Shown: positions 1 through 64,000 of the stretch, piece after piece
Position numbering within the stretch: position 1 is the first letter of the stretch
How the letters are laid out: each line of letters begins with the position of its first letter
Assembly: GCA_021784815.1 (NCBI GenBank)
Contig: JAJYHK010000011.1
Location: forward strand, 10,954 to 74,953
Source of the DNA: a bacterium
Lineage (GTDB): Bacteria; Patescibacteriota; Minisyncoccia; Phycocordibacterales; Phycocordibacteraceae
Length of the DNA stretch: 64,000 nt
Reading direction: 5' to 3'
The notes under the pieces: generated by a model
The model's input: the letters and a program-made list of their open reading frames with translations, nothing else
Database searches by the model: none
Told to the model about the DNA's origin: nothing
Program-made: the position numbers and the translations under genes

Positions 1-959
1 TCGAAGGGGTTTATGTGGTGTTCGCTCGAGAGCGAGATGTGGAAGGAGCGGCCGCCCGTAGCCTCGGCAAGCTGCTCGTACTCGCGCTCCGGGTCGATGA
101 CGATGACGTCAGTGCCGAACATGAGCGACCGGAGGATCTCGAGTTTTGTCGTATAGCTTTTTCCCGAGCCCGACTTCGCAAAGACGACCGAGTTGTAGTT
201 TTCGAGCGAAAACCGGTCGAAGAGGATGAGCGAAGAGTTGTGGCGGTTGATACCGTAGAGGATTCCCCGGTCGCTCGTGAGGTCGAAGGAGACGAACGGA
301 AAGATGGAGGAGAGAGGCGAAGAGTTGAGTTTGCTCGTCACAAGGAGCTCATCGGTGCCTAGAGGCAAGCAGGAGCGGAAGCCCTGTTCCTGCTGGAAGA
401 GCGCCGGCTTTGTGTAGACGAGCTTCGCATCGAGAATGCCGCGAATATTGCCCTCGAGCTTGTCAACCTCCTCTTTTGAGTCGCCGTAGAGCGCAAGGTA
501 GAGACCGACGTCGAAAAGCTTCTCCTGCGCTTGTTGAAGATCGTCGCGGAGCTTCTCGAGGTCTTGGTAGGCGGTATCGAGGAGCGGATCGCGCACCAGC
601 CCTTTCGATTCGCGTTCGGCAATCTGGCTCTGTACCTCCGCGACTTTCTTCTGAAATGCGCGCAGCGCCTGTTCCGTCTCGATCGGGTGGATGAAAATCG
701 AAGCGTCGAGTACCTGGTCGAGGTTGATGACGGGAGCGAACCACCCATCGGTGAGGTAGCGAGGGTACGAAATGGTATAGAACGCACGCACGAACTTCTC
801 GCCGAGCTCAAGCTCGCGCGGGCCAATTTTGAGCGCCGTCGGAGCGATCGTGTCGACCAGATCGAGCGAGCCGCGCTGGTAAATGTCCTTCGGCAAGACC
901 GGCACGAGCGCTGGTGCCTCTTCTTGCTTGCTGCGGGATAGGAAATCGAGGAGGGACAT
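1..959 (-). CDS. VirB4/TrbE-like conjugation/T4SS ATPase, ATPase-domain part (partial, continues beyond window start)
   Basis: Manual translation of the minus strand from ATG at 959-957 gives MSLLDFLSRSKQEEAPALVPVLPKDIYQRGSLDLVDTIAPTALKIGPRELELGEKFVRAF...VVFAKSGSGKSYTTK (Walker A) with no stops to the window edge. It is absent from the ORF track because the stop lies outside the window. It is in frame with the upstream 963..1604 ORF across a single TAA. Confidence 0.6.
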   Translation of the reverse strand, partial: MSLLDFLSRSKQEEAPALVPVLPKDIYQRGSLDLVDTIAPTALKIGPRELELGEKFVRAFYTISYPRYLTDGWFAPVINLDQVLDASIFIHPIETEQALRAFQKKVAEVQSQIAERESKGLVRDPLLDTAYQDLEKLRDDLQQAQEKLFDVGLYLALYGDSKEEVDKLEGNIRGILDAKLVYTKPALFQQEQGFRSCLPLGTDELLVTSKLNSSPLSSIFPFVSFDLTSDRGILYGINRHNSSLILFDRFSLENYNSVVFAKSGSGKSYTTKLEILRSLMFGTDVIVIDPEREYEQLAEATGGRSFHISLSSEHHINPF

Positions 960-962
960 AGG

Positions 963-1604
963 TTAGTTGTCGAGGCGAATAGGGTTCTCAAGCTCGCCAG
1001 GATTGAAGGAGCGGTAGAACAGCTCAATCGCTTCCTCGGTGCCGAGCGGGACCGCACGGACGCCCGTCCCCGCTAGGCCGCCGGCGACGAGCGCAAGCCG
1101 CTGTTCGAGCTGAGCCCGGTGTTCCTCGAAGGAAGCGGTGCCGCCCGTTGGTTGCGGGGCTTGAATACGGCGGAAAAACCCGGTTGCCGCCTGCGCGACT
1201 GCGAGGTGCGGCGCGTATGGGACGACAATGTAAAACGACTTCGTCATAATATTTGCCTGTTCGGCGAACGAACGAATGAATTCCATGTATTCGCGAAGCT
1301 GGAGGCGCAAGAGTTCAGTCTTCTGATCCGAGGCTTTCTTCTCGAGGAGCGCCAGGTACGGGCGCAGGTCCATCTTGCGCGAGTTGATCACGATCTGAAT
1401 GGAGAAATCGAGCGTATTGAGGAAATTTTGGAACCCTTCGGTGATCGCGCGCTGCTCATCCGCCGATTTAAGCGCGAAGTTGACTGAGGAGCACATAAGG
1501 ATGCCGCGATACGTGCCGTCCTTAAGCGCCACGACGCCGTTGCGGATTTCCTTGATCGGGACGAATTGCTGGGTCGCGCCCGGGGCAGAAGAAGAGGATG
1601 GCAT
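963..1604 (-). CDS. VirB4-like N-terminal domain fragment (PIKEIRNGVVALKDGTYRGILMCSSVNFALKS motif)
   Basis: 213-aa ORF. Its N-terminus matches the conserved start of Gram-positive-type VirB4/PrgJ/TcpF proteins. It ends at TAA 963-965, one codon before the ATG of the ATPase part. Confidence 0.55.
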   Translation of the reverse strand: MPSSSSAPGATQQFVPIKEIRNGVVALKDGTYRGILMCSSVNFALKSADEQRAITEGFQNFLNTLDFSIQIVINSRKMDLRPYLALLEKKASDQKTELLRLQLREYMEFIRSFAEQANIMTKSFYIVVPYAPHLAVAQAATGFFRRIQAPQPTGGTASFEEHRAQLEQRLALVAGGLAGTGVRAVPLGTEEAIELFYRSFNPGELENPIRLDN

Positions 1605-1609
1605 ACGGA

Positions 1610-2047
1610 TTAGGATTCGCGGTCCTGAGCCTCTTCGGTATTGATATCGAGGGACCAGGCAAGCTCATTCAGTTTACCGCGTGTGAGGCGAGATCCCCGC
1701 GCACGCTCATCCACCCGTGCCGCGGCTTGTGTTGCTGCGACCGACGGCGGTTCGGGCCGCGCTTTCGGTTCCTCGTGCTTCCACAGGAAGAGTTTTGCAC
1801 CGGTGTAGTAATTAAAGCCGGCTTCGATCAGATCAATGAAAGGTTTCCCGTTCATTTTATAAAATGCGAGCGCGAGCGCGAAGCCGCCGAAGACTGCTAT
1901 AACCGGCAGCGAGAGGTAGAGCGGCAGGTAGACGAAGCCGGCGACGCTAATACCGCCGCCGCCCGCAAGGTAGATGAACTGCTTGAGGGTAAGCGGGCCG
2001 ACGACCTTGTTCTCCACCTCGATGAACTGCGGCACTTGGTACTCCAT
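1610..2047 (-). CDS. PrgI-like small T4SS membrane protein
   Basis: MEYQVPQFIEVENKVVGPLTLKQFIYL followed by two TM helices. This is the typical small protein encoded directly upstream of VirB4 in conjugation loci. Confidence 0.5.
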   Translation of the reverse strand: MEYQVPQFIEVENKVVGPLTLKQFIYLAGGGGISVAGFVYLPLYLSLPVIAVFGGFALALAFYKMNGKPFIDLIEAGFNYYTGAKLFLWKHEEPKARPEPPSVAATQAAARVDERARGSRLTRGKLNELAWSLDINTEEAQDRES

Positions 2048-2128
2048 TGTTCTTCAGTATACCGTGCGCGTGCCCAGGAGTAAGCGCTGTTGCAGACGTT
2101 GCTGTAAGAGTTGCGTTTTACACGCTAC

Positions 2129-2437
2129 TCATCTGGGTGGTTCAGGGTCGCCCTCTTCCCCTTTAAGATCTTTAGTCTGAAGCGGACTCTCAATGCCAGG
2201 CGACCATTTTGCGTCGATAGAGCCGAACTGGCGCTCATACTCGCCGAGCTGATGCGTGAGACTCTGCACGACCCGCTTCATGTGCTGGGGTGTGAGCGCG
2301 TAGGCGGCAGCATTGTTGCCGACACTCATAATGAGAACAAAATGTTCGCGCGTGTGGCCGGCGGCCACGTTTTCACAGAACTGCTTAGGGATAGCATCAA
2401 AATCCATACTCGATTGCATGAGGCTACAGTGTACCAC
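2129..2437 (-). CDS. hypothetical protein
   Basis: 102-aa ORF between the PrgI-like gene and the M50 protease, on the same strand. No recognisable motif. Confidence 0.25.
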   Translation of the reverse strand: MVHCSLMQSSMDFDAIPKQFCENVAAGHTREHFVLIMSVGNNAAAYALTPQHMKRVVQSLTHQLGEYERQFGSIDAKWSPGIESPLQTKDLKGEEGDPEPPR

Positions 2438-3104
2438 TGCCGCCTACGATGAGCCCAAAGAGCCAGACGACCAAACGATAAAACGGCCCGGCAAGCGCGT
2501 AGGAGAACACGAGGAGGAAGAGTACGAGGGCAAAGGCTCCCAAGCCGCGCAGCTGAGCTTCAAAGCGGCGTAGGCCGTGCGAGAACCGCCAAGGGAGCGC
2601 TGCTCGTAGCGCGGTGAAGCCGTCGAGCGGCGGGAACGGTATGAGGTTAAAGAGCGCAAGGAACAGGTTAATGAAGGCGATAAGCGCGGCAATCGAGATT
2701 GCCGCGCCAGGAAGCGAAAGGTATCCGCCAAAACGCGCCACCAGTCCGAATACGACCGCAAAGAGCAGGTTCGTAAAAATGCCCGCAAGCGCCACGAACA
2801 CCTCGCCCCACCGCTGGTTGCGCAGGTTATAGGGATTGTAGGGTACCGGCCGCGCCCAGCCGAACATAATGGGTGATCCGGAGATAACGAGAAGGATGGG
2901 GATGATGACCGAACCGAGCGGGTCGATGTGCGGAAGCGGGTTGAGAGTGAGGCGTCCTGCAAGCCGCGCTGTCGGATCTCCCTGCGCATTTGCCGCGTAG
3001 CCGTGGGCGACCTCGTGGGCAATAATGGAAAGAATAAGGATAATGAGGGATATCGCGATTACCATAAAAGAAAAAGTTGCTCGGTCGAGAAAGTATGGTA
3101 CCAT
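2424..3104 (-). CDS. site-2 protease family (peptidase M50) membrane metalloprotease
   Basis: HEVAHG (HExxH) in the first TM helix, polytopic, LDG motif near the C-terminus. Start is uncertain: the ORF extends to 3137, and alternative Met codons lie at 3104 and 3065. Confidence 0.7.
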   Translation of the reverse strand: MVPYFLDRATFSFMVIAISLIILILSIIAHEVAHGYAANAQGDPTARLAGRLTLNPLPHIDPLGSVIIPILLVISGSPIMFGWARPVPYNPYNLRNQRWGEVFVALAGIFTNLLFAVVFGLVARFGGYLSLPGAAISIAALIAFINLFLALFNLIPFPPLDGFTALRAALPWRFSHGLRRFEAQLRGLGAFALVLFLLVFSYALAGPFYRLVVWLFGLIVGGSGTL

Positions 3105-3114
3105 GCCGCTATCT

Positions 3115-3357
3115 ATGGCGCGAAAATGCGATATCACCGGTAAGACGACGCAGGTTGGCGGGCGCTACTCCAACCGCGTTCGTGCAACCCAGTTCAATCC
3201 GACTGGAAAGGTCCGCCGCAAGGCAAATCTACAAAGACGGCGTATTTACGTACCAGAACTGGAGAAAACCGTCATCCTCGACGTCTCAACCAAAGGGCTC
3301 AAGACCGTCAAAAAGGTCGGTGCGCATGCCGCCCTCAAGAAAGCTGGCCTCATCTAA
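3115..3357 (+). CDS. rpmB: 50S ribosomal protein L28
   Basis: MARKCDITGKTTQVGGRYSNRVRATQFNPTGKVRRKANLQRRRIYVPE resembles E. coli L28. ATG at 3115 checked in frame. Confidence 0.85.
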   Translation: MARKCDITGKTTQVGGRYSNRVRATQFNPTGKVRRKANLQRRRIYVPELEKTVILDVSTKGLKTVKKVGAHAALKKAGLI

Positions 3358-4039
3358 GGGTAGTAACCGTCCATCCATCAGAAACAACCGGTGGCGACGT
3401 GGAGGAGAGGAACAGTGCGCTTGCAAGGGCGCGTTGTTCCGTTTGGACGAGCCAGTTTCGGGTGCGCTTCGGAAGGTTCGGCTCAATTACAAATGAGGTG
3501 GAACCATACGAAATACGCGCAACGATGGTAGTACTCGGCCCTGTTCCGCGGGCTGCCTGAGCGTTTGGCCAGAGCACGTCCACAAATGCCCCGCTCCCAA
3601 GAGCGAGCCGCATTCCCTCTACAGCAGGGAGAACACGCGTCCCTTGCTTTTTGAGCGCCGCAGCGAGGGCCTGTTCCCTGGAGAATGAACCACGCGCCGC
3701 ACTTCGAATAAAGAGCGGGACGCGGTAGCGGTTGAGCACGGACGGGAGCCCCCCAGCGCTCTTCGCGCCCGGGTCCGTGAGCACGACCACGGCCAATGAC
3801 CGTTGCCAGGGTGGCAGTCGGGTGCCGAGCGCCCGCAGGATTGAAGCGTCGCTCCCGGCGTTAATGAGTAGGGTTGCGCCACTCGGGGCGCGGACCAGGT
3901 ACGCGGCGCCCTTTCCTGTCCGTAAGGGCTCGATGCGGAGCTCGAGTGCCACGGTGAGGCGTGCGTAGATCCAGACAGAGGCAATACCAAGTCCCACAAA
4001 ACTAGCCAGCAGAGTGCGCGTGCGTACGAGCGCCAGCAT
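3350..4039 (-). CDS. ComEC C-terminal metallo-beta-lactamase-like domain protein, degenerate (metal ligands lost)
   Basis: N-terminal TM helix then an MBL-like block order: LRTGKGAA where DVGQGD is expected, TDPGAKSAGG where THxDxDHxGG is expected, and ISYGSTSFVIEPNL. The ORF extends to 4138 but a Met is present at 4039. Confidence 0.4.
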   Translation of the reverse strand: MLALVRTRTLLASFVGLGIASVWIYARLTVALELRIEPLRTGKGAAYLVRAPSGATLLINAGSDASILRALGTRLPPWQRSLAVVVLTDPGAKSAGGLPSVLNRYRVPLFIRSAARGSFSREQALAAALKKQGTRVLPAVEGMRLALGSGAFVDVLWPNAQAARGTGPSTTIVARISYGSTSFVIEPNLPKRTRNWLVQTEQRALASALFLSSTSPPVVSDGWTVTTLR

Positions 4040-4112
4040 GTGCGTACTATACGACAGCGCCGCTCTCCTATTCACGCTTGACACAAGACCGCTCGTGGTA
4101 CAGTGAGGCTCT

Positions 4113-4703
4113 ATGTACGAAGCAAAAACCTTTTCCATTCCCGAGCTCGAGGGCCTTTCAAAGGAATCAATTGATCAGCATCTTGGGCTTTATCAGGGCT
4201 ACGTGAAAAACTTCAACGGCATGACCGAGCTTGCCGGCGAGCTTATGAAGGCTGATGCGCAGAAACATGCGCTTGCGATCGGCGAGCTCATGCGTCGCCG
4301 CTCTTTCGAGTTTGGCGGGATGCGCCTCCATGAGCACTACTTCCCCCAGTTTGAGGGCGGCAAAAAAGCGCTTGATGGTGGAAGTGCGCTCGGCAAAGCG
4401 CTTGCGGCGCAGTATGGCGATCCGGCACGCGCGGAGAAGGAGATGCGCATGGTGGCGAACCTGCGCGGTCCGGGCTGGGGCATTCTCTACTGGGATCCGG
4501 CTGCGAAACAGTTCCTTGTGGGCTTTACCGAAGAGCAGCATCAGGGCCACTTCGCGACCCTGCCGATCATCGTTGCGCTCGATGTGTGGGAACACGCATA
4601 CGTGCTCGACTACGGCGCTTTAGGCAAGGGCTCGTACGTTGACGCGTTCTTTGCCAACCTTAACTGGGGTGTTGCGGAGGAGCGGTTTGCGGCGCTTATG
4701 TAA
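4113..4703 (+). CDS. sod: Fe/Mn superoxide dismutase family protein
   Basis: DVWEHAYVLDY motif, LHEHYFPQF (His81 region), C-terminal ANLNWGVAEERF. The N-terminal HHxxHH motif is reduced to a single His. Confidence 0.8.
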   Translation: MYEAKTFSIPELEGLSKESIDQHLGLYQGYVKNFNGMTELAGELMKADAQKHALAIGELMRRRSFEFGGMRLHEHYFPQFEGGKKALDGGSALGKALAAQYGDPARAEKEMRMVANLRGPGWGILYWDPAAKQFLVGFTEEQHQGHFATLPIIVALDVWEHAYVLDYGALGKGSYVDAFFANLNWGVAEERFAALM

Positions 4704-6136
4704 AGCGCAAGGAGCGCGTAGGCGGCAAGGGTAAGCCAAAACGGAAAAGCCGGAAGAGAAAGCGCCGCGAGCTTTAGGCTTGCGGCGCTTTCCGCTATGC
4801 GAATAAGCCCATCGGTCAAAAGGTACGCCGGCAAGCCGGCAAGTATGGCAAGGAGGGGTGCGATTGAGCCGAAAAGCATTCCGGAAAAACCAGCGAGCGC
4901 GGAAAAGGCCATAGTCACCGGCACGAACGGCATGACGAGAAGGTTTACCGGAATGGCGACCAGCGAAAGATTGCCGGTGTCGTAGAGCAGAAGCGGAAGT
5001 ACGGCGATCTGCGCGGCGATGGTGGTGGCAATCGCGTTAGCCCAGAAGAACCCTATTCGCTTGCAAATAAATGTCTCGATATCCGGCGCGAGCCAAATGA
5101 GTCCGGCGGTCGCGGCGACTGAAAGACCGAAGCCCGGGTCGAATACCGCAAGAAGCGGATTCCAGAGCAGCATAAGCACGATTGCGAGCAAGAGCGCGCG
5201 ATTTGCCGCGTAGCTCTTCCCGGTTGCTCGCGCATAGAGCGCGATGCATGCCATGATGCCGGCGCGCACGGCGGTGGCGCTCGCGCCGGCGACGCCGATG
5301 AAGGCAATGAGCGCAAGCGCGCCAGCGAGCGCGCGGATGTGAAGCGACGCCTTTATATACGCGAGCGCCACCATGACCCACTCAGCGACGACCATGACGT
5401 TGTAGCCGGAGAGTACGATGATCTGCACGAGGCCGGTCCGGACGAATGCGTTTTGCAAATCACTGCCGAGGCCCGACTTGCCTCCGATGACGATGCCGCC
5501 GGCGAGCGAGGCATACGGCTCCGGAAGCGCTACATCGAGTCCGGAAAGGAATACATGTTTGACGCGCGCGAGAAGTGCAGAGACTGAATACCATGGCGCC
5601 GATGCGAGTGCGCGCACCGATGCGTAGTCGAGCACGAAGCGAATGCCCTCGCGCTCCAAATATTTGTCGTAGCGAAAGACGCGTCCGCCCGCGCTTGCAA
5701 ACGGCTGCGGCAATTCAAGCGTGCCGCGGATCGCGACGCGCTCTCCTACGGCAAGCGCCGTGTCGCGCGGCGTAACGGCAAGGACGAGAGAGTGCGCGCT
5801 CCCATACGCGACGCGCACGGGCACCCGCTGCAATCCATCGCGCACGTCCGGATCGCCGGTTATGACTCCGGTCAAGCGTGCGCGCGTGTGAAGCAGCGGT
5901 ACAAAGGCGCGAGGAAGCGGCGTGTCTATGAGCGCGGCGCGGCCCATGCCTATGAACACGCAGAAAAAGAAAATGGCCGCGAGGGCGTGCGCGCGTCGCG
6001 GCACGAAAAAGAAACCGAGAGCAAAAATGAGCGTGAGCAAAAACATAAACGCATACGCGCTCCATCCGAAAACGAAAAGCGAGCGAAGCACAACCCCGCC
6101 CGCGATTCCGATCGCAACGACGAGCAGGCCGCTCAT
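4610..6136 (-). CDS. comEC: ComEC/Rec2 DNA-uptake channel protein (DUF4131 plus competence domain; no attached MBL domain)
   Basis: About 10 TM helices and the FVRTGLVQIIVLSGYNVMVV competence-domain signature. The ORF extends to 6217; start chosen at MSGLLVVAIG (ATG 6136). The last ~30 codons overlap sod antisense. Confidence 0.7.
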   Translation of the reverse strand: MSGLLVVAIGIAGGVVLRSLFVFGWSAYAFMFLLTLIFALGFFFVPRRAHALAAIFFFCVFIGMGRAALIDTPLPRAFVPLLHTRARLTGVITGDPDVRDGLQRVPVRVAYGSAHSLVLAVTPRDTALAVGERVAIRGTLELPQPFASAGGRVFRYDKYLEREGIRFVLDYASVRALASAPWYSVSALLARVKHVFLSGLDVALPEPYASLAGGIVIGGKSGLGSDLQNAFVRTGLVQIIVLSGYNVMVVAEWVMVALAYIKASLHIRALAGALALIAFIGVAGASATAVRAGIMACIALYARATGKSYAANRALLLAIVLMLLWNPLLAVFDPGFGLSVAATAGLIWLAPDIETFICKRIGFFWANAIATTIAAQIAVLPLLLYDTGNLSLVAIPVNLLVMPFVPVTMAFSALAGFSGMLFGSIAPLLAILAGLPAYLLTDGLIRIAESAASLKLAALSLPAFPFWLTLAAYALLALYISAANRSSATPQLRLAKNASTYEPLPKAP

Positions 6137-6213
6137 GCGGCAAGGATAACAGGTTCGCCGGTGCCAAAGTCGGATTCGGGAACTCCGCCTGAACCGGGCG
6201 TCGGGACGAGGAG

Positions 6214-6633
6214 TCAATCCCCGCGGTCCATTGCTTGGTTCGCCAGAAGGTCGGCCTCTTTGTTCTGCGTGCGGAAGACGTGCTCGAACGAAATCGAACG
6301 GAAAGCTTTTTCAAGCCGAGCGAGCTGCGCCCGCTTCTCTTGCAGCACTGGATGCTTCACCTTGTATTCTCCTTTCACCTGCTTCACGATGAGCTCGCTG
6401 TCCATTTTTACCTGCACGTCGGCTCGCCCGCGTTCGGTCTCCGCAATAAGTTCGCGTAGTTTTGTGAGCGCGCGTATGACCGCTTCGTACTCGGCGAAAT
6501 TATTCGTTTGATGGCCGAGGTAGTCGCTCACCGTTGCGACGACGTTTCCCGCTTCGTCGTGAATGATTGCGCCGGCGCCTGCGGGTCCGGGATTGCCGCG
6601 CGCGCCGCCGTCGCTGTGGATGGTGTAACGCAT
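6214..6633 (-). CDS. rnhA: ribonuclease HI
   Basis: MRYTIHSDGGARGNPGPAGAGAII...NNFAEYEAVIRAL...NKEADLLANQA, classic RNase H fold motifs. Confidence 0.85.
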   Translation of the reverse strand: MRYTIHSDGGARGNPGPAGAGAIIHDEAGNVVATVSDYLGHQTNNFAEYEAVIRALTKLRELIAETERGRADVQVKMDSELIVKQVKGEYKVKHPVLQEKRAQLARLEKAFRSISFEHVFRTQNKEADLLANQAMDRGD

Positions 6634-6761
6634 GGGGCGAGTATAGCAGCGGACCGTCGCTCGTCGAGTCGAATGCGATAGGCGTACGAAACGCGCATGG
6701 TCGTGCTTGGCAAAGATACACAGGCCCGATAGCCCCGCCCGACCACGCGCGTTTCGTTTCG

Positions 6762-8489
6762 TTATGCGCTGTCCGCCTTTGAAATCGCGACAAGCCGCAG
6801 GCGCACCGGGCGACCGCGAGAGAACCTGTCCCGCTCGAGGTGTGCGAGCACGTTGACCAGGCTTCCTTCGGCGATCGAGTCAATTGTGCGCGCGAGCGCG
6901 CCGCGCGCGAAAAATACGATGGCGTCGAGCGCGCTCGTTTCATCGCGTGCGAACGCGATCTTCCGATGCTCTTCCCCTTTGCCGAACCGCGAAACCGCGC
7001 GCACGCAAACGCCGTGCAGCCGCACGAGCGGTTTTTCATTGCCCATGCCAAACGGCCCGAGCCGCTCTAGCTTCCCGAGAAGCGCGTGCGTCGCTTCTTC
7101 CGGCGTGATTTCAAAATCGGCGCGTGCACTCGTGGGGTCGGTCGGGTCATCAACCGTGAGATGTGCGAGCGCAGAAGCAAGTCGTCCTTCGAGCGTAAAA
7201 ATTGCGTCTTCGTGCGCGGTGAAACCGCCCGAGGCAGCATGTCCGCCGAACTCGATAAAGGCGTCGCCCGCGATACGCATGAGCTCAAGCGCGTTCACGG
7301 CGCCGCTCCGCACCGATCCTTTGATCGACGCGTCGCCTTCCCTCCCCCATAGGAACACCGGGCGGTTGTACTCTTCAGCGATCGAATTGGCGACGAGCCC
7401 AAGAAGCGCGGGGCGCCACGAGGGATCGCCGAGCGCAATGACACTCGGCATCGCGCCGCGCGCCTTGAGACGCGCGTGCACTGCGCGCGTAATCGCGCCC
7501 GCTTCAGCTTTGCGCTGCCGGTTGAGCTTCTCGAGATGCTTGGCGAGCGCGTCAGCACGCACTTCGTCGCTGGTGGTGAAAAGATCGAACGCGCTCTTCG
7601 CGTCGCCCATGCGGCTCGCGGCATTCACGCGCGGCGCGAGCATAAAGCCGATGTCGTCTTCAGTGAGCGTCCGCTGATCACAACGCGCCACTCGACAGAG
7701 CTTTTGGAAACCGATGCGCGGCGACTTGCGCATGACGATGAGTCCATACGTAGCGAGCACGCGGTTTTCGTCGAGGAGCGGCACCATGTCCGCAATCGTT
7801 GCGAGCGCCACCATATCGAGCAGCCACTTCTCCCATCCTTCCGGTATGCGCGCGCGCAGCTCCGGCGAAACGGCGAGTGCCCCGCGCACGAGCTTCCATG
7901 CGACCCCCGAGCCGCACAGTCCTCGGAAGGGGTACGGTTCGTCGGCGCGCGCGTTCGGGTTCACGACCGCAAACGCCGGCGGCAACGTATCGCCGGGCAG
8001 GTGGTGGTCGGTCACGATGACTTCCATGCCGAGCTCGTTCGCGCGCGCGATTGGCGCGACATCGGTGATGCCCGAGTCGGCGGTGACGACGAGCGTAACG
8101 CCTTCGCGCGCGAGCGACTCGATGCCTTGCTCGTTCATGCCGTAGCCCTCGAGGTGGCGATGCGGAATGTACGTAGTAGAATCGGCACCGACCTTTTCAA
8201 GGAAGTCGTGCAATAAAGTGGCAGCCGGAATGCCGTCGCAATCGTAGTCGCTCCAAATCGCAACCTTTTCCCTCTTGAGAGCAGCGTGCGCGAATCGCTC
8301 GGCTGCCTTAGGCATGTCGGTCATGAGAAGCGGATCGTGGAGGTGCCGATCATAGGAAGGCGCAAGAAACGCCTCCGCCGCTTCGGCCGTCGTGATCCCG
8401 CGTCGAACAAGGAGCGCGGCAGTGACCTCGTCGTACGCGTGAAGGGCGCCGCGCGCATGTGTGCCGATCGGTTCACGGAGTTCAAACAT
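6762..8489 (-). CDS. recJ: single-stranded-DNA-specific exonuclease RecJ
   Basis: DHH motifs (DYDCDGI, VTDHHLPGD), DHHA1 and a C-terminal OB domain; 575 aa. Confidence 0.85.
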   Translation of the reverse strand: MFELREPIGTHARGALHAYDEVTAALLVRRGITTAEAAEAFLAPSYDRHLHDPLLMTDMPKAAERFAHAALKREKVAIWSDYDCDGIPAATLLHDFLEKVGADSTTYIPHRHLEGYGMNEQGIESLAREGVTLVVTADSGITDVAPIARANELGMEVIVTDHHLPGDTLPPAFAVVNPNARADEPYPFRGLCGSGVAWKLVRGALAVSPELRARIPEGWEKWLLDMVALATIADMVPLLDENRVLATYGLIVMRKSPRIGFQKLCRVARCDQRTLTEDDIGFMLAPRVNAASRMGDAKSAFDLFTTSDEVRADALAKHLEKLNRQRKAEAGAITRAVHARLKARGAMPSVIALGDPSWRPALLGLVANSIAEEYNRPVFLWGREGDASIKGSVRSGAVNALELMRIAGDAFIEFGGHAASGGFTAHEDAIFTLEGRLASALAHLTVDDPTDPTSARADFEITPEEATHALLGKLERLGPFGMGNEKPLVRLHGVCVRAVSRFGKGEEHRKIAFARDETSALDAIVFFARGALARTIDSIAEGSLVNVLAHLERDRFSRGRPVRLRLVAISKADSA

Positions 8490-8545
8490 GCGAAAAGAGT
8501 ATAGCGCGGGAAGCGGCGCGTCCGCGATCTGGTATCGTTACCGGT

Positions 8546-8929
8546 ATGAGTGAAACAGCAAACGAACCGAACTGTATCTTTTGCAAGATTGTGCGTCGCG
8601 AAGCGCCATCGTTCACAGTGTACGAAGACGACGACTTCATCGCGTTTCTGGATATTCATCCGCACGCGCCTGGCCACGTGCAGGTGATTCCCAAGACGCA
8701 TTATCGCTGGGTATGGGACGTACCTGGGGCGGGCACATACTTTGAGGTGGTGCGTGCCGTTGCGCTCGCGCAACGAAAGGCGTTTGGAACGGAGTGGATT
8801 ATCTCTCGGATCGTCGGCGACGAAGTTCCGCATGCGCACATCTGGGTCTTCCCCGCCGACGGCGCGGGCAATGCGAATGATTTTAAAAGGAATGCAGAAA
8901 AAATCAGCCGTGCGCTCGCGCGCCACTGA
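8546..8929 (+). CDS. HIT family (histidine triad) protein
   Basis: NCIFCKI...HPHAPGHVQVIPK triad. The ORF starts at 8459; ATG at 8546 (MSETANEPNCIFCKI) was chosen. Confidence 0.8.
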   Translation: MSETANEPNCIFCKIVRREAPSFTVYEDDDFIAFLDIHPHAPGHVQVIPKTHYRWVWDVPGAGTYFEVVRAVALAQRKAFGTEWIISRIVGDEVPHAHIWVFPADGAGNANDFKRNAEKISRALARH

Positions 8930-8975
8930 GAGCAAGACAAAACACCCGGCGCCTTTGGCGCCGGGTGTTTTGTCT

Positions 8976-10121
8976 TTAGCGGTCGAGTGCTTGAATACCG
9001 GGCAGCATTCCGTGGACAAGTAGGTCGAGCATCGCGCCGCCGCCGGTCGAGACGAAAGAAAAGCGTGCAAGGAGTCCGAGGCCCTCAATCGAGGCGATGG
9101 TGTCCCCGCCGCCGATCACCGAGTATGCGCCGCTGTGCGCGACCGTCTTGGCGAAATCATCAGTGGCCTCACCAAAGCCGTTTTCATAGTTGCCGACCGG
9201 GCCGTTCCAGAGCACGGTCTTCGCCTCGCGCGCGAGCGCTGCAAGGCGAGCGCTCGTCTCGGGGCCGATGTCGAGAATGCGCTCATCCTCACGTACCGCG
9301 TTAACGGAGACGGTGCGCGCCTGCACAGGCGCGTTCGGCGCGCGTGCTGCAACGACGCGCACGTCCGCTGGCAGGACAAGTCTCGGGTTACGGAGCAGCG
9401 AACGGACACCCGCATCGTCATCGGTTGAAATGAGAGAATCGCCGATCGGCATGCCGGACGCCTTCAGAAAATCATTCGCGAGCGCGCCGCCGACAAAGAC
9501 ATGATCGTAGGCGGCAAGGAGCGCGTTTAGGACAGGCTCCTTCGTTGAGAACTTCGCACCGCCGACAACGGCGAGCGCCGGGCGCTCGGGTCGCCGCGCT
9601 CTCAATAGCACCGAGAACTCCTCTTCCACGACAAGACCGGCGTACGAGGGCAAATACTGCGGGACGCCGACAATCGAGGCATGCGCGCGGTGGCAGGTAT
9701 CAAAGGAATCCTGAACGAACACGTCTGCGAGCGCAGCGAGCGCTTTGGCGAAAGCCGGATCGTTCGCTTTTTCTCCTGCATTGCGGCGGAGGTTCTCGAG
9801 CACGAGCACGTCTCCAGGAAGGAGGTTGCGTATCGCGCTGCGCGCCTCGGCATCGATGGTCGAGGGACAGAAGGAAACGTTTCGTGTGAGCTTCTTGAGC
9901 GCGTCGACCACCGGTGCGAGCGTCTCGGTCCCCTTCTCGCCGATATGGCTAATGAGAACGACCCGCGCTCCGCGCTTCGCGAGGAACTCGATGGTCGGGA
10001 TGGCCCGGCGCAGACGATAATCGTTCGCGACAGCGTCGTTCTCGATCGGCACATTGAGCGCCGCGCGCACGAGTACGGGAACGCCTTCAAGGGTGGGGAT
10101 GTCGCGGACGGAACGAATCAT
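8976..10121 (-). CDS. pgk: phosphoglycerate kinase
   Basis: 381 aa; the N-terminal region matches PGK (VLVRAALNVPIENDAVANDYRLRRAIPTIEFLAKRGARVVLISHIGEKG...). Confidence 0.9.
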   Translation of the reverse strand: MIRSVRDIPTLEGVPVLVRAALNVPIENDAVANDYRLRRAIPTIEFLAKRGARVVLISHIGEKGTETLAPVVDALKKLTRNVSFCPSTIDAEARSAIRNLLPGDVLVLENLRRNAGEKANDPAFAKALAALADVFVQDSFDTCHRAHASIVGVPQYLPSYAGLVVEEEFSVLLRARRPERPALAVVGGAKFSTKEPVLNALLAAYDHVFVGGALANDFLKASGMPIGDSLISTDDDAGVRSLLRNPRLVLPADVRVVAARAPNAPVQARTVSVNAVREDERILDIGPETSARLAALAREAKTVLWNGPVGNYENGFGEATDDFAKTVAHSGAYSVIGGGDTIASIEGLGLLARFSFVSTGGGAMLDLLVHGMLPGIQALDR

Positions 10122-10861
10122 GAAAGCGCCTTGGCGAGTGATTGAAACGATGGCGGATCAATCGAAGCGTGGCCGACGAGGAATCCGTCGACCTGTGACT
10201 GCGCCGCAAGGGCGCGAATATTTGCCGGTTCGACCGAGCCGCCATAAAGGATGCGCGCGTTGGTAGCCGCTTTGCCGGGGAGGAATTGAGCGAGCACTTT
10301 GCGGATATAGAGCACCATTTCGGCGAGTTCCTCGGGACGCATCGCGTCTGCGGCCCCCTTCCCGATTGCCCAGATCGGTTCATAGGCAAGCACGACGCGC
10401 TGGCGCTCCTTCGCCGAAAGCGGCGCAAACGCGGTCTCGAGTTCTTCCCGAAGGAGCGAGAGATAGCGGCTTTCCTCATCGCGCTCGCGCTCGCCGATGC
10501 AGAGGATGGGGGTGAGTCCTTGCGCAAGCGCGTGGGCAAGCTTTTCGGCAACGATCGCGTTCGTGTCGCCCAGGGCGCGGCGCTCCGAGTGGCCGATAAT
10601 CGCAAAAGTCGCTCCTGCCGCCGCGTATGCCTGCGCCGTGTTTTCGCCGGTCTGCGCGCCGCCGGTGGTATGGGAGACATCCTGCGCGGCAAAGGCGAGT
10701 GCGGAGCGGTTGCCGCTCGCAAGGAGACTGAGGAATATGCCCGGCGGCGCAATGATGATCTGGTGGATACCGCCCCGTGCGAGACGCTTGCCGGTTGCGA
10801 CGAGCTTTTTCGCGCGCTCGATGTCTTCGACGTAGGCTTTCCAGTTTGCGGCAATGATCAT
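10118..10861 (-). CDS. tpiA: triosephosphate isomerase
   Basis: MIIAANWKAY...AIIGHSERR...AYEPIWAIGKG...YGGSV. ATG at 10861 checked. Overlaps the pgk start by 4 nt. Confidence 0.85.
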   Translation of the reverse strand: MIIAANWKAYVEDIERAKKLVATGKRLARGGIHQIIIAPPGIFLSLLASGNRSALAFAAQDVSHTTGGAQTGENTAQAYAAAGATFAIIGHSERRALGDTNAIVAEKLAHALAQGLTPILCIGERERDEESRYLSLLREELETAFAPLSAKERQRVVLAYEPIWAIGKGAADAMRPEELAEMVLYIRKVLAQFLPGKAATNARILYGGSVEPANIRALAAQSQVDGFLVGHASIDPPSFQSLAKALS

Positions 10862-10911
10862 TGCCTTGAGTATAGCAGCCGAGGGTAGCGTAAGGAGGCT
10901 CGACGCGGTCC

Positions 10912-12327
10912 CTACTCTTGTCGCCAGTCGACGAACTGCCACTGTGTCGAGGTGACGGGCGTAAAGGGGGGCGGATTCGTTGAATTTTGACGATCGAAGG
11001 CGGAGGTGCCATTCGAGTAGCCGGACCATCCGGAACAGCCGCCGCCGCCGCCGTACCACCAGTAGGTAATCGGCCGCATAGAAGAGACGATCGTACCGAG
11101 TATGTCGAGGGTCGACTTGCTGCCGTACGCGCTGCATGGGTACATGTTCATCCCGAACGCGCCCGATTGGGCGACAAATATGCCATCGAGGGTGAGGTCG
11201 GCGGGCGCCGTGGGATTAATGAGGACGCTGTGTGATGCGATTGCTGTGAGGCCTGAGGTGCCATCAAAGGCCGTGTAAGTGAGGTTGTTGGTGAGCTGAA
11301 TGTTCGGGTAGACGCCCGGTGTCGTCACGTTTGCGGCGACGACCGTCACTTTCCCCGAGATGGACCCCTCCATCCATACATTATCTTCGACAAAAATGAG
11401 GCCGCAGTTCGCCGGGATGGTGTAGGTGCCGAGCAGGGTTTCTGCGGTAATGAGCCCGTAGTCCTGCTTGTTATAGCCGTAAACCCCGTCAACGGGATAC
11501 GAGCGGATGCTCTTGCTCACGTCGGTCACCTTGTAGACGGTGACCGTGCCGTCGCCATTAAAGACGAGATGGTAGCCGAGATAGTACTGCTTCGAAGTCG
11601 AAATGCGCGGGAAGTAGAGTCCTTCGCTCTGGGCGACCGACTTAAGTGAGGAGAAGTTCGAGGCAATCGCGGCAAAATCGGTCTGCGGGGTCGGGTAGCT
11701 CCAGAGGTCTTGATTGGTACCGCTGCCGAAGACGCCCGGCTCGGTCTGGTTCCCTTGGCAGCCGTAGCTCGGATCGCAGGTCCATGTCGTAACCGAAGAG
11801 GTGACCGGCGCGTTTGGGTTGCCGTCCATGCGAATGCCACCGTTGCTGTGGACGGGCCCGTAAATAGGACCGCCCCCGAACCAGACGCTTGAATTGAGTA
11901 TCATGTTGTAGCGCGCGACCGAGGGCTGGGCGTAGCGCGCCCAGAGCGTCGCCGATACATTGGGAGCGTCGGCGGGGACGCCCTTGCTCGTCACGTCGAT
12001 TGACTGCACGGCATTGCATGCTTCGTTGCCGACGACCGAGAGCGTGTACGTGCCCGCGTTCTGCCCTTCTCCGTTCACATAGGGAACGATAAAGGGGCCG
12101 TTGTGGCCAGTGTGATCCTGGGTATCGCCCGGGTAGTGCGAGAGAAGCCAGCGGTAGTACTCGAGCCCGGCTTCCGCGATGTTAAACGCCTCGGATTGCG
12201 CGCGGACGAACTCCTGCGCGCGATTTTGCTCGAGCACGAATCCGGAGAGGCCGACAATCACCGCAAAAAAGACGGCGCCAAAAACGAGAACAAGCAGCAT
12301 GACAGAGCCTCCGCGATAGCGTTTCAT
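10912..12327 (-). CDS. PilX-N-like large pilus-associated protein (TM anchor plus Gly/Thr-rich secreted domain)
   Basis: N-terminus RGGSVMLLVLVFGAVFFAVIVGLSG resembles the PilX N-terminal domain. Last gene of the minus-strand pilus operon. Confidence 0.45.
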   Translation of the reverse strand: MKRYRGGSVMLLVLVFGAVFFAVIVGLSGFVLEQNRAQEFVRAQSEAFNIAEAGLEYYRWLLSHYPGDTQDHTGHNGPFIVPYVNGEGQNAGTYTLSVVGNEACNAVQSIDVTSKGVPADAPNVSATLWARYAQPSVARYNMILNSSVWFGGGPIYGPVHSNGGIRMDGNPNAPVTSSVTTWTCDPSYGCQGNQTEPGVFGSGTNQDLWSYPTPQTDFAAIASNFSSLKSVAQSEGLYFPRISTSKQYYLGYHLVFNGDGTVTVYKVTDVSKSIRSYPVDGVYGYNKQDYGLITAETLLGTYTIPANCGLIFVEDNVWMEGSISGKVTVVAANVTTPGVYPNIQLTNNLTYTAFDGTSGLTAIASHSVLINPTAPADLTLDGIFVAQSGAFGMNMYPCSAYGSKSTLDILGTIVSSMRPITYWWYGGGGGCSGWSGYSNGTSAFDRQNSTNPPPFTPVTSTQWQFVDWRQE

Positions 12328-12950
12328 AATTGCGCTTTGAGGTTACGGAGCGTCGCGCCCGCGGAGATCGTATAAGTGACGGGCGCGCGATTCACGTTGA
12401 CGTCAATCTGGAGCGTGGTTTCCACCGAGGCAATCCTGGATACGTTAATGGGTGCAGTGAGCTCGGTCCCGCTTGCGTCATAGAAGGTAAAGACGGGGGT
12501 CGATGTGCCATTGACCACCGAAGTCGCGATGGTTGAGGTTGCGGAGAGAGCACCCGCGTAGGTAGGAGGACTGCCTGCGGGTTCCGCGATGCCCCGATAG
12601 AGCGTGCCGCCGACGAGCTCGTAGGTAACGCGTTCGATTTCGGGCGAACTGTTGACGTTAGCGTAGAAGACGAGCGTTGACGTACCTGCGCTCCCGATCG
12701 GATAGGAACCATCGCTCCCATAGGATGCCTCGCGGAGATAGCGCATGGCGTCCTCGACGCCGCGCCGTCCTTGTTCTGAGGCAATGGACTGCTGAAGCGT
12801 GAAAGCATTCGTCTTATAGAAGTACACGATGAGCATACTGAGCGCGCCCATGACGAGCACGGTCATCGCGATGGTTACCATCATTTCAATAAGCGTAAAT
12901 CCGCGCGCCGGGCGGTCGGCATTCAGTCGGGCGGTCGGCGGACGGGTCAT
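12324..12950 (-). CDS. prepilin-type N-terminal cleavage/methylation domain protein (minor pilin/pseudopilin)
   Basis: ARGFTLIEMMVTIAM prepilin motif. ATG at 12950 forms an ATGA overlap with the upstream gene. Confidence 0.6.
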   Translation of the reverse strand: MTRPPTARLNADRPARGFTLIEMMVTIAMTVLVMGALSMLIVYFYKTNAFTLQQSIASEQGRRGVEDAMRYLREASYGSDGSYPIGSAGTSTLVFYANVNSSPEIERVTYELVGGTLYRGIAEPAGSPPTYAGALSATSTIATSVVNGTSTPVFTFYDASGTELTAPINVSRIASVETTLQIDVNVNRAPVTYTISAGATLRNLKAQL

Positions 12951-14683
12951 TGTAGGGAGAGAGAGACGGTTGTCGTCGCTTGCCCCGAAATAGGCAGGTT
13001 GAGGTCGCTCATGGTCGTATAGCCTGGTGCAGAGGTGACGAGCGAGTACGTGCCAGGAGCGATCGCGGCAAAATAGGCGACGCCGCATGCATCGGTCGGA
13101 AGCGCCGCGGCGAAGCTGGGACTGCTGAGGACGACCCGCGCGTTGCCGATGGCGCCACCCTGGGTGTTCATTACCGTGACGCCGAGCGAGGCGTTGCCGA
13201 GACTTCCTTGTACGAGCTTAGTCGACGTCGCCGAGCCCGGTGCCAGCTGGTACGGACCTGGTGGGCAGCTCTCGAGCACGGTCGTGCTTGCGGAGAGCGT
13301 GTAGGCGTCCCATTCGAGCGTCTCCGTTACAGATCCGGTCGATCCGGTTATACCCGTAACTTGGGTCTTGTACAGGGGTGCGCTGCTCGCGGTCGAACCG
13401 ATCGTCTTAGTGCCGGTGAGCAGGAAACGGCTGTTAGGAAAGGGTTCGGGCCCCTGCGTGTGCGAAAGCGACCAGGAGCGCAGGTCCGGATTTGTCGAGG
13501 TCGACGAGCGCGAGAGCGTTGCGGAAAGCGCGAGGGTCGGGTAGCTCGTCGTCGAAACGCCGATAAGCGAAACCGGGAAGGAGCTGAAGCCGGTGCTGTT
13601 CCCCGCGAGCACGGAATCCGGCAGCAGATTGCCGGAAGCGTCAAGTACCCGGACAACGACGCTCGCGCCGCTCGGCGTCGAAAGCGAGGCGTTCAAGAGC
13701 CCCCAACTATCGAGGTAGCTCGGCGAAATGGGTATGGACTGAACGGAACCGGACAGGGCGCCTGATGCGAGCTGTACGGAACCGTCGGATACGATCGCGT
13801 TCTTTTCGCCGGCAAGGTTCGCCGTGCTCGCGAAGCTGTCGGAAAAAACGGTGGTCGTCGCCGGCGAGAACGAAGAGATAATAAGGGTCGCGAGCCGGTC
13901 AATCGCGAACGTGCTCGTCGTCGTTTGATCCTGACGCACCGTGAGAAATCCCGGCGTCGGGTTGACGTTAATCGCGGTCCGCGGGTAGGTTTGTGCGCTC
14001 GAGTCGCCCGATTTCGACACATATATTTGGTAATCCGGGGAGCTCGTGGCGCCGCCGATCGATACCATACCGCTGCTGTCGGTAAGCGTGGTGAAGTCGA
14101 TAGCCGGCGAGGTCGATGCGTTCACGATCCGGACGCTCGCGCCGCTCACCGCGTTGTCGGAGGCGTCGACAACGTGGATGTCGAGCGTGCCTCCCGCGGT
14201 GTTGCTTTCAATCCCAGGCGGCGCAAAGTTCGATGCGAGCGTCACTAAGCGCGGGAACCCGCCGGCGGCGTAGGAAACCGATACGACCGCCTTCTTGTAG
14301 TCGGTCGTGATGCCGTTTGTGTCGGCGGTCCCCGTTCCGTCGGCGGGATCGTCGTAGTAATCAATAAAGGTATGTACGACATAGGGCGCGCCGTCTACGG
14401 TCGAGGTGGCGTACTGCGGAACGAATCCTGAAGGGATGCCGCCCTGCGTGCCGAGCGCCTCGTAATTAAGGCCACGGAGGTACTCCATCTGGGTATTCGC
14501 AACCTCGACTGCGGTCGCTTCGGCCTGGTCAATGGCGGAGAGCGAGAGCGAGGCGCGCAGGGCGCCGAAGAGCGCGAGGAAGACGACAAGGAGAAGAGCG
14601 CTGCCCACGAGGACGTCGATGAGCGTCATGCCCGACGCGATCGGTGCCCGCCCTCCTCGCTGCCGTTCTCTCGAGAGGCTCAT
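12947..14683 (-). CDS. large pseudopilin-like protein (prepilin-like N-terminus plus about 540-aa Ser/Thr-rich beta-rich domain)
   Basis: Leader MSLSRERQRGGRAPIASG then MTLIDVLVGSALLLVVFLALFGAL (class III signal-like); 578 aa. Confidence 0.55.
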   Translation of the reverse strand: MSLSRERQRGGRAPIASGMTLIDVLVGSALLLVVFLALFGALRASLSLSAIDQAEATAVEVANTQMEYLRGLNYEALGTQGGIPSGFVPQYATSTVDGAPYVVHTFIDYYDDPADGTGTADTNGITTDYKKAVVSVSYAAGGFPRLVTLASNFAPPGIESNTAGGTLDIHVVDASDNAVSGASVRIVNASTSPAIDFTTLTDSSGMVSIGGATSSPDYQIYVSKSGDSSAQTYPRTAINVNPTPGFLTVRQDQTTTSTFAIDRLATLIISSFSPATTTVFSDSFASTANLAGEKNAIVSDGSVQLASGALSGSVQSIPISPSYLDSWGLLNASLSTPSGASVVVRVLDASGNLLPDSVLAGNSTGFSSFPVSLIGVSTTSYPTLALSATLSRSSTSTNPDLRSWSLSHTQGPEPFPNSRFLLTGTKTIGSTASSAPLYKTQVTGITGSTGSVTETLEWDAYTLSASTTVLESCPPGPYQLAPGSATSTKLVQGSLGNASLGVTVMNTQGGAIGNARVVLSSPSFAAALPTDACGVAYFAAIAPGTYSLVTSAPGYTTMSDLNLPISGQATTTVSLSLQ

Positions 14684-15892
14684 TTAAAACGCCGAAGAGA
14701 GCTGGTAAATAGGCGCGATCATCGCAACCGCGAAGATGCCGACCATGGTGCCGATGAAGAGCATGAGGAGCGGCTCGATAATGGTCGAGAGGTCCTTCGT
14801 CTTTTCGGCGACGTCATTCTCGTAAAATTCGGCGATCTGTCCGAGCATCTGGGCAACCTTTCCGGTCTCCTCACCGACCGAGAGCATGTCGCTCATGAGG
14901 AGCGGGTACACGTTTGGATGCGCCGCAAATGCGCTCGAGAGCGGCTCGCCCTTGCGCACCCCGGTCTCCGCTTCCTCGATGATGTTCGCAAAGAGCGGCG
15001 CGTGAACGACCGCTTTGGTGATCGAGAGCGCCTCAAGTACCGGCACGCCGGCGGAGAGGAGCGAAGAGAGCGTGCGCGCGGCGCGCGCGGCGTAGGTCTC
15101 GCGAACGAGTTCGCCGATTGCCGGCATGAGAAGCGATGCTCTGAGGACGAGCGCGCTGCCGCGCGCCGAACGTATGAACGCGATACCGCCGCCCACGACG
15201 CCAACGAGAACGAGGAGCGTGAGGGCAACGTTGTTTATGAGCATGTTCGAAATGGCGACGATGACGCGGGTTGCCAAGGGCACCTTTACATGAAGCGAGA
15301 CAAAGGTCTTTGTGAGCACCGGTACGACGTACATGAGCATCAAGATAGCGATAATGATGACCGCAGAAATCACGATGGAGGGATAAATCATCGCGCCCTT
15401 TACCTTACGGATGAGCTCGGACGTATGCTCCATCTGGATACCGACCGTGTTGAGCGCCTCGGCGAGGCTTCCCGACTCCTCGCCCGCTTGTGCCATGGAA
15501 ATGAAGAGCGGCGGGAACACCTTCGGGTACTGCGCGAGCGCCTCATGAAAACTCGAGCCTTTTTCGACCGTTTGAGCGAGGTGCGCGGTTACTTCTGCCA
15601 TTTTACGCTTGCCGGACTGGCGCTGAATGACCGCGAGCGAGCGCGAGAGCGAGAGGCCGGCTGAGAGCATGGCGGAGAGATTCTTCGCCATGCGGATGAC
15701 TTCGGCGTTTTTCACGCCCGTACCGAGCGTCGCATGGAGGAGTGAGGACAGTTTAGTCGCGTTGCTTTCGGTGAGCCCGACGACCGTGCCGCCGTCCTTT
15801 TGAACTTGTTCGTACACCGCAAAACGCGAGGGCGCGTCGATCGTACGCGTCTCTTCCCCGCCGCTCGTGCGAACCGTCACGCGGAACCTCAT
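14684..15892 (-). CDS. pilC: type IV pilus assembly platform protein PilC (GspF family)
   Basis: Two T2SS-F domains with three TM helices. ATG at 15892 (MRFRVTV...) checked. Confidence 0.85.
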   Translation of the reverse strand: MRFRVTVRTSGGEETRTIDAPSRFAVYEQVQKDGGTVVGLTESNATKLSSLLHATLGTGVKNAEVIRMAKNLSAMLSAGLSLSRSLAVIQRQSGKRKMAEVTAHLAQTVEKGSSFHEALAQYPKVFPPLFISMAQAGEESGSLAEALNTVGIQMEHTSELIRKVKGAMIYPSIVISAVIIIAILMLMYVVPVLTKTFVSLHVKVPLATRVIVAISNMLINNVALTLLVLVGVVGGGIAFIRSARGSALVLRASLLMPAIGELVRETYAARAARTLSSLLSAGVPVLEALSITKAVVHAPLFANIIEEAETGVRKGEPLSSAFAAHPNVYPLLMSDMLSVGEETGKVAQMLGQIAEFYENDVAEKTKDLSTIIEPLLMLFIGTMVGIFAVAMIAPIYQLSSAF

Positions 15893-16084
15893 TTCAATGG
15901 TAGCGTAGCATGCGCATGCGCGCGTAGCGCGCGTTATAAAGAGATACGCGACGGCCGCAAGCCGCCGCGCAGTCTTCTTCCCATCGCCTTTTGTTGCACC
16001 TCCCGCTTCAATCCGCAAAACCATGCTTGCGCGTTCAAGCGGGGCGGAAACGGACGATTCGATAGGTCGTCCGTTGCCCCGAGT

Positions 16085-16306
16085 TCAGGTGTAGGTCATC
16101 GGCTGGACGTCTTTTGCGGCTCGGCAGCCCGCAAAGAGCTGAGCCGCAAGTTCTGGTTCTCCGCCCGCGGACAGATACTCAGCCTGTCGGTGGAGCGCTC
16201 GCGCTTGCAACTGCCGATAACCATCTTCGGACAAGCCGAGCATGATTTCACCTGCTGGTGCGGTCGTGGTCTCGGACATTTCCCACCCATAAAGAAAAAG
16301 CATCAC
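16085..16306 (-). CDS. hypothetical small protein between pilB and pilC
   Basis: 73-aa ORF in operon orientation. No motif and no clear RBS. Confidence 0.2.
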   Translation of the reverse strand: MMLFLYGWEMSETTTAPAGEIMLGLSEDGYRQLQARALHRQAEYLSAGGEPELAAQLFAGCRAAKDVQPMTYT

Positions 16307-16409
16307 GTCCAGCCGTTCCGCCCGGACGCCCGCGGGTCTCTTTGGTGCGCCGAAGAGACAGCCTGATATTGACGCTCAGTCGCAACTATGTCAAGGGTTC
16401 GGTCGATTG

Positions 16410-18158
16410 CTATTCCGAAACGGCACGGAGCACCTCTTCGACCGAGGTGATGCCGCGCGCCGCTTTGTAGAGGCCGTCTTCAAACATGGTGAGCATGCTC
16501 TCTCTGCGCGCCTGGTCCTCAATAGCATCAGTCGTCATCTGGTGGAGCATGATTTCCTTGATCGCCGGCGATACGGCGAGGACCTCGTGGATGCCAATGC
16601 GGCCCTTGTAGCCGTCCGCGCACTCGGCGGATTCCTTAGGATGATAAAACGGCACGTCATCAATGGCGGTCCCTTTTTTGACGAGCTTCTCTTCGGTGAG
16701 CGCGTTCAGGACCGTATCAAACGATTCTTTTGGGGCGATCTTGTCGCGCTCGCTAGCGTCGAGCGCGTACTGTTCTTTACCATCACAGAATTTACGCACG
16801 AGGCGTTGGCCGACAATGATGCGGATGGTCGACGCGAGGAGGAACGGCTCGACGCCCATATCGATGAGACGCGGAATCGCGCCGGCGGCACTGTTCGTGT
16901 GGATAGTCGAGAGCACGAGGTGGCCGGTGAGTGCGGCGTTGATGGCGAGCGAGGCGGTCTCGTTATCGCGGATTTCGCCGACCATGATGATGTCCGGATC
17001 CTGGCGCACGAGGGAGCGCAGGCCTTCCGCGAAAGTAAAGCCGATCGCGGGATTTACCTGGGTTTGGTTCACGCGCTTCATTTGGTACTCGATCGGATCC
17101 TCGATCGTAGAGATGTTCACGTCGGGAGTATTCACGATGTCCATCATTGTGTAGAGGGTCGTCGTTTTGCCCGAACCGGTCGGCCCCGAAATGAGAATGA
17201 TACCGGTCGTCGTCTTGAGCGCGGCATGGATCCGTTCAAGCGTCTCGCCATGGAAGCCGAGCGCCTCAAGCGTGAAGCCGCCCCCTCCCTCGCGCAAAAG
17301 GCGCATAACGATCTTCTCGCCATAGAAGGTGGGGAGGATGGAAACGCGAAAGGAGACGCGCTCGGCTTCCGTCTCCATCTTGAAGCGGCCGTCTTGCGGC
17401 AGCCGCTTTTCGTCGAGCTTGAGGTCGGAAAGCACCTTAATGCGCGCGACGATCGCCGGAGCCGCGATCTTCGGCAGAGTCATCGCGTCGTGGAGCATGC
17501 CGTCGATGCGGTAGCGTACGAGCACCTGCCCTTCCATGGGCTCAATGTGGACGTCGGAAGCGCCCTGCACGATGGCATGGCGCAGGAGCGAGTCGACAAT
17601 ACGCACGATCGGCAGATCGTCCGCCATTTTCTTGAGATCCTCGTGTGACATCTCTCTGTTCGTTTCGTTCACGACGCGAATCTTGCCCGTCTCAGTTGCG
17701 ATAATATCGCCGAACTCGTCTTTGAGCGATTTTTGGTACTGGAGGAGCGCGACCTTGATGCTCTCGGTATCGGTGAGGCGCGGCTGAATCTTGAGGCCGG
17801 TTTTCTTGCGGACCGAGTCGATCGAGGCGAGATCGTCGACGTCCAGCATGGCGACCTCGAGCGATTCCCCACTTTTTCGAAACGCGATGATGTTGTGCGT
17901 GCGTGCGATCGGTTCGGGGATGAGCACGAGCACATCGGTCGGAATGCGCTGGTCTTTGAGGCTCACGAACGGGATGCCAAGCACATACGCCTGAATACGG
18001 CGCAGCGCGTCCTCGCTCAGGGCGCCTCGATTCACGAGGATGGTGCCCAAGGGCGCGCCGCTCTTTTTCGATTCGGCATCGGCGTCCTCGACGTCCTTGC
18101 GGGAAACGAGTCCCGAGTCAATAATAAATTCTTTGAGCTCCCCCGGTGAAACGTGCAT
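16410..18158 (-). CDS. pilB: type IV pilus assembly ATPase PilB (GspE family)
   Basis: Walker A GPTGSGKTTTLY, Asp box, His box, N-terminal T2SSE_N domain. ATG at 18158 checked. Confidence 0.9.
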   Translation of the reverse strand: MHVSPGELKEFIIDSGLVSRKDVEDADAESKKSGAPLGTILVNRGALSEDALRRIQAYVLGIPFVSLKDQRIPTDVLVLIPEPIARTHNIIAFRKSGESLEVAMLDVDDLASIDSVRKKTGLKIQPRLTDTESIKVALLQYQKSLKDEFGDIIATETGKIRVVNETNREMSHEDLKKMADDLPIVRIVDSLLRHAIVQGASDVHIEPMEGQVLVRYRIDGMLHDAMTLPKIAAPAIVARIKVLSDLKLDEKRLPQDGRFKMETEAERVSFRVSILPTFYGEKIVMRLLREGGGGFTLEALGFHGETLERIHAALKTTTGIILISGPTGSGKTTTLYTMMDIVNTPDVNISTIEDPIEYQMKRVNQTQVNPAIGFTFAEGLRSLVRQDPDIIMVGEIRDNETASLAINAALTGHLVLSTIHTNSAAGAIPRLIDMGVEPFLLASTIRIIVGQRLVRKFCDGKEQYALDASERDKIAPKESFDTVLNALTEEKLVKKGTAIDDVPFYHPKESAECADGYKGRIGIHEVLAVSPAIKEIMLHQMTTDAIEDQARRESMLTMFEDGLYKAARGITSVEEVLRAVSE

Positions 18159-18421
18159 CGTATACGAAGTATACCGAGAGTTACGCGCGGGCACTGTGTA
18201 TGTACACACATTACGCTGCATGCGTGTGAAGGCATGCTAATGAGCGCGTACCAGCCTGTGCGCCACCACCATTGACGAAGCGAGATAATGCTGGTACCTT
18301 GTGGTCAACTGGAAGACCCGCCCCGCGGGCTTTCTTTTACCCAGCACAAAAGAACCGGCGCGTCCGGTTACAATCACAGGAGTGCTGGCTTTATAAAACG
18401 TGCGCCACATACACATCCCAT

Positions 18422-19795
18422 ATGATTGATCTCAAAACGATGAGTGCAGTGCTGGGCGAATTCGAGGATCGCGGCATCTCCCGGGCGACGATGATCGACG
18501 CTATAGAAAACGCCATGGCGACTGCGTACAAGCGAGAGTACGGCAAGCGCAGCCAAGTCGTGCGCGCCAAGCTCGACCTCGACACGGGCACGGTCGCTTT
18601 CGAGCAGGTGAAGACCGTCGTGGATAGTACGACCGTGCGTTTCCCCGATGAGGCCGAGGAGGAAGAGCGCGAGGAGCACCCGCATACTCGGCGCGAAGAC
18701 GAGGAACTCGCCGAGGGTGAGCTGCCGCGCTTTGACCCGGAAAAGCACATTCTCCTTGAGAACGCTCGTCTCATTAAGCGCGACGTACAGCTTGGGGACG
18801 AACTCATTTTCCCGCTTGAGCCGCAGGACGATTTCGGCCGCATCGCGGCCCAGACCGCCAAGCAGGTGGTTATCCAGAAGGTGCGGGAAGCCGAAAAGCT
18901 TTCCATGATGGAAGAATTCGGCGAGAAAAAGGGCGAGATCGTGAGCGGCATCGTCCAGCGCGTCGAGCGCGGAGCGATCTACGTCGACCTCGGCCGCACA
19001 ACCGGCATCATACCCTACGAGGAGCAAATTCCAGGCGAACGGTACCGTCCGGGCGAGCGTATCCGCGCCTACCTCTACGCGGTCGATGAAGGCTTTCGCG
19101 GCGTGTACCTGCGCCTCTCGCGCGCGCACCCGCGCTTCGTTGTGCGCCTCTTCGAACAGGAAGTGCCGGAGCTCGCGAATGGTGCCATCGAGGTAAGGGC
19201 ACTCGCGCGCGAGCCTGGCAGTCGCACGAAGATCGCCGTGGCGAGCGCCGATCCCCATGTCGACCCGGTGGGGGCGCTCGTGGGCCAGCGCGGTGTTCGC
19301 GTCTCGATCGTCATGAGCGCGCTCTCGGGCGAGCGCATCGACGTCGTTGACTGGTTCGAGGATTCGGGTGAGTTTATTCGCGAAGCCCTCTCCCCCGCTA
19401 AGCCGCTCGAGGTCGTGCTTAGTGAGACGGAGCATCGCGCGACAGTGACCGTCTCTGAAGACGAACAGTCGCTCGCGATCGGCCGCGGCGGCCAGAATGT
19501 GCGCCTCGCCGCCAAGCTCACGGGATGGAATATTGATATCGTTTCCGCCAAGGGCGAAGAAGTCGCCGAGAGCGATGGCGATTCGGTCGAGGTGGCGGGC
19601 GCGCCGTTCGACGCGGACGAGGATCCGGCAGTGGCCGCAGGGGCAGTGCCCTCCGAGAGCGAAGAACTTATCGAAAGCACGTTTGAAGAAGCAACGGCGC
19701 TGCCCACGGAGGAGGAAACCACCAAACTCCCCGCAAGCGACGAAACGGTCGCCGACCGCGAGGAAGACCGCGATCCGGCGCACGATGACAACTAA
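18422..19795 (+). CDS. nusA: transcription termination/antitermination factor NusA (with acidic insertion and acidic C-terminal tail)
   Basis: N-terminal domain, S1 domain and KH domain (GRGGQNVRLAAKLTGWNIDI). ATG at 18422. Confidence 0.85.
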   Translation: MIDLKTMSAVLGEFEDRGISRATMIDAIENAMATAYKREYGKRSQVVRAKLDLDTGTVAFEQVKTVVDSTTVRFPDEAEEEEREEHPHTRREDEELAEGELPRFDPEKHILLENARLIKRDVQLGDELIFPLEPQDDFGRIAAQTAKQVVIQKVREAEKLSMMEEFGEKKGEIVSGIVQRVERGAIYVDLGRTTGIIPYEEQIPGERYRPGERIRAYLYAVDEGFRGVYLRLSRAHPRFVVRLFEQEVPELANGAIEVRALAREPGSRTKIAVASADPHVDPVGALVGQRGVRVSIVMSALSGERIDVVDWFEDSGEFIREALSPAKPLEVVLSETEHRATVTVSEDEQSLAIGRGGQNVRLAAKLTGWNIDIVSAKGEEVAESDGDSVEVAGAPFDADEDPAVAAGAVPSESEELIESTFEEATALPTEEETTKLPASDETVADREEDRDPAHDDN

Positions 19796-19824
19796 AGCCC
19801 TTTACCGAAGATAACTGCATAGCA

Positions 19825-20412
19825 ATGGCAAACATCGACCATAAACCGAGCAAGTACATGTTGAACTTGCAGCATGTACTCCCCGCCTTCGTGCACGAGG
19901 GTAAGAAGATTGTGAACGGCCTTATCGAAATCAATGCGAACTCTATAAATAAGTACGAGTTCATCATCGAATCGGGCCAGCTCAAGCTCGATCGCGTCGG
20001 GTACTCGTCGCTCGCCTATCCGGTCGCATACGGCCTCATCCCGCAAACCTGGGACAAGGACAACGATCTGCTCGACTGCGTCGTTGCGAATGTTACGGAA
20101 CCCCTGGCCCCGGGCTGTCTTGCCGAGGTGCGCGTCATCGGGGTCATGAAGTTTATCGACAGCGATGAGGAGGACGACAAGATCATTACCGTCCTTGCTG
20201 ATGATAAGCGTATGGATCACATCGTCTCCTACAAGGACCTTGGCCCGCATTGGCAGGAGGAGACCAAGCACTACTTCGAGCACTACAAGGACCTCAAGAA
20301 ACCCGGCACCGGGAAGGTCGTGGGCTTCTTTGAGGTCGATGAGGCGATGAAAATCATTCACGAATGCATGGAGCGATACGATGCCGAGTATCGTCCGAAA
20401 CTCGAGGAGTAA
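19825..20412 (+). CDS. ppa: inorganic pyrophosphatase (family I)
   Basis: 195 aa, with a DxDxxD motif (DKDNDLLD) in a family-I-like context. Confidence 0.85.
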   Translation: MANIDHKPSKYMLNLQHVLPAFVHEGKKIVNGLIEINANSINKYEFIIESGQLKLDRVGYSSLAYPVAYGLIPQTWDKDNDLLDCVVANVTEPLAPGCLAEVRVIGVMKFIDSDEEDDKIITVLADDKRMDHIVSYKDLGPHWQEETKHYFEHYKDLKKPGTGKVVGFFEVDEAMKIIHECMERYDAEYRPKLEE

Positions 20413-20418
20413 ACGAAT

Positions 20419-20604
20419 ATGGAGGAGCACGAGCACGAACCGCTCCCGAGTATGCCGAACGCGCGGCGGCAGGCCTGGAGTGCAACAATCGCGATTGTTG
20501 TTATTGTGCTCATGATTATTGTCGGTGCTCGCTATGCCTGGGACAAGCGTACGGCCAAGCTGCGTCCGGCACTGACAGCAACTTCGACGACGTTCGCGCA
20601 GTAG
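20419..20604 (+). CDS. small membrane protein
   Basis: 61 aa with one TM helix. GGAG RBS 9 nt upstream. Followed by a terminator hairpin. Confidence 0.35.
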   Translation: MEEHEHEPLPSMPNARRQAWSATIAIVVIVLMIIVGARYAWDKRTAKLRPALTATSTTFAQ

Positions 20605-20621
20605 GGAGCCGACGCGCAAAA

Positions 20622-20647
20622 GCCCGCCGCAAATGCGGCGGGCTTTT
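20622..20647 (+). terminator. rho-independent terminator (gcccgccgc-aaat-gcggcgggc then TTTT)
   Basis: Perfect 9-bp GC stem followed by a T-run, downstream of ppa and the small ORF. Confidence 0.6.
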
Positions 20648-20763
20648 GCGCGCTCGGTACCTCCAATTCAGGAGTCTTTTCGTTAGGTCGTCGGACTGGC
20701 TCGATCCTGCCGAAACAAGGATTCTGAGCTGCTTTTACAACTCGGTTTTGCTACACTAGCGCC

Positions 20764-21378
20764 ATGACTATGAAATCCGCTTCCTCTTCCCCGCGTGCGT
20801 CCATGCTCGTGCCGATGGTGATCGAGAAGAGTCAATTTGGCGAGCGCGCGTACGACATCTATTCGCGCCTCCTTCGCGACCGCATTATTTTCCTAGGCGG
20901 CCCGATCGACGACGATACCGCGAACCTCGTCATCGCCCAGCTGCTCTTCCTGGAGAGCGAAGACTCGAGCAAGGGCATCTCGCTCTACATCAATTCTCCG
21001 GGCGGCGTCGTCACAAGCGGGCTCGCGCTCATCGACACCATGAACCACGTAAAACCCGAGGTGACGACCGTGTGCGTGGGTATGGCTGCCTCGATGGCGT
21101 CCGTCATCCTCTCGGCAGGCGCAAAGGGCAAGCGCTTCGCGCTCCCCAATGCGGAAATCATGATCCATCAGCCGCATGGCGGCGTGGAGGGCCAGGCTGC
21201 GGATATCGAAATTACCGCGCGCCAGATCCTAAAGCTGCGCGAGAAGCTCAACCGCATGCTCGCGAAGAACACCGGCCAATCGCTTGAGAAGATCGAGAAA
21301 GACGTTGACCGCGATTATTTTATGAGCGCCGACGAGGCGAAGAAGTACGGCATCATCGACAGCGTGTATCGGCAGTAG
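20764..21378 (+). CDS. clpP: ATP-dependent Clp protease proteolytic subunit
   Basis: Ser-His-Asp triad context: [19 protein letters not shown]. Confidence 0.9.
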
Positions 21379-21404
21379 GCCGGCAAGCATAGCAAAGCTC
21401 GTGG

Positions 21405-21452
21405 CCAATGAACACAAAACCGCGCGATGCCTTCGGCGTCCCGCGGTTTTGT
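21405..21452 (+). terminator. terminator-like hairpin after clpP
   Basis: cacaaaaccgcg...cgcggttttgtg, 12-bp stem. Confidence 0.4.
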
Positions 21453-21581
21453 GCTAGAGTCGCGCTACACCGCCCCGCCGCCCCGCCGCCCACGGTTGCC
21501 CGTAAGATCTTCCGCACTGACCATTACTCGTATGCGTTGTTGCTCCCAAGAAGGAGCAGCGACGTACACTGAAACCGGGCT

Positions 21582-23090
21582 ATGTCATTCCAATTACTAC
21601 TTATTTTTCTCGCGCTCACGAGCGTCGGCGGCATCGCGGTCGGATATGTGCTGCGCGTGCTCATCGGCCTCGCGCAAAAGAGCTCGATCGAAATCGACCT
21701 CAAGCGCAAACAGCTGCAGGCGAAAGAAGAGGCTGCGCGTATTGTTGAGGAAGCAGAGACGCGGGCCGAAGCGCTCGAAGAAGAACGGCTCGCCGATCTT
21801 GAGATACGGGAAGATCGCGTCGCAGTACGCGAAGATCGCCTTTCGGAACGCGAAGCGTTTCTCGATTCGCGCCAGCGCGACCTCGACCTTAAAGAAAATA
21901 CTACCGCAGGACGCGAACAGCGCGCAGAGGCGCTGCTGAAAGAACGCCAGCGCGCACTTGCTGTCGCGGCGAACCTCCCGATCGATCGGGCCCGGCAGGA
22001 GCTCTTTGAGGGCATCGAGCGCGAGCATGAGGAGGCGATTCTCCTGCGCCTCCAGAAACTCGATGCCAACGGCCGCGCGCGTCTCGAAGAGCGCGCACGC
22101 GCAATCCTCACGAGCACTATCCAGCGGCTTGGCAGTGCGGTGAACGCCGATGTTATGAGCCTCTCGGTGCAGATTCCCTCCGATGAAATTAAGGGTAAGA
22201 TTATCGGCAAGGAAGGCCGGAATATTAAAACGTTCGAACGGCTCACGGGGGTCGACGTCCTCATTGACGACGCACCCGATAAGATCACGCTCTCTTCGTT
22301 TGATCCGCTTCGCCGGGCGATCGCGAAAATCGCTCTTGAAAAGCTCATTGCGGACGGCCGCATCCAGCCGGCCAAGATAGAAGAGATGATTGAAAAGACA
22401 CGAACGGAAATTGACGAACTCGTAAAACAAAAGGGCGAAGAAGCAGCGCTTGAAACGGGGGTCATTGGCCTTGATCCGCGGCTCATTGTCCTCTTGGGCC
22501 GCCTCCATTTCCGTACGAGCTACGGGCAGAACGTGCTCCAGCACTCGATCGAGATGGTGCATATTGCCGGTATGCTCGCGGCTGAGCTCGATGCCGATGA
22601 GGCGGTTGCCCGCACGGGCGCCCTGCTCCATGACATCGGCAAAGCGGTCGACCACGAGGCGGAAGGCACTCACGTTGAGGTCGGCAGACGCATTCTCGAG
22701 AAGTACGGGGTTGATAGGCGGATTATTCAGGCCATGCAGTCACATCACGAAGAATTCCCCTATGAAACTCCGGAGGCGGTTATTGTGCAGGTAGCCGATG
22801 CGATCAGCGCGAGCCGTCCTGGTGCGCGCCGCGACACGGTTGAGCGATACCTTGAGCGTTTGGGCGACCTTGAGCGCCTCGCAAAAGGTTTTGAGGGCGT
22901 CGAAAAGGTGTACGCGATTGCGGCGGGGCGCGAAATCCGTGTCTTTGTGAATCCCGGCAAAATTTCTGACGTTGCGCTTCACGCGCTCGCACGCGAAATC
23001 GCGAAGCGCATTCAAGCCGAACTCAAGTACCCGGGCGAGATCAAGGTGAATGTAATTCGTGAGAATCGCGTGGTCGAATTCGCCCGATAA
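21582..23090 (+). CDS. rny: ribonuclease Y
   Basis: N-terminal TM, coiled coil, KH (GKIIGKEGRNIKTFE) and HD domain (HSIEMVHIAGMLA...LLHDIGKA). Confidence 0.9.
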   Translation: MSFQLLLIFLALTSVGGIAVGYVLRVLIGLAQKSSIEIDLKRKQLQAKEEAARIVEEAETRAEALEEERLADLEIREDRVAVREDRLSEREAFLDSRQRDLDLKENTTAGREQRAEALLKERQRALAVAANLPIDRARQELFEGIEREHEEAILLRLQKLDANGRARLEERARAILTSTIQRLGSAVNADVMSLSVQIPSDEIKGKIIGKEGRNIKTFERLTGVDVLIDDAPDKITLSSFDPLRRAIAKIALEKLIADGRIQPAKIEEMIEKTRTEIDELVKQKGEEAALETGVIGLDPRLIVLLGRLHFRTSYGQNVLQHSIEMVHIAGMLAAELDADEAVARTGALLHDIGKAVDHEAEGTHVEVGRRILEKYGVDRRIIQAMQSHHEEFPYETPEAVIVQVADAISASRPGARRDTVERYLERLGDLERLAKGFEGVEKVYAIAAGREIRVFVNPGKISDVALHALAREIAKRIQAELKYPGEIKVNVIRENRVVEFAR

Positions 23091-23112
23091 CGATCTGAGA
23101 GGCGCGCAAAAA

Positions 23113-23150
23113 TCACACACCGGCGAGTGCCAGCGTGTGATTTTGCGACA
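23113..23150 (+). terminator. terminator-like hairpin after rny
   Basis: cgcaaaaatcacac...gtgtgattttgcg. Confidence 0.4.
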
Positions 23151-23369
23151 TACACAGTAACTCGGCAACCCCTATTGCGGAAAAAACGGCGATATTTATA
23201 CTTTTTATGTACCCGACTGTGCAGTTCTCCAAGAACGTGCAGATTTGGGTGCAGTTCAAAGGAGCGGGGCGCTCCGATGATCGGCGAAAGCCGACCGCAT
23301 CGGATGGGGTCCGTGACGCAGAAATGCGCCAAATCTGGGCGTTCAGTTACCAACAGTAACCACCTACTC

Positions 23370-23645
23370 ATGGCTAACAAAGCTGACATTATCGACAAGG
23401 TGCACGGCGTGCTTGGTTCGACCAAGGCCGATGCCGAACGCGCCGTAGAGACCATGATCGACACGATCGTGACGAGTCTCAAGAGCGGCGAGGAGGTCTC
23501 GGTTGCCGGTCTCGGCATCTTCGCAACGAAGGCGCGTCCGGCGCGCGAGGGTCGCAACCCACGTACGGGCGAGACCATCCGCATCCCGGCCACCCGCACG
23601 GCGAAGTTCCGTCCGGCAAAAGCGCTCAAAGACGCGATCAAATAA
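23370..23645 (+). CDS. hup: DNA-binding protein HU
   Basis: MANKADIIDKV...GLGIFATKARPAREGRNPRTGETIRIPA. ATG at 23370; the ORF track's upstream extension is non-coding. Confidence 0.85.
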   Translation: MANKADIIDKVHGVLGSTKADAERAVETMIDTIVTSLKSGEEVSVAGLGIFATKARPAREGRNPRTGETIRIPATRTAKFRPAKALKDAIK

Positions 23646-23648
23646 TCG

Positions 23649-23706
23649 CTTAGGAGCGCAAAGAGAAAACCGCCCTTCCGAGCGGTTTTCTCTTTGCGCT
23701 CCTAAG
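23649..23706. terminator. bidirectional terminator with 25-bp perfect stem between hup (+) and pheA (-)
   Basis: cttaggagcgcaaagagaaaaccgc / gcggttttctctttgcgctcctaag. Confidence 0.65.
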
Positions 23707-24271
23707 CAAGCCTGGTGGCGGCAATGAAACTCGTGTAGTTGAATTTGAGATCCTGGATGCCTTCTTCGAGGATGTCGAGGCCGTACAGGTCGGCGGCAGC
23801 GCGCGCGGCAATGACTGCGGTCGTTGGCGGCAAAACGCCGGACGCAAGGTCAGCGGCGGCTTTAGCCGTGTCGGGGTACTCGCGGATCTCTACGCCTGGC
23901 CAGATGCGCTTCAGGTACATGCGGCACTGTTTGAGCGCCTGGTCGTGCGAGGTTATCTCGGTAATGTTGCCGGCATGGGTGCCTGGCTTCACAAGCAGGT
24001 TGTGCCGGACGTCAATCTCGAATAGCTTCTTAATATCGAAGCGATGCTTGGCCATCGCGTACACGGCTTCGATGACGATGCCGCCATTGCTGTTTTCAAT
24101 CGGGAAAACGGCGATATCGATTTCAGCCGCCTCAAGCGCGGAAAGCACCATCTCGGCATTTACGAGATATACGAGTTCGGGTTTCTCAAGCTTTTCTTTC
24201 ATGGCGTAGGTGCGTCCTGCTTCCTCAGAGAAGCTTCCCTGCGCACCCATCACGCCGATCTTTGCGTTCAT
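23702..24271 (-). CDS. pheA: prephenate dehydratase (PDT catalytic domain only, no ACT domain)
   Basis: IGVMGAQGSFSEEA...ESNGGIV...TRLA; about 190 aa. ATG at 24271. Confidence 0.7.
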   Translation of the reverse strand: MNAKIGVMGAQGSFSEEAGRTYAMKEKLEKPELVYLVNAEMVLSALEAAEIDIAVFPIENSNGGIVIEAVYAMAKHRFDIKKLFEIDVRHNLLVKPGTHAGNITEITSHDQALKQCRMYLKRIWPGVEIREYPDTAKAAADLASGVLPPTTAVIAARAAADLYGLDILEEGIQDLKFNYTSFIAATRLA

Positions 24272-24375
24272 GAAGCCTACTCTACATGCGCGCGTCGCCA
24301 TTTCAAAATTCCTGCGGAAGCCGGACTTTATATTGGCAGCGCTAGACGCTGTCCTTGCTGCTACGATCGAGCGAT

Positions 24376-25512
24376 TTATCGCAAATACCGTTTCCCCTTG
24401 AGCGGGTCCGGCAGGTAGGATTCCGTACCGTACTTTTCATAGCCCTTGCCGTAGTCGAGCTCTTTCATGAGTTTGGTCACCGGGTTGCGGATTTTCTTCG
24501 GAATGGGGAGGTTTCCGAGCGCGTGCACATCGGACTGCGCTGCCAGCAGCGCGTCATACGCGCTGCGGTCCTTTTTCGCCTGAGCGAGATAGGCGACGCC
24601 GTGCGCGAGATTGATCGCGCACTCCGGATAGCCGATCGTTTCGCAGGCGCGGAAGACGGCATTTGCGACGACGAGCGCGGTCGGCTGCGCAAGACCCACG
24701 TCCTCGCTCGCGAAGACCACCATGCGTCGGGCGATGAAGAGCGGGTCCTCCCCGGCCTCGACCATGCGCGCCAAATAATAGAACGCAGCATCCGGTTGTG
24801 AAGCGCGCATGCTTTTAATAAAGGCGCTGATGGTGTCGTAGTGCTCCTCGCCCTTTTTGTCGTAGCGCAGGTGCGGCGATTCGAGTGCCCTCGAGAGCGT
24901 GTCGGCTGTAATTTCTCCGTACAGGCTCTGGGCGCCCTCAAGGAGGCCGAGCGCTCGGCGGGCGTCGCCATTGGCGTAGGTCGCGAGCCAGTCGAAGGCG
25001 GCTTTGGGCACTTTGAGCTTTGTGCGCTTCACGAGCGCCCTGAGCGAGTCGTCCGAAAGCAGCTCGAGCACGAAGACGCGGCAGCGCGAGAGAAGCGCGG
25101 AAATGACCTCGAAGGACGGGTTTTCAGTGGTTGCGCCGATAAGCGTGAGCTCGCCGCTCTCGACGTAGGGGAGCAAAAAATCCTGCTGTGCCTTGTTGAA
25201 GCGATGGATTTCATCCAAAAAGAGAACCTTTGACTTACCGTGCGTATCGAGCTCGACGATTTTACGGATATCGTCCTTCCCCGCCGACACCGCCGAAAGC
25301 TCAAAGAGCTCCGCATCAAGCGCGCGGGCGTAGATGCGCGCGATGGTGGTCTTTCCTGCTCCGGGCGGTCCCCAGAGGATAAAGGAGAAGAGATGTTTCT
25401 TCTCAATCGCGGCGCGCAGCGGCTTCCCTTCCCCGATGAGGTGCTCTTGTCCGACCACTTCGTCGAGCGTTTGGGGTCGAACCCGAGCGGCAAGCGGCTC
25501 CATAAGCTCCAT
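24376..25512 (-). CDS. rarA: replication-associated recombination protein A (AAA+ ATPase RarA/MgsA)
   Basis: LWGPPGAGKTT Walker A, sensor motifs and the MgsA C-terminal domain. ATG at 25512 (MELMEPLAARVRPQTLDEVVGQEHL). Confidence 0.85.
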   Translation of the reverse strand: MELMEPLAARVRPQTLDEVVGQEHLIGEGKPLRAAIEKKHLFSFILWGPPGAGKTTIARIYARALDAELFELSAVSAGKDDIRKIVELDTHGKSKVLFLDEIHRFNKAQQDFLLPYVESGELTLIGATTENPSFEVISALLSRCRVFVLELLSDDSLRALVKRTKLKVPKAAFDWLATYANGDARRALGLLEGAQSLYGEITADTLSRALESPHLRYDKKGEEHYDTISAFIKSMRASQPDAAFYYLARMVEAGEDPLFIARRMVVFASEDVGLAQPTALVVANAVFRACETIGYPECAINLAHGVAYLAQAKKDRSAYDALLAAQSDVHALGNLPIPKKIRNPVTKLMKELDYGKGYEKYGTESYLPDPLKGKRYLR

Positions 25513-25595
25513 GGTACTCTCCTTCCCGAGCGATACAACGGACCGACGTTCCTCGGCAGCGCGCGTATGGTGCCCGCTCGCTGTGCTCGTGAGCT

Positions 25596-25611
25596 CCTCG
25601 CAGTTGCGGAC
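25596..25611 (+). repeat. 16-bp motif CCTCGCAGTTGCGGAC, copy 1 of 4
   Basis: Same orientation as the copies at 26892, 27115 and 29984. It is followed by a ~200-bp region homologous to 27131-27320. Confidence 0.7.
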
Positions 25612-25952
25612 CGGCAGCGGATCGGCAAATGCCAAGAATCCGGGGGCTTTCCGAACAAGCCGAACACGGATTTGGCATTTCTGGCGTGTTCGGTTTCTGT
25701 CAAAAATGTTACAAATGTTACACGAATACGCGATATCGGGGATGTAACATTTGTGAAGAAATGCGCCATAAGCACTAGACTTTTTAAAGAAATGCGTGGC
25801 GTTTTGTGCACCTACCGCAGCTTGATGAAAAAAGTATTTACGCAATTTCCCGATCATAGTCTAGTTCAGTACTCAAACCGTATTTAAAAAGGCGAAATGC
25901 GCAGGAAATCCTTATTTTAAGGGTCTTTTATCGAGCTACCATCGCGTGACAT

Positions 25953-25980
25953 TGACATAAGAAAGTAGTCATCGTATTAT
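25953..25980 (+). promoter_or_regulatory. sigma70-like promoter (TTGACA, 16 nt, TATTAT)
   Basis: Consensus -35 and -10 elements about 45 nt upstream of the 26028 ORF. Confidence 0.5.
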
Positions 25981-26027
25981 ATATGTAGGTTTTGAGTCCT
26001 GTGCATTTCGCCCAGGAGAACAGCACA

Positions 26028-26189
26028 ATGGAGAAGACCATGCTGAACAAGATGATTGCCGGTTTCGGCCGGTTACCAGACTTCGAACGCCTCCTCCTTG
26101 GAGTGGTCGTTCTCGGAGGCGGCTGTTTCGCCTTCGCACTCGCCAGCATCGAAGGTCTGTCGATCATTCAGGGACGCCCCCTGTTCTGA
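26028..26189 (+). CDS. small hydrophobic protein (53 aa)
   Basis: AGGAGA RBS 8 nt upstream, TM helix VVVLGGGCFAFALASI. Flanked by a consensus promoter and terminator. Confidence 0.4.
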   Translation: MEKTMLNKMIAGFGRLPDFERLLLGVVVLGGGCFAFALASIEGLSIIQGRPLF

Positions 26190-26210
26190 TTGCGCAGACC
26201 CCAACCAAAC

Positions 26211-26241
26211 CCCTGCCTCAAGAATCGAGGCAGGGGTTTAT
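26211..26241 (+). terminator. rho-independent terminator (cccctgcctc-aagaatc-gaggcagggg then TTTA)
   Basis: Perfect 10-bp stem. Confidence 0.6.
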
Positions 26242-26687
26242 ATGCCTGCCATACTCAGGCGAGTTTCTCTTATTTAGGGGTATTCCATGAGTATTGAGCA
26301 TCCATCATCACAAGCACCTAAACCCGATCCCTCAGAGAACCAAGATATGAGCTGGATGAATCTGGCCGAGAGAGGTTCAGTTCAAATGTGGAAGTCGTGG
26401 CGAGCGAGATGGAAGTGCGTGCTGCCGGTGCCGCTTCATCTGTGGAGACGGCATGCCCATCGCTGGGGCAGATCCAAGCGGCGGAGGCTACTCTCGAGCA
26501 AAGCCAACAAAGACTAGAGGCCGCACTACGCTCTACGAATCAAACAACGCCGGAACGCAGCGCTACGATACGGGAACGGGTGTAATGAGCATTGGACAAA
26601 AGCAAAGCTGAAGGCGGGCCTGGCCTTCGCGGGTCTCGGAGCGGCTTCACTCGGGGGAGTACCGATTCCCCGCTGAACCCCACTGAC

Positions 26688-26816
26688 CTCGATATACGCA
26701 AGTATGCGAAGTATCTGCTCAAAAACGGCTCCCGAGAGGAGAGGCGCGAGCTGCTCGGGCATCTCCGCAACCGACTCATTCTACTGAAGGACAGAGAAAT
26801 CGCGCCCGCAGATTAG
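26688..26816 (+). pseudogene. 3' fragment of a second large serine recombinase gene (decayed paralog of 28616..29941)
   Basis: Encodes [42 protein letters not shown]; the recombinase C-terminus is [41 protein letters not shown]. About 75% nt identity over about 125 bp. No upstream recombinase domains remain. Confidence 0.6.
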
Positions 26817-26848
26817 CCCGGACAAGTCTCGCAGTTGTGAACTTTTTC

Positions 26849-26889
26849 CGAGGCCTCGCGGTCTAAAATCGGGTCTCTGACTGCTGTGC
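26849..26889 (+). repeat. about 41-bp direct repeat (cgaggcctcgcggtctaaaatcgggtctctgactgctgtgc), copy of the tRNA-Gly-flanking sequence at 30005..30046
   Basis: About 80% identity to 30005-30046. Flanked by 16-bp motif copies (degenerate at 26828, canonical at 26892). Confidence 0.65.
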
Positions 26890-26891
26890 CC

Positions 26892-26907
26892 CCTCGCTGT
26901 TGCGGAC
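26892..26907 (+). repeat. 16-bp motif CCTCGCTGTTGCGGAC, copy 2 of 4
   Basis: Direct repeat family. Confidence 0.7.
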
Positions 26908-27114
26908 TGCACCAAGCGAGGCAACATAAGGGCGGTTTTGGCGCTCGTCGCCTCACCGATTTGACCCCTCGCAGTCATGATCAGAATGGGACATTTGGGA
27001 CACCATTCGCGCATAATAGGACACTGTCCCGTTTATACGATTCTAGCAAGCATTTGCAGGGTATTCCCATGATTCGGAGCGCGGGACGGGCGTCCCGTCC
27101 GTGTCCCAAGCGAG

Positions 27115-27130
27115 CCTCGCAGTTGCGGAC
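27115..27130 (+). repeat. 16-bp motif CCTCGCAGTTGCGGAC, copy 3 of 4
   Basis: Followed by tgttacaaatattacac and tgtaacat/ccgaacacg repeats homologous to 25620-25790. Confidence 0.7.
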
Positions 27131-27592
27131 TGAAATGTTACAAATATTACACGTTTTGAGCACTTTTGGGGTGTAACATTTTGGACAAAATCTGGCTTGG
27201 AGAAAGGATAGATCGCTCGGAAAGGGCTGTAACATTCTGGCTGTCGCGGCCGCAATTCCGAACAATCCGAACACGACAGAGGCCATTCCGAACGTTCGAA
27301 ACGTGTTCGGTTACCAGGAACGCCACTCGAAGACGGTCGTTTAAAATGCCCAAAAATGCCAATTTTCTGACAATCGAGATTGCGAGATGTGTTTCATTCA
27401 TGCGTCAGAAAACGGCGCAAATGCTAGGGATGAGACAAGTGAGACACTTTTACGCGTTTCATTTTGCGTCTCAAAATTGGCATTTTATCGCTATGCCACG
27501 AAGGCACCCCACCGCCCGTCTCGCCCACATCACCCGTGCGGAGCGGATAACGACAAATTGGACAAAAATGAGCACCGGGAGCGAGTGTAACG

Positions 27593-28141
27593 TTATTCAG
27601 GCAATATCATCATATTGCCGTATGGGTCTCCCGGCGTTGCTTCGCCCCAGTTCATGCCCGACCAGCACGCCGGCTGCGCGTACGGAGAATTCGCCGGCCG
27701 CGGTTCTTCGGTGTCCCAATACAAGACCGCGTACGTGCCGCTCGGCGAACCGCAGGTTGCTGGTCCTCCGGTAAAATTTACATAACGGAACGTGCAGCCG
27801 CTGAGCGTCGTCTCAACCGGAACCTGACTTATATAACCTCCTGTCTGCAGCGCAGAGAGCCAACTGTACCCGCTACCAGAATTACCCGATTGCCAATTCC
27901 ACCAGCAGCCGCTGCCGCCTCCCGATTGATTCAAGTACGGATACTGGCCGTTATGATCGTTCGCATACATTTCAAGAGCGGTGCGTATGCTCTGAATGTC
28001 GGAAATGCGCGCCGCATCGCGCGCTTTACTACGCGCGGTACTTAAGCTCGCAAGTATGATGCTTGAGAGAACCCCAATAATCGCAATGACCACCAAGAGT
28101 TCGATTAGGGTAAACCCGCGATACGAACGTGCACGCCTCAT
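27593..28141 (-). CDS. pilA: type IVa major pilin (PilA-like)
   Basis: MRRARSYRG|FTLIELLVVIAIIGVLSSIILASLSTARSKARDAARISDIQSIRTALEMY. ATG at 28141. Cys residues for a C-terminal disulfide are present. Confidence 0.8.
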   Translation of the reverse strand: MRRARSYRGFTLIELLVVIAIIGVLSSIILASLSTARSKARDAARISDIQSIRTALEMYANDHNGQYPYLNQSGGGSGCWWNWQSGNSGSGYSWLSALQTGGYISQVPVETTLSGCTFRYVNFTGGPATCGSPSGTYAVLYWDTEEPRPANSPYAQPACWSGMNWGEATPGDPYGNMMILPE

Positions 28142-28425
28142 TGTGTTTGCTGGCCTGGGATACGATCTGTTTGGGAGAAATTTTTTACGATTTGTCCTGA
28201 CGAAGTACCAAGTAACATCGGCACGGCAAACGCAAGAATGATCGCGCCAACGGCAATGCCAATGAGCACGCGTGTCGCACCCTTTTCGTCCTTCGCCAAT
28301 CCCCATCCGATAACGAGCTTCGCCATGCCGCGGGACTCGCTCGTCACTCCCCGTCGAGGCGTATATTGTTCCTCCTCCTGAAATTGAATGCCACTACCGC
28401 CTGCGCCTAAGTCCATATGCTTCAT
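28138..28425 (-). CDS. hypothetical small membrane protein upstream of pilin
   Basis: 95-aa ORF with one TM helix. Its stop overlaps the pilin start. No clear RBS. Confidence 0.3.
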   Translation of the reverse strand: MKHMDLGAGGSGIQFQEEEQYTPRRGVTSESRGMAKLVIGWGLAKDEKGATRVLIGIAVGAIILAFAVPMLLGTSSGQIVKNFSQTDRIPGQQTQ

Positions 28426-28615
28426 ATTAATACCACACCCACGTCTGCCGACATTAATCTAATGGGGACATACGGGCCTGCCTGCTACACGCCGTTTTAT
28501 TTTCAGCTAGACTTATAGCGGTACCGGTGCCCTAGAGATACCAACTCACCCCTCATGGACTCCTCCGAGGGGTTGCGTCATTCCTTGTACCTGTTAGCAG
28601 CTAATCAAGGAATGT

Positions 28616-29941
28616 ATGGGAACAGCAACGGTTCAGGGTGGTTTCGGGGCGACCACTGCCCCACCGGAGGCAGTGCCAGTCCGGTATTGCCTGTATGCTC
28701 GAAAATCAACGGAGAGCGAAGAACAGCAGGTGTTGAGCATTGAGAGCCAGGTGAAGGAAATGCTCGCCATGGCAGAGAATGAAAAATTGGAGATTGTGGA
28801 GGTGAAGCGTGAGTCGCACTCAGCCAAGGAAGCCGGAGCGCGTCCGGTATTCAACGAGATCGTGGAGGAGATACGCACTGGAAAGTTCAACGGCATCCTG
28901 ACCTGGGCACCAGATCGCATCAGCCGCAACGCCGGAGACTTGGGCAGGATCGTAGACCTGATGGACCAAGGACTACTGCGGGATATCCGTACATACGGTC
29001 AGCGCTTCACGAACAATCCGAACGAGAAATTCCTCCTCATGATATTGGGAAGCCAGGCGAAGCTTGAGAACGACCAGAAGCGCATCAACGTGAAGCGCGG
29101 ACTGCGCGCCCGAGCCGAGATGGGCCTTTGGCCCGGTATCGCGCCGACGGGATACTTGAACGACCAACGCAAGGATCATCGCTGCGAGATACTTGTCGAT
29201 CCTGTCCGCTTCCCTATCATCAAGCAGGTCTTCGAAAAGATCGGCGTCGAGCGCTGGAGTGGCCGCAAGGTATATGCATGGCTCAAGAATGACGTGCGGT
29301 TCGTCTCTCGCTTCGGCAAGGGCATGAACCTCGGTACCTTGTACAAAATAATCAAGAATCCCTTCTACTGCGGTGTCTTCGAGTACCCGCGCGGAAGTGG
29401 CTCCTGGTATACCGGCAAGCATACGCCACTCATCACCCAAGAGTTATTCCAAGCCGTGCAAGAAAAGATCGCCGAAGAGAATCGCCCCAAACATCGCTTC
29501 AAGGAGTGGCACTTCACCAAACTCTTCATCTGCGGATACTGCGGCAGCGGCATCACGGCGCAGGAGAAGACGAAACTCCTTGCGACCGGCGAGCCCGCCA
29601 CCTACGTCTATTATTCCTGCTCCCGTGCCAAGGACGCGCACTGCAAGAATCCGTACCTGCGCGAGGAGAAAGTCATCGACCAGCTTGCTGGCCTAATTGA
29701 CCAGATATCGCTTGATGAAATTGGTGCCCGTCATCTCATCGAGCGCGAGGTATCGCGATACAACAAGCTGCGGGCTGAAGTTGAGGGGACGACCGACGTG
29801 ATCAAGGCGAAGGAGATGGACATCCGCAAATACGCCAAGTATCTCCTGAAGAACGGCTCGAGAGAAGAAAAACGCGAGCTGCTCGGGCATCTGCGCGACC
29901 GACTCATCCTGAACGATCGGGTGATCACGCTCGCCGATTAG
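28616..29941 (+). CDS. large serine recombinase (resolvase catalytic domain, recombinase domain, zinc ribbon, coiled coil)
   Basis: [12 protein letters not shown] catalytic Ser motif, recombinase domain, CGYCGSG...C zinc ribbon; 441 aa. Confidence 0.85.
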
Positions 29942-29983
29942 CACAACAGCGCGACATCCGTCGCGTCTTTGTGCGCGAACGAC

Positions 29984-29999
29984 CCTCGGAGTTGCGGAC
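29984..29999 (+). repeat. 16-bp motif CCTCGGAGTTGCGGAC, copy 4 of 4
   Basis: 43 bp downstream of the recombinase stop. Confidence 0.7.
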
Positions 30000-30004
30000 C
30001 AAAA

Positions 30005-30046
30005 TCGAGGCCTTGGAGTCTAAAAACCGCGTGCTGACCGCTGTGC
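30005..30046 (+). repeat. about 41-bp direct repeat (att-like) abutting and overlapping the tRNA-Gly 3' end
   Basis: cgaggccttggagtctaaaaaccgcgtgctgaccgctgtgc. The last 3 nt are the tRNA discriminator and terminal GC. Confidence 0.65.
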
Positions 30047-30114
30047 GGGATAGGAGAATCGAACTCCTACTCTCAGTTTGGAAAACTGACGTTCTGCCAT
30101 TAAACTAATCCCGC
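30044..30114 (-). tRNA. tRNA-Gly (anticodon UCC)
   Basis: Manual fold: acceptor gcgggat/atcccgc, anticodon stem tcagt/actga, loop tttCCaa (anticodon tcc), T-arm aggag-ttcgatt-ctcct. No encoded CCA. Confidence 0.8.
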
Positions 30115-30208
30115 ATCCGTTCAGCATAGCAGAACGCGTATCGGGGCGCCTGTATGTCTCCCTTGCCAGGCTCTGTATTTATTGCTCGTTTTGCGCTAGC
30201 GTAAGGGA

Positions 30209-31351
30209 ATGAACCGCTTGCCCCTGTGGACGAGCCTGGTTGCGCTTTTTGCGAGCGTTCTTCTGTTGGTTGCCGTGAGCCGCGCGACCATTCGCCATGC
30301 GGATCTCTTAGCGCAGGTGTCTCGCGAGACTCCGGCAGGACAGGCCTCCTCAAGCGCGGTTGCGTTCGGGCGTGCCGCCACGAGTACGCGCACAGCTGGC
30401 ATGCTGACAGCCGCAACGTCTTCGCCCGCGCGCCCGCGCGGATCAAAAACGAGCACGGCAGCCGTCTCTAATAAAAAAGCATCCTCGCCCGCGGCGGTGT
30501 CAGCAGCAAACTTTGCGAACGCTTCGGCGCGCTTGCGCGCCGCGCTCGTGAATATCATGTGCTATGCGCCGGCGAGTAGCTCGCTCCACTCCATCTCCGG
30601 CAGCGGCGTCATCATTGACCCGAAAGGAATAATCCTTACCAATGCGCATGTAGCACAGTATTTCCTCCTCGCCAATCAGGGCGTCTCATGCGTTATTCGC
30701 GCCGGTACGCCGGCAACCGACCGCTACGATGCTACTATCGAGTACCTCTCCCCTGCTTGGATTGTCGAAAACGCGGGGGTGCTCACCGAACATATGCCTA
30801 CCGGTACGGGCGAGCACGACTACGCACTGCTCGCGATTACGGGAACCACTACCGGCGCGCCGCTTCCCGCTCGGTTTCCTGCAATATCGCTCGCGCTCGC
30901 ACCGCCCCAGGCGGGTGCGGACGTAGTAATCGCCTCATACGGGGCGCAATTTTTGAATCCCGTAGAAATTCAAGACGCTCTTTCGCCGACGGTCGTTTAT
31001 GGCTCCATTAAGGGCATTTTCACTTTTGCAACGAGCTCGGTCGACGTGCTCTCGCTCGGGGGCAGCGCGGCGGCGCAAGAGGGATCGTCCGGTGGCGGCG
31101 TGGTAGACGGGCAAGGCAGGCTCGTGGGACTCATCACGACGAGTACGGTAACCGGCGCAACCGCTACCCGTTCGCTCGACGCGATTACTGCCTCCTACAT
31201 TCGCGCTGACTATGCAGCGCAGGCGGGCACGTCGTTCGATGCGCTTCTCGCGCAGGACCCAGTAATGGCGGCACAGGCCTTTGCGCCGCGTATTCCTGCG
31301 CTCGAAGCAGCCATTTTGGGTGCCAGCACGAGCACGACGCCTCGGGGGTGA
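30209..31351 (+). CDS. trypsin-like serine protease (S1 family, membrane-anchored or secreted, no PDZ domain)
   Basis: Catalytic triad contexts TNAHV, DYALL and GSSGGGVVD. N-terminal TM/signal. Confidence 0.75.
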   Translation: MNRLPLWTSLVALFASVLLLVAVSRATIRHADLLAQVSRETPAGQASSSAVAFGRAATSTRTAGMLTAATSSPARPRGSKTSTAAVSNKKASSPAAVSAANFANASARLRAALVNIMCYAPASSSLHSISGSGVIIDPKGIILTNAHVAQYFLLANQGVSCVIRAGTPATDRYDATIEYLSPAWIVENAGVLTEHMPTGTGEHDYALLAITGTTTGAPLPARFPAISLALAPPQAGADVVIASYGAQFLNPVEIQDALSPTVVYGSIKGIFTFATSSVDVLSLGGSAAAQEGSSGGGVVDGQGRLVGLITTSTVTGATATRSLDAITASYIRADYAAQAGTSFDALLAQDPVMAAQAFAPRIPALEAAILGASTSTTPRG

Positions 31352-31483
31352 GCGGTTGCGGGTTTGGTTGCGGAGCAGGAATCATGTACGCGGTCAGAGT
31401 CGAGTACGCGAACGAAACGCCGTCTCCCGCGAAGCGTCCCCCGATAACGAAGCTCATCTTTTCCTGGCACATAAACATATTTA

Positions 31484-31557
31484 TGGTCGGGACGCCGAGA
31501 CTCGAACTCGGGCTACAACCTCCCAAAGGTCGCGTGCTACCGCTACACCACGTCCCG
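31484..31557 (-). tRNA. tRNA-Pro (anticodon UGG), CCA encoded
   Basis: Manual fold: acceptor cgggacg/cgtcccg, anticodon stem cgacc/ggttg, loop tttGGga (anticodon tgg), T-arm ccgag-ttcgagt-ctcgg, 3' ACCA. Confidence 0.8.
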
Positions 31558-31587
31558 ATACCCGCATCGTACCAGGTTTCGCAGGAT

Positions 31588-31983
31588 TTAGGCGATTTGC
31601 GGGAAAAATCGGACGAACGCCTTGCCATCGCGCCTCCTGAGCCATACCAGGCAGCCATCAACTTGCCAGTCCCCCTCCCAGCCCGAATCTAGTACGTACC
31701 ACTCGGCGGTTCGCGCCACCTTGCGGATCTTGTACGCATGGAGATTCACCGAGGGATCGTAGACATCCTCGCCATTTTCCATACGCGGAAACTCGTTAAT
31801 CACGAGTGTCTTTACCTCGACGATGTGGAGAATATCCTCTTCGCAAGCAATAACATCAAGCTCGCCCGTCTTCCGCGTGACATTGCGGGCGATGATCTGC
31901 ATGCCACGTCGGCGAAGGTATTCCACTGCGACCGATTCCCCCAGGGCGCCTATCTCCTTGCGGTTTCTAGAGGATAAATCCAT
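31588..31983 (-). CDS. YraN/UPF0102 family endonuclease-like protein
   Basis: GESVAVEYLRRRGMQIIARNVTRKTGELDVIACEEDILHIVEVKT, the typical UPF0102 core. Confidence 0.7.
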   Translation of the reverse strand: MDLSSRNRKEIGALGESVAVEYLRRRGMQIIARNVTRKTGELDVIACEEDILHIVEVKTLVINEFPRMENGEDVYDPSVNLHAYKIRKVARTAEWYVLDSGWEGDWQVDGCLVWLRRRDGKAFVRFFPQIA

Positions 31984-32317
31984 GGCTTTTAAAAGTATGG
32001 CTTACTTACTTATTAGATTCTCGGACTCTCCACAATTTCCACAGGATTCTCCCCTGTCCTTTATCCCCATAATCCACATGGATATCCACACTTTTGCGCA
32101 GAGGGCAAATCTGTTCCTTGAGAGGCTGCACAGGGATTAATCCGCCCTCTTCCTAGATCGTTTTCTCCGAAGACTGGCAATCGGCCAATGGTGTGTCATC
32201 GGGAGCTGAGTTTGCACGCCCGGCAAGGCGCCGATCGCGCTTCGTTTAGGTCGTCTCCCAGTGAGCGGCCCCCTGGCTTCCGCCTGGGAACCGTTCGGCG
32301 ATTTGCTCGCTATTCGG

Positions 32318-32388
32318 TGCGGATAGGGAGAATCGAACTCCCGTCTCATCCTTGGCAAGGACGTGTTCTACCACTAAACCATATCCGC
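32318..32388 (-). tRNA. tRNA-Gly (anticodon GCC)
   Basis: Manual fold: acceptor gcggata/tatccgc, anticodon stem cgtcc/ggatg, loop ttGCCaa (anticodon gcc), T-arm gggag-ttcgatt-ctccc. Confidence 0.8.
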
Positions 32389-32458
32389 GCTGGTGGCCAT
32401 TTTCGCATAAAACACCCATATTCACAAGACGATTTGTGGCGCGGCAGACGGATCTTAT

Positions 32459-33298
32459 TTAGGATTGCCAGAAGTAAAACGGCAGCGAAAGGCGCTTCTT
32501 GAGCTTCCGTGCCTTAGGGCCGTTGTGTTCAAGTGTGAGCCGTATGTTCGTCCGCGTTTCGAAAATCCCAACCAATTCCGGTAAGAAGTCAGCCACACCT
32601 CTTCCAGAGGCATAGAGCGAATCAATATGGCTCGTAATGCCTTTAGGCAGTCGCACATTCAAAACGTAGTCGCCGAGGATTTTGAGGTGGTCGGTTCGCA
32701 GGAGTCCGCCCACATGCCCGGCGTGTATTTGCAGAAACTGGTTTTGGTAGGCGTATTTAAATGCCAAGTCCGCTGCAGTCGAGCCCCCCACCGTATGGTA
32801 AGCGTGCACTTTCTGTTCGGCAAAATGCCGGTAATACCCATCCTCGCTCTCTTTGCGCTCCGGCAGGTACGCCCAGAAGTTGTGAGGGGTGTAGACAAAT
32901 ACCTGCCCATCCTGTTCGAGCTCCTCAAGCCCGAGCACGAGCGTCTTCCAGTACGCGTCAAGATTAGCCAGCGAGGTGAACCGATACGCGAGCCGCTCGC
33001 CAGGTGCGAGGCTCGGCGCAATAGGGTGCTGTACGAGGTTTCGAACAACCCGAGCCCACTCCTGGTCGACCCTGACCACCATGCCCGCTTTCGCTAATAC
33101 GCCGCACCGGATCAGGTTGCCAACGGCCTTGTAAACAGCTCGTGGGCCCTGCTTCCCTCCCGCTTTCAGGTCTGCGGCGAGTACCTTCATGGTGGCGGGT
33201 GCCTCTATAAGCCGCTCTACTACCCGATCCTCAAGGCCCCTCTGTTTCCCGCAAAGCATTGGACTAACTATAACACCGATTTTGAACAGAAAGTGCAA
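32459..33298 (-). CDS. hypothetical protein with N-terminal winged-helix-like domain
   Basis: 279 aa. Predicted wHTH (VVERLIEAPATMKVLAADL...AVYKAVGNLIRCGVL). C-terminal domain not recognised. Flanked by tRNA genes. Confidence 0.45.
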   Translation of the reverse strand: MHFLFKIGVIVSPMLCGKQRGLEDRVVERLIEAPATMKVLAADLKAGGKQGPRAVYKAVGNLIRCGVLAKAGMVVRVDQEWARVVRNLVQHPIAPSLAPGERLAYRFTSLANLDAYWKTLVLGLEELEQDGQVFVYTPHNFWAYLPERKESEDGYYRHFAEQKVHAYHTVGGSTAADLAFKYAYQNQFLQIHAGHVGGLLRTDHLKILGDYVLNVRLPKGITSHIDSLYASGRGVADFLPELVGIFETRTNIRLTLEHNGPKARKLKKRLSLPFYFWQS

Positions 33299-33503
33299 AA
33301 AAGCGCGAAACTAACGTTATACTCACTGCGATACTAGTATTTTTGTAAGATACATTACCGTTCCGCGCCTATCGGCCACTTCCCTGGATATGTTGGTCGG
33401 AGATGTTACACGCGGAACATTGTAGTCCCCGCACGGCATCCGCCATAAGCCGCAACGTTCGTTTCAGAAGCGGCCTGTATGTGCAACGTTTATTCTGCTT
33501 TTG

Positions 33504-33575
33504 TGCCCCGGCCAGGATTCGAACCCAGAATAGCTGTTCCGAAGACAGCCGTGATATCCATTTCACCACCGGGGC
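33504..33575 (-). tRNA. tRNA-Arg (anticodon UCG)
   Basis: Manual fold: acceptor gccccgg/ccggggc, D-stem gtga/tcac, anticodon stem gctgt/acagc, loop ctTCGga (anticodon tcg), T-loop ttcgaat. Confidence 0.75.
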
Positions 33576-33618
33576 AGGCCTATGGGGTCAATTCTACGCT
33601 ACGTGCTACTATCACGCC

Positions 33619-35082
33619 ATGGATTTCACCATTCCGAAAGAGATCTCCACCATTTCTGAGGCGCTCCGAGGGGCGGGGTTCGAAGCATACCTGGTGGGAG
33701 GGTGTGTTCGTGATCTCATCCTGGGCCGGGAGCCGCACGATTGGGATTTCACAACGAATGCGCTCCCAGAGCACATTCAGACGATCTTTCAGGACTCTTT
33801 TTATGAAAACGATTATGGAACAGTGGGTGTAAAGACAGGGTCAGAGGATCCTCGCCTGGCTATCGTCGAGGTGACTCCATATCGCACTGAATCAGGCTAC
33901 TCCGACCGTCGGCGGCCAGATACAGTTACTTTTGGTACCTCGCTCGAGGATGATTTGGCACGTAGGGATTTCACTATGAATGCGCTCGCCTACGATGAAT
34001 CTAAAGGACAGCTCATAGACCTGTTTTGCGGGGGGAAAGACATAAAGGACATGCTTGTGCGGGCGGTTGGGAATCCGTCTGAACGTTTCGATGAAGATGC
34101 GTTACGCATGTTGCGGGCGATTCGCCTTGTTGCTGAGCTCGGCTTTGGAATAGACGGGGGGACGGCAGCGGCTATCCAGGAAAATGCAAAACATTTGGGA
34201 AACGTTTCACGTGAAAGAGTGAGGGATGAATTGGTGCGTATCATTGGCTCCAATGAGCCCATGATGGCTTTGCAAATGGCAAAACAGCTTGGAGTCCTTG
34301 AGTACATGGTGCCGGATTTGATGCGAGGTATCGGCGTGGAACAGAATCAGGCCCATACATACGATGTGTTTGAGCATCTTCTTCGGGCGTTACAGCACGC
34401 TGCTGACAAACGCTATACCTTTGATATCCGGCTGGCAGCCCTTTTCCATGATATTTCTAAGCCGGAAACACGGCGCTGGTCAGAAGATAAGCAGGACTGG
34501 ACCTTTCATGGGCATGAGGTTGTTGGTTCACGTGTAACCAGAAAGGCGCTTGAAGATCTCCGGTTTTCACGGGAAACCATTGAGAAAGTGTCGAAGCTGG
34601 TGCGGTGGCACATGTTTTTCTCAGACCCTGATAAAATTACGCTCTCCGCAGTGCGCCGGATGATTGTGAACGTCGGGAGGGAGAATATGCAGGATTTGCT
34701 CAATCTGCGCATCTGCGACCGAATCGGTACCGGAAGACCGAAAGAGCAACCTTTCCGGTTCCGTAAGTACCAGGCAATGGTCGATCAGGCACTGCGGGAT
34801 CCTGTCTCCGTCACCATGCTTAAGACGGATGGGAACCGGCTTATGCAAGTGTTCCACGAGAGACCAGGCCCTAGAATTGGTTTTATACTCCATGCGCTCC
34901 TTGCGGACGTGCTTGAAGACGCTGAGCGTAACACCGGGGAATACCTTGATAATCGCACCGCTGAGCTTCAAAAGCTATCCGACGATGATCTTAAAGCTTT
35001 GGGAGAAGCGGGGAAGGAGCGCAAGGGGCTGGAAGAGGAAAGGGAAATCGAACAAATCCTAGATAAACACCGCGTCTCATAG
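33619..35082 (+). CDS. cca: CCA-adding tRNA nucleotidyltransferase with HD domain
   Basis: GGCVRDLILGREPHDWDF (polymerase beta-like NT), RDFTMNALAYD, HD domain HDISKP. ATG at 33619; the ORF track's upstream extension overlaps tRNA-Arg. Confidence 0.85.
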   Translation: MDFTIPKEISTISEALRGAGFEAYLVGGCVRDLILGREPHDWDFTTNALPEHIQTIFQDSFYENDYGTVGVKTGSEDPRLAIVEVTPYRTESGYSDRRRPDTVTFGTSLEDDLARRDFTMNALAYDESKGQLIDLFCGGKDIKDMLVRAVGNPSERFDEDALRMLRAIRLVAELGFGIDGGTAAAIQENAKHLGNVSRERVRDELVRIIGSNEPMMALQMAKQLGVLEYMVPDLMRGIGVEQNQAHTYDVFEHLLRALQHAADKRYTFDIRLAALFHDISKPETRRWSEDKQDWTFHGHEVVGSRVTRKALEDLRFSRETIEKVSKLVRWHMFFSDPDKITLSAVRRMIVNVGRENMQDLLNLRICDRIGTGRPKEQPFRFRKYQAMVDQALRDPVSVTMLKTDGNRLMQVFHERPGPRIGFILHALLADVLEDAERNTGEYLDNRTAELQKLSDDDLKALGEAGKERKGLEEEREIEQILDKHRVS

Positions 35083-35424
35083 GTTGTTTCATGTGTAACT
35101 GATTCAAAACACCAGAATCGTCGCGCTCCGCGGTCCTGGCGTTTTGTAGTAAATATCTTGTGTATCTTGTATAGAAATATAGAAATAAAGAAACCGCCCA
35201 GAAGTGCTAGCGGCTGAAATGGAGAGGGGGCTTTGTTTTTATGCCTCTAGCTGAGAATATGTGGGCGGTTCTTAATTTAATGCTTTCACGTGTAACCTTA
35301 CGCGCCCTGTGGTTTTGAGCGGATCGCCGCGGAATCGTTGGCGGCAGGTTCACGATCGAGCCGGATGAAGGGAGCAATCAAAGAACAATCGATCTGAGAT
35401 ATATAGTACCGACATAACGGACAC

Positions 35425-35458
35425 TGTAAAGGACATTGCTGTGGATAAATGTCCTTTA
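35425..35458. terminator. hairpin aaaggacat-(N14)-atgtccttt just downstream of the xth stop
   Basis: 9-bp perfect stem. No clear U-run. Confidence 0.35.
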
Positions 35459-35460
35459 TA

Positions 35461-36252
35461 TTAGAGCGTAATCGAAACGGGGCAGTGATCGGAGCCAAAA
35501 ATAGTGTTGTGGATTTCTGCATTCTTTATTCGTTTTGTAAGCGTTTTTGATGCGAAAATGTAGTCAATACGCCACCCGATATTGCGCGCCCGTGCATTAG
35601 CCCAGTGGGTCCACCAGGTATAGTGGCCATTACCCTTGGTAAAGAGGCGAAAGGTGTCCACGAAGCCGGCATCCTCCATTTTGTCGATACCCTCGCGTTC
35701 TTCCGCAGTGTAGCCTTTCTTGCCTTCATTGGGTTTGGGGTTGGCGAGGTCATCCGGCGTATGAGCGACATTGAGATCGCCGCAGAAAATAACCGGCCTC
35801 TCCTCTCCAAGCCGCTGCATGTATGCCAAGAACGCAGGGTCCCAGCAGCGGTGGCGCAGATTGAGGCGTGAGAGGTCATCTTTGGCATTCGGAGTATAGA
35901 CGGAAACGACGTAGAAATCACCCATGTCGGCGGCAATGATCCGGCCTTCTTTGTTAGGGTCGCCGTAGGAATCATCGGCGAGATCGTACTTTCTTGCTAG
36001 ATCCTCGGGCATACCGAAAATGATGTTGAAAGGAAGGTGTTTGGAGAAAATCGCCGTACCGCTGTAGCCTTTCTTTTTCGCCGAGTTCCAGTACTCCTCA
36101 TAATCCGGCAGGTCGAGTGGGGATTCGTGTTGTTCGGCTTTCGTCTCTTGGAGGCAAAGGATATCCGGCTTAAGCTCCTTTATCATGGGTTCAAAAAGAC
36201 CCTTTTTATGGACCGCACGGATACCATTAACATTCCAAGACACGATTTTCAT
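35461..36252 (-). CDS. xth: exodeoxyribonuclease III (AP endonuclease, Xth family)
   Basis: MKIVSWNVNGIRA...LCLQETK...SDHCPV. Confidence 0.9.
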   Translation of the reverse strand: MKIVSWNVNGIRAVHKKGLFEPMIKELKPDILCLQETKAEQHESPLDLPDYEEYWNSAKKKGYSGTAIFSKHLPFNIIFGMPEDLARKYDLADDSYGDPNKEGRIIAADMGDFYVVSVYTPNAKDDLSRLNLRHRCWDPAFLAYMQRLGEERPVIFCGDLNVAHTPDDLANPKPNEGKKGYTAEEREGIDKMEDAGFVDTFRLFTKGNGHYTWWTHWANARARNIGWRIDYIFASKTLTKRIKNAEIHNTIFGSDHCPVSITL

Positions 36253-36512
36253 GCAAAAACGATAGCACGGAGAAGCGGCAGCGCTTTCCCATTTTGAAGG
36301 GCGTCTCGCGCAAACCGGCCATGCCTCATGGCGCGCCGAGATGTAGCGATATTTCGCCTAATCTCTAAAATGGCAGAACGCTGCTGCTCTTAGTGATCTT
36401 TGTGTAATCTTTGCGCCCTACGTGCCGCTTCTGTAAGCAGAACGAACGTTGAGTGGTCAAAGATGTGTCGGGCTATCAACTCGGCGCAGGTGGATTACAA
36501 ATTCAAATTACT

Positions 36513-36640
36513 GCTCTCTTTTCTTTTACCCTCCCTCCTTTCTTTCGATCTGCCTTGCCCCTTTTGTCCACACGTCTAACCTCAACTCACTCTCGTTCCT
36601 TTCTTTCATCCGTTTTCCTCTTCCACTTGCTTGCCATCGC
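36513..36640 (+). repeat. about 130-nt polypyrimidine (CT-rich) low-complexity tract
   Basis: tctcttttcttttaccctccctcctttctttcgatctgccttgccccttttgtcc...ttcctttctttcatccgttttcctcttcc, almost purine-free on the plus strand. Confidence 0.6.
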
Positions 36641-36669
36641 GATTCGCGGTGGCTTGTTACTTTCAGGGG

Positions 36670-37584
36670 CTATCTACGGCGGGAGTGGTACTTTTGGTGG
36701 ATTTCGCGCAGGCGCGCGTCCGTGACGTGGGTATAGATCTGAGTGGTGTTTATGGAGGCGTGGCCGAGCATTTGCTGTACAGAGCGGATATCAGCGCCAT
36801 TGGCGAGCAAATCGGTGGCAAACGCATGGCGCAAGACGTGCGGGGTGACCTTGCGGGTAATCCCGGCCAGGGCCGCGTACTTTTTAATGTGCCGTTGCAC
36901 GTCTCTGGGAGAGATGCGATGGAGCTTCTTGGGTCGGCCGTCTACAAAGAGCGCTTCTTCCATGTCTTTACGCGCTTTGAGGTACTCAGAAACCGCGCGT
37001 TTAGAAGCAGGGGAGAGGAACACAACACGAACTTTGTCTCCTTTGCCCCGCACGGAGAGCTCGTCGCGCGAGAGGTCGAGGTCGCTATCGAGCGCGCAGA
37101 GTTCGGCGATGCGCAGGCCGGTCGAGAAAAGGAGCTCAAGAATAGCGCGGTCGCGTAGATAGGTAAGGCGTTTTTGTTCGTCTTTTTCCTTTGCGAGCAC
37201 TTCATCTGGTGTCTTGAAGAGTCGGTCGAGCTCGCTCTCCGTGAGGAGATCGATCTGCCGCTCGGGGAGCTTCGCGAGCTCGATACGCTCGGGAGAGAGG
37301 CTCTCGATCCCGCGTTTGCGCAAAAACTTAAGAAATGCGCGCAAGGCGATCATGTAGTAGTTCTGAGTGCGGCGCTTCATGGGGCCGTTCGTGCCTTTCT
37401 GGCGGTTGAGCCATAGGCGGAACTCGCGTATGTTCGACTCGGTGATGTTCGCAGTCTGCGTAATGCCCATCTGGGCGAAGTAGCGGGAGAGGTAACGGTC
37501 GTAGTTTTCAATCGTTTTGACCGCGCGGCCCCGCTCGATTTCGGTGTACTCGAGGAATTGGCGTTTCGCGTCTTCAATATTCAT
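36670..37584 (-). CDS. tyrosine recombinase XerC/XerD family
   Basis: R..HxxR..Y catalytic box: HVLRHAFATDLL...GHASINTTQIYTHV. N-terminal SAM-like domain. ATG at 37584. Confidence 0.85.
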   Translation of the reverse strand: MNIEDAKRQFLEYTEIERGRAVKTIENYDRYLSRYFAQMGITQTANITESNIREFRLWLNRQKGTNGPMKRRTQNYYMIALRAFLKFLRKRGIESLSPERIELAKLPERQIDLLTESELDRLFKTPDEVLAKEKDEQKRLTYLRDRAILELLFSTGLRIAELCALDSDLDLSRDELSVRGKGDKVRVVFLSPASKRAVSEYLKARKDMEEALFVDGRPKKLHRISPRDVQRHIKKYAALAGITRKVTPHVLRHAFATDLLANGADIRSVQQMLGHASINTTQIYTHVTDARLREIHQKYHSRRR

Positions 37585-37690
37585 GAGCAAAGTATACCCC
37601 TACGAAGTGCGCACATTGTTGGTCGGGCACCCCCCGCGCTGACTGCAACACCCTTGCGAGAATAATCAAGATGTGGTAAGGTGTCGCCAC

Positions 37691-37957
37691 ATGCTTACCA
37701 GCAAGAAAAAGACGGCAATCATTAAGGATTCGGCCCGGCATGAGGGGGACACGGGTTCCCCGGATGTACAGGTGGCGCTGCTTTCGCAGCGCATCGAGGA
37801 GCTCACGAAGCACCTCAAGAAGAACCCAAAGGATCTCCACTCTCGTCGCGGCCTTTTGCAGATGGTCGCTGACCGTCGTACCCACCTGCGGTACCTCGAG
37901 GCAAACGATAGGCGCCGCTACAACGCGCTCGTCAAGAAACTCGGGCTCAAGAAATAG
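37691..37957 (+). CDS. rpsO: 30S ribosomal protein S15
   Basis: MLTSKKKTAIIKDSARHEGDTGSPDVQVALLSQRIEELTKHLKKNPKDLHSRRGLL. Confidence 0.9.
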   Translation: MLTSKKKTAIIKDSARHEGDTGSPDVQVALLSQRIEELTKHLKKNPKDLHSRRGLLQMVADRRTHLRYLEANDRRRYNALVKKLGLKK

Positions 37958-37969
37958 GAAATAGGAAAA

Positions 37970-37999
37970 AGGGACAAGCGCCGGCTTCGCCGGCGCTTG
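37970..37999 (+). terminator. terminator-like hairpin after rpsO (acaagcgccggc-ttc-gccggcgcttgt)
   Basis: 12-bp stem. No U-run. Confidence 0.35.
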
Positions 38000-38102
38000 T
38001 GGTAGCATGGGGAAGCGGCAAGGCCGCACATTTTAATGGCATCGTGCATGTGGCGAGCACAGTTCTTTCTGAGCGCACAGTCTCGCCACTCACTCACTTT
38101 TT

Positions 38103-38618
38103 ATGGCAGTAATAAAGCATCCGGCACAGCGCGTGGGGGTTTTTATCGACACGCAGAACCTCTACCATAGCGCCAAACACCTCTATCGTGCGCGCGTGAA
38201 TTTCGGGAAAATCCTTGAAGAAGCTGTGGGCGGCCGAATTCTTGTCCGCGCCATCGCGTACGTCATTAAGACCGATACCGGCGAGGAGTCGGCTTTTTTT
38301 GATGCGCTGACAAAGATCGGCATCGAAACAAAGGTCAAGGACCTTCAGATATTCTCCGATGGTGCTAAAAAAGCGGACTGGGACGTCGGAATTGCAATCG
38401 ACGCGGTCAAACTCGCGCCCAAGCTCGACACGGTCATCCTTGCGACCGGAGACGGTGACTTCATTCCGCTCATTCAGTACCTCGACCTGCACGAAGGGTG
38501 CCAGGTTGAGGTCATCTCCTTTGGTAAGTCTTCCTCGGCCAAACTCAAAGAGGCGGCGCACGCATTTACCGACATGTGCGACGATCCGCGAAAATTCACC
38601 ATTTCCTCCCGCTCGTAA
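38103..38618 (+). CDS. NYN domain (LabA-like/DUF88) protein
   Basis: RVGVFIDTQNLYHSA...ATGDGDFIPLIQYL...GCQVEVISF. Confidence 0.8.
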   Translation: MAVIKHPAQRVGVFIDTQNLYHSAKHLYRARVNFGKILEEAVGGRILVRAIAYVIKTDTGEESAFFDALTKIGIETKVKDLQIFSDGAKKADWDVGIAIDAVKLAPKLDTVILATGDGDFIPLIQYLDLHEGCQVEVISFGKSSSAKLKEAAHAFTDMCDDPRKFTISSRS

Positions 38619-38654
38619 CTAGAAGCCGCAATTATACGCTACTATAGGTAGCGA

Positions 38655-39968
38655 ATGGACGGCGAAGAGAAAAAACAGCAAGGCGCGCAAGAGCCGCTGC
38701 CGGAGAAGCCGAAAAAATTCATCCGCACTTTTGCGGCTGACGCTGAAGCGTTAAAGCAAGGGAACACGCCTGATCTTGTGCCGTACGGTGAATCGGCTAA
38801 CAACGCCAGTGGCAGCGCACCTCCATTGCTCGAGGCGGAGGCGACGGAGAAGGTACCGCTTCCCAAGGAGCCGCCGCCCGATCTAACACCCCAATCGGTC
38901 TCAGAGCTACCGCAGGAACCAGAACCAGAACCAGAACCAATCCCCGAGCCTCAACCTGAACCGTCGCCAGAACCCATTCCAGAGCCGGCAATAATAATTG
39001 AACCGCCTATGATTGCTGCTCCACCGCCTCCCGAACCCGAACCCGAACCCGCTCCAGAGGTTGGAAACGAGCTACCCGTGTCGGTCGAACCGCCGACCAT
39101 CGAGGTGCGCGGCCCAGCACCCTTGCCGATCGAGACCTATTCGAGTGATTTCTCGGACCACTTGCGCGATACCGACGCATCGGCGATGACCGTGCTCGCT
39201 GCACAGCAAGATGCTCCGTCCGTCGCGCCGCGTCCGCCAAGCCATGTTCTTGCGAATGCACTCTACTTTGGCGCCAGCCTCGTGCTGCTTCTCGTGGGTG
39301 TCGTCGGAGCGTATGGAGCATACCAGTACTACGAGCGCGGGCGGGCGCCGGTCGCTGTCACGTCGGCCGTATCCGCACCGATTTTTGTGGATGAGCGCGC
39401 AGCGATTTCCGGTACCGGTCTTGTGCTCGAGCGCGCGATCGCGCAATCCGTCGCAACGCCGCCCGCCGAGGGTATGGTGCGTCTGCTCTATACGACCGAT
39501 GCAACCTCGACCGACAACAACATTTTTCTCGCTATGCAGCTGCCTGCCCCGGGCGAGCTCCTCCGCAACCTCGCGCTGTCGGGGGGCATGGCGGGGGTTC
39601 TCACCAGTAACGGCCAGGCGAGTCCTTTCTTCATTCTGCCTGTAGCCTCGTATGCGGACACCTTCGCGGGCATGCTTGACTGGGAGCCGACGTTACCAGA
39701 AAGCATGCGCCTGCTCTACCCGCCCTATCCATCGGCCGGCACAACGACCACTGGTACCGCGACAAGTACGGTGCGGGCACCTCAGCCAGTAGGAACCTTT
39801 ATCGATGAGATTGTTGCGAACCACAATACGCGCGTGTACAAGGGCGCAAGCGGGCACACAGTGCTCCTCTACGGATACTGGAATCAATCGACTCTGATCA
39901 TTGCGCGTAATAGTGCAGCTTTTACGGAAATCGTGAATCGTCTCGCGAATTCGAGCAGCAGTTCCTAG
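38655..39968 (+). CDS. Pro/Glu-rich membrane-anchored hypothetical protein
   Basis: PEPEPEPEPIPEPQPEPSPEPIPEP tandem repeats, one central TM helix, C-terminal globular domain. Confidence 0.5.
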   Translation: MDGEEKKQQGAQEPLPEKPKKFIRTFAADAEALKQGNTPDLVPYGESANNASGSAPPLLEAEATEKVPLPKEPPPDLTPQSVSELPQEPEPEPEPIPEPQPEPSPEPIPEPAIIIEPPMIAAPPPPEPEPEPAPEVGNELPVSVEPPTIEVRGPAPLPIETYSSDFSDHLRDTDASAMTVLAAQQDAPSVAPRPPSHVLANALYFGASLVLLLVGVVGAYGAYQYYERGRAPVAVTSAVSAPIFVDERAAISGTGLVLERAIAQSVATPPAEGMVRLLYTTDATSTDNNIFLAMQLPAPGELLRNLALSGGMAGVLTSNGQASPFFILPVASYADTFAGMLDWEPTLPESMRLLYPPYPSAGTTTTGTATSTVRAPQPVGTFIDEIVANHNTRVYKGASGHTVLLYGYWNQSTLIIARNSAAFTEIVNRLANSSSSS

Positions 39969-40033
39969 AACTCATTTCAAAATAATAATGGCGAACGGGG
40001 ATGGCAAGTTTTTTCATAGAAAAGTAGCTAGTA

Positions 40034-41683
40034 TTGAAACGAGTTCTAGGGTGCAGTTATGCACAGCGCGCGTCGCGGACGCGGCGCCTTTGGACTGCGC
40101 TCGCTATACTGCGCATAGTGTCGGATCCCGCTCGCAGCACCCCGCCGGTAGCGCGGCAGCCACGAACCAAGCCCGGATATGCTAAAGTCCTCGCTGCACA
40201 GCCACTCGGCGCGAACGCCGCACTCGTGACGGTTGAAGCTGACCTTACGCGGGGGCTCCATGCTTTTTCGGTGGTAGGCTTACCGGACAAGGCAGTTGAA
40301 GAAGCGCGTGATCGCATAAGCGCCGCCATTCGCCACGCGGGTTGCAAGCCGCCTAAGCAGCAAAATAAGCGCATCGTCCTCGCGCTCTCTCCGGCAGATC
40401 TTAAAAAAGAGGGGTCGCACTACGATCTACCGCTTGCACTTGCGTATCTCATTGCTGCGGGCGATCTGCCCGAGCCCTCGGAACCGATGCTCTTCAGCGG
40501 CGAGCTTTCACTCGACGGCGGGCTGCGCAGTGTTCGGGGTGTCCTGCCCCAAGTACTTGCGGCGAAGTGTGCGGGTATTGCTACGGTATTTGTGCCGAGT
40601 GAGAATGTGCGTGAAGCCCTCCTTGCCGAAGGGATCGCGGTTTATGCGCCGCAAACGCTCGCTGATGCGCTCGCGCACCTGCGCGGGGGAAAGCCGCTGC
40701 CGCGCGCCGTGCGCGGGTGCCGAACCGAGATATCCGAACCGGCTGTTGACCTGCGCGACATAAAAGGGCAAGAAAGTGCGAAGCGCGCGCTTGAGATTGC
40801 CGCTGCGGGCCGGCACAATATCGTCCTCTATGGGCCGCCGGGTACCGGCAAAACCATGCTTGCACGCGCCTTGCCCGGCATTCTACCGCCTCTAACGAAC
40901 GATGAGGCGCTTGAAGTGACGGCAATTCATTCGACCGCTGGTTTGCTGAGGAGCGGCGAAGTCGTGCACTACCCGCCTTTACGCTCACCGCACCACAGCG
41001 TTTCCATGGCGGCGATAGTCGGCGGCGGGACGGTGCCCAAAGCAGGCGAAGTAACACTTGCGCACCGGGGCGTACTTTTCCTCGACGAGTTCCCGGAGTT
41101 CGACCCGCGCACGCTCGAGGCGCTGCGTCAGCCGCTTGAGGACCGGGTGGTCACGGTTGCGCGCGCAAAGGCGAGTATCATCTTTCCGGCCGACTGCATG
41201 CTGGTCGCAGCCATGAACCCGGCCGAAACGCTCTCAAGCGATTCGCGAGTAGCGGAGCGTGCGGCCGTACGCCAGGCGCGCCGTATCTCGCGGCCCATTG
41301 CCGATCGGCTCGACCTGTGGGTCGAGGTGCCGCACGTGCCGCATGAGACGCTCGCAAAGCTTACAGCCGGCGAATCATCTGACGTGGTTCGCGTACGGGT
41401 CGCTGCTGCGCGCAGCAAGGCACAGCAGCGCACGGGCTTTGCTGGTGCGGCCAATGCGGCGCTTTCTCCGCGGCAGCTTGATGAGATCAGCTGCATTTCG
41501 CCGACGGCGCGCGCTGCGCTTTCCGCGGCAGCCGCCCGGCTTGGCCTCTCTCCCCGCGGCTACCACCGCACGTTGCGCGTGGCGCGCACGATTGCCGACC
41601 TCGCCCAGAGCGATTCGGTCGAAGCGCCGCATGTGCTCGAAGCGCTTCAGTACCGCCCCCGCGGGCTTCTAGGTTTTGAATAG
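40034..41683 (+). CDS. comM: YifB/ComM family Mg-chelatase-like AAA+ ATPase
   Basis: N-terminal Lon-like domain ([22 protein letters not shown]), Walker [12 protein letters not shown], ChlI C-terminus. Start codon uncertain: there is no in-frame ATG near the conserved N-terminus; a GTG at 40118 and an out-of-frame ATG at about 40180 are candidates. Confidence 0.75.
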
Positions 41684-41701
41684 AACGGCTAAGCGTGCAG
41701 C

Positions 41702-42151
41702 ATGGGTTTCATGGATATAGATCTGCGAGCCCGCGCGAAAGAAGTGTTGGCACAGACGCATGTAATGACGCTCGCGGTGCACGACGAAGCGGGCGTGTGG
41801 GCTGCCGATGTTATTTTCGTCTACGACGACGAACTTCGGCTGTACTGGATCAGTGATCCGGACACGCGCCACTCGCGCGCGATCGAAGCGGATGGCGAAG
41901 CGGCGGCGACCATTACCGCAAGCACGAAAAGCAAGGAGCCGGACTTCGGACTGCAGCTCGCCGGAAAGGTGCAGCGGCTCTCTGGTCCGCGTCCCGAGCC
42001 CATGGCAAAGCATTTTGGGAAACGGGGGCGCAGCCTCCCCGAGGAATCCGAAAACCCGTTCGAAGGTTTAGCGTGGTACGAGTTCGAATCGCACACGATT
42101 CATTTGATAGACGAAGCGAACTTCGGATTTGGAGCGCAGAACGTGCCGTGA
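41702..42151 (+). CDS. pyridoxamine 5'-phosphate oxidase-like FMN-binding protein
   Basis: Short PNPOx-like split-barrel pattern (MTLAVHDEAGVWAADVIFVYDD...). Confidence 0.6.
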   Translation: MGFMDIDLRARAKEVLAQTHVMTLAVHDEAGVWAADVIFVYDDELRLYWISDPDTRHSRAIEADGEAAATITASTKSKEPDFGLQLAGKVQRLSGPRPEPMAKHFGKRGRSLPEESENPFEGLAWYEFESHTIHLIDEANFGFGAQNVP

Positions 42152-42226
42152 CGCAAAAGCGTGCGTGTTCGGGGCGGCAGCGGGCGCTGTGGCCATGCAT
42201 TGCCGCCTCCGTGTACTATGGGCGGA

Positions 42227-42850
42227 ATGACGGAGCACGGGCTGATCGCGGAATCGGTGCGGGTACTCAAGCTCGACGCGCGCCTGGGCGCGTTCATTAC
42301 GTCATGCGGCCCACTACCATTCCGCCATGCGCATACCGAGGATCCGTTTCAGGCGTTGTGCCGATCGATCATCTACCAGCAGATTTCCGGAAGCGCGGCG
42401 GCTTCCGTACTCGCGCGCTTCAAAACGCTCTGGCCGCGCAAGACGTTTCCCGCGCCGCGCGACGTGACGCGTTCCGACCCGGTTCGTTTGCGTTCGAGTG
42501 GGTTGTCGCAACAGAAGGCGGGCTACCTCAAGGATCTCGCGGCGAAGTTTTTGGACGGCACGATTGATCCCGCGCAGTTTCCAAAGATGAGCGACGAGGA
42601 AATCATCGAGCATGTGTGCGCGGTGAAAGGAGTCGGTCGTTGGACCGCGCAGATGTTTCTCATGTTTACGCTCCACCGGCCCGACGTGTTACCGACCGGC
42701 GACCTGGGCATCCAGAAGGCGTTTCAGCGCGTGTTCCATTTAAGGAGGCTTCCGACGCCGCAGCGGATGGAGGTGCTTTCGGCACCCTGGCGCGGTCACC
42801 GCACCGTCGCCTGTTTCTATTTGTGGCGCATGCTTGATACCAAGAGTTAG
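42227..42850 (+). CDS. HhH-GPD DNA glycosylase (AlkA-like 3-methyladenine glycosylase II)
   Basis: GVGRWTAQMFLMFTLHRPDVLPTGDLGIQKA helix-hairpin-helix with catalytic Asp. Confidence 0.75.
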   Translation: MTEHGLIAESVRVLKLDARLGAFITSCGPLPFRHAHTEDPFQALCRSIIYQQISGSAAASVLARFKTLWPRKTFPAPRDVTRSDPVRLRSSGLSQQKAGYLKDLAAKFLDGTIDPAQFPKMSDEEIIEHVCAVKGVGRWTAQMFLMFTLHRPDVLPTGDLGIQKAFQRVFHLRRLPTPQRMEVLSAPWRGHRTVACFYLWRMLDTKS

Positions 42851-43068
42851 CCGTCGGCAACGGCACAAAGACGCAACCTCGATGAAACGTCTGCGGGCGC
42901 TCGCCGCTTATGCGTGTCAGACAGGGGAAGGACATGCGAGCGCTTATGCGCATCTCCGCACAGGTCGAGCAAAATGAGCTAGCTCGCACCAAAGCGTGCT
43001 CGTCGTGCACGCAAAACGCGTTCGGTAAGGTCGGGATAACTCAAACGTCACCACATACATAATAAGCC

Positions 43069-43776
43069 ATGCAAAGGAATATCTTTCTTGCGCTCCTGGT
43101 GTTCTTCATTGTGTTTGCAGGGGTTTTGTTTTTGCGGGGACGGGGCTCAGGAACCGCTCCGCAAATGGGCGCGACAATGCCGGCAAGCACGACTACTGCG
43201 ACTACCGCAAGCACGACCTCCGATGGCACGATAACGTTCGTGCGCCTTCCGGGGCTCGGGCTGGCGATAACGCCTGAACAAGCGCCGAAGAGCTACATTC
43301 CGCCGTGCGCGGAGGGGTTCAGATACTGTCTCTACTACGATGGCACGGCCTACCAGGCCACCAATTTTGAAAGCGCGGGGCTCAGTATCACCACGCGGCC
43401 GGATCTTTCGACAGAGCACGCCTGTTTGATGACGCCGCCGATGGCGTACGGTTCAAGCCTTCCGCCCGTAATGAACACGATGAGCGGGTATGCGACGAGC
43501 GTCTTTGCACCCGTGGGTGTCGCCGCTATGGGGCACTATGCAAGCGGAGCCGCATACCGCCTCTGGGTATCGGGCCGCGCGGTGTGCTATGCCTTCGACA
43601 CGCGCGTGAGCGAAGCGGCGTTCGCGAACTATCCGGCGGGGAGCGTCAAGGAGTTTACGGCTACCGCTCACGAACAACTGGCGCAACTCCTCGGCGAGGA
43701 GCTCAATACCGTAACGCTTTTTGCAAGCAGCGCCCCGGTATCGGTCACGTTTCCTGTGCCGCCGGCGAAAGGGTGA
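43069..43776 (+). CDS. hypothetical membrane-anchored secreted protein
   Basis: N-terminal TM/signal and Thr-rich linker. No motif. Confidence 0.45.
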   Translation: MQRNIFLALLVFFIVFAGVLFLRGRGSGTAPQMGATMPASTTTATTASTTSDGTITFVRLPGLGLAITPEQAPKSYIPPCAEGFRYCLYYDGTAYQATNFESAGLSITTRPDLSTEHACLMTPPMAYGSSLPPVMNTMSGYATSVFAPVGVAAMGHYASGAAYRLWVSGRAVCYAFDTRVSEAAFANYPAGSVKEFTATAHEQLAQLLGEELNTVTLFASSAPVSVTFPVPPAKG

Positions 43777-43835
43777 CGTCGTGTGCCGGTTGACTCAGTT
43801 TTGTCCGCATTACGCACAACCTAACTTCGTTCTCT

Positions 43836-44081
43836 ATGTCTAAGGGTGCCACCGAATCAACCGCCTCTGCTGAACCCTTGCCAGAAAAAGAAACACCGGC
43901 CGCTCGAAGAAAGATCGAAGGCGATATCGCCCTGTGGACCGAAAAGCTCAAGGTCGCGCGGGCAAAGCTTAAGGAAAATCCAGAGGATGCAAGTGCGGAG
44001 TACTACCGCAGCACGGCGTTTACCACGTTAACGGAGCTACAGCGTGAGCTCGCGCGTTTAACAGATGCCGAGGCAGGGTGA
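43836..44081 (+). CDS. hypothetical small coiled-coil protein
   Basis: 81 aa, followed by a bidirectional terminator. Confidence 0.35.
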   Translation: MSKGATESTASAEPLPEKETPAARRKIEGDIALWTEKLKVARAKLKENPEDASAEYYRSTAFTTLTELQRELARLTDAEAG

Positions 44082-44084
44082 GCG

Positions 44085-44123
44085 AAGAGGGAACCGTCGA
44101 CACCGCGCCGACGGTTTCCTCTT
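44085..44123. terminator. bidirectional terminator hairpin (15-bp stem, one G-U)
   Basis: aagagggaaccgtcg-acaccgcgc-cgacggtttcctctt between convergent genes. Confidence 0.55.
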
Positions 44124-45192
44124 ACTGCGGATTGCAGGAACTGCCGATCGGGCAGTTGCGGAATGGGTTTGCCGCGCCGCGCACTTCAAAGTGCACATGC
44201 GGACCGGTAGTCCAACCGGTCATGCCGATGTAGCCGATGATCTGGCCCTTTGAAACGGTTTCGCCGGGGTGTACGGCATCGCGCTTCATGTGCGCATAAA
44301 GCGTCTGGACGCCGTTTTTGAGGTTGATGACGACGTAATTGCCGTAGCCGCCATCCCAGGCGCCCGTATCGCGCGCAATAATGACGGTACCGGCTGCGGC
44401 GGCATGGATGGGGGTGCCGATCGGCGCGCCGATGTCGACGGCGTCCCAGCCGTGAATTCCTTGGGTAATGATGCCACCGGGTACCGGGTTCCCGAAGAAA
44501 CCGTTAAGCGCCGGGCCGCTACCGCCGAGGTACGGTTCGTGCACGCCCGGTGCATTGGATGCCCGGCTAGAAGACGCGTGCTTCGGCGCGCCGCTGCTTG
44601 GACTTGGAACAGAGAGTTCGCCACCCGGAATCGTGATTTTGGTGCCGACCGGGAGCGGCTTCTCGGGATCGAGGCCGTTGTACTCGGCGATCTCGGTCGG
44701 ATCAGCGTGGTACCTGGTCGCAATTGAGGCAAGCGTCTCGCCTTTCCCGATGGTGTGCTCAATCCCCGACACGGGAAGGATAATGAGGGTGTCTCCCGGT
44801 CGAATATCGTTCGGGCCGCTCAGGTTATTAGCCCAAATGATCGTGTTTATGGAGACCCCGAACATACGAGCGATTCCCCAAAGGGTGTCGCCGCGCCGCA
44901 CGACATAGGTGGAAATCCGGTCCGACGGTGTCGTCGAAGCTATGTCGGCCAAGGTGCCGGAGGGGCCGGTATAGGCAACAAGCGCGCCGCCAGAGGTGGC
45001 GAGCGCTATTGGGGCGCTTAGGTTCGGATTACTATTGGTCGGGGCAACGAGCGCTGGTGTCGAAGCGCTCGGAACGGCAGCGCCGGTAGCTGCAGCTACG
45101 TCCGTCGAGAACGGCCAAAACGCCTTCGCCTTGCTCGGAAGCATGGACGCCGCAAGCGCAACCAGGGCGAATCCTGCTAGTAGGAGCGCCAC
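44122..45192 (-). CDS. LysM plus M23 family peptidase (murein endopeptidase)
   Basis: LysM (YVVRRGDTLWGIARMFGVSINTIIWANN; second LysM) and M23 motifs (HGWDAVDIGAP...GPHVHFEV). Confidence 0.8.
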   Translation of the reverse strand: MALLLAGFALVALAASMLPSKAKAFWPFSTDVAAATGAAVPSASTPALVAPTNSNPNLSAPIALATSGGALVAYTGPSGTLADIASTTPSDRISTYVVRRGDTLWGIARMFGVSINTIIWANNLSGPNDIRPGDTLIILPVSGIEHTIGKGETLASIATRYHADPTEIAEYNGLDPEKPLPVGTKITIPGGELSVPSPSSGAPKHASSSRASNAPGVHEPYLGGSGPALNGFFGNPVPGGIITQGIHGWDAVDIGAPIGTPIHAAAAGTVIIARDTGAWDGGYGNYVVINLKNGVQTLYAHMKRDAVHPGETVSKGQIIGYIGMTGWTTGPHVHFEVRGAANPFRNCPIGSSCNPQ

Positions 45193-45522
45193 TTGCTCGA
45201 GCGTTTTATATAAATCCGGGGTATCGCGCTGCGATACAGAATCGGGGGTTCTTTCGGGGGAATCTATACGCTAGGGAAGCACGTCAGGCGTTCGGCGATA
45301 ATACAAAAATGGCTTAGTTAAGCCATTTCTTTCGTCCATCCATTCAGTCAGTACCGGCAGTATAGCGGACTACCCAGGTCGGTCAACTCCAGTACATGAA
45401 GATTGTGTGGAGAGCAGTCTTGTGGTGTACTATGGCCCGTTATCGCGGTTGCGCTGCTATCCTGCACGTGGTTCGGCTGTGCATACTAGCTAATCCTCCA
45501 CTGTGCTAGGTATAGTGCCAAG

Positions 45523-47436
45523 GTGGACTATCTTGAGGGGCTTAATGATGAACAGCGGCAGGCGGTGCTCGCTACTGACGGGCCGGTTTCGGTGCTTGCA
45601 GGCGCCGGGAGCGGTAAAACGCGCGTGCTCACGATGCGCATCTACCACCTCATCCGCCTCGGAGTGCCCGGAAGCAAGATTCTCGCCGTTACTTTTACCA
45701 ACAAAGCCGCGCGAGAGATGCGCGAACGCGTCCGTGCGCTTTTGGGCGAGGGGGCGGAGCTCCCGTTCATTGCAACCTTCCACGGGCTTGGGCGCGAGCT
45801 GCTCGAGCGCTATGGTGCAGCTATCGGCGTTTCGCGCTTCTTTAGCGTGTACGATCGCGATGACTCCGAGCGGGTCATTGGGACGGCACTGAAGGCGCTC
45901 GATGTTTCAACGAAAGAGCTCTCGCCGCGCGCGGTGCTTTCACGCATTTCCCGCGCGAAGAGCGACGGACTTTCCGCGCAGGAATTTTATGAAAAGCTCG
46001 GCCGCTCGAGCTTCGGCGCGCGCATTGCCGCTGAAGCGTGGCTGCGCTATGAAAAAGCGCTTGCGGCTGAGAAAGCGCTCGATTTCGATGATCTTATCGC
46101 GAAGCCGATGCGCCTGCTCGAGGATTTCCCCGACGTGCGTGCCGCGGCGCAGGAGCGCTGGCGGTATATGCACATTGACGAGTACCAAGACACGAGTGCG
46201 CAGCAGGGACGGCTTGCGGGCATGCTCGCGGCGAAGCACGGTAACCTCTTCGTCGTCGGCGATATCGACCAGACCATCTACACCTGGCGCGGTGCTACCA
46301 TCGAGAACTTGCTTGCCTTTGACCGGACGTATCCGGAGGCGCAGACGATCGTCCTCGAACGCAACTACCGCTCCACCAAAAATCTCGTGGATGCCGCGAA
46401 TGCGGTCATCGAGAAAAACCGGAACCGCAAGGAGAAGCGCGCGACGACGGATAACGAAGCGGGGGAGCCGATCGTTATCCACCTCGCGAGCAATGCAGAA
46501 GACGAAGCGCGGTGGATTGCGCAGAAGATTCGCGCGTTTTTACGCGCCGGCATTCCGCCGGAAGAAATCGCCATTCTCTACCGCACCAACTTCCAGTCGC
46601 GGGCGCTCGAAGAGGGGCTCTTGTATGCGGGGGTGCCCTACAAGCTTCTCGGGACGCGCTTTTTTGACCGGAAGGAGGTGAAGGATGTGCTTGCCTGGAT
46701 CCGGCTCGCGATCGACCCGACGCGGGAAGCCGATAAGGTGCGCGCGGCCTCGGCGCCGCCGCGCGGCATCGGCAAGGTGACTCTGGCCAAACTTGCTGCG
46801 GGCGAGCGGGACAAGCTGCGCGACGGCGAGCGCGCCAAGGTCGAGACATTCGAGCGCGTCGTTAGCGAGCTCGCGGCATCGGCGGAGCAGATGGTGCCGA
46901 GCGAGTTCGTGAAGCTTGTCATCGAAAAGAGCGGCCTGCGCCGCGCGCTCGTCGAGGAGGGTACCGCTGAGGATCGTGAACGGTTCGAAAACATCGAGGA
47001 GCTCGCGAGCGTCGCGGCGCGCTACGACGGCATAAGCGGCAGAGAGGGTATAGCGCTCTTTTTAGCGGAGTCGGCGCTCGCCGGGGATCAGGACGAGCTC
47101 GACCGCACCGAACAAAAGAGCGTCGCGCTCATGACGGTGCATGCGGCGAAAGGACTGGAGTTCGCGGTAGTGTTCGTTGCTGGCATGGAAGGGGACCTCT
47201 TCCCGCACGGCGGCATGGGCGACAGCAACGACCGCGACGAGGAAGAGGAACGGCGGCTCTTCTACGTCGCCATGACCCGCGCTAAGGAGCGCCTCTTCCT
47301 GACGCTTGCGCGCACGCGCAAAATCTATGGCGTCGACAGCTACAACGAGCCGTCCGAGTTTTTGGCAGACCTCGACCGCTCGCTCACGGTCTATGATGAG
47401 AGTTATGGGTATGAAGAGGATGTCATCGAGATCTAA
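45523..47436 (+). CDS. uvrD: UvrD/PcrA-type ATP-dependent DNA helicase
   Basis: GAGSGKTRVLT Walker A, helicase motifs I-VI. GTG start. Confidence 0.9.
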   Translation: MDYLEGLNDEQRQAVLATDGPVSVLAGAGSGKTRVLTMRIYHLIRLGVPGSKILAVTFTNKAAREMRERVRALLGEGAELPFIATFHGLGRELLERYGAAIGVSRFFSVYDRDDSERVIGTALKALDVSTKELSPRAVLSRISRAKSDGLSAQEFYEKLGRSSFGARIAAEAWLRYEKALAAEKALDFDDLIAKPMRLLEDFPDVRAAAQERWRYMHIDEYQDTSAQQGRLAGMLAAKHGNLFVVGDIDQTIYTWRGATIENLLAFDRTYPEAQTIVLERNYRSTKNLVDAANAVIEKNRNRKEKRATTDNEAGEPIVIHLASNAEDEARWIAQKIRAFLRAGIPPEEIAILYRTNFQSRALEEGLLYAGVPYKLLGTRFFDRKEVKDVLAWIRLAIDPTREADKVRAASAPPRGIGKVTLAKLAAGERDKLRDGERAKVETFERVVSELAASAEQMVPSEFVKLVIEKSGLRRALVEEGTAEDRERFENIEELASVAARYDGISGREGIALFLAESALAGDQDELDRTEQKSVALMTVHAAKGLEFAVVFVAGMEGDLFPHGGMGDSNDRDEEEERRLFYVAMTRAKERLFLTLARTRKIYGVDSYNEPSEFLADLDRSLTVYDESYGYEEDVIEI

Positions 47437-48280
47437 GAGCTCGGAGCGTCCCGCGTTAGGGCGACGCTCGGGAGCGCTCCGTGGCAGGTCGAGTTTCACT
47501 CTTCCAGCTCGCCCTAACGCGGGACGCTCGGGAGTTTCCGCGAAGAAATCCCTTGGACAGAATTTCCTTAAGCACGATCAAACCGCCGAGCGTATCGCGC
47601 TTGCCGCGCCGCTCACGAGCGAGAGTGTGGTGCTCGAGGTTGGGCCGGGTACGGGCAAGCTCACCCGGGCGCTCCTTGCCCGGGCAAAAAAGGTCATTGC
47701 GGTCGAGACGGACGAGCGTATGATCCCTCTTCTCCGGGAAACCTTTCCGCAAGAGCTTGCGCACGGGCAACTCGAACTCCTCCACGCGGATATCCGCTCC
47801 TTTCCGCTTGAGACCCTTCCTAAGGGCTACCAGGTAGTCGCGAACATCCCCTACTACCTCACCGGAGAGCTCGTTCGACAGCTCCTCACGGCTCCAAACC
47901 AGCCATCCGCGCTCACTCTGCTGGTACAGAAGGAGGTAGCTGAACGCATTGCGCGAGCCAAGAAGGAGAGCCTGCTCTCGCTCTCGGTCAAGGCATTTGG
48001 TGAGCCGCTGTACGCTTTTACTGTGCAGCGGGGCGCGTTTTCGCCTGCGCCGAAGGTAGATTCCGCGGTGCTCGTCATACAGCGGATCTCGCGGGGCCGG
48101 TTTGCTTCTGAAGCAGAGGAAGCGCGCTTCTTCGCGCTCCTCCATGCAGGATTCGGCCACAAACGCAAACAGCTCGCGAAAAATCTTAAGGACGCGGGGT
48201 TCTCGCTGCACCGGCTTCCCGAAAAGATCCGTGCCGAAGACCTGTCGTTCGAGGACTGGCTCTCGCTCGCGCGCTCCTGA
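47420..48280 (+). CDS. rsmA: 16S rRNA (adenine1518/1519-N6)-dimethyltransferase RsmA/KsgA
   Basis: KKSLGQNFL, VLEVGPGTGKLT SAM motif, NIPY. Start uncertain: the first in-frame ATGs (47411/47420) overlap the uvrD 3' end and force translation through the inverted repeat. Confidence 0.8.
   Translation: MSSRSKSSERPALGRRSGALRGRSSFTLPARPNAGRSGVSAKKSLGQNFLKHDQTAERIALAAPLTSESVVLEVGPGTGKLTRALLARAKKVIAVETDERMIPLLRETFPQELAHGQLELLHADIRSFPLETLPKGYQVVANIPYYLTGELVRQLLTAPNQPSALTLLVQKEVAERIARAKKESLLSLSVKAFGEPLYAFTVQRGAFSPAPKVDSAVLVIQRISRGRFASEAEEARFFALLHAGFGHKRKQLAKNLKDAGFSLHRLPEKIRAEDLSFEDWLSLARS
47444..47529. repeat. 21-bp perfect inverted repeat (gagcgtcccgcgttagggcga ... tcgccctaacgcgggacgctc) with 44-nt loop
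   Basis: Lies between the uvrD stop and the conserved start of ksgA. Each arm is followed by cgctcgggag. Confidence 0.7.
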
Positions 48281-48355
48281 GCTGCGTGGACGGCTGCTTG
48301 TGCACAGCAGCCTGGGTAAACCAGGCGTGCGCTCCGGTATACTTGAGTGCATACC

Positions 48356-49417
48356 ATGGGGGTGATTGCACGAAATTGGCGCGTGCTTTTTGCATCGGCC
48401 TGCGCCGTCGCGCTTGTGGGCGGGTCTTACTGGTTGTCTCACAGCGTCGGGACGCCGCCGCAGGCGCATGCGTCCGAGGAGACAGCACTCTTGCGGCAGA
48501 TCGCCACGAAAGATTCAAATGGCGACGGGGTACCCGATTGGGAGAAGCAGCTCTACGGGATTCCGCTTAACGCGACAACGACCGACTACTTCCACCTCGG
48601 CATGACGGATGCGCAGGCGATTGCTAAAGGACTCATTGTACCGAAGGCGATCGCGAACCTGCCCGCGGCGACCTCAACCGGCTCCGCGTCGCACCCGCTC
48701 CTCGACTCCGCGCCTGCGCCTGCGCCCGGCACGCTCACCGATGCGTTCGCCAAGACGTTCTTTACGCTCTATCTCGCGGCGAAGCAGCAGAATGGCGGTG
48801 CGAACCTCACCCAGGCGCAAACACAAGCAGTCGCGCAGCAGGCCATGACCCAGTTTGCGTCCACCATTTCCACCGCTCCGGATTTCATTACTGCCTCCGA
48901 TCTCAAACACGCGACGAGTACTGGGCCTGACGCGCTGCGCGCCTACGCGGAAGCGGCGGGTGCCGTGTTTGCCGAGAACACCAGCTATGCCTCGACAAGC
49001 GAAATCGCCTACCTCAAGCAGGCGCTGCAAAATCCGGGGAATGATGCGGTCCCGCTTGCGTACATCGCCTCAATCGCGAAACTGTACCGCCAGGCCGCTG
49101 TCGGGCTTGCGGCGCTGTCGGTGCCGAGTTCGCTCGCGTCGCCCGATCTCTCGATTATTAATGCGCTTGCGCGGCTGAGCGGGATCTTGAATGACTTCAC
49201 GAAGATCGACAGCGATCCAATGGCGGCCATGCTGGCCATCCAACAGTACCCCACAGCCATACAGCAACTGGGTAATGGGCTCATTGGGATGAACCAGGTG
49301 TACGTAACCTCCGCAATTACATTCCCCTCGAATACTCCTGGGGCGCAGTTCGTGAACATCATCCCCGATATTGCGGCGAGCCAAGCGTCCGCGCCGCATT
49401 CCGCCCAAACGCCATGA
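48356..49417 (+). CDS. hypothetical secreted/membrane-anchored protein
   Basis: N-terminal TM/signal, Ala-rich. First gene of a four-gene plus-strand operon. Confidence 0.45.
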   Translation: MGVIARNWRVLFASACAVALVGGSYWLSHSVGTPPQAHASEETALLRQIATKDSNGDGVPDWEKQLYGIPLNATTTDYFHLGMTDAQAIAKGLIVPKAIANLPAATSTGSASHPLLDSAPAPAPGTLTDAFAKTFFTLYLAAKQQNGGANLTQAQTQAVAQQAMTQFASTISTAPDFITASDLKHATSTGPDALRAYAEAAGAVFAENTSYASTSEIAYLKQALQNPGNDAVPLAYIASIAKLYRQAAVGLAALSVPSSLASPDLSIINALARLSGILNDFTKIDSDPMAAMLAIQQYPTAIQQLGNGLIGMNQVYVTSAITFPSNTPGAQFVNIIPDIAASQASAPHSAQTP

Positions 49418-51081
49418 GATATAGCGCCCCACTCATTCGTCTCATTGCGCTCTCGCTTATCGCGGCGGTTCTCATGCCCTCGGTGTTCTTCATGGAAGCG
49501 CCAAAAGCGCATGCAATCATTCCGGTATTCGTCGACGGCACGGTTGCTTTGCCTTACAACGCGCAAACGGCTTCGGAAACTGCTTTTACTGCAGTCAAAT
49601 CCGCAATTGACGCGGTTGCCAACGTTGCTAACCAGGTGAACACTTACCTGCTGGTTCTCGATAAATGGGTTCTTGAGCCGCTTGCGTTCATCGAGAGCGG
49701 ACAATTGCTGCGTAGCATTACCGCCGGCGTCATTTTGTTTGTCGATGGGGTCGCTAATGCCACCGGCGTACCCCAATTTGTGCAAAGTCTGTCTTATAAT
49801 CTTCAGGCTATCGCGGACACCCAAGCATTTTCGTTCTTTTCCGAGTATGGCGCTTTGTCTAATTCGCCGTTTGCCTCCTCCATTGTGTATTCCTTGAATG
49901 AGCAGTACCTCCAAGATTCAAGCTTGGGAGGGTTCTTCGCGGCAAACCAGTGTACGCTCACGGGCATGAGCGGGTTTATGTACGGCAATTGGTCGCAGGG
50001 CGGCGCCGCCGCATGGTTTGCGCTCACGACTCAGCCGCAAAATAACCCCTATATGCTCTTCCTCTCCTCGCAAGCGCAACTTTCCGTCATGACGACGGGC
50101 TCGGTAAACGGCGAGCTCAACCAGCTCGCTTGGGGGCAGGGCATGCTCTCGTGGTGCGGCTCGGCGAATACGCTCGGCGGCGGCATAGCCAACCCGACGA
50201 CCGATACATGCACACAATCGGACGGCACGCCTGGAGTCATTAAGACGCCGGGTTCGGTGATTGCGGATGGGCTCCAACAGGCGCTCGGCACGACCATCGA
50301 TAAGCTCGTCCAAATGGGCCAGGTGGGCCCCGAAATCAACACCATTCTGGGGACGGTCATGAACGCTATGGAAACACTCTCCTTCGGGCAGCAGCTTCTG
50401 GGTGGCAGTAATTCGGGCGGTCTTGCCGGTCTTGCGTATGGCGGCAGCGGCTCCTTGCTCAATCAGTACCAAAATCAATCGGGCTACCTCGGCGTGACCA
50501 ACAACTCCGTACTGCAAAACAGCGCTACTGCTGGCGTGGGGTCTGGACTGGCTTCCCGCATTTCGGGGTACCAGACGGCCTGGAATTCCATTGCTGCAGC
50601 CACGAATAATGCCTCCACGAGCGTTGCTAAGCTTATTACCGCCTGCTCGGTAACAACAATCAATGGGATGGCGATGCCGTCGAGCGCGCATACGACGCTC
50701 ACCGAAGCACAGAGCGCTATGGCGACCGAGATAGCTCCTGTGGCGAGACAAATCGATCAGGCGAGCACGACGATCGCGAATGCACAGCAGTTTGAAGCGC
50801 AGATCCAGGCAGATAGCGCGGCGGGGAATACCAGTGCGTACACGGCGGACCTCGCCGCTTCACAGACGACTGCCCCAACGACGAGCGACGTGGCAAATGC
50901 ACAGCAGCAGGCGACATCCTTCGGCACTGCTCAGGCAAACGCCTCGAATCCGCTCAGTGTGACCGCGTCGTCGTTTCTTGACCAGATGAACCTTATCTCC
51001 TCGAATGCAGCCGGGCTCATAAACAGATGCACGCCAGTTTCGAGCGCAAGTGTGAGCTCGTACTATGGCCGCGGCAGTTAG
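49414..51081 (+). CDS. hypothetical secreted protein (555 aa, signal peptide, Gly/Ser/Asn/Gln-rich)
   Basis: ATGA overlap with the upstream gene. Signal peptide MRYSAPLIRLIALSLIAAVLMPSVFF...AHA. Confidence 0.45.
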   Translation: MRYSAPLIRLIALSLIAAVLMPSVFFMEAPKAHAIIPVFVDGTVALPYNAQTASETAFTAVKSAIDAVANVANQVNTYLLVLDKWVLEPLAFIESGQLLRSITAGVILFVDGVANATGVPQFVQSLSYNLQAIADTQAFSFFSEYGALSNSPFASSIVYSLNEQYLQDSSLGGFFAANQCTLTGMSGFMYGNWSQGGAAAWFALTTQPQNNPYMLFLSSQAQLSVMTTGSVNGELNQLAWGQGMLSWCGSANTLGGGIANPTTDTCTQSDGTPGVIKTPGSVIADGLQQALGTTIDKLVQMGQVGPEINTILGTVMNAMETLSFGQQLLGGSNSGGLAGLAYGGSGSLLNQYQNQSGYLGVTNNSVLQNSATAGVGSGLASRISGYQTAWNSIAAATNNASTSVAKLITACSVTTINGMAMPSSAHTTLTEAQSAMATEIAPVARQIDQASTTIANAQQFEAQIQADSAAGNTSAYTADLAASQTTAPTTSDVANAQQQATSFGTAQANASNPLSVTASSFLDQMNLISSNAAGLINRCTPVSSASVSSYYGRGS

Positions 51082-51087
51082 CGAAAT

Positions 51088-53550
51088 ATGAAGCGCTTCC
51101 TCGTGATCCTCGGCATCGGCCTCTCACTCTCGGTAGCGGGGGCTGTGCTCACCTCTCACCCGCGACAGGCCCTCGCAGCAAATCCGGGAAGTAGCTCTGA
51201 CCCCGCCCCCTCGTCATCTTCACAACCGACCAATACTCAGGCTGCTGCCCAGGCTGCGGCGGCACAGAAAGCAACGCCGTCGGGGTTGGCACAGGCCCAT
51301 GCATGCAGTGTGACCGACATAAGCTGTGACTTCGGCTGGATCATGACCGAAATCGCGAGCCTCTTCGCTTGGTTTCTCGGCGTCGCGATGCTCGTACTCG
51401 ACACGGCGGTGTATTACACGGTCGTGAAGATGGGGGACATTTTAGGACAGGCGAACGGCATTACGGCGATACCGCTCATTTGGCGCATTATGCGCGACCT
51501 CGGCAACGTGGCGCTCCTCTTTGGGTTCATTGCGATCGGGCTTGAGACCGTGCTCGGGATCGATTTTTATGGCGGCGGCACGAAGCTCCTGCCTACGCTC
51601 ATCATTGTGGCGGTTCTCCTGAACTTTTCGCTTTTTTTTGCGAGCGCAATCGTCGACGCGAGTAATCTCTTTGCGACCGAATTCTATACGCAGATCAATG
51701 ACGGAAACATTCCGGCGCCCCCGCAATGGAATAACTTTTCAGCAGCCGTGGGGGAGGAGGGCGTCTCAAATGCGATTATGAGTCAGCTTGGTCTGCAAAC
51801 GCTCTACACGGGCGCCCTCGACTACGGCACGACGGCAAGCTCGAAAGTCATGACTCTCTTTACAGGGGCGGACATGATGTACATCGGCTTCCTAAGCATT
51901 TTTCTCTTCATCGTCGCCTCGTTTGTCATGCTCGCGCTTGCGTTTACGCTCGTGGCGCGGTTCGTCGTTCTCATTGTTTTGCTCGTCGTCTCGCCCATCG
52001 GTGTGGCTGCATATGCAGTTCCGCAACTTAAGGCGCGAGGGAAGCAATGGTGGGACATGCTCATCGCGCAATCCATAACCGCCCCGGTACTCCTTCTACT
52101 TCTTTATGTGGCGCTCCGGGTGATCACGGACGCGCATTTTATTACGAGCTTCATGTCCCCAGGGAGCGGGGGTGTAGCAGCGCAGACCGCAACAACCGTC
52201 TGGACGGGTGCGATTAATGGTGGGAATCTCGAGGGATTTGGCGGTATGTTGCTCTCCTTTATCGTCGCCATGGGCCTACTCTTTGCGGTCGTCCAGGCCT
52301 CTAAGTCTATGTCGGCCTGGGGCGCAGGCGCAGCGACGAAACTCGCTGGTATGGCCTCCTTCGGTGCCATCTCGCTCGGTATGCGCAGCACGGTCGGGTA
52401 TGCCGGCACGCGGCTGAATACTAAGCGCATGCAGGCACGCGCTGCAGGGACTGGATTTGGGGCTGGGGTCGCACGTACTGGCGTGCTGATGGGTAAATAC
52501 CTCGGTACGAGCACCTTCGATATACGTAACGCGCCGGGGTCGAAAATGGTTCAAAAGGAGTTCGGCATCGATGCGGGCAAGGGCGCCACGCTTACCGCGC
52601 AAAAGGTAGTGGACAACAAGGTGGGCAAGCCTTGGAATGTGGTCACAGGCTGGAAGCCAATGCAGGAAGCCAGCAAGAAGAGAATGGAGGAATACCGTTC
52701 TGCCAAACGTGACATCGACTTTGCCGACGCACAGTCAGCCATTGAGCAGGCGAAAGAAAAGCTGAAAGCAGGTGTTATTTCGCAAGCGGAATTCGACCGA
52801 GAGACCGTGACGCCAACGAAGATCATTACAGAGGGGCTCGCAAAAATGAGCACAAAACAGCTTGAAGAACTTGGAAGTATTAAGAAGGGGGTCTCTTCTC
52901 TTGTGGAGAACTTGTCTCCGCAAAAATTCGATGCGCTCATGAAGAGCGACAAGCTGACAGAGGAAGAACGCGAGAAGCTCCGCAGCGTCCGATTCGCTAA
53001 AGTTAACGAACTGGTCGAAAAAGCAAATAGGACTGGCGATCGAGCAGATGTCGCAGCTGCACAGAAAGAGATTACGAAACTGAATCAGAAGGAGATTGTT
53101 CACGCACCAAACGAGTTTCTTACGACTCAGATGGTTGCACAGGGTCTTACGAACGATCAGTATGATGCCGTTGCCAAGGATGGTGGGCTCCCTTCTCTTG
53201 AGAGAGCAAAAATCGATGAATATCGAAAGAATCGCTATGACGCGGCTGCTGCGGGTAGCACTGCGAAGTCGGTTGCCGAATCCATTCGGGCGCTCAATTG
53301 GAATCGTGATGCGATCACAAAGCTACCAGCTGGTACCCTTACAAATCACGCTGTTCTTGATGAGCTCGGCCCTGACGCTCTGAATCTCATTGATGTTGCG
53401 CGTCGAGGGAATCTTTCTCCTGTGGACCGCCAGAAACTGGGCGAGTACCTTGAAGATGTCGCTAAAAACGCAGCCGATGCCCGCCAGGCAGTCTTTGCGG
53501 CATACGTTAACACCGATACACGGGTTAAGCGCGATTTGCTCATATCATAG
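51088..53550 (+). CDS. large polytopic membrane protein, VirB6/TrbL-like (inference), with charged coiled-coil C-terminal tail
   Basis: Signal peptide, Ser/Ala-rich linker, six or more TM helices, about 330-aa hydrophilic C-terminus. Confidence 0.4.
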   Translation: MKRFLVILGIGLSLSVAGAVLTSHPRQALAANPGSSSDPAPSSSSQPTNTQAAAQAAAAQKATPSGLAQAHACSVTDISCDFGWIMTEIASLFAWFLGVAMLVLDTAVYYTVVKMGDILGQANGITAIPLIWRIMRDLGNVALLFGFIAIGLETVLGIDFYGGGTKLLPTLIIVAVLLNFSLFFASAIVDASNLFATEFYTQINDGNIPAPPQWNNFSAAVGEEGVSNAIMSQLGLQTLYTGALDYGTTASSKVMTLFTGADMMYIGFLSIFLFIVASFVMLALAFTLVARFVVLIVLLVVSPIGVAAYAVPQLKARGKQWWDMLIAQSITAPVLLLLLYVALRVITDAHFITSFMSPGSGGVAAQTATTVWTGAINGGNLEGFGGMLLSFIVAMGLLFAVVQASKSMSAWGAGAATKLAGMASFGAISLGMRSTVGYAGTRLNTKRMQARAAGTGFGAGVARTGVLMGKYLGTSTFDIRNAPGSKMVQKEFGIDAGKGATLTAQKVVDNKVGKPWNVVTGWKPMQEASKKRMEEYRSAKRDIDFADAQSAIEQAKEKLKAGVISQAEFDRETVTPTKIITEGLAKMSTKQLEELGSIKKGVSSLVENLSPQKFDALMKSDKLTEEEREKLRSVRFAKVNELVEKANRTGDRADVAAAQKEITKLNQKEIVHAPNEFLTTQMVAQGLTNDQYDAVAKDGGLPSLERAKIDEYRKNRYDAAAAGSTAKSVAESIRALNWNRDAITKLPAGTLTNHAVLDELGPDALNLIDVARRGNLSPVDRQKLGEYLEDVAKNAADARQAVFAAYVNTDTRVKRDLLIS

Positions 53551-53568
53551 ATAATAAAAACTATTCCT

Positions 53569-54597
53569 ATGCGCCAGTATTCTGACCAAGAGGTCGAGAG
53601 TCTTGTACAGCAGTTGCCCCAACCGATTCAAGATAGTTTGACAGGACCAGATATGGCAATGAAAGTTGCTAATATCGGTTCTCGAGCAGGTCTCCACATC
53701 GACCAAATTGGCCTTCTGGCGCAGCTTAATCGCAACCTGCTGCTCGGTTTGGTACGGCCGCCTGAATTCTTGCAAGGACTACTCGAGACTGGTATTTCGC
53801 GGGAGAATGCAAATAAGGTCATTGCAGAAATAAACGAGAAGATATTTACACCGCTTCATGATGAGGTCATGGGGGCGACAAAGCGCGAACGTGAGCCAAA
53901 TACCGTTGCGCCAGCGGTTGCGGTGCCGCACTACGAAGCGACGCCCTTGCCGCCCCGGGGAATGCAGGATCAAGCGGCGCCTGCGATGCCCTTTGCGGCG
54001 CCCCAACCCGCGCCATCGGCGCCCTTGCCGCCACGGAGCGTTATGCCTGGAGCTGCCCCTACGACTCCGGCGTATGTGCCGCAAAAACTCATTCAGCTCG
54101 AGCAGATGCAAGTCCGGCGGCCTCAGGCGGCTTCCGTTCCAGCATCCATAAGCGCCTCCCCACAAACGCCGCAAACGCCGCAAATACCGCCGCCGGAATT
54201 TACTTCCTTATATACCGCCCCACAACCGATTGAGCACGTTCGGCAAGCTGAGCCGCCGGCGCCTCCGCCTAACTTGCCCGGCATCTATGGGTCTGTTCTG
54301 GTTTTTGCGCAGACCCCTCACGCCGACCCAACGCCCGCACCAGCGCCGTATGCGCCGCCTGTGCTTGAGGAGCAGTATCCGGGTGCTGCAGCGGAGCAGT
54401 CTGTTGTCCCGGTACTCCCGTCGTATATGCCGCAGCGCGCGCCAGCCAAAATGAGCGCCGCCACGCAGCGGGCTCCACTCGCGGTAACGCCGAGCGCACC
54501 CGTTCAGTCGGAGGCACTGCCGCTCACCGTGCCGCAGCCCGCGTCACCGTCTCCTTCGAACGACAGCACCGACCCATACCGCGAACCGATCGGGTAG
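53569..54597 (+). CDS. proline-rich hypothetical protein
   Basis: [12 protein letters not shown] and PAPAPY repeats. N-terminal globular domain. Confidence 0.45.
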
Positions 54598-54668
54598 TAC
54601 CTTGCCTTGCAATCCGCTTGTGGTTCCCGTATAGTGGCGCTATCCGCTCTTGCGGGTCTCATTTTCTC

Positions 54669-55079
54669 ATGGCCACTATCAATCAGCTCACCAACAAGCG
54701 CCGGCGCGACAAGATTCGCAAGACGAAAGTACTTGCGCTCACGCGCGGTTTCAACGCGCTCGAGAACCGGCCGACGTACTACGCTTCGCCGTTTAAGCGC
54801 GGCGTCTGCACCAAGGTGACCACGAAAACCCCTCGCAAACCGAACTCGGCAATCCGCAAGATTGCCCGCGTGCGCCTCACGAACGGCTATGAGGTAACTG
54901 CTTACATCCCGGGCGAGGGCCACAACCTCCAGGAACACTCGGTGGTGCTTTTGCGCGGTGGTCGCGTGAAGGACATCGGCGTCCAATATACGATCGTCCG
55001 CGGCAAGCTCGACACCGCTGGGATCGAGAAGCGCCGTCGCGGCCGCTCGCGCTATGGGGCTAAGAAGCCTAAGGCCTAG
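54669..55079 (+). CDS. rpsL: 30S ribosomal protein S12 (extended variant)
   Basis: MATINQL...[60 protein letters not shown]. Confidence 0.9.
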
Positions 55080-55081
55080 CT

Positions 55082-55543
55082 ATGCGCCGCCCCCTTAAGC
55101 ACAAACGCGTTTGGCGTCCAGACACCCGCTACCAATCGGAGGCCGTGACCCGATTCATTAACGCGGTTATGTGGGACGGAAAGAAGGATACGGCTCGCAA
55201 GATCGTCTACACGGCGTTCGACAAGATCAAAGAGGAGCACGACCCGCTTGAGACGTTTGAGTCGGCTATCCGCAACGTCTCGCCGCTCATGGAGGTGCGC
55301 TCTCGACGCGTCGGTGGGGCCAACTATCAAGTGCCCCGCGAGGTGCCGCAAAAACGCCGCCTCGCCCTCGCGTATCGGTGGATCATCACGAGCGCTCGTT
55401 CGAAGAAGGGCCGCCCGGTGGCTGAGAAGCTCGCCGAAGAGATTCTCCTCGCAAGCAAGAACGAGGGCGATGCGATCAAAAAGAAAGACGAAATGCATCG
55501 CATGGCCGAAGCCAACAAAGCATTCGCCCACTTCGCCTGGTAG
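55082..55543 (+). CDS. rpsG: 30S ribosomal protein S7
   Basis: [27 protein letters not shown]...NYQVPREV...[11 protein letters not shown]. Confidence 0.9.
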
Positions 55544-55768
55544 GAACCCAGAAGTAAACGGCAAAAAACGCTCGGAATACGGGTGTTTTTTCGCCGTTTG
55601 CGCTGCCCGCGCATGCCGCGATTCATGCAGTATGCTTGACAAAAAAACAAGGGCAGGTTAGTTGTGTAGTTGTTGCTCCGTGAGGGGGCACATGTCCTTT
55701 GTGCTCGCTAACGAAAGTAACTCCAGTCCCGCGGAATCCTCCACGGGATATCACAAGGAAGACACGCA

Positions 55769-56134
55769 ATGAGAAACTTGCTCGGAGCCGCTGCGCTCCT
55801 TGCGATCAGTCTGGCCATCACCCCGCCGCCCGCCGCCGCGGGCACGCTCGGCACGCTCTCCTCGAGCTCGCAGGCGTCCGCCAATGGCGGCACCGGCGGG
55901 TTCATGACGCCGTTCGGCTCCTGGTTCGGGCCCGGCAGCGCCGTGACCGGCGACCAGGCGTACGGAAGCGCCACGCTCCTCATGGGGCGTGGCGGCGTGA
56001 GCACCACGACCACCACGGGTACCCAGGGATACGGGTACTCCGGCCTGACCGGCTTCACCACGTTTGGCGGCATGGGCAATGCCAATGCCAATGCCAATGT
56101 GGTGCGCGGGTTCTTCGGATTCCCGCCCTTCTGA
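55769..56134 (+). CDS. small secreted Gly/Thr-rich protein (high-GC island)
   Basis: Signal peptide MRNLLGAAALLAISLAITPPPAAA, NANANA repeat. About 68-70% GC with strong GC3 bias against a host background of about 58-60%. Confidence 0.5.
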   Translation: MRNLLGAAALLAISLAITPPPAAAGTLGTLSSSSQASANGGTGGFMTPFGSWFGPGSAVTGDQAYGSATLLMGRGGVSTTTTTGTQGYGYSGLTGFTTFGGMGNANANANVVRGFFGFPPF

Positions 56135-56227
56135 TCCGCACCGGACTACGTCGACATGGGAGGCGCATCTTCGGATGCGCCTCCTTGCTCGTGTCGGCTC
56201 CCTCGGCAATACCAGGAAGGAACTCAA

Positions 56228-56914
56228 ATGAAGACGATCGTCCGATTTTTGGGCGGTTTCGTGGCGCTTGCCGCGGTAGCCGCCTTCTCGCCTGCTGTCT
56301 ACGCCGGTTCGCTGCAAGCGAACAGCGCAGCCAGCTCCGGTGCCCAGGCAGGCTCGGTGCTGGAAATGAATGCCGCCCCAGGAGTGAACTATAGCGGCGG
56401 CTACATGCTGGGCAACACCCCGGCCGTGATGCCGGGTTCCATCTACACGATGAATCCGTGCAGCAACGGCGCAGCCGTCGGCGGCGCCGGCCCGGGGATC
56501 GGTCTCACCTTCTCGTTCTCCCACGATTCGGATGAGTGCCAACTCCAGAATTGGGCCACGTTCGCCATGCGCGCGTACGCGATGACGCATGATCCGCGCG
56601 ACGAGCAATGGGCTCGCGGCATCATGTGCGCTGCGAACCCGACCGTCTTCAAGACCGCGCCGACTGGCATGTGCCAACCCGAGGCTGGCTCGAAAGCGGT
56701 CGCGGCTGCGGTACCGGCGAGCCCCGTGCCGCCGCCCGTCAAGACGGTGTCCTATCATGGCTCGGTCGTGGCGCTTGACCCCGATGCCCCCGCGTATTGC
56801 CTTCAGGGCGGCGTGGACCCGCGGATCATCCCGGCGTGCGTCGGCGCGCAAGCCGCGAGCGAAGCGTATAAGCAGCTTCATCGCGATCGCGCTGGGAGCA
56901 ACAACGCGGGCTGA
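56228..56914 (+). CDS. secreted Cys-containing hypothetical protein (high-GC island)
   Basis: RBS AGGAAGG, signal peptide MKTIVRFLGGFVALAAVAAFSPAVYA, 8 Cys. Same compositional signature as the neighbouring gene. Confidence 0.5.
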   Translation: MKTIVRFLGGFVALAAVAAFSPAVYAGSLQANSAASSGAQAGSVLEMNAAPGVNYSGGYMLGNTPAVMPGSIYTMNPCSNGAAVGGAGPGIGLTFSFSHDSDECQLQNWATFAMRAYAMTHDPRDEQWARGIMCAANPTVFKTAPTGMCQPEAGSKAVAAAVPASPVPPPVKTVSYHGSVVALDPDAPAYCLQGGVDPRIIPACVGAQAASEAYKQLHRDRAGSNNAG

Positions 56915-56987
56915 TAATCCGCGACCGTGCCTCCACCCCCCGTTTCTGGCTTTCATGCCGGAGCGGGGGTTTTCTTTTGGGAATGTA

Positions 56988-57194
56988 TTAGATACGGGTA
57001 GTAATACCAATCGTATTCTTCCACGTGAGTCGTATAAGATAAATGCCGAACGCAATCTCGGCGAGTATCACTAGGTTTGCCCCGACCATCTCTCCGCTAT
57101 TCCAGTCAAGTAGATAGTACCAGTCGCTCTGATGGAGATATACAAGAAAACCAACGACAACCACTGCAACGATTGAAAACTTCAAATATTTCAT
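56988..57194 (-). CDS. small two-TM membrane protein (transposon passenger)
   Basis: 68-aa ORF in an AT-rich context. Its stop lies within the left IR. Confidence 0.3.
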   Translation of the reverse strand: MKYLKFSIVAVVVVGFLVYLHQSDWYYLLDWNSGEMVGANLVILAEIAFGIYLIRLTWKNTIGITTRI

Positions 57195-57198
57195 AGAA

Positions 57199-57435
57199 CT
57201 ATTCTACTACCACCTCATATTCCTCTTGCGTGTAGTTCGCGTCGCAGTTCCGGCAATGGTAAATGAACTCTGTGCGGGTGATTTTACCTCCTTTGATATC
57301 GGGACCACCCGAGAACTTATCGAGGGACTTCTCTCCGCAATTCGGACATTTTAATGTTTCGCCCGTCCATTTATCCTTAAGCGGGCCAATAGGTTCTCCT
57401 GTCATTCGCGGATTATACCATTCGGCGTTAGGCAA
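57199..57435 (-). CDS. zinc-ribbon small protein (CPNC...HCRNC) (transposon passenger)
   Basis: 78 aa with two CxxC pairs. 8-nt overlap with the upstream 313-aa ORF. Confidence 0.45.
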   Translation of the reverse strand: MPNAEWYNPRMTGEPIGPLKDKWTGETLKCPNCGEKSLDKFSGGPDIKGGKITRTEFIYHCRNCDANYTQEEYEVVVE

Positions 57436-58369
57436 CTTCTCCCGTCTCTCCCGTTTCGGGAAGGTCGAGCATCCTTTGCACGCCGAACGCTCGGGCGAAG
57501 TTCTCCTCGAACTTGCGCCAGTTCGGAGAAATACGCATCAGCGTTGTAACGGAAGCCACAAGCTTATCGAGGTGCGGTATGCCGATCTCCTTCGTCAGAT
57601 AGCGGTGGTGGTGCTTCTCGTAAGTTCCCTTAGAGGTCGCCGTGCCTTCCGTGCGCTTTACGTTCTGCTTCTTTATCTCGTCAATGACGCCTTCCGGCAA
57701 CTGGTCGTAAATGAGCTTCTTCGTGAGATACCCGGCGAACTTCGGGCGCTTGCGGCGCGACTGGGCGTTATACTCCCAACCTTTCAAGCGGAACATTTCC
57801 TGATAGAACTCGTGCGGAAAGCGCATCGTCCACGGCAGGAGTTCCTTCGCGATGTATTTCGAGAGGATAAGTTGCAGTTCTTCCTTTTCACGAACCTCCT
57901 GATAGCCCGTTGCTTCGTCCACGAGAGCGATGATGCCCACGTGGGCAAGCCCGCGCATGATTATCTCGGCCATACGTGCCGTTTCGAGCGCCTTGCCTTT
58001 GAGTACGTTTGCGTCGCGGGCTTGGAGCCATACGTCGCAGATTTCAGGGAGCATGATGGCTGGAATGCCGTTGGTCCTGCCGCCTTTGCCTATATAGGGG
58101 ATAGGGCTACTTGCGCGAGCCAATAAACCCGCAGAAATAAAGGGTCTTAGCGGCTTTAGCTCCAAGAAACGCGGTAGATTTCGCGAGCCGTCCGTATCTA
58201 CGTCCTTACTGCCGCCTTCCGGCCTTGCCAGTGCCTTATTTACGCTTGCCTGCGTGAGCACTCGCGTTCCGTCCTCTAGCACGTAGCACTGGATTTCTAG
58301 GTCTCCGATATGGATGGGGTGGTCCTCCGATCCGTATGCGATTTTCTGCACCTTCTGCGGTTCGTCCAT
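57428..58369 (-). CDS. hypothetical phage-type protein (possibly P63C-domain-like; assignment uncertain) (transposon passenger)
   Basis: 313 aa with a charged C-terminal half. No catalytic motif recognised. Placed 3 nt downstream of the transposase stop. Confidence 0.45.
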   Translation of the reverse strand: MDEPQKVQKIAYGSEDHPIHIGDLEIQCYVLEDGTRVLTQASVNKALARPEGGSKDVDTDGSRNLPRFLELKPLRPFISAGLLARASSPIPYIGKGGRTNGIPAIMLPEICDVWLQARDANVLKGKALETARMAEIIMRGLAHVGIIALVDEATGYQEVREKEELQLILSKYIAKELLPWTMRFPHEFYQEMFRLKGWEYNAQSRRKRPKFAGYLTKKLIYDQLPEGVIDEIKKQNVKRTEGTATSKGTYEKHHHRYLTKEIGIPHLDKLVASVTTLMRISPNWRKFEENFARAFGVQRMLDLPETGETGEVA

Positions 58370-58371
58370 GG

Positions 58372-59238
58372 TTATGCGGTTATTGCGTTTAATATCAGCG
58401 TCTCGAACGCCGCGCCAGCGTCTCTCCGGTTATACCGGAAGCAGAACTCATTGATGTAGGCGTTCAAGTGCTTGTCGCTGATGTGATGGTATTGCCCGTA
58501 AATGCCTCGCTTCAGGAGCGCCCAAAAACCTTCGATGGTATTCGTGTGCGCATTGGCGTCCACATAGTTACCCTTACTGTGTCGAACGATGGAGTGCTTG
58601 TAGTCCTTTTTGCTCGATATGCCGTAGTAGCCGCCCCATTCGTCCGTCATGATGTGCGAGCCATCCTTCACGTTCTCCTTGATGAGCGTGTGGAGGGTTC
58701 TCATGTCCGTGCCCGAAATCTTCCGCGCCTTCACTTTACCGCCCCGTTGGAGCAAGCCCATGACGGCGGTCTTGCCGACAGCGCCCCTACCGAGGTTAGC
58801 CCGCTTCGACTTGTGCTTGTTCTTCTCCTTTCCGCCGATATATGTCTCATCGGCTTCCACGATGCCTTCGAGGAGATCGCCTTGGTCTCTCATGGCCTTT
58901 CGTATTCTCATGAGCATGAGCCAAGCCGTGTTCTTATTCACTTCGATGTCCCGTGCGAGTTGTCGGGCGCTGATACCTTTCTTGGCGTTCAATACGAGCG
59001 CGATGGCAAGAAACCACTTTTGGAGGTCTACCTTACTCTTATGGAAAATCGTTTGAACCGTCCCGCTAAAGGAAGTGTTGCAGGAGTTGCAGTGATATCT
59101 GCTCTCCTTCGGAGCCGGGGTAACTCTCACCGACGAGCAGTATGGGCACTTCGGCTTACCGTTCCATCGCACCACCTCGATGTGCTCTCTGCAGTCCTCT
59201 TGTGTCGGGAACCTCTTATATAGTTGGATAATATTCAT
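58372..59238 (-). CDS. IS1595 family transposase (N-terminal zinc ribbon plus DDE domain)
   Basis: CPYCSS...CNSC zinc ribbon; TDEWGGY...NTIEGFWALLKRGIYGQYHHISDKHLNAYINEFCFRYNRR signature. Confidence 0.9.
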   Translation of the reverse strand: MNIIQLYKRFPTQEDCREHIEVVRWNGKPKCPYCSSVRVTPAPKESRYHCNSCNTSFSGTVQTIFHKSKVDLQKWFLAIALVLNAKKGISARQLARDIEVNKNTAWLMLMRIRKAMRDQGDLLEGIVEADETYIGGKEKNKHKSKRANLGRGAVGKTAVMGLLQRGGKVKARKISGTDMRTLHTLIKENVKDGSHIMTDEWGGYYGISSKKDYKHSIVRHSKGNYVDANAHTNTIEGFWALLKRGIYGQYHHISDKHLNAYINEFCFRYNRRDAGAAFETLILNAITA

Positions 59239-59391
59239 GGTGTTTTACGTCTCTACCTTTATGTAAGGCAGTATAGCACCCCGAAAAAGGTCAACCCCCT
59301 GCTCGCGCCGGGGGCTGTGGATAACCTCTACCTATAACTAATACATTCCCTTTCTTTTGTGTGGCGGAGCGGCAGTTCTCTGACAAATCGT

Positions 59392-59679
59392 CTACGTGTT
59401 CTCCGGCTCGGCGAGCAGGACGCGCCTGCGTTCCTCGTACTCCTCCTTACCGATTTCCCCCTTGGCGAAACGCTCGTTCAAAATCTCAAGTGCTGAAGAG
59501 GTACCGTCGAGGTAGCGGTGCCAGTGGCAGCGGCCGTGCCGCCGGCCGAAGACGAGGCGGAGCAGCCATACGAGTGCCACGACGAGCACGATCGCCCAAA
59601 AGACGTTCCAGAGGACTTCCAATATGCCAAAACCGCCGCCCCAGCCCATGCCCGATCCGTACCCGTAGTGATACATCAT
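59392..59679 (-). CDS. SHOCT-domain membrane protein
   Basis: TM helix plus C-terminal LEILNERFAKGEIGKEEYEERRRVL SHOCT motif. Confidence 0.6.
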   Translation of the reverse strand: MMYHYGYGSGMGWGGGFGILEVLWNVFWAIVLVVALVWLLRLVFGRRHGRCHWHRYLDGTSSALEILNERFAKGEIGKEEYEERRRVLLAEPENT

Positions 59680-59878
59680 ATTACGATTTACGATATACCC
59701 CCATTATAACTCTCGACCGCGGCGCTTTGTTTCCCGTGAACGCCGATGGAGAATTAAGGACGAAGGTCTTTTCTTTTGTCCTATTTTCTTGTATCGTGAG
59801 ACCAACGCTCCGGCGGGCTTTATTTTTATTTTAACCAGTAAAGAAGGAGGTAACACCGACCCTTAGTAACCACCAGTC

Positions 59879-62056
59879 ATGAAGCGAGACTATCCTCTAG
59901 AAAAAGTGCGTAACTTCGGCATCATTGCCCACATTGATGCGGGTAAGACAACCACGTCCGAGCGCATCCTCTACTACACGGGCATGAGCCATAAAATCGG
60001 CGAGGTGCACGAGGGCGCGACGGTCACCGACTGGATGGAACAGGAGCGCGAGCGCGGCATCACGATCACCGCGGCCGCCATCACCTGCTTCTGGACGCCG
60101 ACCCAAGCGCGCATGGAGGGCGGATCGGTGCAAGCCTCAATGGCACATGACGCTCAGAAACACCGCTTCAACATCATCGACACGCCGGGGCACATCGACT
60201 TCACCGCCGAGGTGCAGCGCTCCATGCGCGTCCTCGACGGCGCCATCACGGTCTTCGACGGCGTATCAGGCGTCGAGCCGCAGTCGGAGACGAACTGGCG
60301 CTATGCCGACGATGCCAATGTGCCGCGCCTGTGCTTCATCAATAAGCTCGACCGCACCGGCGCTTCCTTCGAGGACTCCTATAAGAGCATTCTCGAACGT
60401 CTCTCGCCGAAGGCGGTGCGCATGCAGATCCCGATCGGCGAGGAGAGCGCGCACGAGGGCGTTGTTGATCTGCTCACCATGAAGGCGTACCGCTTCGAAG
60501 GCGCCATGGGCGACCAGGTGATTGAGGGCGAGGTGCCTGCGGATCTCGTCGACACCGCGAAGAAGTACCGCGGCGAGCTCATCGAGCGCATCGTCGAGAA
60601 TGACGAGGCGGCGATGAACGCATACCTCGAGGGCAACGAGCCCCCTCTCGAGGAACTCAAAAAGCTTTTGCGCAAAGCGGTGATCGCCAACGAAGTCTTC
60701 CCGGTGTATTGCGGCAGCGCGCTCAAGAACAAGGGCGTGCAGCTCATACTCGACGCCGTGGTCGACTACCTCCCGAGCCCGCTCGATGTGCCGCCGGTGA
60801 CCGGAATCAATCCGAAGACGGGCGAGGAAATCATGCGCCGCGCGTCCGATGACGAACCGTTCTGCGCGCTCGCCTTCAAGCTCCAGACCGATCCGTTCGT
60901 CGGCTCGCTCACGTTCTTCCGCGTGTACTCGGGCAGCATCGCGGCCGGGTCCTACGTGTACAACTCGACCACGGGCAACAAAGAGCGCATTGGCCGCATC
61001 GTGCGGCTCCAGGCTGACAAGCGCGAAGAAGTCGAGCAGGTTTTCGCAGGTGAAATCGCCGCCGCCGTGGGCCTTAAGGACACCAAGACCTCGCACACGC
61101 TCTGCGACGAGGCGAACCCGATCGTGCTCGAGGAAATCCACTTCCCGGAACCGGTCGTGTCGGTCCGCATCGAGCCGAAGACCAAGGCCGACCAGGAGAA
61201 GATGGGCATTGCGCTCAGGAAGCTTGCGGATGAAGACCCGACCTTCCGGGTGTCCTCCGACGAAGAAACGGGCGAAACAATCATCTCGGGCATGGGCGAG
61301 CTTCATCTTGAGATTCTCGTCGACCGCATGAAGCGCGAGTTTAACGTCGTTGCCGATACGGGTGCGCCGCAGGTGGCGTACCGCGAAACGATCCTCGGCA
61401 ATGCCGACGTCGAAGGCAAGTACATCAAGCAGACCGGCGGCCGCGGCCAGTACGGGCACGTCAAGCTCAAGATCAAGAAGCTCGAGCCGTTGCCGGAAGG
61501 CGAGGACGTCAAGATTGCGAAAAACGTGACGCGCGAGGACCACTTCGAGTTCATTAACAACATAAAAGGAGGCGTCATTCCGCAGGAGTACATCCCGGCG
61601 GTGGAGAAAGGCATCCGCGAGGCGATGGCGCGCGGCGTGCTCGCCGGCTTCCCGATGGTCGATATCTCAGTCGATTTGTACGACGGCTCGTATCACGACG
61701 TGGACTCCTCCGAAGTCGCCTACAAGATCGCAGCCTCGATGGCCTTCCAGGATGGCGTCCAGAAATCGAAACCGGTCTTGCTTGAGCCGATCATGAAGGT
61801 GGAGGTGACCGTGCCGGAGCAGTTCATGGGCGACATTACCGGCAACCTCTCCGGGAAGCGCGGCGCGATCGAGGGCATGGATGATCGCGGCATGAGCAAG
61901 GTCATCCGCGCCAAGGTGCCGCTCAAGGAAATGTTCGGCTACACAACGACCCTGCGAAGCATGACCGAAGGCCGCGGCGCCATGATGATGGAGTTCGACC
62001 ACTATGATGTCGTGCCGACGAACGTGGCGCAGGACATTATCACTGCGCGCAAGTAG
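59879..62056 (+). CDS. fusA: translation elongation factor G
   Basis: [21 protein letters not shown] and full EF-G domains II-V; 725 aa. Confidence 0.95.
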
Positions 62057-62068
62057 TTTTTTAGAGAT

Positions 62069-62126
62069 CGTCTGTAGACACCGAAGCGACCGCCCTCTCG
62101 GGCGGTCGCTTCGGTGTCTACAGACG
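62069..62126. repeat. 27-bp perfect palindrome (cgtctgtagacaccgaagcgaccgccc tctc gggcggtcgcttcggtgtctacagacg) downstream of fusA
   Basis: 58-nt hairpin with no following U-run. May act as a terminator or a REP-like element. Confidence 0.7.
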
Positions 62127-62195
62127 GTAAGATATGCTCTGCAGTCCCGTCTGGATACGTGTACCAGTTGTAAATTACTTTCCTGTCATTCTTCT

Positions 62196-63419
62196 ATGCA
62201 CCGACTTACCCTTACACTTGCGGCCCTTGTATTTGCGGCGGCGGGCGCGGTTGCGCTCGCGGCTCCGGCGCAAGCAGCATCGCTTACCTCGGATCAAGTC
62301 CAGAGCATCGTCATGCTCCTGCAATCGTTCGGCGTCAACAGCTCGACCGTCACGAATGTGCGCAACGTACTCATCGGGGCTCCGATTATGCCGACTGCCG
62401 CAACGAGCACCGTAGCCGTTTCGACGAGCTCGACCGGCGTCGCCTGCCCAACCTTTTCCGAAGATCTCTATCGCGGCCGCTCCGACAAGCACACGGAGGA
62501 CGAAGTCTCGATGCTGCAGCGTTTCCTTGCGCGTGCATCGAGCAGCGCGTATGCAGCCGGCGCGACCGGATACTTTGGCGCCGAAACCGAGGCTGGCGTG
62601 AAGGCGTGGCAGGCGGCGCACGGTGTCCCAGCAACCGGCTTTGTGGGCCCCTTAACCCGCGCCGCTATCGCGCACGCCTGCAACCCGTCGCGCCACGACG
62701 ACCATGTACCAAGCGCCTACCGCGCCGGCATCTACCAGAATCAGGTGAACCTCTCGGCACAGCCGATGAGCGGCACGGCGCCACTTACGGTCGCCTTCTC
62801 GGCTACGGGCGCGAGCAGCACGCAGAAGTACATTCTCACCTACGGCGACGGCGCGGTTAGCGGCGCCTTCTCGGGTACGAGCACCGTCTCGCACACCTAC
62901 GCGAAGCCGGGTGAGTACACCGCGACGCTCTCGCCCTACGTTGCCTGCATGTACAGCACCCCGCGCTGTGAAATTGCCGTCATGATGCTCGCACAGGCGC
63001 GTGTGCGCGTTACCGGCACCACGTCGCCCGCCACGAACACGCTTCCGACGATCGTCTCGCTTTCGCCGGCGACCGGCGCGGTCGGCACGCAGGTGACCAT
63101 CGGCGGCAATGGCTTTACCCAGAACAACACGGTACTCTTCAACAACAGCGTGGCCGCGCGGGATGTTGCGGCACGGCCGGCTGTGTACAACTGTCTAATG
63201 ATTCCTGCCGGCGCGACGACCACGTCCTGCGGCAGCTACGCGCAGACGCTCACTTTCTCGGTGCCTCAGGGCATGGGGCCGTACTGCCCGGCCGGTGAAT
63301 TCTGTCCGCTCTATATGCTGCAGGTGGCACCCGGCCCCTACGCGGTTTCAGTGGTGAATGAAAACGGCGTAAGCGCGACGAGCGCCTTCACGGTTGCAAG
63401 CTCGAGCGCACAGGAGTAG
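62196..63419 (+). CDS. secreted protein with peptidoglycan-binding-like domain, PKD-like domain and Cys-rich C-terminal domain
   Basis: Signal peptide MHRLTLTLAALVFAAAGAVALAAPAQA. PG_binding_1-like LQRFLA...YFGAETEAGVKAWQAAHGVPATGFVGPLT. PKD-like PLTVAFSATG...YGDGAVSG...HTYAKPGEYT. ATG at 62196. Confidence 0.6.
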   Translation: MHRLTLTLAALVFAAAGAVALAAPAQAASLTSDQVQSIVMLLQSFGVNSSTVTNVRNVLIGAPIMPTAATSTVAVSTSSTGVACPTFSEDLYRGRSDKHTEDEVSMLQRFLARASSSAYAAGATGYFGAETEAGVKAWQAAHGVPATGFVGPLTRAAIAHACNPSRHDDHVPSAYRAGIYQNQVNLSAQPMSGTAPLTVAFSATGASSTQKYILTYGDGAVSGAFSGTSTVSHTYAKPGEYTATLSPYVACMYSTPRCEIAVMMLAQARVRVTGTTSPATNTLPTIVSLSPATGAVGTQVTIGGNGFTQNNTVLFNNSVAARDVAARPAVYNCLMIPAGATTTSCGSYAQTLTFSVPQGMGPYCPAGEFCPLYMLQVAPGPYAVSVVNENGVSATSAFTVASSSAQE

Positions 63420-63443
63420 CCTAGAATTATCCCAGCAAAGACC

Positions 63444-63474
63444 GCGCGGCCGCCTCTGGCGGCCGCGCAGTTTT
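63444..63474 (+). terminator. rho-independent terminator (gcgcggccgcc-tct-ggcggccgcgc then agTTTT)
   Basis: 11-bp GC stem plus a T-run. Confidence 0.6.
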
Positions 63475-63581
63475 CTGAAAGGCTAATTGCGCCAGTCCCC
63501 TCGAAGTATGGTGTCCACACCGAAGTCATTGCAACATACCCCCCCATGATACTTTGAGGGCATACTCAATAATCCCCCTCG

Positions 63582-64000
63582 CATGCTTAAAAGACTTGCG
63601 TTTTTCGGTGCGGCACTTGCGTTTGGTGCTCGGGAGTTTCCAGATTACGGGACCGACTCGGCTCTCACTTCAACTCAGGTGAACGCCATCGTTAGTATCT
63701 TGGAATCGTTTGGTGTGGCGGGCTCGACCATTGCAAATGTACAAGCTGCCCTTACGGGCTCTGCACCGCAGCCCTCAAGCAACTGCGTCGATCTCTCTCA
63801 AGACCTCACCCTCGGAGCCACTGACTCCTCTACGAACGGAGCTGTCTCGCAGCTCCAGTCCTTCCTCGAGTCCCAGGGCTACTTCACTTACCAGGGTCCC
63901 AAAGGCTACTACGGCTTCATTACCGCCCAAGCCGTGGGGCAGTACCAGATGGCACATGGCCTCGTCTCCTCTTCCGCTGATAGTGCCTACGGCATCGTTG
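63582..64000 (+). CDS. paralogous secreted PG-binding-like protein (partial, runs off window end)
   Basis: Manual translation from ATG at 63582: MLKRLAFFGAALAFGAREFPDYGTDSALTSTQVNAIVSILESFGVAGSTIANVQAALTGS...SQLQSFLESQGYFTYQGPKGYYGFITAQAVGQYQMAHGL. This parallels the N-terminus of 62196..63419. No stop before the window end. Confidence 0.45.

Follow-up and report, generated by a model that had tools for sequence, protein, structure and literature searches.

CPR/Patescibacteria cannot synthesize nucleotides and are believed to subsist on imported DNA, and ComEC is among their most widespread membrane proteins. Canonical ComEC/Rec2 proteins (B. subtilis, Moorella glycerini 9ic4/30bt, L. pneumophila) have three modules, in the order OB fold, competence channel, and transmembrane (TM) helix plus MBL-fold domain. 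The catalytic residues of M. glycerini ComEC are H598, D600, D602, H603, D700, and H725 (PMC12455585), and the loop-2 'pin' of the ComEC MBL domain is essential for transformation in L. pneumophila. In S. pneumoniae, the MBL domain of ComEC is full length and inactive, and the strand is degraded by EndA (PMC5031224, Baker et al., 2016; PMC12455585, Stedman et al., 2025). H. pylori ComEC has no MBL domain, and H. pylori has neither EndA nor a close relative of the MBL domain elsewhere in its genome (PMC5031224). ComEC with a 'DC' profile (DUF4131 plus Competence) has been described, and a ComEC-MBL fusion has been reported as absent in CPR (Pimentel and Zhang, 2018, PMC6299819; Meheust et al., 2019, PMC6744442). 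No description of a split or pseudo-enzyme ComEC partner in CPR was found in the literature.

The window analyzed here, a 64-kb stretch of bacterial DNA, carries comEC as two genes on the same strand with a sod gene between them on the other. Comparison of this locus with its relatives suggests that the ComEC nuclease domain has not been lost but moved onto a neighboring gene, where it appears intact in many lineages and a pseudo-enzyme in one clade. The features are the following.

3115..3357, plus strand: rpmB, ribosomal protein L28 (Pfam Ribosomal_L28, 8.9e-13)
3350..4039, minus strand: stand-alone ComEC C-terminal half, 229 aa, one TM helix and a degenerate MBL-fold domain (the MBL-like gene)
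4040..4112: divergent spacer of 73 nt from the sod start to the MBL-like start
4113..4703, plus strand: sod, Fe/Mn superoxide dismutase (SOD), 196 aa, complete, antisense to both comEC halves
4610..4703: convergent 3' overlap of comEC and sod, 94 nt, by direct reading
4610..6136, minus strand: comEC channel gene, 508 aa, OB fold (DUF4131) and Competence transmembrane domain, without an MBL domain
6214..6633, minus strand: RNase H-like gene (Pfam), upstream of comEC on the same strand
6762..8489, minus strand: recJ (Pfam), upstream of comEC on the same strand

The channel ORF, identical in sequence to database protein P0031, matches Competence (PF03772; E=1.2e-41, 143 bits against a cutoff of 23) and DUF4131 (PF13567; E=9.4e-15, 55 bits against a cutoff of 31.6) in Pfam, and TIGR00360 in NCBIfam (E=2.9e-16). 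Lactamase_B has no Pfam match in it, in agreement with a preliminary description of the locus, and TIGR00361 reaches 53.6 bits, below its cutoff of 190. The ORF aligns with residues 146-483 of the solved M. glycerini ComEC (30bt_A, E=1.1e-13) and also with 9vc6_A; its product would thus be an OB fold and a membrane channel. Read mechanically, it extends to a TTG at 6217, and homologue N-termini back the start at 6136. The ORF stops after the final channel helix, and its C-terminus is a basic tail of about 30 codons written antisense to sod. Among the best 120 of 956 channel homologues, all 120 contain DUF4131 and Competence only. Genes for PilB, PilC, and pilins (type IV pilus) lie 5-12 kb from comEC in the window.

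The MBL-like ORF, identical to P0001, is matched by no Pfam or NCBIfam model, including the Pfam MBL models; its homology was therefore assessed through PDB sequence and profile searches, structure prediction, and hhalign. A phmmer search retrieves the ComEC beta-lactamase-like domain 9ic4_A (E=3.8e-4). A profile of the family, built without any intact member, matches 9ic4_A at about 4e-10 and residues 511-702 of 30bt_A at E=3.7e-10, a region that takes in the TM helix preceding the MBL domain, with the next non-ComEC MBL at 0.2. In the AF2 model of the 229-aa protein (pLDDT 90.1), a helix spans residues 2-28 and leads into an alpha-beta/beta-alpha sandwich. Foldseek ranks the ComEC BLACT domain 9ic4 first for this model (E=6.7e-13, compared with roughly 1e-7 for other MBLs), and among 219 PDB matches at E<=1e-3 the best 50 are all MBL-fold proteins. 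Dead and intact stand-alone MBL families align in hhalign with a probability of 100% (E=1.9e-40). The profile match to 30bt_A, the model, and the Foldseek result thus uphold the earlier reading of this ORF as a TM helix plus an MBL-like domain, and its product would correspond to the last TM helix and the beta-lactamase-like nuclease domain of fused ComEC.

This domain had also been described as having every metal-binding motif substituted, and the 9ic4_A alignment bears this out: DVGQGD is replaced by RTGKGA, THPDADHIGG by TDPGAKSAGG, and SAD by EPN, and HHGS (H725) is deleted. At the M. glycerini positions H598/D600/D602/H603/D700/H725, the window protein has D, G, K, S, N, and a deletion. 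Among the best 150 family matches, the approximately 130 members that lack motif 2 contain no metal-binding motifs, and residues aligned to the metal ligands vary throughout the dead family. The conserved NxY/FGHP loop, whose N248, H252, and P253 are invariant in the intact family, has no counterpart, and the C-terminal region is shortened relative to that family. Because the loop-2 pin, mapped only approximately onto the NxY/FGHP motif by residue offset, has no counterpart, the canonical non-catalytic role appears to be gone as well. The fold is nonetheless complete and confidently predicted in the 229-aa form, and a few Asp and Arg residues (D64, R69, R80, and R104) are invariant in the dead family, as would be expected if the protein were still a hydrolase acting through a non-canonical residue set. 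This is highly improbable, however, given that all metal-ligand positions are variable in the family, that the invariant residues also occur in the intact family, away from its catalytic motifs, and that the second half of the active-site cleft is missing from short forms. Together with the Competence domain of 4610..6136, these residue losses agree with the first interpretation of a catalytically dead MBL half beside a retained channel.

At least 110 clusters (50% identity) match the MBL-like gene at E<1e-30. The MBL-like half is under purifying selection, with dN/dS values of 0.37 (dS 0.29) and 0.25, against 0.04-0.16 for its neighbors (0.04-0.08 for sod). It evolves 2-8 times faster than these neighbors and is shortened to about 150-175 aa in most clade members; thus, its role may be weak or fading. 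A vestige without ComEC function, either drifting to loss or co-opted for an unrelated task (e.g., co-regulated with sod out of the divergent spacer common to both), would account for the highest dN/dS of the block, the progressive shortening, and the joint loss of catalytic residues and loop 2. It would also fit the tight sod/MBL-like pairing, which holds (15-90 nt) also in L003/L018, where comEC has been displaced by 2.2 kb. Yet more than 100 divergent clusters preserve the ORF intact, its dN/dS is well under 1, and its TM anchor is kept. Moreover, the residues conserved in the dead family are the non-catalytic ones also conserved in the intact family, and each of three independent sod losses left the MBL-like gene abutting comEC once more or fused with it. 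A vestige is therefore rather unlikely, and the dead half probably serves the channel as a non-catalytic accessory subunit, a function proposed by inference.

The complete sod gene noted earlier on the opposite strand of the gap is confirmed by an end-to-end alignment of SOD residues 9-192 with residues 18-204 of the Fe-SOD 1wb8_A (E=9.8e-25), in which the four metal ligands are kept (H of 'IDQH', H of 'RLHEH', and D and H of 'DVWEH'). In Pfam, Sod_Fe_C matches at 8.7e-18, and the N-domain alone falls below its cutoff (13.8 against 27 bits). Of the overlaps with both comEC halves that had been claimed for sod, the 94 nt shared with the channel gene stand, whereas the MBL-like gene is separated from sod by the 73-nt spacer. 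An overlap on that side arises only with an ATG start at 4138, which has no homologue support, and is therefore not supported; homologues and gene callers use 4039. The corresponding spacer measures 15-30 nt in many relatives. A TATAGT lies 6 nt ahead of the MBL-like ATG and is a putative promoter element, an assignment made by inference; the 4040..4112 spacer has no match to the sigma-70 consensus. Across 3200-6400, a promoter scan gave 0 promoter-like sites, and a terminator scan gave 4 terminator-like sites against 4.7 expected.

Within the 4610-4703 overlap, the ComEC tail reads ...SSATPQLRLAKNASTYEPLPKAP on the strand antisense to SOD ...YVDAFFANLNWGVAEERFAALM, with the two frames sharing their third codon positions. 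The tail motif SKRFSTTxQLRxAKxAS faces the canonical C-terminus of SOD. In the dead-MBL clade, 27 relatives keep an overlap of 64-94 nt; where relatives have an intact MBL, the comEC and sod 3' ends overlap by 4-56 nt only or leave a gap, and the nearest intact-MBL outgroup has an overlap of 8 nt. Thus, both frames are open, the overlap is conserved in many lineages, and one frame appears to be younger than the other, as is characteristic of overprinting.

The gene order RecJ-RNaseH-ComEC> <SOD MBL> <L28 M50> recurs in 27 of 31 informative GTDB species loci. rpmB belongs to this conserved block; it is convergent with the MBL-like gene, and their 3' ends overlap by 8 nt (3350-3357). The RNase H-like gene and recJ adjoin comEC in about 30 genomes as well as in distant intact-MBL loci. 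Among more distant relatives, 16-17 metagenome loci share the comEC> <sod MBL> layout with intact DVGQGD/HxDxDH/HHG motifs. Another 15 loci have sod-less split pairs, either abutting or with a 4-nt overlap, whose MBL motifs are intact, and nine genes encode fused ComEC of approximately 800 aa. The suggestion that the arrangement is ancient is therefore borne out by synteny. Because the layout is ancient and common to many relatives, ultra-small Kaiserbacteria-type bacteria such as this one do not simply lack the nuclease domain of ComEC. The source of the window is a metagenome-assembled contig, which could raise the question of an assembly or annotation artefact or of a recent rearrangement private to one genome. 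An identical copy on a second contig from a sequencing run (L001) and independent assembly of the arrangement across dozens of MAGs and metagenomes, produced in separate studies, refute this explanation, leaving it a negligible probability.

The two halves bear the marks of gene fission: they are same-strand neighbors, they align to complementary, non-overlapping parts of M. glycerini ComEC (146-483 for the channel ORF and 511-702 for the MBL-like family), and both fused and split relatives exist. In a neighbor-joining (NJ) tree of the channel part, dead and intact lineages form a bipartition with 100/100 bootstrap support, and sod occupies the gap in both L055 and L060, the closest intact lineages. 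With this tree rooted on the fused forms, which is an assumption, and with many internal nodes below 50, the sod-less abutting intact pairs fall outside the sod-containing group. The preliminary description had proposed, as one possibility, that sod was inserted into a fused comEC and thereby created the split. The precise placement of sod at the domain boundary and the age of the arrangement are in keeping with such an origin. However, the sod-less abutting intact pairs are frequent (15 loci) and branch outside the sod-containing group, in intact-MBL relatives sod keeps ends of its own (a gap to comEC or an overlap of only 4-8 nt with it), and no inverted or direct repeats lie beside it. Insertion of sod was thus probably not the cause of the split, an origin to which only a small probability is assigned; rather, sod was most likely inserted between genes that were already separate. 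The absence of inverted repeats beside sod likewise speaks against the inversion offered as another cause of the split. A mobile-element origin was also considered and rejected, as the flanks hold no inverted or direct repeats beyond chance-sized ones and no composition break.

The most parsimonious order of events is therefore fission, then sod insertion, and finally catalytic decay, once only, in the Kaiserbacteria-like clade. A fused ComEC of approximately 800 aa would first have undergone fission into two abutting genes. A functional Fe/Mn sod would then have lodged antisense between the halves in the ancestor of a large Paceibacteria-type group, when the MBL half was presumably still catalytically intact. 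Catalytic decay was a separate, later event, because the comEC> <sod MBL> layout occurs with intact motifs. On the Kaiserbacteria-like stem, the MBL half would have lost all metal ligands and the NxY/FGHP loop, and the ComEC ORF would have gained 64-94 nt by overprinting, on the strand opposite the sod 3' end. Later, sod would have been lost at least three times, leaving abutting genes again and, in one genome, an in-frame re-fusion.

Relatives without sod in the gap illustrate this last step. In L033, a single MAG, the halves are fused in one ORF of the dead form, and the linker carries 'IEAFFANLNWDVAEKRFDEAM*' antisense, a remnant of the sod 3' end. L026 and L031 are sod-less pairs with a 4-nt overlap (ATGA), and in the sod-less L019 the two comEC ORFs overlap by 43 nt. 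No sod remnants were found in these three pairs, so secondary sod loss is read there only from tree position. An AF2 model of the natural fusion P0298 was too poor for docking (pLDDT 66.9, pTM 0.50, channel 50-70), and Foldseek matched only its MBL part. It was built from alignment A7, the usable one, as MAFFT misplaced MBL-like rows whenever more than three channel-only rows were included.

Taken as a whole, an anciently split comEC with this history, whose dead half serves as a non-catalytic accessory subunit of the channel, is the likely explanation of the locus. The dead half would still be made, with its domain on the outward-facing side of the membrane as in fused ComEC. The non-imported strand, if degraded, would be handled by another nuclease, as by EndA in S. 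pneumoniae. Among 40 proteins scanned in the 64-kb window, there is no EndA-like nuclease (Endonuclease_1/NS family); a cytoplasmic-type Exo_endo_phos protein (35461..36252) is the only nuclease candidate found, and seven of the scanned ORFs have no family match. More broadly, and quite tentatively, ComEC might be a two-gene machine in a large part of CPR, its MBL subunit often accompanied by an antisense sod. Kaiserbacteria-like members might then use a conserved pseudo-nuclease for gating or DNA docking at the channel, with no ComEC-borne nuclease in uptake, and the conserved comEC/sod overlap may couple uptake and oxidative-stress expression via transcriptional interference.

These observations have several implications. 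Scoring of DNA uptake in CPR genomes should change, because per-protein domain profiles miss a separate MBL gene. The natural series of fused, split, split with an intruding gene, dead, and re-fused forms offers a probe of the non-catalytic role of the ComEC MBL domain, a question already posed by the inactive pneumococcal domain. Additionally, a ComEC tail on the sod antisense strand, reused as the linker of a re-fused protein, would be a clean, datable example of overprinting.

Compared with H. pylori, the window likewise has a channel without a ComEC-borne nuclease, which is known to function in H. pylori and is seen here as genes only; unlike H. pylori, the window genome keeps a relative of the ComEC MBL domain. 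The parallel with S. pneumoniae is a catalytically dead ComEC-type MBL domain kept in a DNA-uptake system, for which reason the nuclease step would have to be outsourced. The pneumococcal domain has its full length, retains 2 of 7 ligand positions, and forms one protein with the channel, whereas the dead domain here is a separate gene product, shortened, with no ligands kept, and no EndA-like gene lies within the 64-kb window, which covers part of the genome. The window channel gene itself has a typical DC profile, as do its best 120 of 956 homologues. In contrast to the DC reading, the MBL domain persists as a neighboring gene, intact in many relatives and degenerate in the clade; it was read as absent in the earlier surveys (PMC6299819; PMC6744442) because domains were scored per protein. 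Relative to canonical ComEC/Rec2, the three modules occur here in the same order but on two polypeptides with an antisense gene between them, and neither H598/D600/D602/H603/D700/H725 nor the loop-2 pin is left in the MBL module. Further counterparts are the intact stand-alone TM+MBL genes beside comEC (e.g., L041, L043, and L063), which share the architecture and the place downstream of comEC and, in many cases, the antisense sod. Unlike the window gene, they keep DVGQGD, HxDxDH, and HHG and encode proteins of approximately 280-300 aa.

The two comEC-derived ORFs of the window flank sod, and all three genes lie where the preliminary description placed them:
4610..6136, minus strand: comEC channel gene, 508 aa, same sequence as database protein P0031
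3350..4039, minus strand: MBL-like gene, 229 aa, same sequence as database protein P0001
4113..4703, plus strand: sod, full-length match to Fe-SODs of the archaeal/Aquifex type (1wb8_A, E=9.8e-25)
4610-4703: convergent comEC/sod overlap, 94 nt

As the preliminary description proposed, the channel ORF carries the Competence (E=1.2e-41) and DUF4131 (E=9.4e-15) domains and no lactamase domain detectable by Pfam. It scores 53.6 bits against the NCBIfam full-length ComEC equivalog, far under the cutoff of 190, and aligns with residues 146-483 of full-length Moorella glycerini ComEC (30bt_A). A database search with the MBL-like protein returned 29 homologues of 150-239 aa, all of them stand-alone and all missing the metal motifs. 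The profile built from these 29 dead sequences, which includes no intact MBL member, matches 30bt_A (E=3.7e-10) and the solved ComEC BLACT domain 9ic4_A (4.5e-10), with the next MBL at 0.2. It covers ComEC residues 511-563 (the TM helix and first strands) and 589-702. The two ORFs map to successive regions of the same chain and are thus complementary parts of a single ComEC.

The structural comparison points to the same ComEC-type MBL fold. The AF2 model of the MBL-like protein (pLDDT 90.1, pTM 0.83) places an MBL-type sandwich after an N-terminal helix that spans residues 2-28, and its best Foldseek match is 9ic4 (E=6.7e-13, TM 0.64), with other MBL nucleases at about 1e-7. Alignment to 9ic4_A shows exactly the motif substitutions listed earlier: DVGQGD to RTGKGA, THPDADHIGG to TDPGAKSAGG, and SAD to EPN. 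Of the experimentally determined M. glycerini catalytic residues (PMC12455585), H598, D600, D602, H603, and D700 are replaced in the window protein by D, G, K, S, and N, respectively, and H725 is deleted. The NxY/FGHP loop, invariant among intact relatives, has no counterpart in it. By residue offset, this loop corresponds approximately to the ‘loop 2’ pin, which Legionella pneumophila requires for transformation.

By dN/dS, the MBL-like gene is under purifying selection, with a constraint two- to eightfold weaker than that on its neighbours. In the comparison with the close relative L122 (dS 0.29), the MBL-like gene has a dN/dS of 0.37 and L28 one of 0.11. With L002, where dS is near saturation, the MBL-like gene reaches 0.25 and ComEC 0.16; M50 is at 0.10, RNase H at 0.09, SOD and RecJ at 0.08 each, and L28 at 0.05. 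The invariant residues of the dead family (D64, R69, R80, G97, R104, and Y105) fall within the motifs GSDASILRALG, PxWQR, and RYRV and are inherited from conserved non-catalytic positions of the intact family. Divergence between the window and L122, its closest relative, is mosaic across 3350-4400: pS is 0.63 in sod and 0.24-0.27 in the MBL-like gene and L28, and DNA identity in the TM-helix segment (3941-4000) is 57%. Recombination may account for this pattern.

The intervening sod is complete, as first described, with all four metal ligands (His, His, Asp, His) present in the alignment to Fe-SODs. It was also said to overlap both comEC halves, which holds for the channel gene but not for the MBL-like gene. 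The latter could reach sod only from an upstream ATG at 4138; all homologues and gene callers use the start at 4039, which leaves a 73-nt divergent spacer (4040-4112). TATAGT lies 6 nt upstream of the MBL-like ATG, and in many relatives the divergent start codons are about 15-30 nt apart (e.g., CAT-AGGATAAAATCTATC-ATG; L021, ~6959-6980). The short spacer and TATAGT suggest back-to-back promoters and leaderless mRNAs, with no promoter found in this region by consensus scan. The whole block is extremely compact, and the convergent MBL-like and rpmB (L28) genes share 8 nt (3350-3357).

The comEC reading frame of the dead clade covers 64-94 nt of the sod 3’ end on the opposite strand. Among intact relatives, the 3’-end overlap is only 4-56 nt, or a gap lies between the two genes. 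The extension gives ComEC a tail, SKRFSTTxQLRxAKxAS, whose conservation stems from mirroring the canonical SOD C-terminus, (D/E)AFFANLNWxVxEKRF; the two frames share their third codon positions. In L003/L018 (same contig, JAHFML010000001.1), comEC and sod lie 2.2 kb apart, with genes for an M23 peptidase and a hypothetical protein inserted between them. ComEC still ends in SKRFSTTLQLRFAKK there; the overprinted tail has persisted beyond the loss of the overlap. In L006/L037 (same contig, CAZPXA010000031.1), a single 21-nt deletion within the overlap costs SOD the residues ‘ANLNWGV’ and the ComEC tail the residues ‘STTPQLR’, and SOD may be damaged.

The gene order RecJ-RNaseH-ComEC> <SOD MBL-like> <L28 M50> is conserved across 32 GTDB species genomes with the dead form, whose labels include Kaiserbacteria, Adlerbacteria, and Paceibacterota, and the proposed synteny check found sod in the gap at 27 of 31 informative loci. 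An exhaustive HMM search, counted in clusters at 50% identity, recovered at least 110 clusters at E<1e-30 and 3328 at E<=1e-10. The best 150 matches form a continuum from fused ComEC (817 aa, motifs intact) through stand-alone TM+MBL proteins (~280-300 aa, DVGQGD/HxDxDH/HHG intact) and full-length proteins whose motifs are partly or wholly lost to window-like dead forms (~230 aa) and truncated dead forms (~150-175 aa). Dead and intact stand-alone families align with 100% probability (hhalign, E=1.9e-40). Several stand-alone full-length proteins of ~250-290 aa (P0210, P0213, P0226, P0236, P0242, P0263, and others) have partly lost the motifs, for example retaining DVGNGD without HxDxDH. They look like intermediate decay stages, possibly in other lineages.

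Scanning metagenomes with intact stand-alone proteins as seeds gave 80 loci of more distant relatives, among them 9 with fused comEC, 15 with abutting split pairs, whose stop/start overlap is often 4 nt (e.g., L041), and 16-17 with comEC> <sod MBL>, intact catalytic motifs, and the same RecJ/RNaseH and L28/M50 flanks. In an NJ tree of the channel part, with weakly supported internal nodes and a root assumed among fused forms, dead-form and intact-form loci separate fully (100/100 bootstrap). Both L055 and L060, the intact lineages closest to the dead clade, carry sod in the gap; fused and abutting forms are more distant. The most parsimonious order is fission, sod insertion between two separate genes, and a single catalytic decay. 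One preliminary suggestion was that an ancient insertion or inversion split comEC; in this order, the split precedes the sod insertion. Overall, the preliminary observations stand except for the one overlap detail, and the interpretation stands in part.

Re-fusion is seen in one relative. L033 (MAG nzgw457) encodes channel and dead MBL domain in a single 661-aa ORF (deposited as P0298, 660 aa), the only fused form among the matches listed. Its linker carries the same ComEC tail and reads antisense as IEAFFANLNWDVAEKRFDEAM*, the stump of a deleted sod, so this fusion is secondary. In the sod-less L019, L026, and L031, the ORFs overlap by 43 nt (L019) or 4 nt (ATGA; L026 and L031). These loci nest inside sod-containing lineages in the NJ tree, and no sod stump was found in them.

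The window also contains type IV pilus genes close to comEC and a T4SS-like trio:
16410..18221, minus strand: PilB-like ATPase
14684..16024, minus strand: PilC-like platform protein
12324..13088 and 27593..28306, minus strand: two N-methyl pilins
1610..2047, 963..1604, and 1..959, minus strand (window 1-2047): T4SS-like trio of PrgI-like, TraC-like, and VirB4/TraG-like ATPase genes

The type IV pilus genes (10912-18221 and 27593-28306, minus strand) and comEC would together make a DNA-uptake neighbourhood. The T4SS-like trio comes after M50, a position conserved in all Kaiserbacteria-type loci examined. Mobile-element genes (serine recombinase, tyrosine integrase, IS1595 transposase, and P63C-domain protein) and a run of Pfam-less ORFs occupy 28616-29941, 36670-37590, 57428-59238, and 47456-57055; the run, ~10 kb with seven ORFs, gave no Pfam matches.

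With a basic ComEC tail followed by the TM helix, the MBL-like domain should lie on the outer side of the membrane, like its counterpart in fused ComEC, and the protein is proposed to persist as an accessory channel subunit without catalytic activity. The AF2 model of the natural fusion P0298, built from the single usable alignment, is poor (pLDDT 66.9, pTM 0.50). No EndA-like nuclease was detected in the 64-kb window, itself only a part of the genome. A literature search found no published description of a separately encoded MBL partner, an antisense sod, or a pseudo-nuclease clade. ComEC proteins with the DC profile are common (PMC6299819), and the ComEC-MBL fusion is reported to be essentially absent from CPR (PMC6744442). 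In Streptococcus pneumoniae, the ComEC MBL domain is full-length but inactive and the strand is degraded by EndA (PMC5031224; PMC12455585), a precedent for a retained inactive MBL domain. The split comEC locus with its dead MBL half is a variant of a known system and not a new kind of system.

Follow-up and report, generated by a model that had tools for sequence, protein, structure and literature searches.

The question raised by this locus is how the 3' end of a large serine recombinase gene, together with the sequence that separates this gene from a neighbouring tRNA-Gly gene, came to be present twice, once beside the tRNA and once further out. In the original prediction, this part of the window (the whole stretch of DNA analysed, 64,000 nt long) was read as a case of serial integration of related elements at one tRNA-proximal site, and that reading is now supported by comparative loci, by the separate evolution of the two recombinase copies and by the left ends of the islands themselves. 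Two related small integrative islands, each with a large serine recombinase of its own, very probably lie in tandem, bounded by the RarA gene on one side and by the 3' end of a tRNA-Gly(TCC) gene on the other. All data come from metagenome-assembled genomes, and the ends of the islands were placed by comparison with 90 related loci (L001 and so on).

The intact recombinase gene and the remnant

The intact recombinase gene (28616..29941, + strand) specifies a protein of 441 aa with the Pfam domains Resolvase, Recombinase and Zn_ribbon_recom, and is the integrase of the younger island. Its catalytic domain (PF00239, E = 3.9e-20) covers residues 26-171 and is followed by PF07508 (E = 3.8e-12) and then a zinc ribbon (PF13408, E = 6.8e-9), beyond which 85 C-terminal residues remain; large serine recombinases also have a coiled-coil motif, which governs the choice of sites that synapse. 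Among solved structures, the protein matches those of SPbeta SprA/YokA and of the A118 integrase, and its 'ARKS' segment aligns with 'RRS' of SprA. It is the sole recombinase of the younger island and is of the serine, not the tyrosine, type.

The second, decayed 3' end noticed originally was confirmed. Nucleotides 26691-26817 align over 127 nt with the 3' end of the intact gene (29819-29942) at 77.2% identity (E = 2e-23), and the end of ORF 26592-26816 matches the C-terminus of the 441-aa protein at 37 of 55 residues (E = 6e-20), rising to 34 of 41 (83%) over the last 41 codons. The remnant proper (26655..26816, + strand) comprises the last 51 codons and the stop, with a tblastn match to aa 391-441 at 70% identity; the catalytic, recombinase and zinc-ribbon domains have been deleted. 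A tblastn search for further recombinase fragments, upstream of the remnant as had been proposed and elsewhere in the window, found none besides it.

Colinearity extends past the stop codon. A degenerate 18-mer motif at 26827-26844 (+ strand, four mismatches to the 18-mer consensus) corresponds to 29984-30001 at 12 of 18 positions, and the 42-bp block R' (26848-26889) corresponds to R (30005-30046) at 31 of 42 (74%), so that motif and R follow the remnant in the same order as they follow the intact gene, as originally described. A pairwise alignment of 26688-26910 against 29815-30050 was colinear, with 73% identity over ungapped columns; neither identity below 60% nor non-colinear matches appeared. 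One detail needs correction: the degenerate motif had been placed forty bp downstream of the remnant, whereas it begins 12 bp after the stop codon. In the intact copy, stop and motif are separated by a 32-bp terminator hairpin, which is absent from the remnant and appears as a gap in the alignment, and this accounts for the difference of about 32 bp.

Two similar segments that lie 3.1 kb apart, colinear and in direct orientation, could also be explained by one element having duplicated its own recombinase 3' end and att region as a local segment, after which the copies drifted apart neutrally. The manner of divergence speaks strongly against this. Over the 40 alignable codons there are 20 synonymous and 6 non-synonymous differences, giving a dN/dS of 0.04 with synonymous sites near saturation (pS = 0.67), and the divergence therefore accrued while both genes were under purifying selection. 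This shows that the remnant and the intact gene are two separately evolved functional genes and not local duplicates. In addition, R' resembles the R of L001, in another genome (36/42, core included), more than it does its neighbour in the window, and the older copy has a left end of its own. A local duplication is accordingly very improbable. By itself the remnant is a relic of an ordinary kind; its interest lies in the class of enzyme and in the attP-like joint that follows it.

Island ends and the recombination core

A 16-mer, CTCGCAGTTGCGGACT, occurs five times with ≤2 mismatches between 25597 and 30000 (at 25597, 26828, 26893, 27116 and 29985), in each case on the + strand, where about one copy would be expected by chance in the whole window. 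At ≤3 mismatches there are six matches, a number reached by none of 100 shuffled sequences, the sixth being a three-mismatch match at 44149. Comparison with the related loci gives these copies their places. In 20 relatives of the Gly, Arg and Val clades the right end runs through CTGAC(C/T)GCT-GTGC directly into a tRNA, GTGC being the last four bases of the abutted tRNA gene, and in right ends where both could be mapped 58-59 nt separate the start of the motif from the tRNA 3' end. On the left, six islands open with GTGC-CCCCTC(G/A)C(T/G)GT...G(A/G)ACTG, which is motif 1. An island thus opens with GTGC and the left arm (motif 1); motif 2 comes about 220 bp further in and is followed by the cargo, the recombinase gene, motif 3, R and a closing GTGC. 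The distance from motif 1 to motif 2, about 222 bp, is the same in the left ends of related islands. Both ends of the islands lie at a core of 4 bp, GTGC, that also forms the tRNA 3' end, and the crossover presumably takes place inside it.

Motif and R are always found directly 3' of a tRNA, and they might be taken for a conserved chromosomal trailer or terminator of tRNA-Gly, the second copy then marking a tRNA gene that was lost or moved. This is refuted by five unoccupied tRNA-Gly sites at which both are missing (window 32316, a tRNA-Gly(gcc); L001 10618; L007 12583; L014 2865; L015 13381) and which have nothing in common on the non-tRNA side. Instead, motif and R travel with the recombinase and adjoin tRNA-Gly(tcc), (gcc), (ccc) and tRNA-Arg(tct) in different genomes; since they occur beside four different tRNA genes and are missing from unoccupied sites, they are DNA of the island. 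Neither at 26886, directly after R', nor at 25570 was a tRNA or tRNA fragment found by ARAGORN or Rfam. The region of motif and R, in which an Rfam scan found the tRNA alone, also folds no more stably than shuffled sequence on either strand (z -0.04 to -2.0), and a trailer of this kind retains hardly any likelihood.

The flank of an unoccupied tRNA-Gly(tcc) in L014 is the same as the left junction of the L001 island, which provides a set of attB, attL and attR. Among attB (L014), attL and attR (L001) and the joints in the window, only GTGC is common. For serine integrases the obligatory identity between att sites is limited to the 2-bp crossover, and attP and attB have no long block of identity; the sites described here fit that pattern.

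Two related islands were found in one MAG, on contig CAWEXP010000008.1, at tRNA-Arg(tct) (L013 8575-12434) and at tRNA-Gly(gcc) (L014 7741-12220). Their homology runs from exactly GTGC to exactly GTGC, with recombinase genes 95% and left ends 99% identical, and the pair points to recent mobility and a relaxed choice of tRNA.

Some further properties of the motif and the arms were considered and set aside. Motif 1 as a mimic of the tRNA 3' end is a weak idea at most, the best alignments being only about 2-3 sd above shuffled controls. Covariation in a CCTCGC/GCGAGG hairpin after motif 1 includes some compensatory pairs (CCTCAC/GTGAGG) and is inconsistent across islands. Dyad symmetry of the P and P' arms, inspected by eye, is confined to a GCGG/CCGC tetramer at +/-17-20 in some islands and is unconserved.

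Layout of the two islands

The younger island occupies 26890-30042. Its left end (26890..27132, + strand) consists of motif 1, which forms the P' arm (26892-26909), a conserved block with GGGACA repeats and motif 2 (27115-27132), and over about 240 bp after the 26893 motif it is homologous to the left ends of islands in L001, L006, L013, L014 and L015. The 16-mer at 26893 is preceded by GTGC-CC, in keeping with the six islands whose left ends start at GTGC, and the core at the joint between the two islands is placed at 26886..26889 (+ strand), giving an attP-type order of P arm, core and P' arm. The succession motif-R-motif had first been seen as a mirror of the motif-R-tRNA arrangement at the intact element. 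This does not hold, because the canonical 16-mer is the left arm of the younger island, and motif-R-motif is therefore an attP-like joint between two islands.

The cargo of the younger island (27593..28425, - strand) specifies a type IV pilin-like protein (Pfam N_methyl, E = 1e-8; real start at about 28141) and, upstream of it, a membrane protein of 95 aa. The recombinase gene comes next, and the right end (29984..30042, + strand) is made up of motif 3 (29984-30001) and R, the P arm (30005-30042). The tRNA-Gly(TCC) gene (30043..30114, - strand; ARAGORN, and Rfam tRNA at 70 bits) follows at once, its 3' end 101 nt from the end of the recombinase gene, and its last four bases read GTGC on the + strand (30043-30046) and form the recombination core.

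Conserved non-coding sequence was seen in the left regions of the islands. At 26980-27070 there are GGGACA/GAGACA direct repeats and a GGACA-CT-GTCC palindrome; 27133-27240 and, in the older island, 25693-25762 carry direct and inverted repeats of ATGTTACA. These repeats are probably protein-binding sites.

On its outer side the array is flanked by the chromosomal gene for the AAA+ ATPase RarA/MgsA (24376..25512, - strand; Pfam MgsA_C, AAA_assoc_2 and AAA). Although the ORF as listed extends to 25857, the gene really begins with the ATG at 25512, and similarity at the nucleotide level to RarA of L001, L014 and L015 stops at 25503-25524. The left junction of the older island (25570..25584, + strand) lies 57 nt from this start codon and consists of the core GTGC (25570-25573) and the first 11 nt of the left (P') arm, the remaining arm having been deleted. 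Its sequence, GTGCCCGCTCGCTGT, matches the left end of the younger island, GTGCCCCCTCGCTGT, at 14 of 15 positions, and when the 64 kb were searched with ≤2 mismatches this was the only other match (0.17 expected by chance). A GCTGTGC heptamer at 25580 was also considered as the junction and was dropped in favour of the GTGC at 25570, which continues into 11 nt of left arm. After those 11 nt the arm breaks off and is followed by a motif-2-type copy and by the repeats that normally lie 3' of motif 2. This regulatory region (25596..25762, + strand) includes the motif-2-type 18-mer (25596-25613, one mismatch), a CCGAACACG hairpin and the repeats already mentioned; 25703-25752 aligns with L001 5599-5649 at 86% identity, and 25693-25762 with 27122-27191 of the window at 69%.

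Further in, a cargo cassette that is apparently intact (25952..26239, + strand) has a near-consensus promoter-like site (TTGACA-17-TATTAT, 11 of 12 positions matching), an ORF at about 26028-26189 for a small membrane protein of some 53-65 aa, and a 33-nt hairpin with a perfect stem (26207-26239). It looks like a cassette that is still functional and was retained after the integrase was lost. Among 95 loci no homologues of the cargo or of the small ORFs of the older island were found, the pilin N-termini excepted. The right (P) arm of the older island, R' (26848..26885, + strand), is also intact and ends in the conserved CTGACTGCT.

What remains of the older island (25574-26885, 1.3 kb) is thus a promoter-ORF-terminator cassette and a right arm. 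The decay that had been ascribed to this element is real, but it came about mainly by deletions and not by point mutations: at least three are evident, of about 210 bp in the left region, of about 390 recombinase codons with whatever lay upstream of them, and of the terminator hairpin.

The recombinase family, its targets and occupied sites

The recombinase belongs to a large, apparently undescribed family of patescibacterial serine integrases whose insertion sites are the 3' ends of tRNA genes. At least 8000 significant homologues occur in this group (Paceibacteria, Kaiserbacteria, Minisyncoccia and others), with identities of 60-88% among the 120 matches listed, and 459 relatives were found in species-representative genomes. 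In all 61 loci with a full-length relative and a downstream tRNA, the recombinase gene and the first such tRNA converge. The target varies with relatedness to the recombinase of the window. Relatives at least 78% identical to it are almost always at tRNA-Gly, with one at tRNA-Arg; those at 66-74% are at tRNA-Arg, with a 65% copy in L017 at tRNA-Val; those at 62-64% are mainly at tRNA-Met; and those at about 56-63% are mostly at tRNA-Ser and tRNA-Gln, and also at Lys, Arg and other tRNAs. The right arm that abuts the tRNA end is conserved within each clade and specific to it. Known large serine integrases use protein-coding or intergenic targets, with two recognisable attB half-sites.

Cargo beside the recombinase differs from genome to genome. 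Three different cargoes were noted in L003 (6288-7698), L007 (1-7959) and L008 (552-4829), the kinds being a diversity-generating retroelement (bAvd and reverse transcriptase), DNA methyltransferases with phage-like genes, and a pair of MoxR-type AAA_5 and VWA genes.

Arrays are not confined to the window. In L017 (6194-15000) three full-length recombinase genes, 65%, 74% and 58% identical to the query, form a tandem that spans tRNA-Val and tRNA-Arg(tct) and includes an attP-like joint at 11429; one of these islands starts, on its left, directly at the 5' end of tRNA-Val. Joints without a tRNA are present in L018, L019 and L023, and the left arm in L018 and L019 is tRNA-Arg-like. Remnants of recombinase genes truncated at the 5' side occur in L008, L013 and L017. 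Among minor observations, L018 (11441-15341) and L019 (6910) have a right arm followed by a degenerate tRNA-Arg-like fragment in place of the tRNA, and the 3.9-kb island nearest the tRNA in L018 is without a recombinase gene and may be a non-autonomous element. L008 has a stray fragment of a tRNA-Gly T-arm (8757-8777), 113 nt from the real tRNA, and at 16033-16154 a copy of the motif 6 nt upstream of a 33-codon C-terminal remnant of a recombinase, a deletion joint at the motif.

The tandem of the window could then have been formed as follows. The older island would have been the first to insert at tRNA-Gly, and the younger one would later have entered between the right arm of the older island and the tRNA, pushing the older one outwards; the attP-like joint at 26848-26909 would be the product of this second insertion. 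In each event the tRNA gene would be joined at its 3' end to attP (R, GTGC and motif 1) by the recombinase. In the chromosomal site, conservation appears to be confined to the core and the tRNA side, the other half apparently not being sequence-specific, and an occupied site (R, GTGC and tRNA) would present both conserved parts and so be a target for a second island. The lack of a conserved arm outside the tRNA in unoccupied sites may explain how a newcomer is able to reuse an occupied one, and the attP-like joints in arrays (window 26886 and L017 11429) suggest that an occupied site was indeed used as a target. Afterwards the older island would have lost most of its left arm region, about the first 390 recombinase codons and its terminator hairpin. 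Its left arm was presumably once a separate functional end, and is too truncated now for proof. Canonical large serine integrases recombine attP with attB only, attL and attR being inert unless a directionality factor is present; the textbook model therefore does not lead one to expect that an island would enter an occupied site.

A different history would have a single composite island (25574-30042) integrate once, with the remnant and its flanks as old cargo and the tandem made elsewhere, for example by the fusion of two circles. GTGC does lie at both outer junctions, and a variant with just one of the two islands was not found: in viral and metagenome contigs there was neither a circular form nor a population variant that lacks the younger island. 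A search with CTGACYGCTGTGCCCCCTC for circular or further tandem junctions gave no matches in viral contigs and six in metagenome contigs, five of them chance matches and one an ordinary island at tRNA-Arg(cct); the source recombinase protein is present on one contig only. On the other hand, in six other genomes chromosomal DNA comes directly before a left end of the younger type, and the remnant is therefore no part of the intact island. The outer left arm, cut to 11 nt, can hardly be functional now, and a composite would still presuppose the union of two related elements and the decay of the older of them. A composite island is for these reasons unlikely, and two successive insertions at tRNA-Gly(TCC) are preferred.

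Islands that accumulate in tandem at tRNA genes and leave degraded integrases behind are already well described, essentially for tyrosine integrases; accretion by a serine integrase is unusual. The tycheposons of Prochlorococcus are small, cargo-carrying integrative elements beside tRNA genes, in which successive integrations displace older elements from the tRNA and leave fragmented integrase genes; tyrosine recombinases are present in 910 of 937 elements, and a partial tRNA copy lies between neighbours (Hackl et al., bioRxiv 10.1101/2020.12.28.424599). The islands described here resemble them in being small and on the tRNA side, in the outward push of older islands and in the integrase relics, but differ in having a large serine recombinase, a shared core of 4 bp and no tRNA fragment at the joints in the window. 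Islander/TIGER islands at tRNA and tmRNA genes likewise show site-specific insertion that keeps the tRNA intact, and tandem arrays of them are recognised (PMC4383910, PMC12424338). Insertion at a tRNA gene that stays intact, and accretion of arrays with degraded integrases, are shared with the present islands, whereas the displaced tRNA fragment at the far end, which is the signature of those islands, is absent here.

With the large serine integrases of temperate phages and prophage-like elements (SPbeta SprA/YokA, A118/LI Int, phiFC1 and TP21-L) the recombinase shares a three-domain architecture, short att sites and a minimal common core. It differs from them in sequence, being at most 27.5% identical to any phage integrase in a phage collection, in that only the tRNA half of attB is conserved, and in the seeming reuse of occupied sites. 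A large survey of serine integrases does not mention tRNA, and the literature, as far as our incomplete coverage goes, yielded no paper on tRNA-targeting serine integrases in Patescibacteria; an earlier description is possible.

It could tentatively be speculated that a very large, undescribed clade of patescibacterial serine integrases took over the tRNA-3'-end niche of tyrosine integrases, with sub-clades for Gly, Arg, Met, Ser, Gln and other tRNAs. Its members might recognise one half-site (the tRNA) and the 4-bp core, with attR still a target, and the thrice-repeated 16-mer might be the recombinase half-site, possibly derived from a tRNA, the extra copies serving as accessory sites. If true, targeting by one half-site would break the rule that only attP and attB recombine, and would explain the stacked arrays. 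Targeting of tRNA genes, thought typical of tyrosine integrases, has evolved in serine integrases too. The islands also show how the tiny, streamlined genomes of Patescibacteria acquire and lose accessory genes, such as those for pilins, diversity-generating retroelements and methyltransferases, at a small number of tRNA hot spots, and the exact island ends make such islands and their relics recognisable in the annotation of these genomes. Serine integrases are favoured tools of genome engineering, and a family that has the universally conserved end of tRNA as its target, with perhaps any sequence opposite, could be of practical interest.

The tRNA genes downstream of the array form part of a conserved neighbourhood (30043-33575) of tRNA-Gly tcc, a trypsin-like protease, tRNA-Pro, UPF0102, tRNA-Gly gcc and tRNA-Arg, and several of these tRNAs are targets of islands in related genomes.

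What the first reader, a model, noticed from the sequence alone, without database searches (positions are those of the whole stretch)
26849..30114. Putative 3.2-kb integrative element at tRNA-Gly(UCC) carrying the major type IV pilin, delimited by direct repeats that end inside the tRNA 3' terminus
The right boundary repeat (30005-30046) runs through the discriminator and terminal GC of tRNA-Gly. Its partner (26849-26889) lies 3.15 kb away. Between them are an intact large serine recombinase, an AT-rich regulatory region, a type IVa pilin gene and a small membrane ORF. Large serine recombinases normally leave only short hybrid att sites, so 41-bp direct repeats plus a recurring 16-mer (4 copies) are atypical. 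This suggests a tandem array of elements or an uncharacterised att architecture. Pilin as cargo would make pilus antigenic type horizontally exchangeable.
Basis: partly seen in the sequence, partly recalled or inferred. Interest (0 to 1): 0.75.

Follow-up and report, generated by a model that had tools for sequence, protein, structure and literature searches.

The report
tRNA-targeting serine-integrase mini-element carrying pilin
A 3.15-kb mobile DNA element, inserted by a large serine integrase at the very 3' end of a glycine tRNA gene in a tiny "CPR" bacterium, carries a pilus-subunit gene, sits next to the wreck of an older copy, and belongs to a large, apparently undescribed family of such mini-elements.

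Summary
Window 26890-30042 is a discrete 3.15-kb integrative element (E2). It comprises a repeat-rich non-coding end, a type IV pilin, a small membrane ORF and an intact large serine recombinase (LSR). It abuts tRNA-Gly(UCC).

The "41-bp direct repeats" (77% identical) are not an integration duplication. They are the conserved tRNA-proximal arms of two stacked elements. The left one ends a decayed older element (E1, about 25575-26885), which keeps the last ~42-54 codons of its own recombinase. The sequence truly shared at every junction is 4 bp, GTGC (tRNA positions 74-71).

Boundaries are confirmed by relatives:
- the same pilin element with another left flank (L086);
- a recombinase-less element with the same ends at the same site (L084);
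- the closest relative lacks it (L083).

Element genes are 87-92% identical where core genes are 64-72%, which implies horizontal transfer.

The LSR family is large in Patescibacteria. In 46 of 80 loci the nearest downstream tRNA is convergent, and in none is it co-directional. The recurring 16/18-mer is a tRNA acceptor/T-arm mimic.

Verdict: new variant of a known kind; interest moderate-high.

The parts
25571..25574 (+). Probable leftmost junction core GTGC of the array (attL-like), 58 bp upstream of the MgsA start codon at 25512
   Evidence: The sequence reads ...GTATG|GTGC|CCGCTCGCTGT.... It matches the distal-junction pattern flank|GTGC|CCCCTCGCTGT. In L084 the same kind of junction lies 30 bp from the MgsA start. 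This part is inferred, at moderate confidence.
25575..25760 (+). Relic E1, distal end: truncated P' arm, 18-mer (25596-25613), and AATGCC, CCGAAC and GTTACA repeat modules
   Evidence: The modules match those of E2 (27115-27490) and of L013, L014, L028, L032 and L034.
25761..26654 (+). Relic E1 interior: sigma-70-like promoter at 25952-25980 (TTGACA-17-TATTAT) followed by short broken ORFs, probably decayed cargo
   Evidence: promoter, 11 of 12 matches. (only ORFs of 80 aa or less, with no Pfam family at gathering score).
26655..26816 (+). Relic E1: 3' remnant of a second large serine recombinase gene (the last ~42-54 codons by nucleotide or protein alignment)
   Evidence: tblastn matches residues 391-441 at 70% aa identity, E 1e-14. 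Nucleotide identity is 82% over 26691-26782 versus 29819-29910. Alignment A1.
26827..26885 (+). Relic E1 tRNA-proximal arm (P arm): 18-mer 26827-26844, then GAGGCCTCGCGGTCTAAAATCGGGTCTCTGACTGCT.
   Evidence: It is 82% identical to the arm that abuts tRNA-Gly(gcc) in L005.
26886..26889 (+). Core GTGC at the E1/E2 junction. P arm of E1 + core + P' arm of E2 make an attP-type site.
   Evidence: Similarity to the L086 element stops at 26884. The L086 junction reads CAACCT|GTGC|CCCATAGCGG. The same flank|GTGC|CCC pattern occurs at 9 independent distal junctions.
26890..26921 (+). E2 distal arm (P'): CCCCTCGCTGTTGCGGACTGCACCAAGCGAGG. This is an 18-mer inside a hairpin and mimics the tRNA acceptor/T-arm.
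   Evidence: P' arms versus their own tRNA in the same register: 96 of 216 matches, against 55 +/- 6 in shuffles (0 of 5000 shuffles reached it). Matches are concentrated at +10 to +19. The stem shows CCTCGC/GCGAGG to CCTCAC/GTGAGG changes.
26922..27114 (+). E2 module A: conserved non-coding block (GAGGCAACATAAGGGC; GGGACA at 26988, 26997; TGTCCC at 27025, 27102; GGGAC/GTCCC at 27083/27092; ATTCTAGCAAGCA)
   Evidence: Conserved in 9 elements, alignments A2 and A3. The hexamer switches between GGGACA and GAGACA in all copies together. A promoter-like match lies at 26988-27017. Function unknown.
27115..27132 (+). Third 18-mer of E2 (A2 copy), an exact CCTCGCAGTTGCGGACTG
   Evidence: It is conserved at the end of module A in all 9 aligned elements.
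27133..27592 (+). E2 module B region: GTTACA/ATTACA module (27134-27240), CCGAAC module (27252-27312), AATGCC inverted pair (27353-27371 / 27468-27486) and GAGACA module (27432-27470)
   Evidence: It is 85-87% identical to L086, where an IS1595 fragment is inserted in it. Function unknown.
27593..28144 (-). Cargo: type IV (PilA/GspG-like) prepilin, 183 aa, with N-terminus MRRARSYRG|FTLIELLVV
   Evidence: PF07963 N_methyl, E 6.6e-9. 92% identical to P0241 in L086.
28138..28425 (-). Cargo: small membrane ORF (95 aa) overlapping the pilin start. It is a conserved partner of this pilin family.
   Evidence: 88% identical in L086. A similar small ORF precedes the pilin homologues in L088 and L112. 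No Pfam family.
28426..28615 (+). Divergent control region and recombinase leader: conserved hairpin 28549-28572 (CCCCTC...GAGGGG) and an RBS-occluding hairpin 28580-28587 / 28606-28613
   Evidence: DNA similarity to 8 relatives starts 60-90 bp before the start codon. Alignment A4. The regulatory role is inferred.
28616..29941 (+). Intact large serine recombinase (441 aa), the integrase of E2
   Evidence: Pfam PF00239, PF07508 and PF13408. R29-K-S31 aligns with R20-R-S22 of the SPbeta integrase. The predicted fold matches solved LSR-DNA complexes 9dxd, 9iu2, 4kis and 9rah, E 4e-17 to 2e-9.
29942..30042 (+). E2 tRNA-proximal arm (P arm): hairpin 29942-29973, 18-mer 29984-30001 (A1 copy), then GAGGCCTTGGAGTCTAAAAACCGCGTGCTGACCGCT.
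   Evidence: Conserved base for base in L001, L002, L003, L006, L007 and L086. The last 9-13 nt (CTGACYGCT) are conserved even in clades that target tRNA-Arg.
30043..30046 (+). Core GTGC at the E2/tRNA junction (attR-type site), equal to tRNA positions C74, A73, C72, G71
   Evidence: GTGC is also present at unoccupied tRNA ends: window tRNA-Gly(gcc) and tRNA-Arg(tcg), L081 and L083.
30043..30114 (-). Target gene tRNA-Gly(UCC), intact. Its T-arm (GAGAATCGAACTC) forms the outer part of the B' half-site.
   Evidence: ARAGORN. Rfam 70.3 bits.

Best explanation
**What it is.** Window ~25571-30046 is a tandem array of two small site-specific integrative elements at the 3' end of tRNA-Gly(UCC), in a Patescibacteria (Kaiserbacteria/Paceibacteria-like) genome.

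- **E2 (26890-30042)** is complete. From the tRNA side it has a ~100-bp conserved arm, the large serine recombinase gene, two cargo genes on the opposite strand (small membrane ORF and a PilA-type pilin), and a 700-bp conserved non-coding end.
- **E1 (~25575-26885)** is a decayed older or neighbouring element. It keeps its non-coding end modules, the last ~42-54 codons of its recombinase and its tRNA-proximal arm.

**How it works.**
- Shown: the recombinase joins a site in the circular element (P arm - GTGC - P' arm) to the tRNA end (any flank - GTGC - tRNA acceptor/T-arm). The exchange falls inside the 4-bp GTGC, so the tRNA is left intact.
- Inferred: the staggered cut is at a 2-bp step within GTGC (GT or TG).
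- Inferred: recognition of the chromosome is one-sided. It rests on GTGC plus the tRNA T-loop block GAATCGAAC about 10-19 bp away. The element's P' arm imitates this block (the recurring 16/18-mer).
- Inferred: the non-tRNA flank is not read. A site already occupied can therefore be used again, which stacks elements.

The pilin is cargo that travels with the element.
For: **Enzyme.** Complete LSR domain set, nucleophile motif and fold.

**Family-wide link to tRNA 3' ends.**
- 459 genome loci encode relatives.
- Among the best 80, the nearest tRNA within 5 kb downstream is convergent in 46 and co-directional in 0. Only 7 have any tRNA within 5 kb upstream. Twelve tRNAs start 101-144 bp after the stop codon.

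**Junction anatomy.**
- Proximal junctions read ...CTGACYGCT|GTGC|tRNA in all Gly- and most Arg-targeting members.
- Distal junctions read flank|GTGC|CCCCTC-hairpin-GAGGCAAC... in win, L004, L005, L008, L012, L013, L014, L015, L084 and L086, with unrelated flanks.

**E2 is a discrete unit.**
- L086 holds the same element (83-87% nt; recombinase 87%, membrane ORF 88%, pilin 92% aa) at the same tRNA. Its distal side is joined to the HU gene instead of E1/MgsA. Similarity ends at window 26884.
- L084 has an element with the same two ends, other cargo and no recombinase, exactly between MgsA and tRNA-Gly.
- L001 has the same site and recombinase (88%) but unrelated cargo.

**Presence/absence.**
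- The closest relative by core genes, L083 (RNase Y 89%, MgsA 87%), has no recombinase and no element signatures at this tRNA.
- tRNA-Gly(gcc) is empty in the window but occupied in L005 and L007.

**Horizontal transfer.** Element proteins are 87-92% identical between the window and L086, while core proteins are 64-82%.

**Tandem stacking elsewhere.** L008 has three copies. L114 has a P|GTGC|P' junction.

**One-sided, generic tRNA recognition.**
- L004 and L005 lie in one genome. Their recombinases are 431/441 identical and their arms nearly identical, yet they sit at tRNA-Arg(tct) and tRNA-Gly(gcc).
- The P' arm resembles the tRNA half-site in register.
Against: - No excised circle or restored empty site from the same population was seen. 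The only attP-type junction found in metagenomes (L114) could be a tandem.
- No recombination directionality factor gene is present, so excision is unproven. E2 may be fixed in this lineage.
- The left boundary of E1 (25571) rests on a short, degenerate match.
- Half-site assignments and the role of the extra 18-mers are inferred from conservation only. The elements compared are related, so the shuffle statistic overstates independence.
- The source is a metagenome-assembled genome, and repeats can mislead assemblers. However, the two arms are only 77% identical.
Confidence: 0.85

Rival explanations
1. The recombinase is a DNA invertase (as JGI labels many homologues, "DNA invertase Pin-like"). 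It would flip a segment to switch pilin expression or pilin variants (phase variation or a shufflon), and the repeats would be its crossover sites.
For: Source annotations of homologues say "DNA invertase Pin-like site-specific DNA recombinase". The recombinase and pilin genes are divergent neighbours.
Against: - All copies of the 18-mer and of the 41-bp arm are in direct orientation.
- No inverted repeat brackets the pilin gene or its promoter. The best inverted pairs are 17-24 nt, 71-89% complementary, or lie inside the non-coding end.
- The protein has the Recombinase and zinc-ribbon domains of integrases, not the small HTH of invertases.
- The same recombinase family sits next to unrelated cargo in other genomes, and always next to a tRNA 3' end.
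Confidence: 0.03
2. The region is the stump of a large prophage or conjugative element. The integrase and att site survive, and the rest, including real cargo, was deleted. The pilin would be an ordinary chromosomal gene that happens to lie between the remnants, and the 3.15-kb "element" would not be a natural unit.
For: Relatives of the recombinase (44-58% identical) occur on 20 IMG/VR viral contigs of up to 55 kb. Decay is evident in E1. Homologues of the pilin are chromosomal in other genomes.
Against: - Units of 2.2-5.2 kb with the same two conserved ends recur in at least 10 places.
- The distal 230-700 bp is conserved as well as or better than coding DNA between elements whose recombinases are 66-87% identical.
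- The whole E2 unit, pilin included, recurs in L086 with identical boundaries and a different flank. It is far more similar than the host genes are.
Confidence: 0.08
3. The repeats reflect a local segmental duplication, or recombination between paralogous recombinase genes, with no site-specific integration involved. The proximity to the tRNA would be coincidental.
For: The two copies are diverged (67-82% identity), as expected for an old duplication.
Against: - The tRNA association is 46:0 across the family.
- Junctions fall at the same 4 bases in independent genomes with unrelated flanks.
- E1's arm is closer to the L005 arm (82%) than to E2's (77%). This argues for two different elements rather than a duplication in place.
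Confidence: 0.03

Closest known systems
Serine integrases (large serine recombinases) of temperate phages and integrative elements: SPbeta SprA/YokA, Listeria A118/LI Int, Bxb1, phiC31, TP901-1
   Same: - Same three-domain architecture, nucleophile motif and fold.
- The integrase gene lies at one end of the element, next to the att site.
- Only a very short common core is shared between element and chromosome.
   Different: - The target is the extreme 3' end of tRNA genes. Mageeney et al. 2020 (PMC7192596) state that use of a t(m)RNA gene by a serine integrase had not been reported, and they saw it in only 14 of 297 predicted cases.
- The conserved arms span ~100 bp on one side and 230-700 bp on the other, with three direct tRNA-like 18-mers. 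Typical sites are ~40-50 bp.
- The non-tRNA half of attB is not conserved.
- Elements are 2-5 kb with no candidate directionality factor.
- At 441 aa the protein is at the short end of the family.
Tycheposons of Prochlorococcus (Hackl et al., bioRxiv 10.1101/2020.12.28.424599)
   Same: - Small cargo-carrying integrative elements at tRNA genes in streamlined genomes.
- Integrase clades are partitioned by tRNA.
- Elements stack in tandem, and degraded integrases and att relics accumulate next to the tRNA to build variable islands.
- The MgsA-tRNA-Gly interval here shows a different content in each of six relatives.
   Different: - 910 of 937 tycheposon-type elements use tyrosine recombinases, and they are flanked by ~40-nt partial-tRNA repeats. 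Here the enzyme is an LSR and the repeat is 4 bp.
- Many tycheposons carry replication genes; these carry none.
- The host phylum is different.
Classical tRNA-targeting genomic islands and prophages with tyrosine integrases (P4-like, SXT-like and others)
   Same: They insert at the 3' side of a tRNA gene and leave the tRNA functional. The integrase is adjacent to the tRNA. Tandem arrays occur.
   Different: - The enzyme family and chemistry differ.
- Those elements carry an exact copy of the tRNA 3' segment, which becomes a direct repeat.
- Here the element carries only a diverged mimic (44% identity in register), and the exchange lies at positions 71-74.
Recombinase-less cis-mobilisable derivatives of integrative elements (CIME-type elements)
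   Same: L084 keeps both element ends and cargo but has no recombinase. CIMEs likewise depend on a related element's integrase.
   Different: Mobilisation in trans has not been tested here. L084 may simply be a deletion product.

Membership tests
Large serine recombinase (serine integrase) | N-terminal resolvase-type catalytic domain with the serine nucleophile in a Y-x-R-x-S context | tested here: met
   PF00239, E 3.9e-20. Y27-A-R29-K-S31 is invariant in 27 homologues. R29-K-S31 aligns with R20-R-S22 of the SPbeta integrase.
Large serine recombinase (serine integrase) | Recombinase domain followed by a zinc-ribbon domain | tested here: met
   PF07508, E 3.8e-12, and PF13408, E 6.8e-9. Cysteines C306, C309, C335 and C343 are invariant.
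Large serine recombinase (serine integrase) | Overall fold like solved LSR-DNA complexes | tested here: met
   Foldseek hits 9dxd (3.6e-17), 9iu2 Bxb1 (1.6e-13), 4kis (3.8e-11) and 9rah phiC31 (2.4e-9). The model's mean pLDDT is 69.
Large serine recombinase (serine integrase) | Coiled-coil motif inserted in the zinc-ribbon domain, which controls directionality | tested here: inconclusive
   The model shows helices 368-389, 403-413 and 416-423 followed by a beta-hairpin at 430-439. This is compatible with a short coiled coil that returns to the ribbon, but confidence is moderate and no geometry was checked.
Large serine recombinase (serine integrase) | Short attP/attB (~40-50 bp) that are imperfect inverted half-sites around a 2-bp crossover | tested here: inconclusive
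   A 4-bp common core, GTGC, is found at all junctions. The right half-sites (P', B') resemble each other. The left half-sites do not: the P arm is conserved and the B flank is not. Conservation extends far beyond 50 bp. The crossover position was not determined.
Large serine recombinase (serine integrase) | Partner recombination directionality factor for excision | tested here: not met
   E2 holds only the pilin and a 95-aa membrane ORF besides the recombinase. No conserved extra small gene is seen across elements. A factor encoded elsewhere cannot be excluded.
Site-specific integrative genetic element | Discrete unit with the same two ends found in different flanking DNA | tested here: met
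   L086 (flank is HU), window (flank is E1) and L084 (flank is MgsA). Nine further distal junctions were found.
Site-specific integrative genetic element | Presence/absence among related genomes at a conserved site | tested here: met
   L083 lacks the element at tRNA-Gly(tcc). tRNA-Gly(gcc) is empty in the window and occupied in L005 and L007.
Site-specific integrative genetic element | Excised circular form / restored attB in the same population | not testable with these tools
   Reads are not available. Pattern scans of metagenome contigs gave one attP-type junction (L114), which may be a tandem.
Tycheposon | tRNA-specific tyrosine recombinase (rarely LSR), partial-tRNA direct repeats, often replication genes | tested here: not met
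   The enzyme is an LSR, the repeat is only 4 bp plus a diverged mimic, and there are no replication genes. It is functionally analogous but not a member.
Type IV pilin (class III signal peptide protein) | Short basic leader ending in G, then F/M +1, E +5 and a hydrophobic helix | tested here: met
   MRRARSYRG|FTLIELLVVIAIIGVL. PF07963, E 6.6e-9; weak T2SSG match.
Type IV pilin (class III signal peptide protein) | Being the major filament subunit of this organism | not testable with these tools
   Only 64 kb of the genome is seen. A T4P operon with another pilin-like gene lies at 10912-18221. Homologues occupy housekeeping loci elsewhere.
DNA invertase / shufflon | Inverted crossover sites bracketing the invertible segment | tested here: not met
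   All repeats of the arms and the 18-mer are direct. No suitable inverted pair was found.

The most novel reading that the evidence does not exclude
These Patescibacteria recombinases would form a distinct branch of large serine integrases that reads a generic tRNA signature. The signature is GCAC at positions 71-74 plus the T-loop block, with no requirement for the sequence on the other side. One integration module could therefore use several tRNA species.

The element's P' arm imitates the tRNA half-site. After integration, the left junction (any flank + P') therefore looks like an attB, and the right junction (P arm + tRNA) looks like an attP. Three consequences would follow without a directionality factor:
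- integration;
- excision;
- repeated stacking.

The extra tRNA-like 18-mers would act as accessory recombinase-binding sites. They lie in the proximal arm, at the end of module A and in the recombinase leader.

The 2-5 kb elements would then be a cassette-exchange system for surface and defence genes, here the pilin, in bacteria with minimal genomes.
Probability: 0.25. Interest if true: 0.85.

Novelty: new variant of a known kind. Interest (0 to 1): 0.68.

Why it matters
1. **An exception to a known rule.** Serine integrases are known for targeting protein-coding or intergenic sites, not tRNA genes. One large survey called tRNA use by them unreported and in need of proof (PMC7192596). Here a whole radiation of them (459 genome loci) sits at tRNA 3' ends with a fixed geometry. 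This gives many natural attP/attB pairs to test.
2. **Tool potential.** An integrase that reads a near-universal tRNA feature and ignores the other half-site would be an unusual specificity solution. It could become a broad-host-range tool for organisms, CPR bacteria included, that have no genetics.
3. **Gene turnover in minimal genomes.** It identifies a concrete route by which ultra-small, host-dependent bacteria exchange single surface genes. The pilin, thought to be central to attachment and DNA uptake in these bacteria, is shown here on an element that moved between lineages whose core proteins are only 64-72% identical.
4. **A worked example.** The MgsA-tRNA-Gly interval shows island formation by stacking and decay of mini-elements.

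Tried and rejected
- **Invertase or phase-variation reading.** Rejected: there are no inverted sites.
- **Pilin as common cargo.** A pilin-motif scan of all six frames of 80 loci found it only in the window's element. tblastn with the pilin and membrane ORF found nothing in the 80 loci. Pilin cargo is therefore the exception.
- **Known RNA families.** An Rfam gathering scan of the window found only the four tRNAs. A permissive scan of 25400-28700 found nothing. The conserved non-coding end is not a known RNA.
- **RNA structure of module A.** RNAalifold gives nested helices between hexamer copies with G-C to A-U switches, but the covariation term is only -0.39 kcal/mol and there are few independent events. 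This is not enough to call an RNA gene.
- **Promoter scan.** One match in module A and one strong match in E1, but the totals are within chance.
- **Dyad symmetry of attP around GTGC.** Only a CCGC/GCGG pair at +/-14-17 appears in the window's clade, and it is not kept in the L008/L015 clade. I dropped it as evidence.
- **Search for a circular form.** The first metagenome pattern, CTGACYGCTGTGCCCCCTCRC, gave 0 hits. The relaxed pattern gave one relevant contig (L114) and one chance hit (L113).
- **Exact-sequence look-up of the window's recombinase.** Not on record.
- **Module motifs in viral contigs.** The GAGACA module occurs in 3 contigs, two of which also hold a distant recombinase relative. 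The GTTACA 17-mer gave 48 hits, of which only 1 has a recombinase relative, so most are probably chance.
- **Ancestral pilin locus.** The sugar-metabolism cluster is not in the window, so relocation versus duplication of the pilin cannot be decided.
- **Literature.** No paper in the library links serine recombinases of Patescibacteria/CPR with tRNA integration.

Full report
**1. What is in the window**

Reading left to right:

| Coordinates | Strand | Feature |
|---|---|---|
| 24376-25512 | - | MgsA/RarA |
| 25513-27592 | | 2 kb without convincing genes |
| 27593-28144 | - | prepilin, N-terminus MRRARSYRG\|FTLIELLVV, PF07963 |
| 28138-28425 | - | 95-aa membrane ORF overlapping the prepilin start |
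| 28616-29941 | + | 441-aa recombinase with Resolvase, Recombinase and zinc-ribbon domains |
| 30043-30114 | - | tRNA-Gly(tcc), beginning 101 bp after the recombinase stop |
| 30209-31351 | + | trypsin-like protease |
| downstream | | tRNA-Pro(tgg), a UPF0102 gene, tRNA-Gly(gcc), tRNA-Arg(tcg) |

The recombinase and the tRNA are convergent, so the tRNA's 3' end faces the recombinase stop codon.

**2. The observation**

- The two 41/42-nt repeats are real but only 77% identical.
- They are the tail of a ~200-bp similarity. Its upstream part is a fragment of a second recombinase gene. Window 26691-26782 is 82% identical to 29819-29910. Positions 26655-26816 translate to residues 391-441 of the recombinase at 70% identity (alignment).
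- The recurring 16-mer, taken as the 18-mer CCTCGCAGTTGCGGACTG, has four matches at up to 3 mismatches, where 0.07 are expected.
- A shorter core, CCTCGCRGT, occurs seven times on the + strand between 25596 and 29992.

**3. The organism and the protein family**

- The recombinase has thousands of close homologues (60-88% identity) in Patescibacteria/CPR metagenome-assembled genomes labelled Kaiserbacteria, Paceibacteria, Adlerbacteria, Taylorbacteria, Nomurabacteria and others.
- A scan of one genome per species found 459 loci. Several genomes carry two or three copies.
- It is a bona fide large serine recombinase:
  - The Y-A-R-K-S motif is invariant and aligns with the active-site motif of the SPbeta integrase.
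  - The predicted structure matches full-length SPbeta, Bxb1, Listeria and phiC31 integrase complexes.

**4. A fixed relation to tRNA genes**

- In the 80 best loci, the nearest tRNA within 5 kb downstream of the recombinase is on the opposite strand in 46 cases and on the same strand in none.
- Only 7 loci have any tRNA within 5 kb upstream.
- Twelve tRNAs start 101-144 bp after the stop codon.
- Targets differ by clade: Gly (tcc, ccc, gcc), Arg (tct, cct, gcg), Ser, Gln, Met, Lys and others.

**5. Junctions**

In the Gly and Arg clades the DNA between the stop codon and the tRNA is conserved almost base for base. It consists of a hairpin, the 18-mer, then GAGGCCTCGCGGTCTAAAAACCGCGTGCTGACCGCT, then GTGC and the tRNA body. 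I call this the P arm. GTGC is C74-A73-C72-G71 of the tRNA on the other strand, and it is also present at unoccupied tRNA ends.

The far end of the element was found by similarity. Window 26885-27151 matches stretches 1.4-3.5 kb upstream of the recombinase in L004, L005, L008, L013, L014 and L015. Every one of these starts as flank|GTGC|CCCCTC..., with flanks that have nothing in common. The flanks include the 3' end of a tRNA-Leu, the 5' end of a tRNA-Val, a terminator and a promoter region.

Each unit is therefore bounded by GTGC on both sides. Units are 2.2-5.2 kb long.

**6. Proof that 26890-30042 is one such unit**

| Locus | What it shows |
|---|---|
| L086 (9.5-kb contig from another sample) | Same element at the same tRNA, 83-87% nt identity. 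Includes the pilin (92% aa), the small ORF (88%) and the recombinase (87%). Similarity to the window stops at 26884. The next DNA is the HU gene and its terminator, joined as CAACCT\|GTGC\|CCCATAGCGGTTGCGGACTG. |
| L084 | Keeps the window's gene order. Has MgsA\|GTGC\|distal end (closely like 26955-27168)...hydrolase + hypothetical...CTGACCGCT\|GTGC\|tRNA-Gly(tcc), with no recombinase. |
| L001 | Same flanks and an 88%-identical recombinase, but unrelated DNA in between. |
| L083 (closest relative by core genes: RNase Y 89%, MgsA 87%, PDT 88%) | Three other genes at the site, with no recombinase and no element signatures. |

tRNA-Gly(gcc) is unoccupied in the window (...CTATTCG|GTGC|GGATAGG) but carries family members in L005 and L007.

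**7. The left repeat explained**

Window 26827-26885 is the P arm of another element, preceded by the 3' end of that element's recombinase. Further left there is:
- a promoter and broken ORFs;
- at 25596-25760, an 18-mer followed by the same repeat modules that E2 has at 27115-27490;
- a probable outer junction, GTATG|GTGC|CCGCTCGCTGT, at 25571-25574, 58 bp from the MgsA start.

The region 25571-30046 is thus a two-element array. The E1/E2 boundary (P arm + GTGC + P' arm) has the structure of an attP site. Similar stacks exist in L008, which has three recombinase copies. The 2.4-kb contig L114 is either a stack or a circle. E1's arm is more like the L005 arm (82%) than like E2's (77%), so E1 and E2 are different elements rather than a local duplication.

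**8. What the 16/18-mer is**

It is a diverged copy of the tRNA acceptor/T-arm sequence.
- The first 24 nt of the P' arms match the first 24 nt of their own target tRNA, in the same register, at 96 of 216 positions. Shuffles give 55 +/- 6, and 0 of 5000 shuffles reached 96. Matches are concentrated at +10 to +19, the T-loop block G-A-CG-AC.
- In L015 the P' arm reads CCCTCCACGGTATCGCACC against the tRNA CCTCACCTGGAATCGAACC.
- In L012 the upstream copy reads CCTCTCGGT-TGCGAACC against the tRNA TCTCGGTAGGAATCGAACC.
- Each element has three direct copies, about 59 bp left of the core, 6 bp right of it, and about 226 bp right of it. Clade-specific variants tend to change together.
- A shortened copy sits in a conserved hairpin in the recombinase leader.

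I infer that this is the motif the recombinase reads in both partners. The P' arm and the tRNA would be equivalent right half-sites. Whether the extra copies bind protein is untested.

**9. One-sided recognition**

- The left half of attB, the flank, is not conserved in 13 junctions or empty sites.
- L004 and L005 lie on one contig. Their recombinases are 431/441 identical, their distal arms are 99.2% identical and their proximal arms are nearly identical. Yet they occupy tRNA-Arg(tct) and tRNA-Gly(gcc). These two tRNA half-sites share only GTGC, two scattered bases and GAATCGAAC.

This explains how the family hops between tRNA species and why an occupied site can be used again.

**10. Cargo**

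- Cargo genes always lie on the strand opposite to the recombinase.
- They are diverse:
  - a SocA/Panacea antitoxin pair;
  - DKNYY proteins;
  - a T4SS-pilin-domain protein;
  - an ABC ATPase;
  - a hydrolase.
- A pilin is cargo only in the window's element and its relatives L086 and L087.
- More distant homologues of this pilin (55-79%), with the same small partner ORF, sit in housekeeping sugar-metabolism and ribosomal-protein clusters with no recombinase nearby.
- The window also holds a type IV pilus operon with PilB, PilC and a pilin-like gene at 10912-18221.
- Between the window and L086, element proteins are 87-92% identical, while RNase Y, the protease, UPF0102 and HU are 72, 66, 64 and 82%. 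The closer relative L083 lacks the element. That incongruence is the evidence that the pilin-bearing element moved horizontally.

**11. Unexplained**

The 700-bp non-coding end is conserved and built of modules of the form xxxACA-AAT-xxxACAC...GTGTxxx.
- The triplet varies between modules. Within module A it changes in all copies together.
- The modules resemble promoter-plus-operator units and always point at the 3' ends of the cargo genes.
- No known RNA family matches.
- No regulator gene is in the elements.

**12. Comparison and novelty**

- By enzyme, this is a serine-integrase element.
- By life style, it resembles the tycheposons of Prochlorococcus: small cargo elements at tRNAs, stacking, and decay into islands. 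Those mostly use tyrosine recombinases and partial-tRNA repeats.
- A large survey stated that tRNA use by serine integrases was unreported and rare.
- I found no paper on this family in Patescibacteria.

I rate it a new variant of a known kind.

**13. Limits**

- There is no direct evidence of excision, and no directionality factor was found.
- The crossover dinucleotide, the half-site roles and the E1 left boundary are inferences.
- All genomes compared are metagenome assemblies.

Noticed in passing
L004 4574-8431 and L005 3745-8217 (same contig CAWEXP010000008.1): Two elements in one genome have 97.7%-identical recombinases and nearly identical arms. They carry different cargo and sit at two different tRNA species, Arg(tct) and Gly(gcc). 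This suggests that one integration module can use several tRNAs.
   Followed up: partly
L084 4719-6894: An element with both conserved ends and cargo (an alpha/beta hydrolase plus a hypothetical protein) but no recombinase. It lies exactly between MgsA and tRNA-Gly(tcc). It is either a deletion product or a unit mobilised in trans.
   Followed up: partly
window 26922-27590 and 25596-25760; also L002, L004, L005, L008, L012-L015, L034-L036, L061, L063: These regions hold series of modules xxxACA-AAT-xxxACAC...GTGTxxx with varying triplets. They always lie on the recombinase strand and always face the cargo 3' ends. The form is promoter/operator-like, but no ORF follows and no regulator gene is in the elements.
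   Followed up: partly
window 28549-28613: The recombinase leader is conserved. A hairpin, CCCCTC...GAGGGG, resembles a shortened 18-mer. A second hairpin (28580-28587 / 28606-28613) would cover the ribosome-binding site. Together they may give autoregulation or translational control.
   Followed up: partly
L086 5759-6485: An IS1595-type transposase fragment is inserted in the non-coding end of the pilin element. In that genome MgsA and the PDT gene are missing next to the element.
   Followed up: no
L008 2192-10921: There are three recombinase copies within 9 kb. One element sits at tRNA-Val(tac), and two are stacked at tRNA-Arg(tct).
   Followed up: partly
window 10912-18221: A type IV pilus gene cluster lies about 10 kb from the element. 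It holds PilB (16410-18221), PilC (14684-16024), a 578-aa CarboxypepD_reg protein, a pilin-like gene (12324-13088) and a 471-aa unknown protein.
   Followed up: partly
window 33503-33575 and 32316-32388: tRNA-Arg(tcg) and tRNA-Gly(gcc) both carry GTGC plus a T-loop block at their 3' ends and are unoccupied. tRNA-Pro(tgg) has an encoded CCA (GGTC instead of GTGC) and would not fit the core.
   Followed up: no
window 32029-32100: TCCACA/ATCCACA repeats of the same xxxACA-N3-xxxACA form lie between the UPF0102 gene and the empty tRNA-Gly(gcc). A similar motif occurs at the same place in L083. Such modules are therefore not exclusive to the elements.
   Followed up: no
L002 535-1898: Cas1 (PF01867, E 1e-61) and a Cas2-sized ORF lie directly upstream of a family recombinase at tRNA-Gly(ccc). 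The element boundaries there were not determined.
   Followed up: no
L081 1-6911: At the same tRNA-Gly(tcc) site of another relative, a more distant family recombinase (59%) lies 2.2 kb from the tRNA. It is accompanied by an HTH_3/Peptidase_M78 regulator pair, a DUF3892 gene and an MmeI-type restriction-modification gene. This is a larger island variant.
   Followed up: no
L114 (VFSW01163557.1) 1-2359: A short contig shows cargo end, recombinase, P arm, GTGC, P' arm and module A in one piece. It is either a circular form or a tandem.
   Followed up: partly
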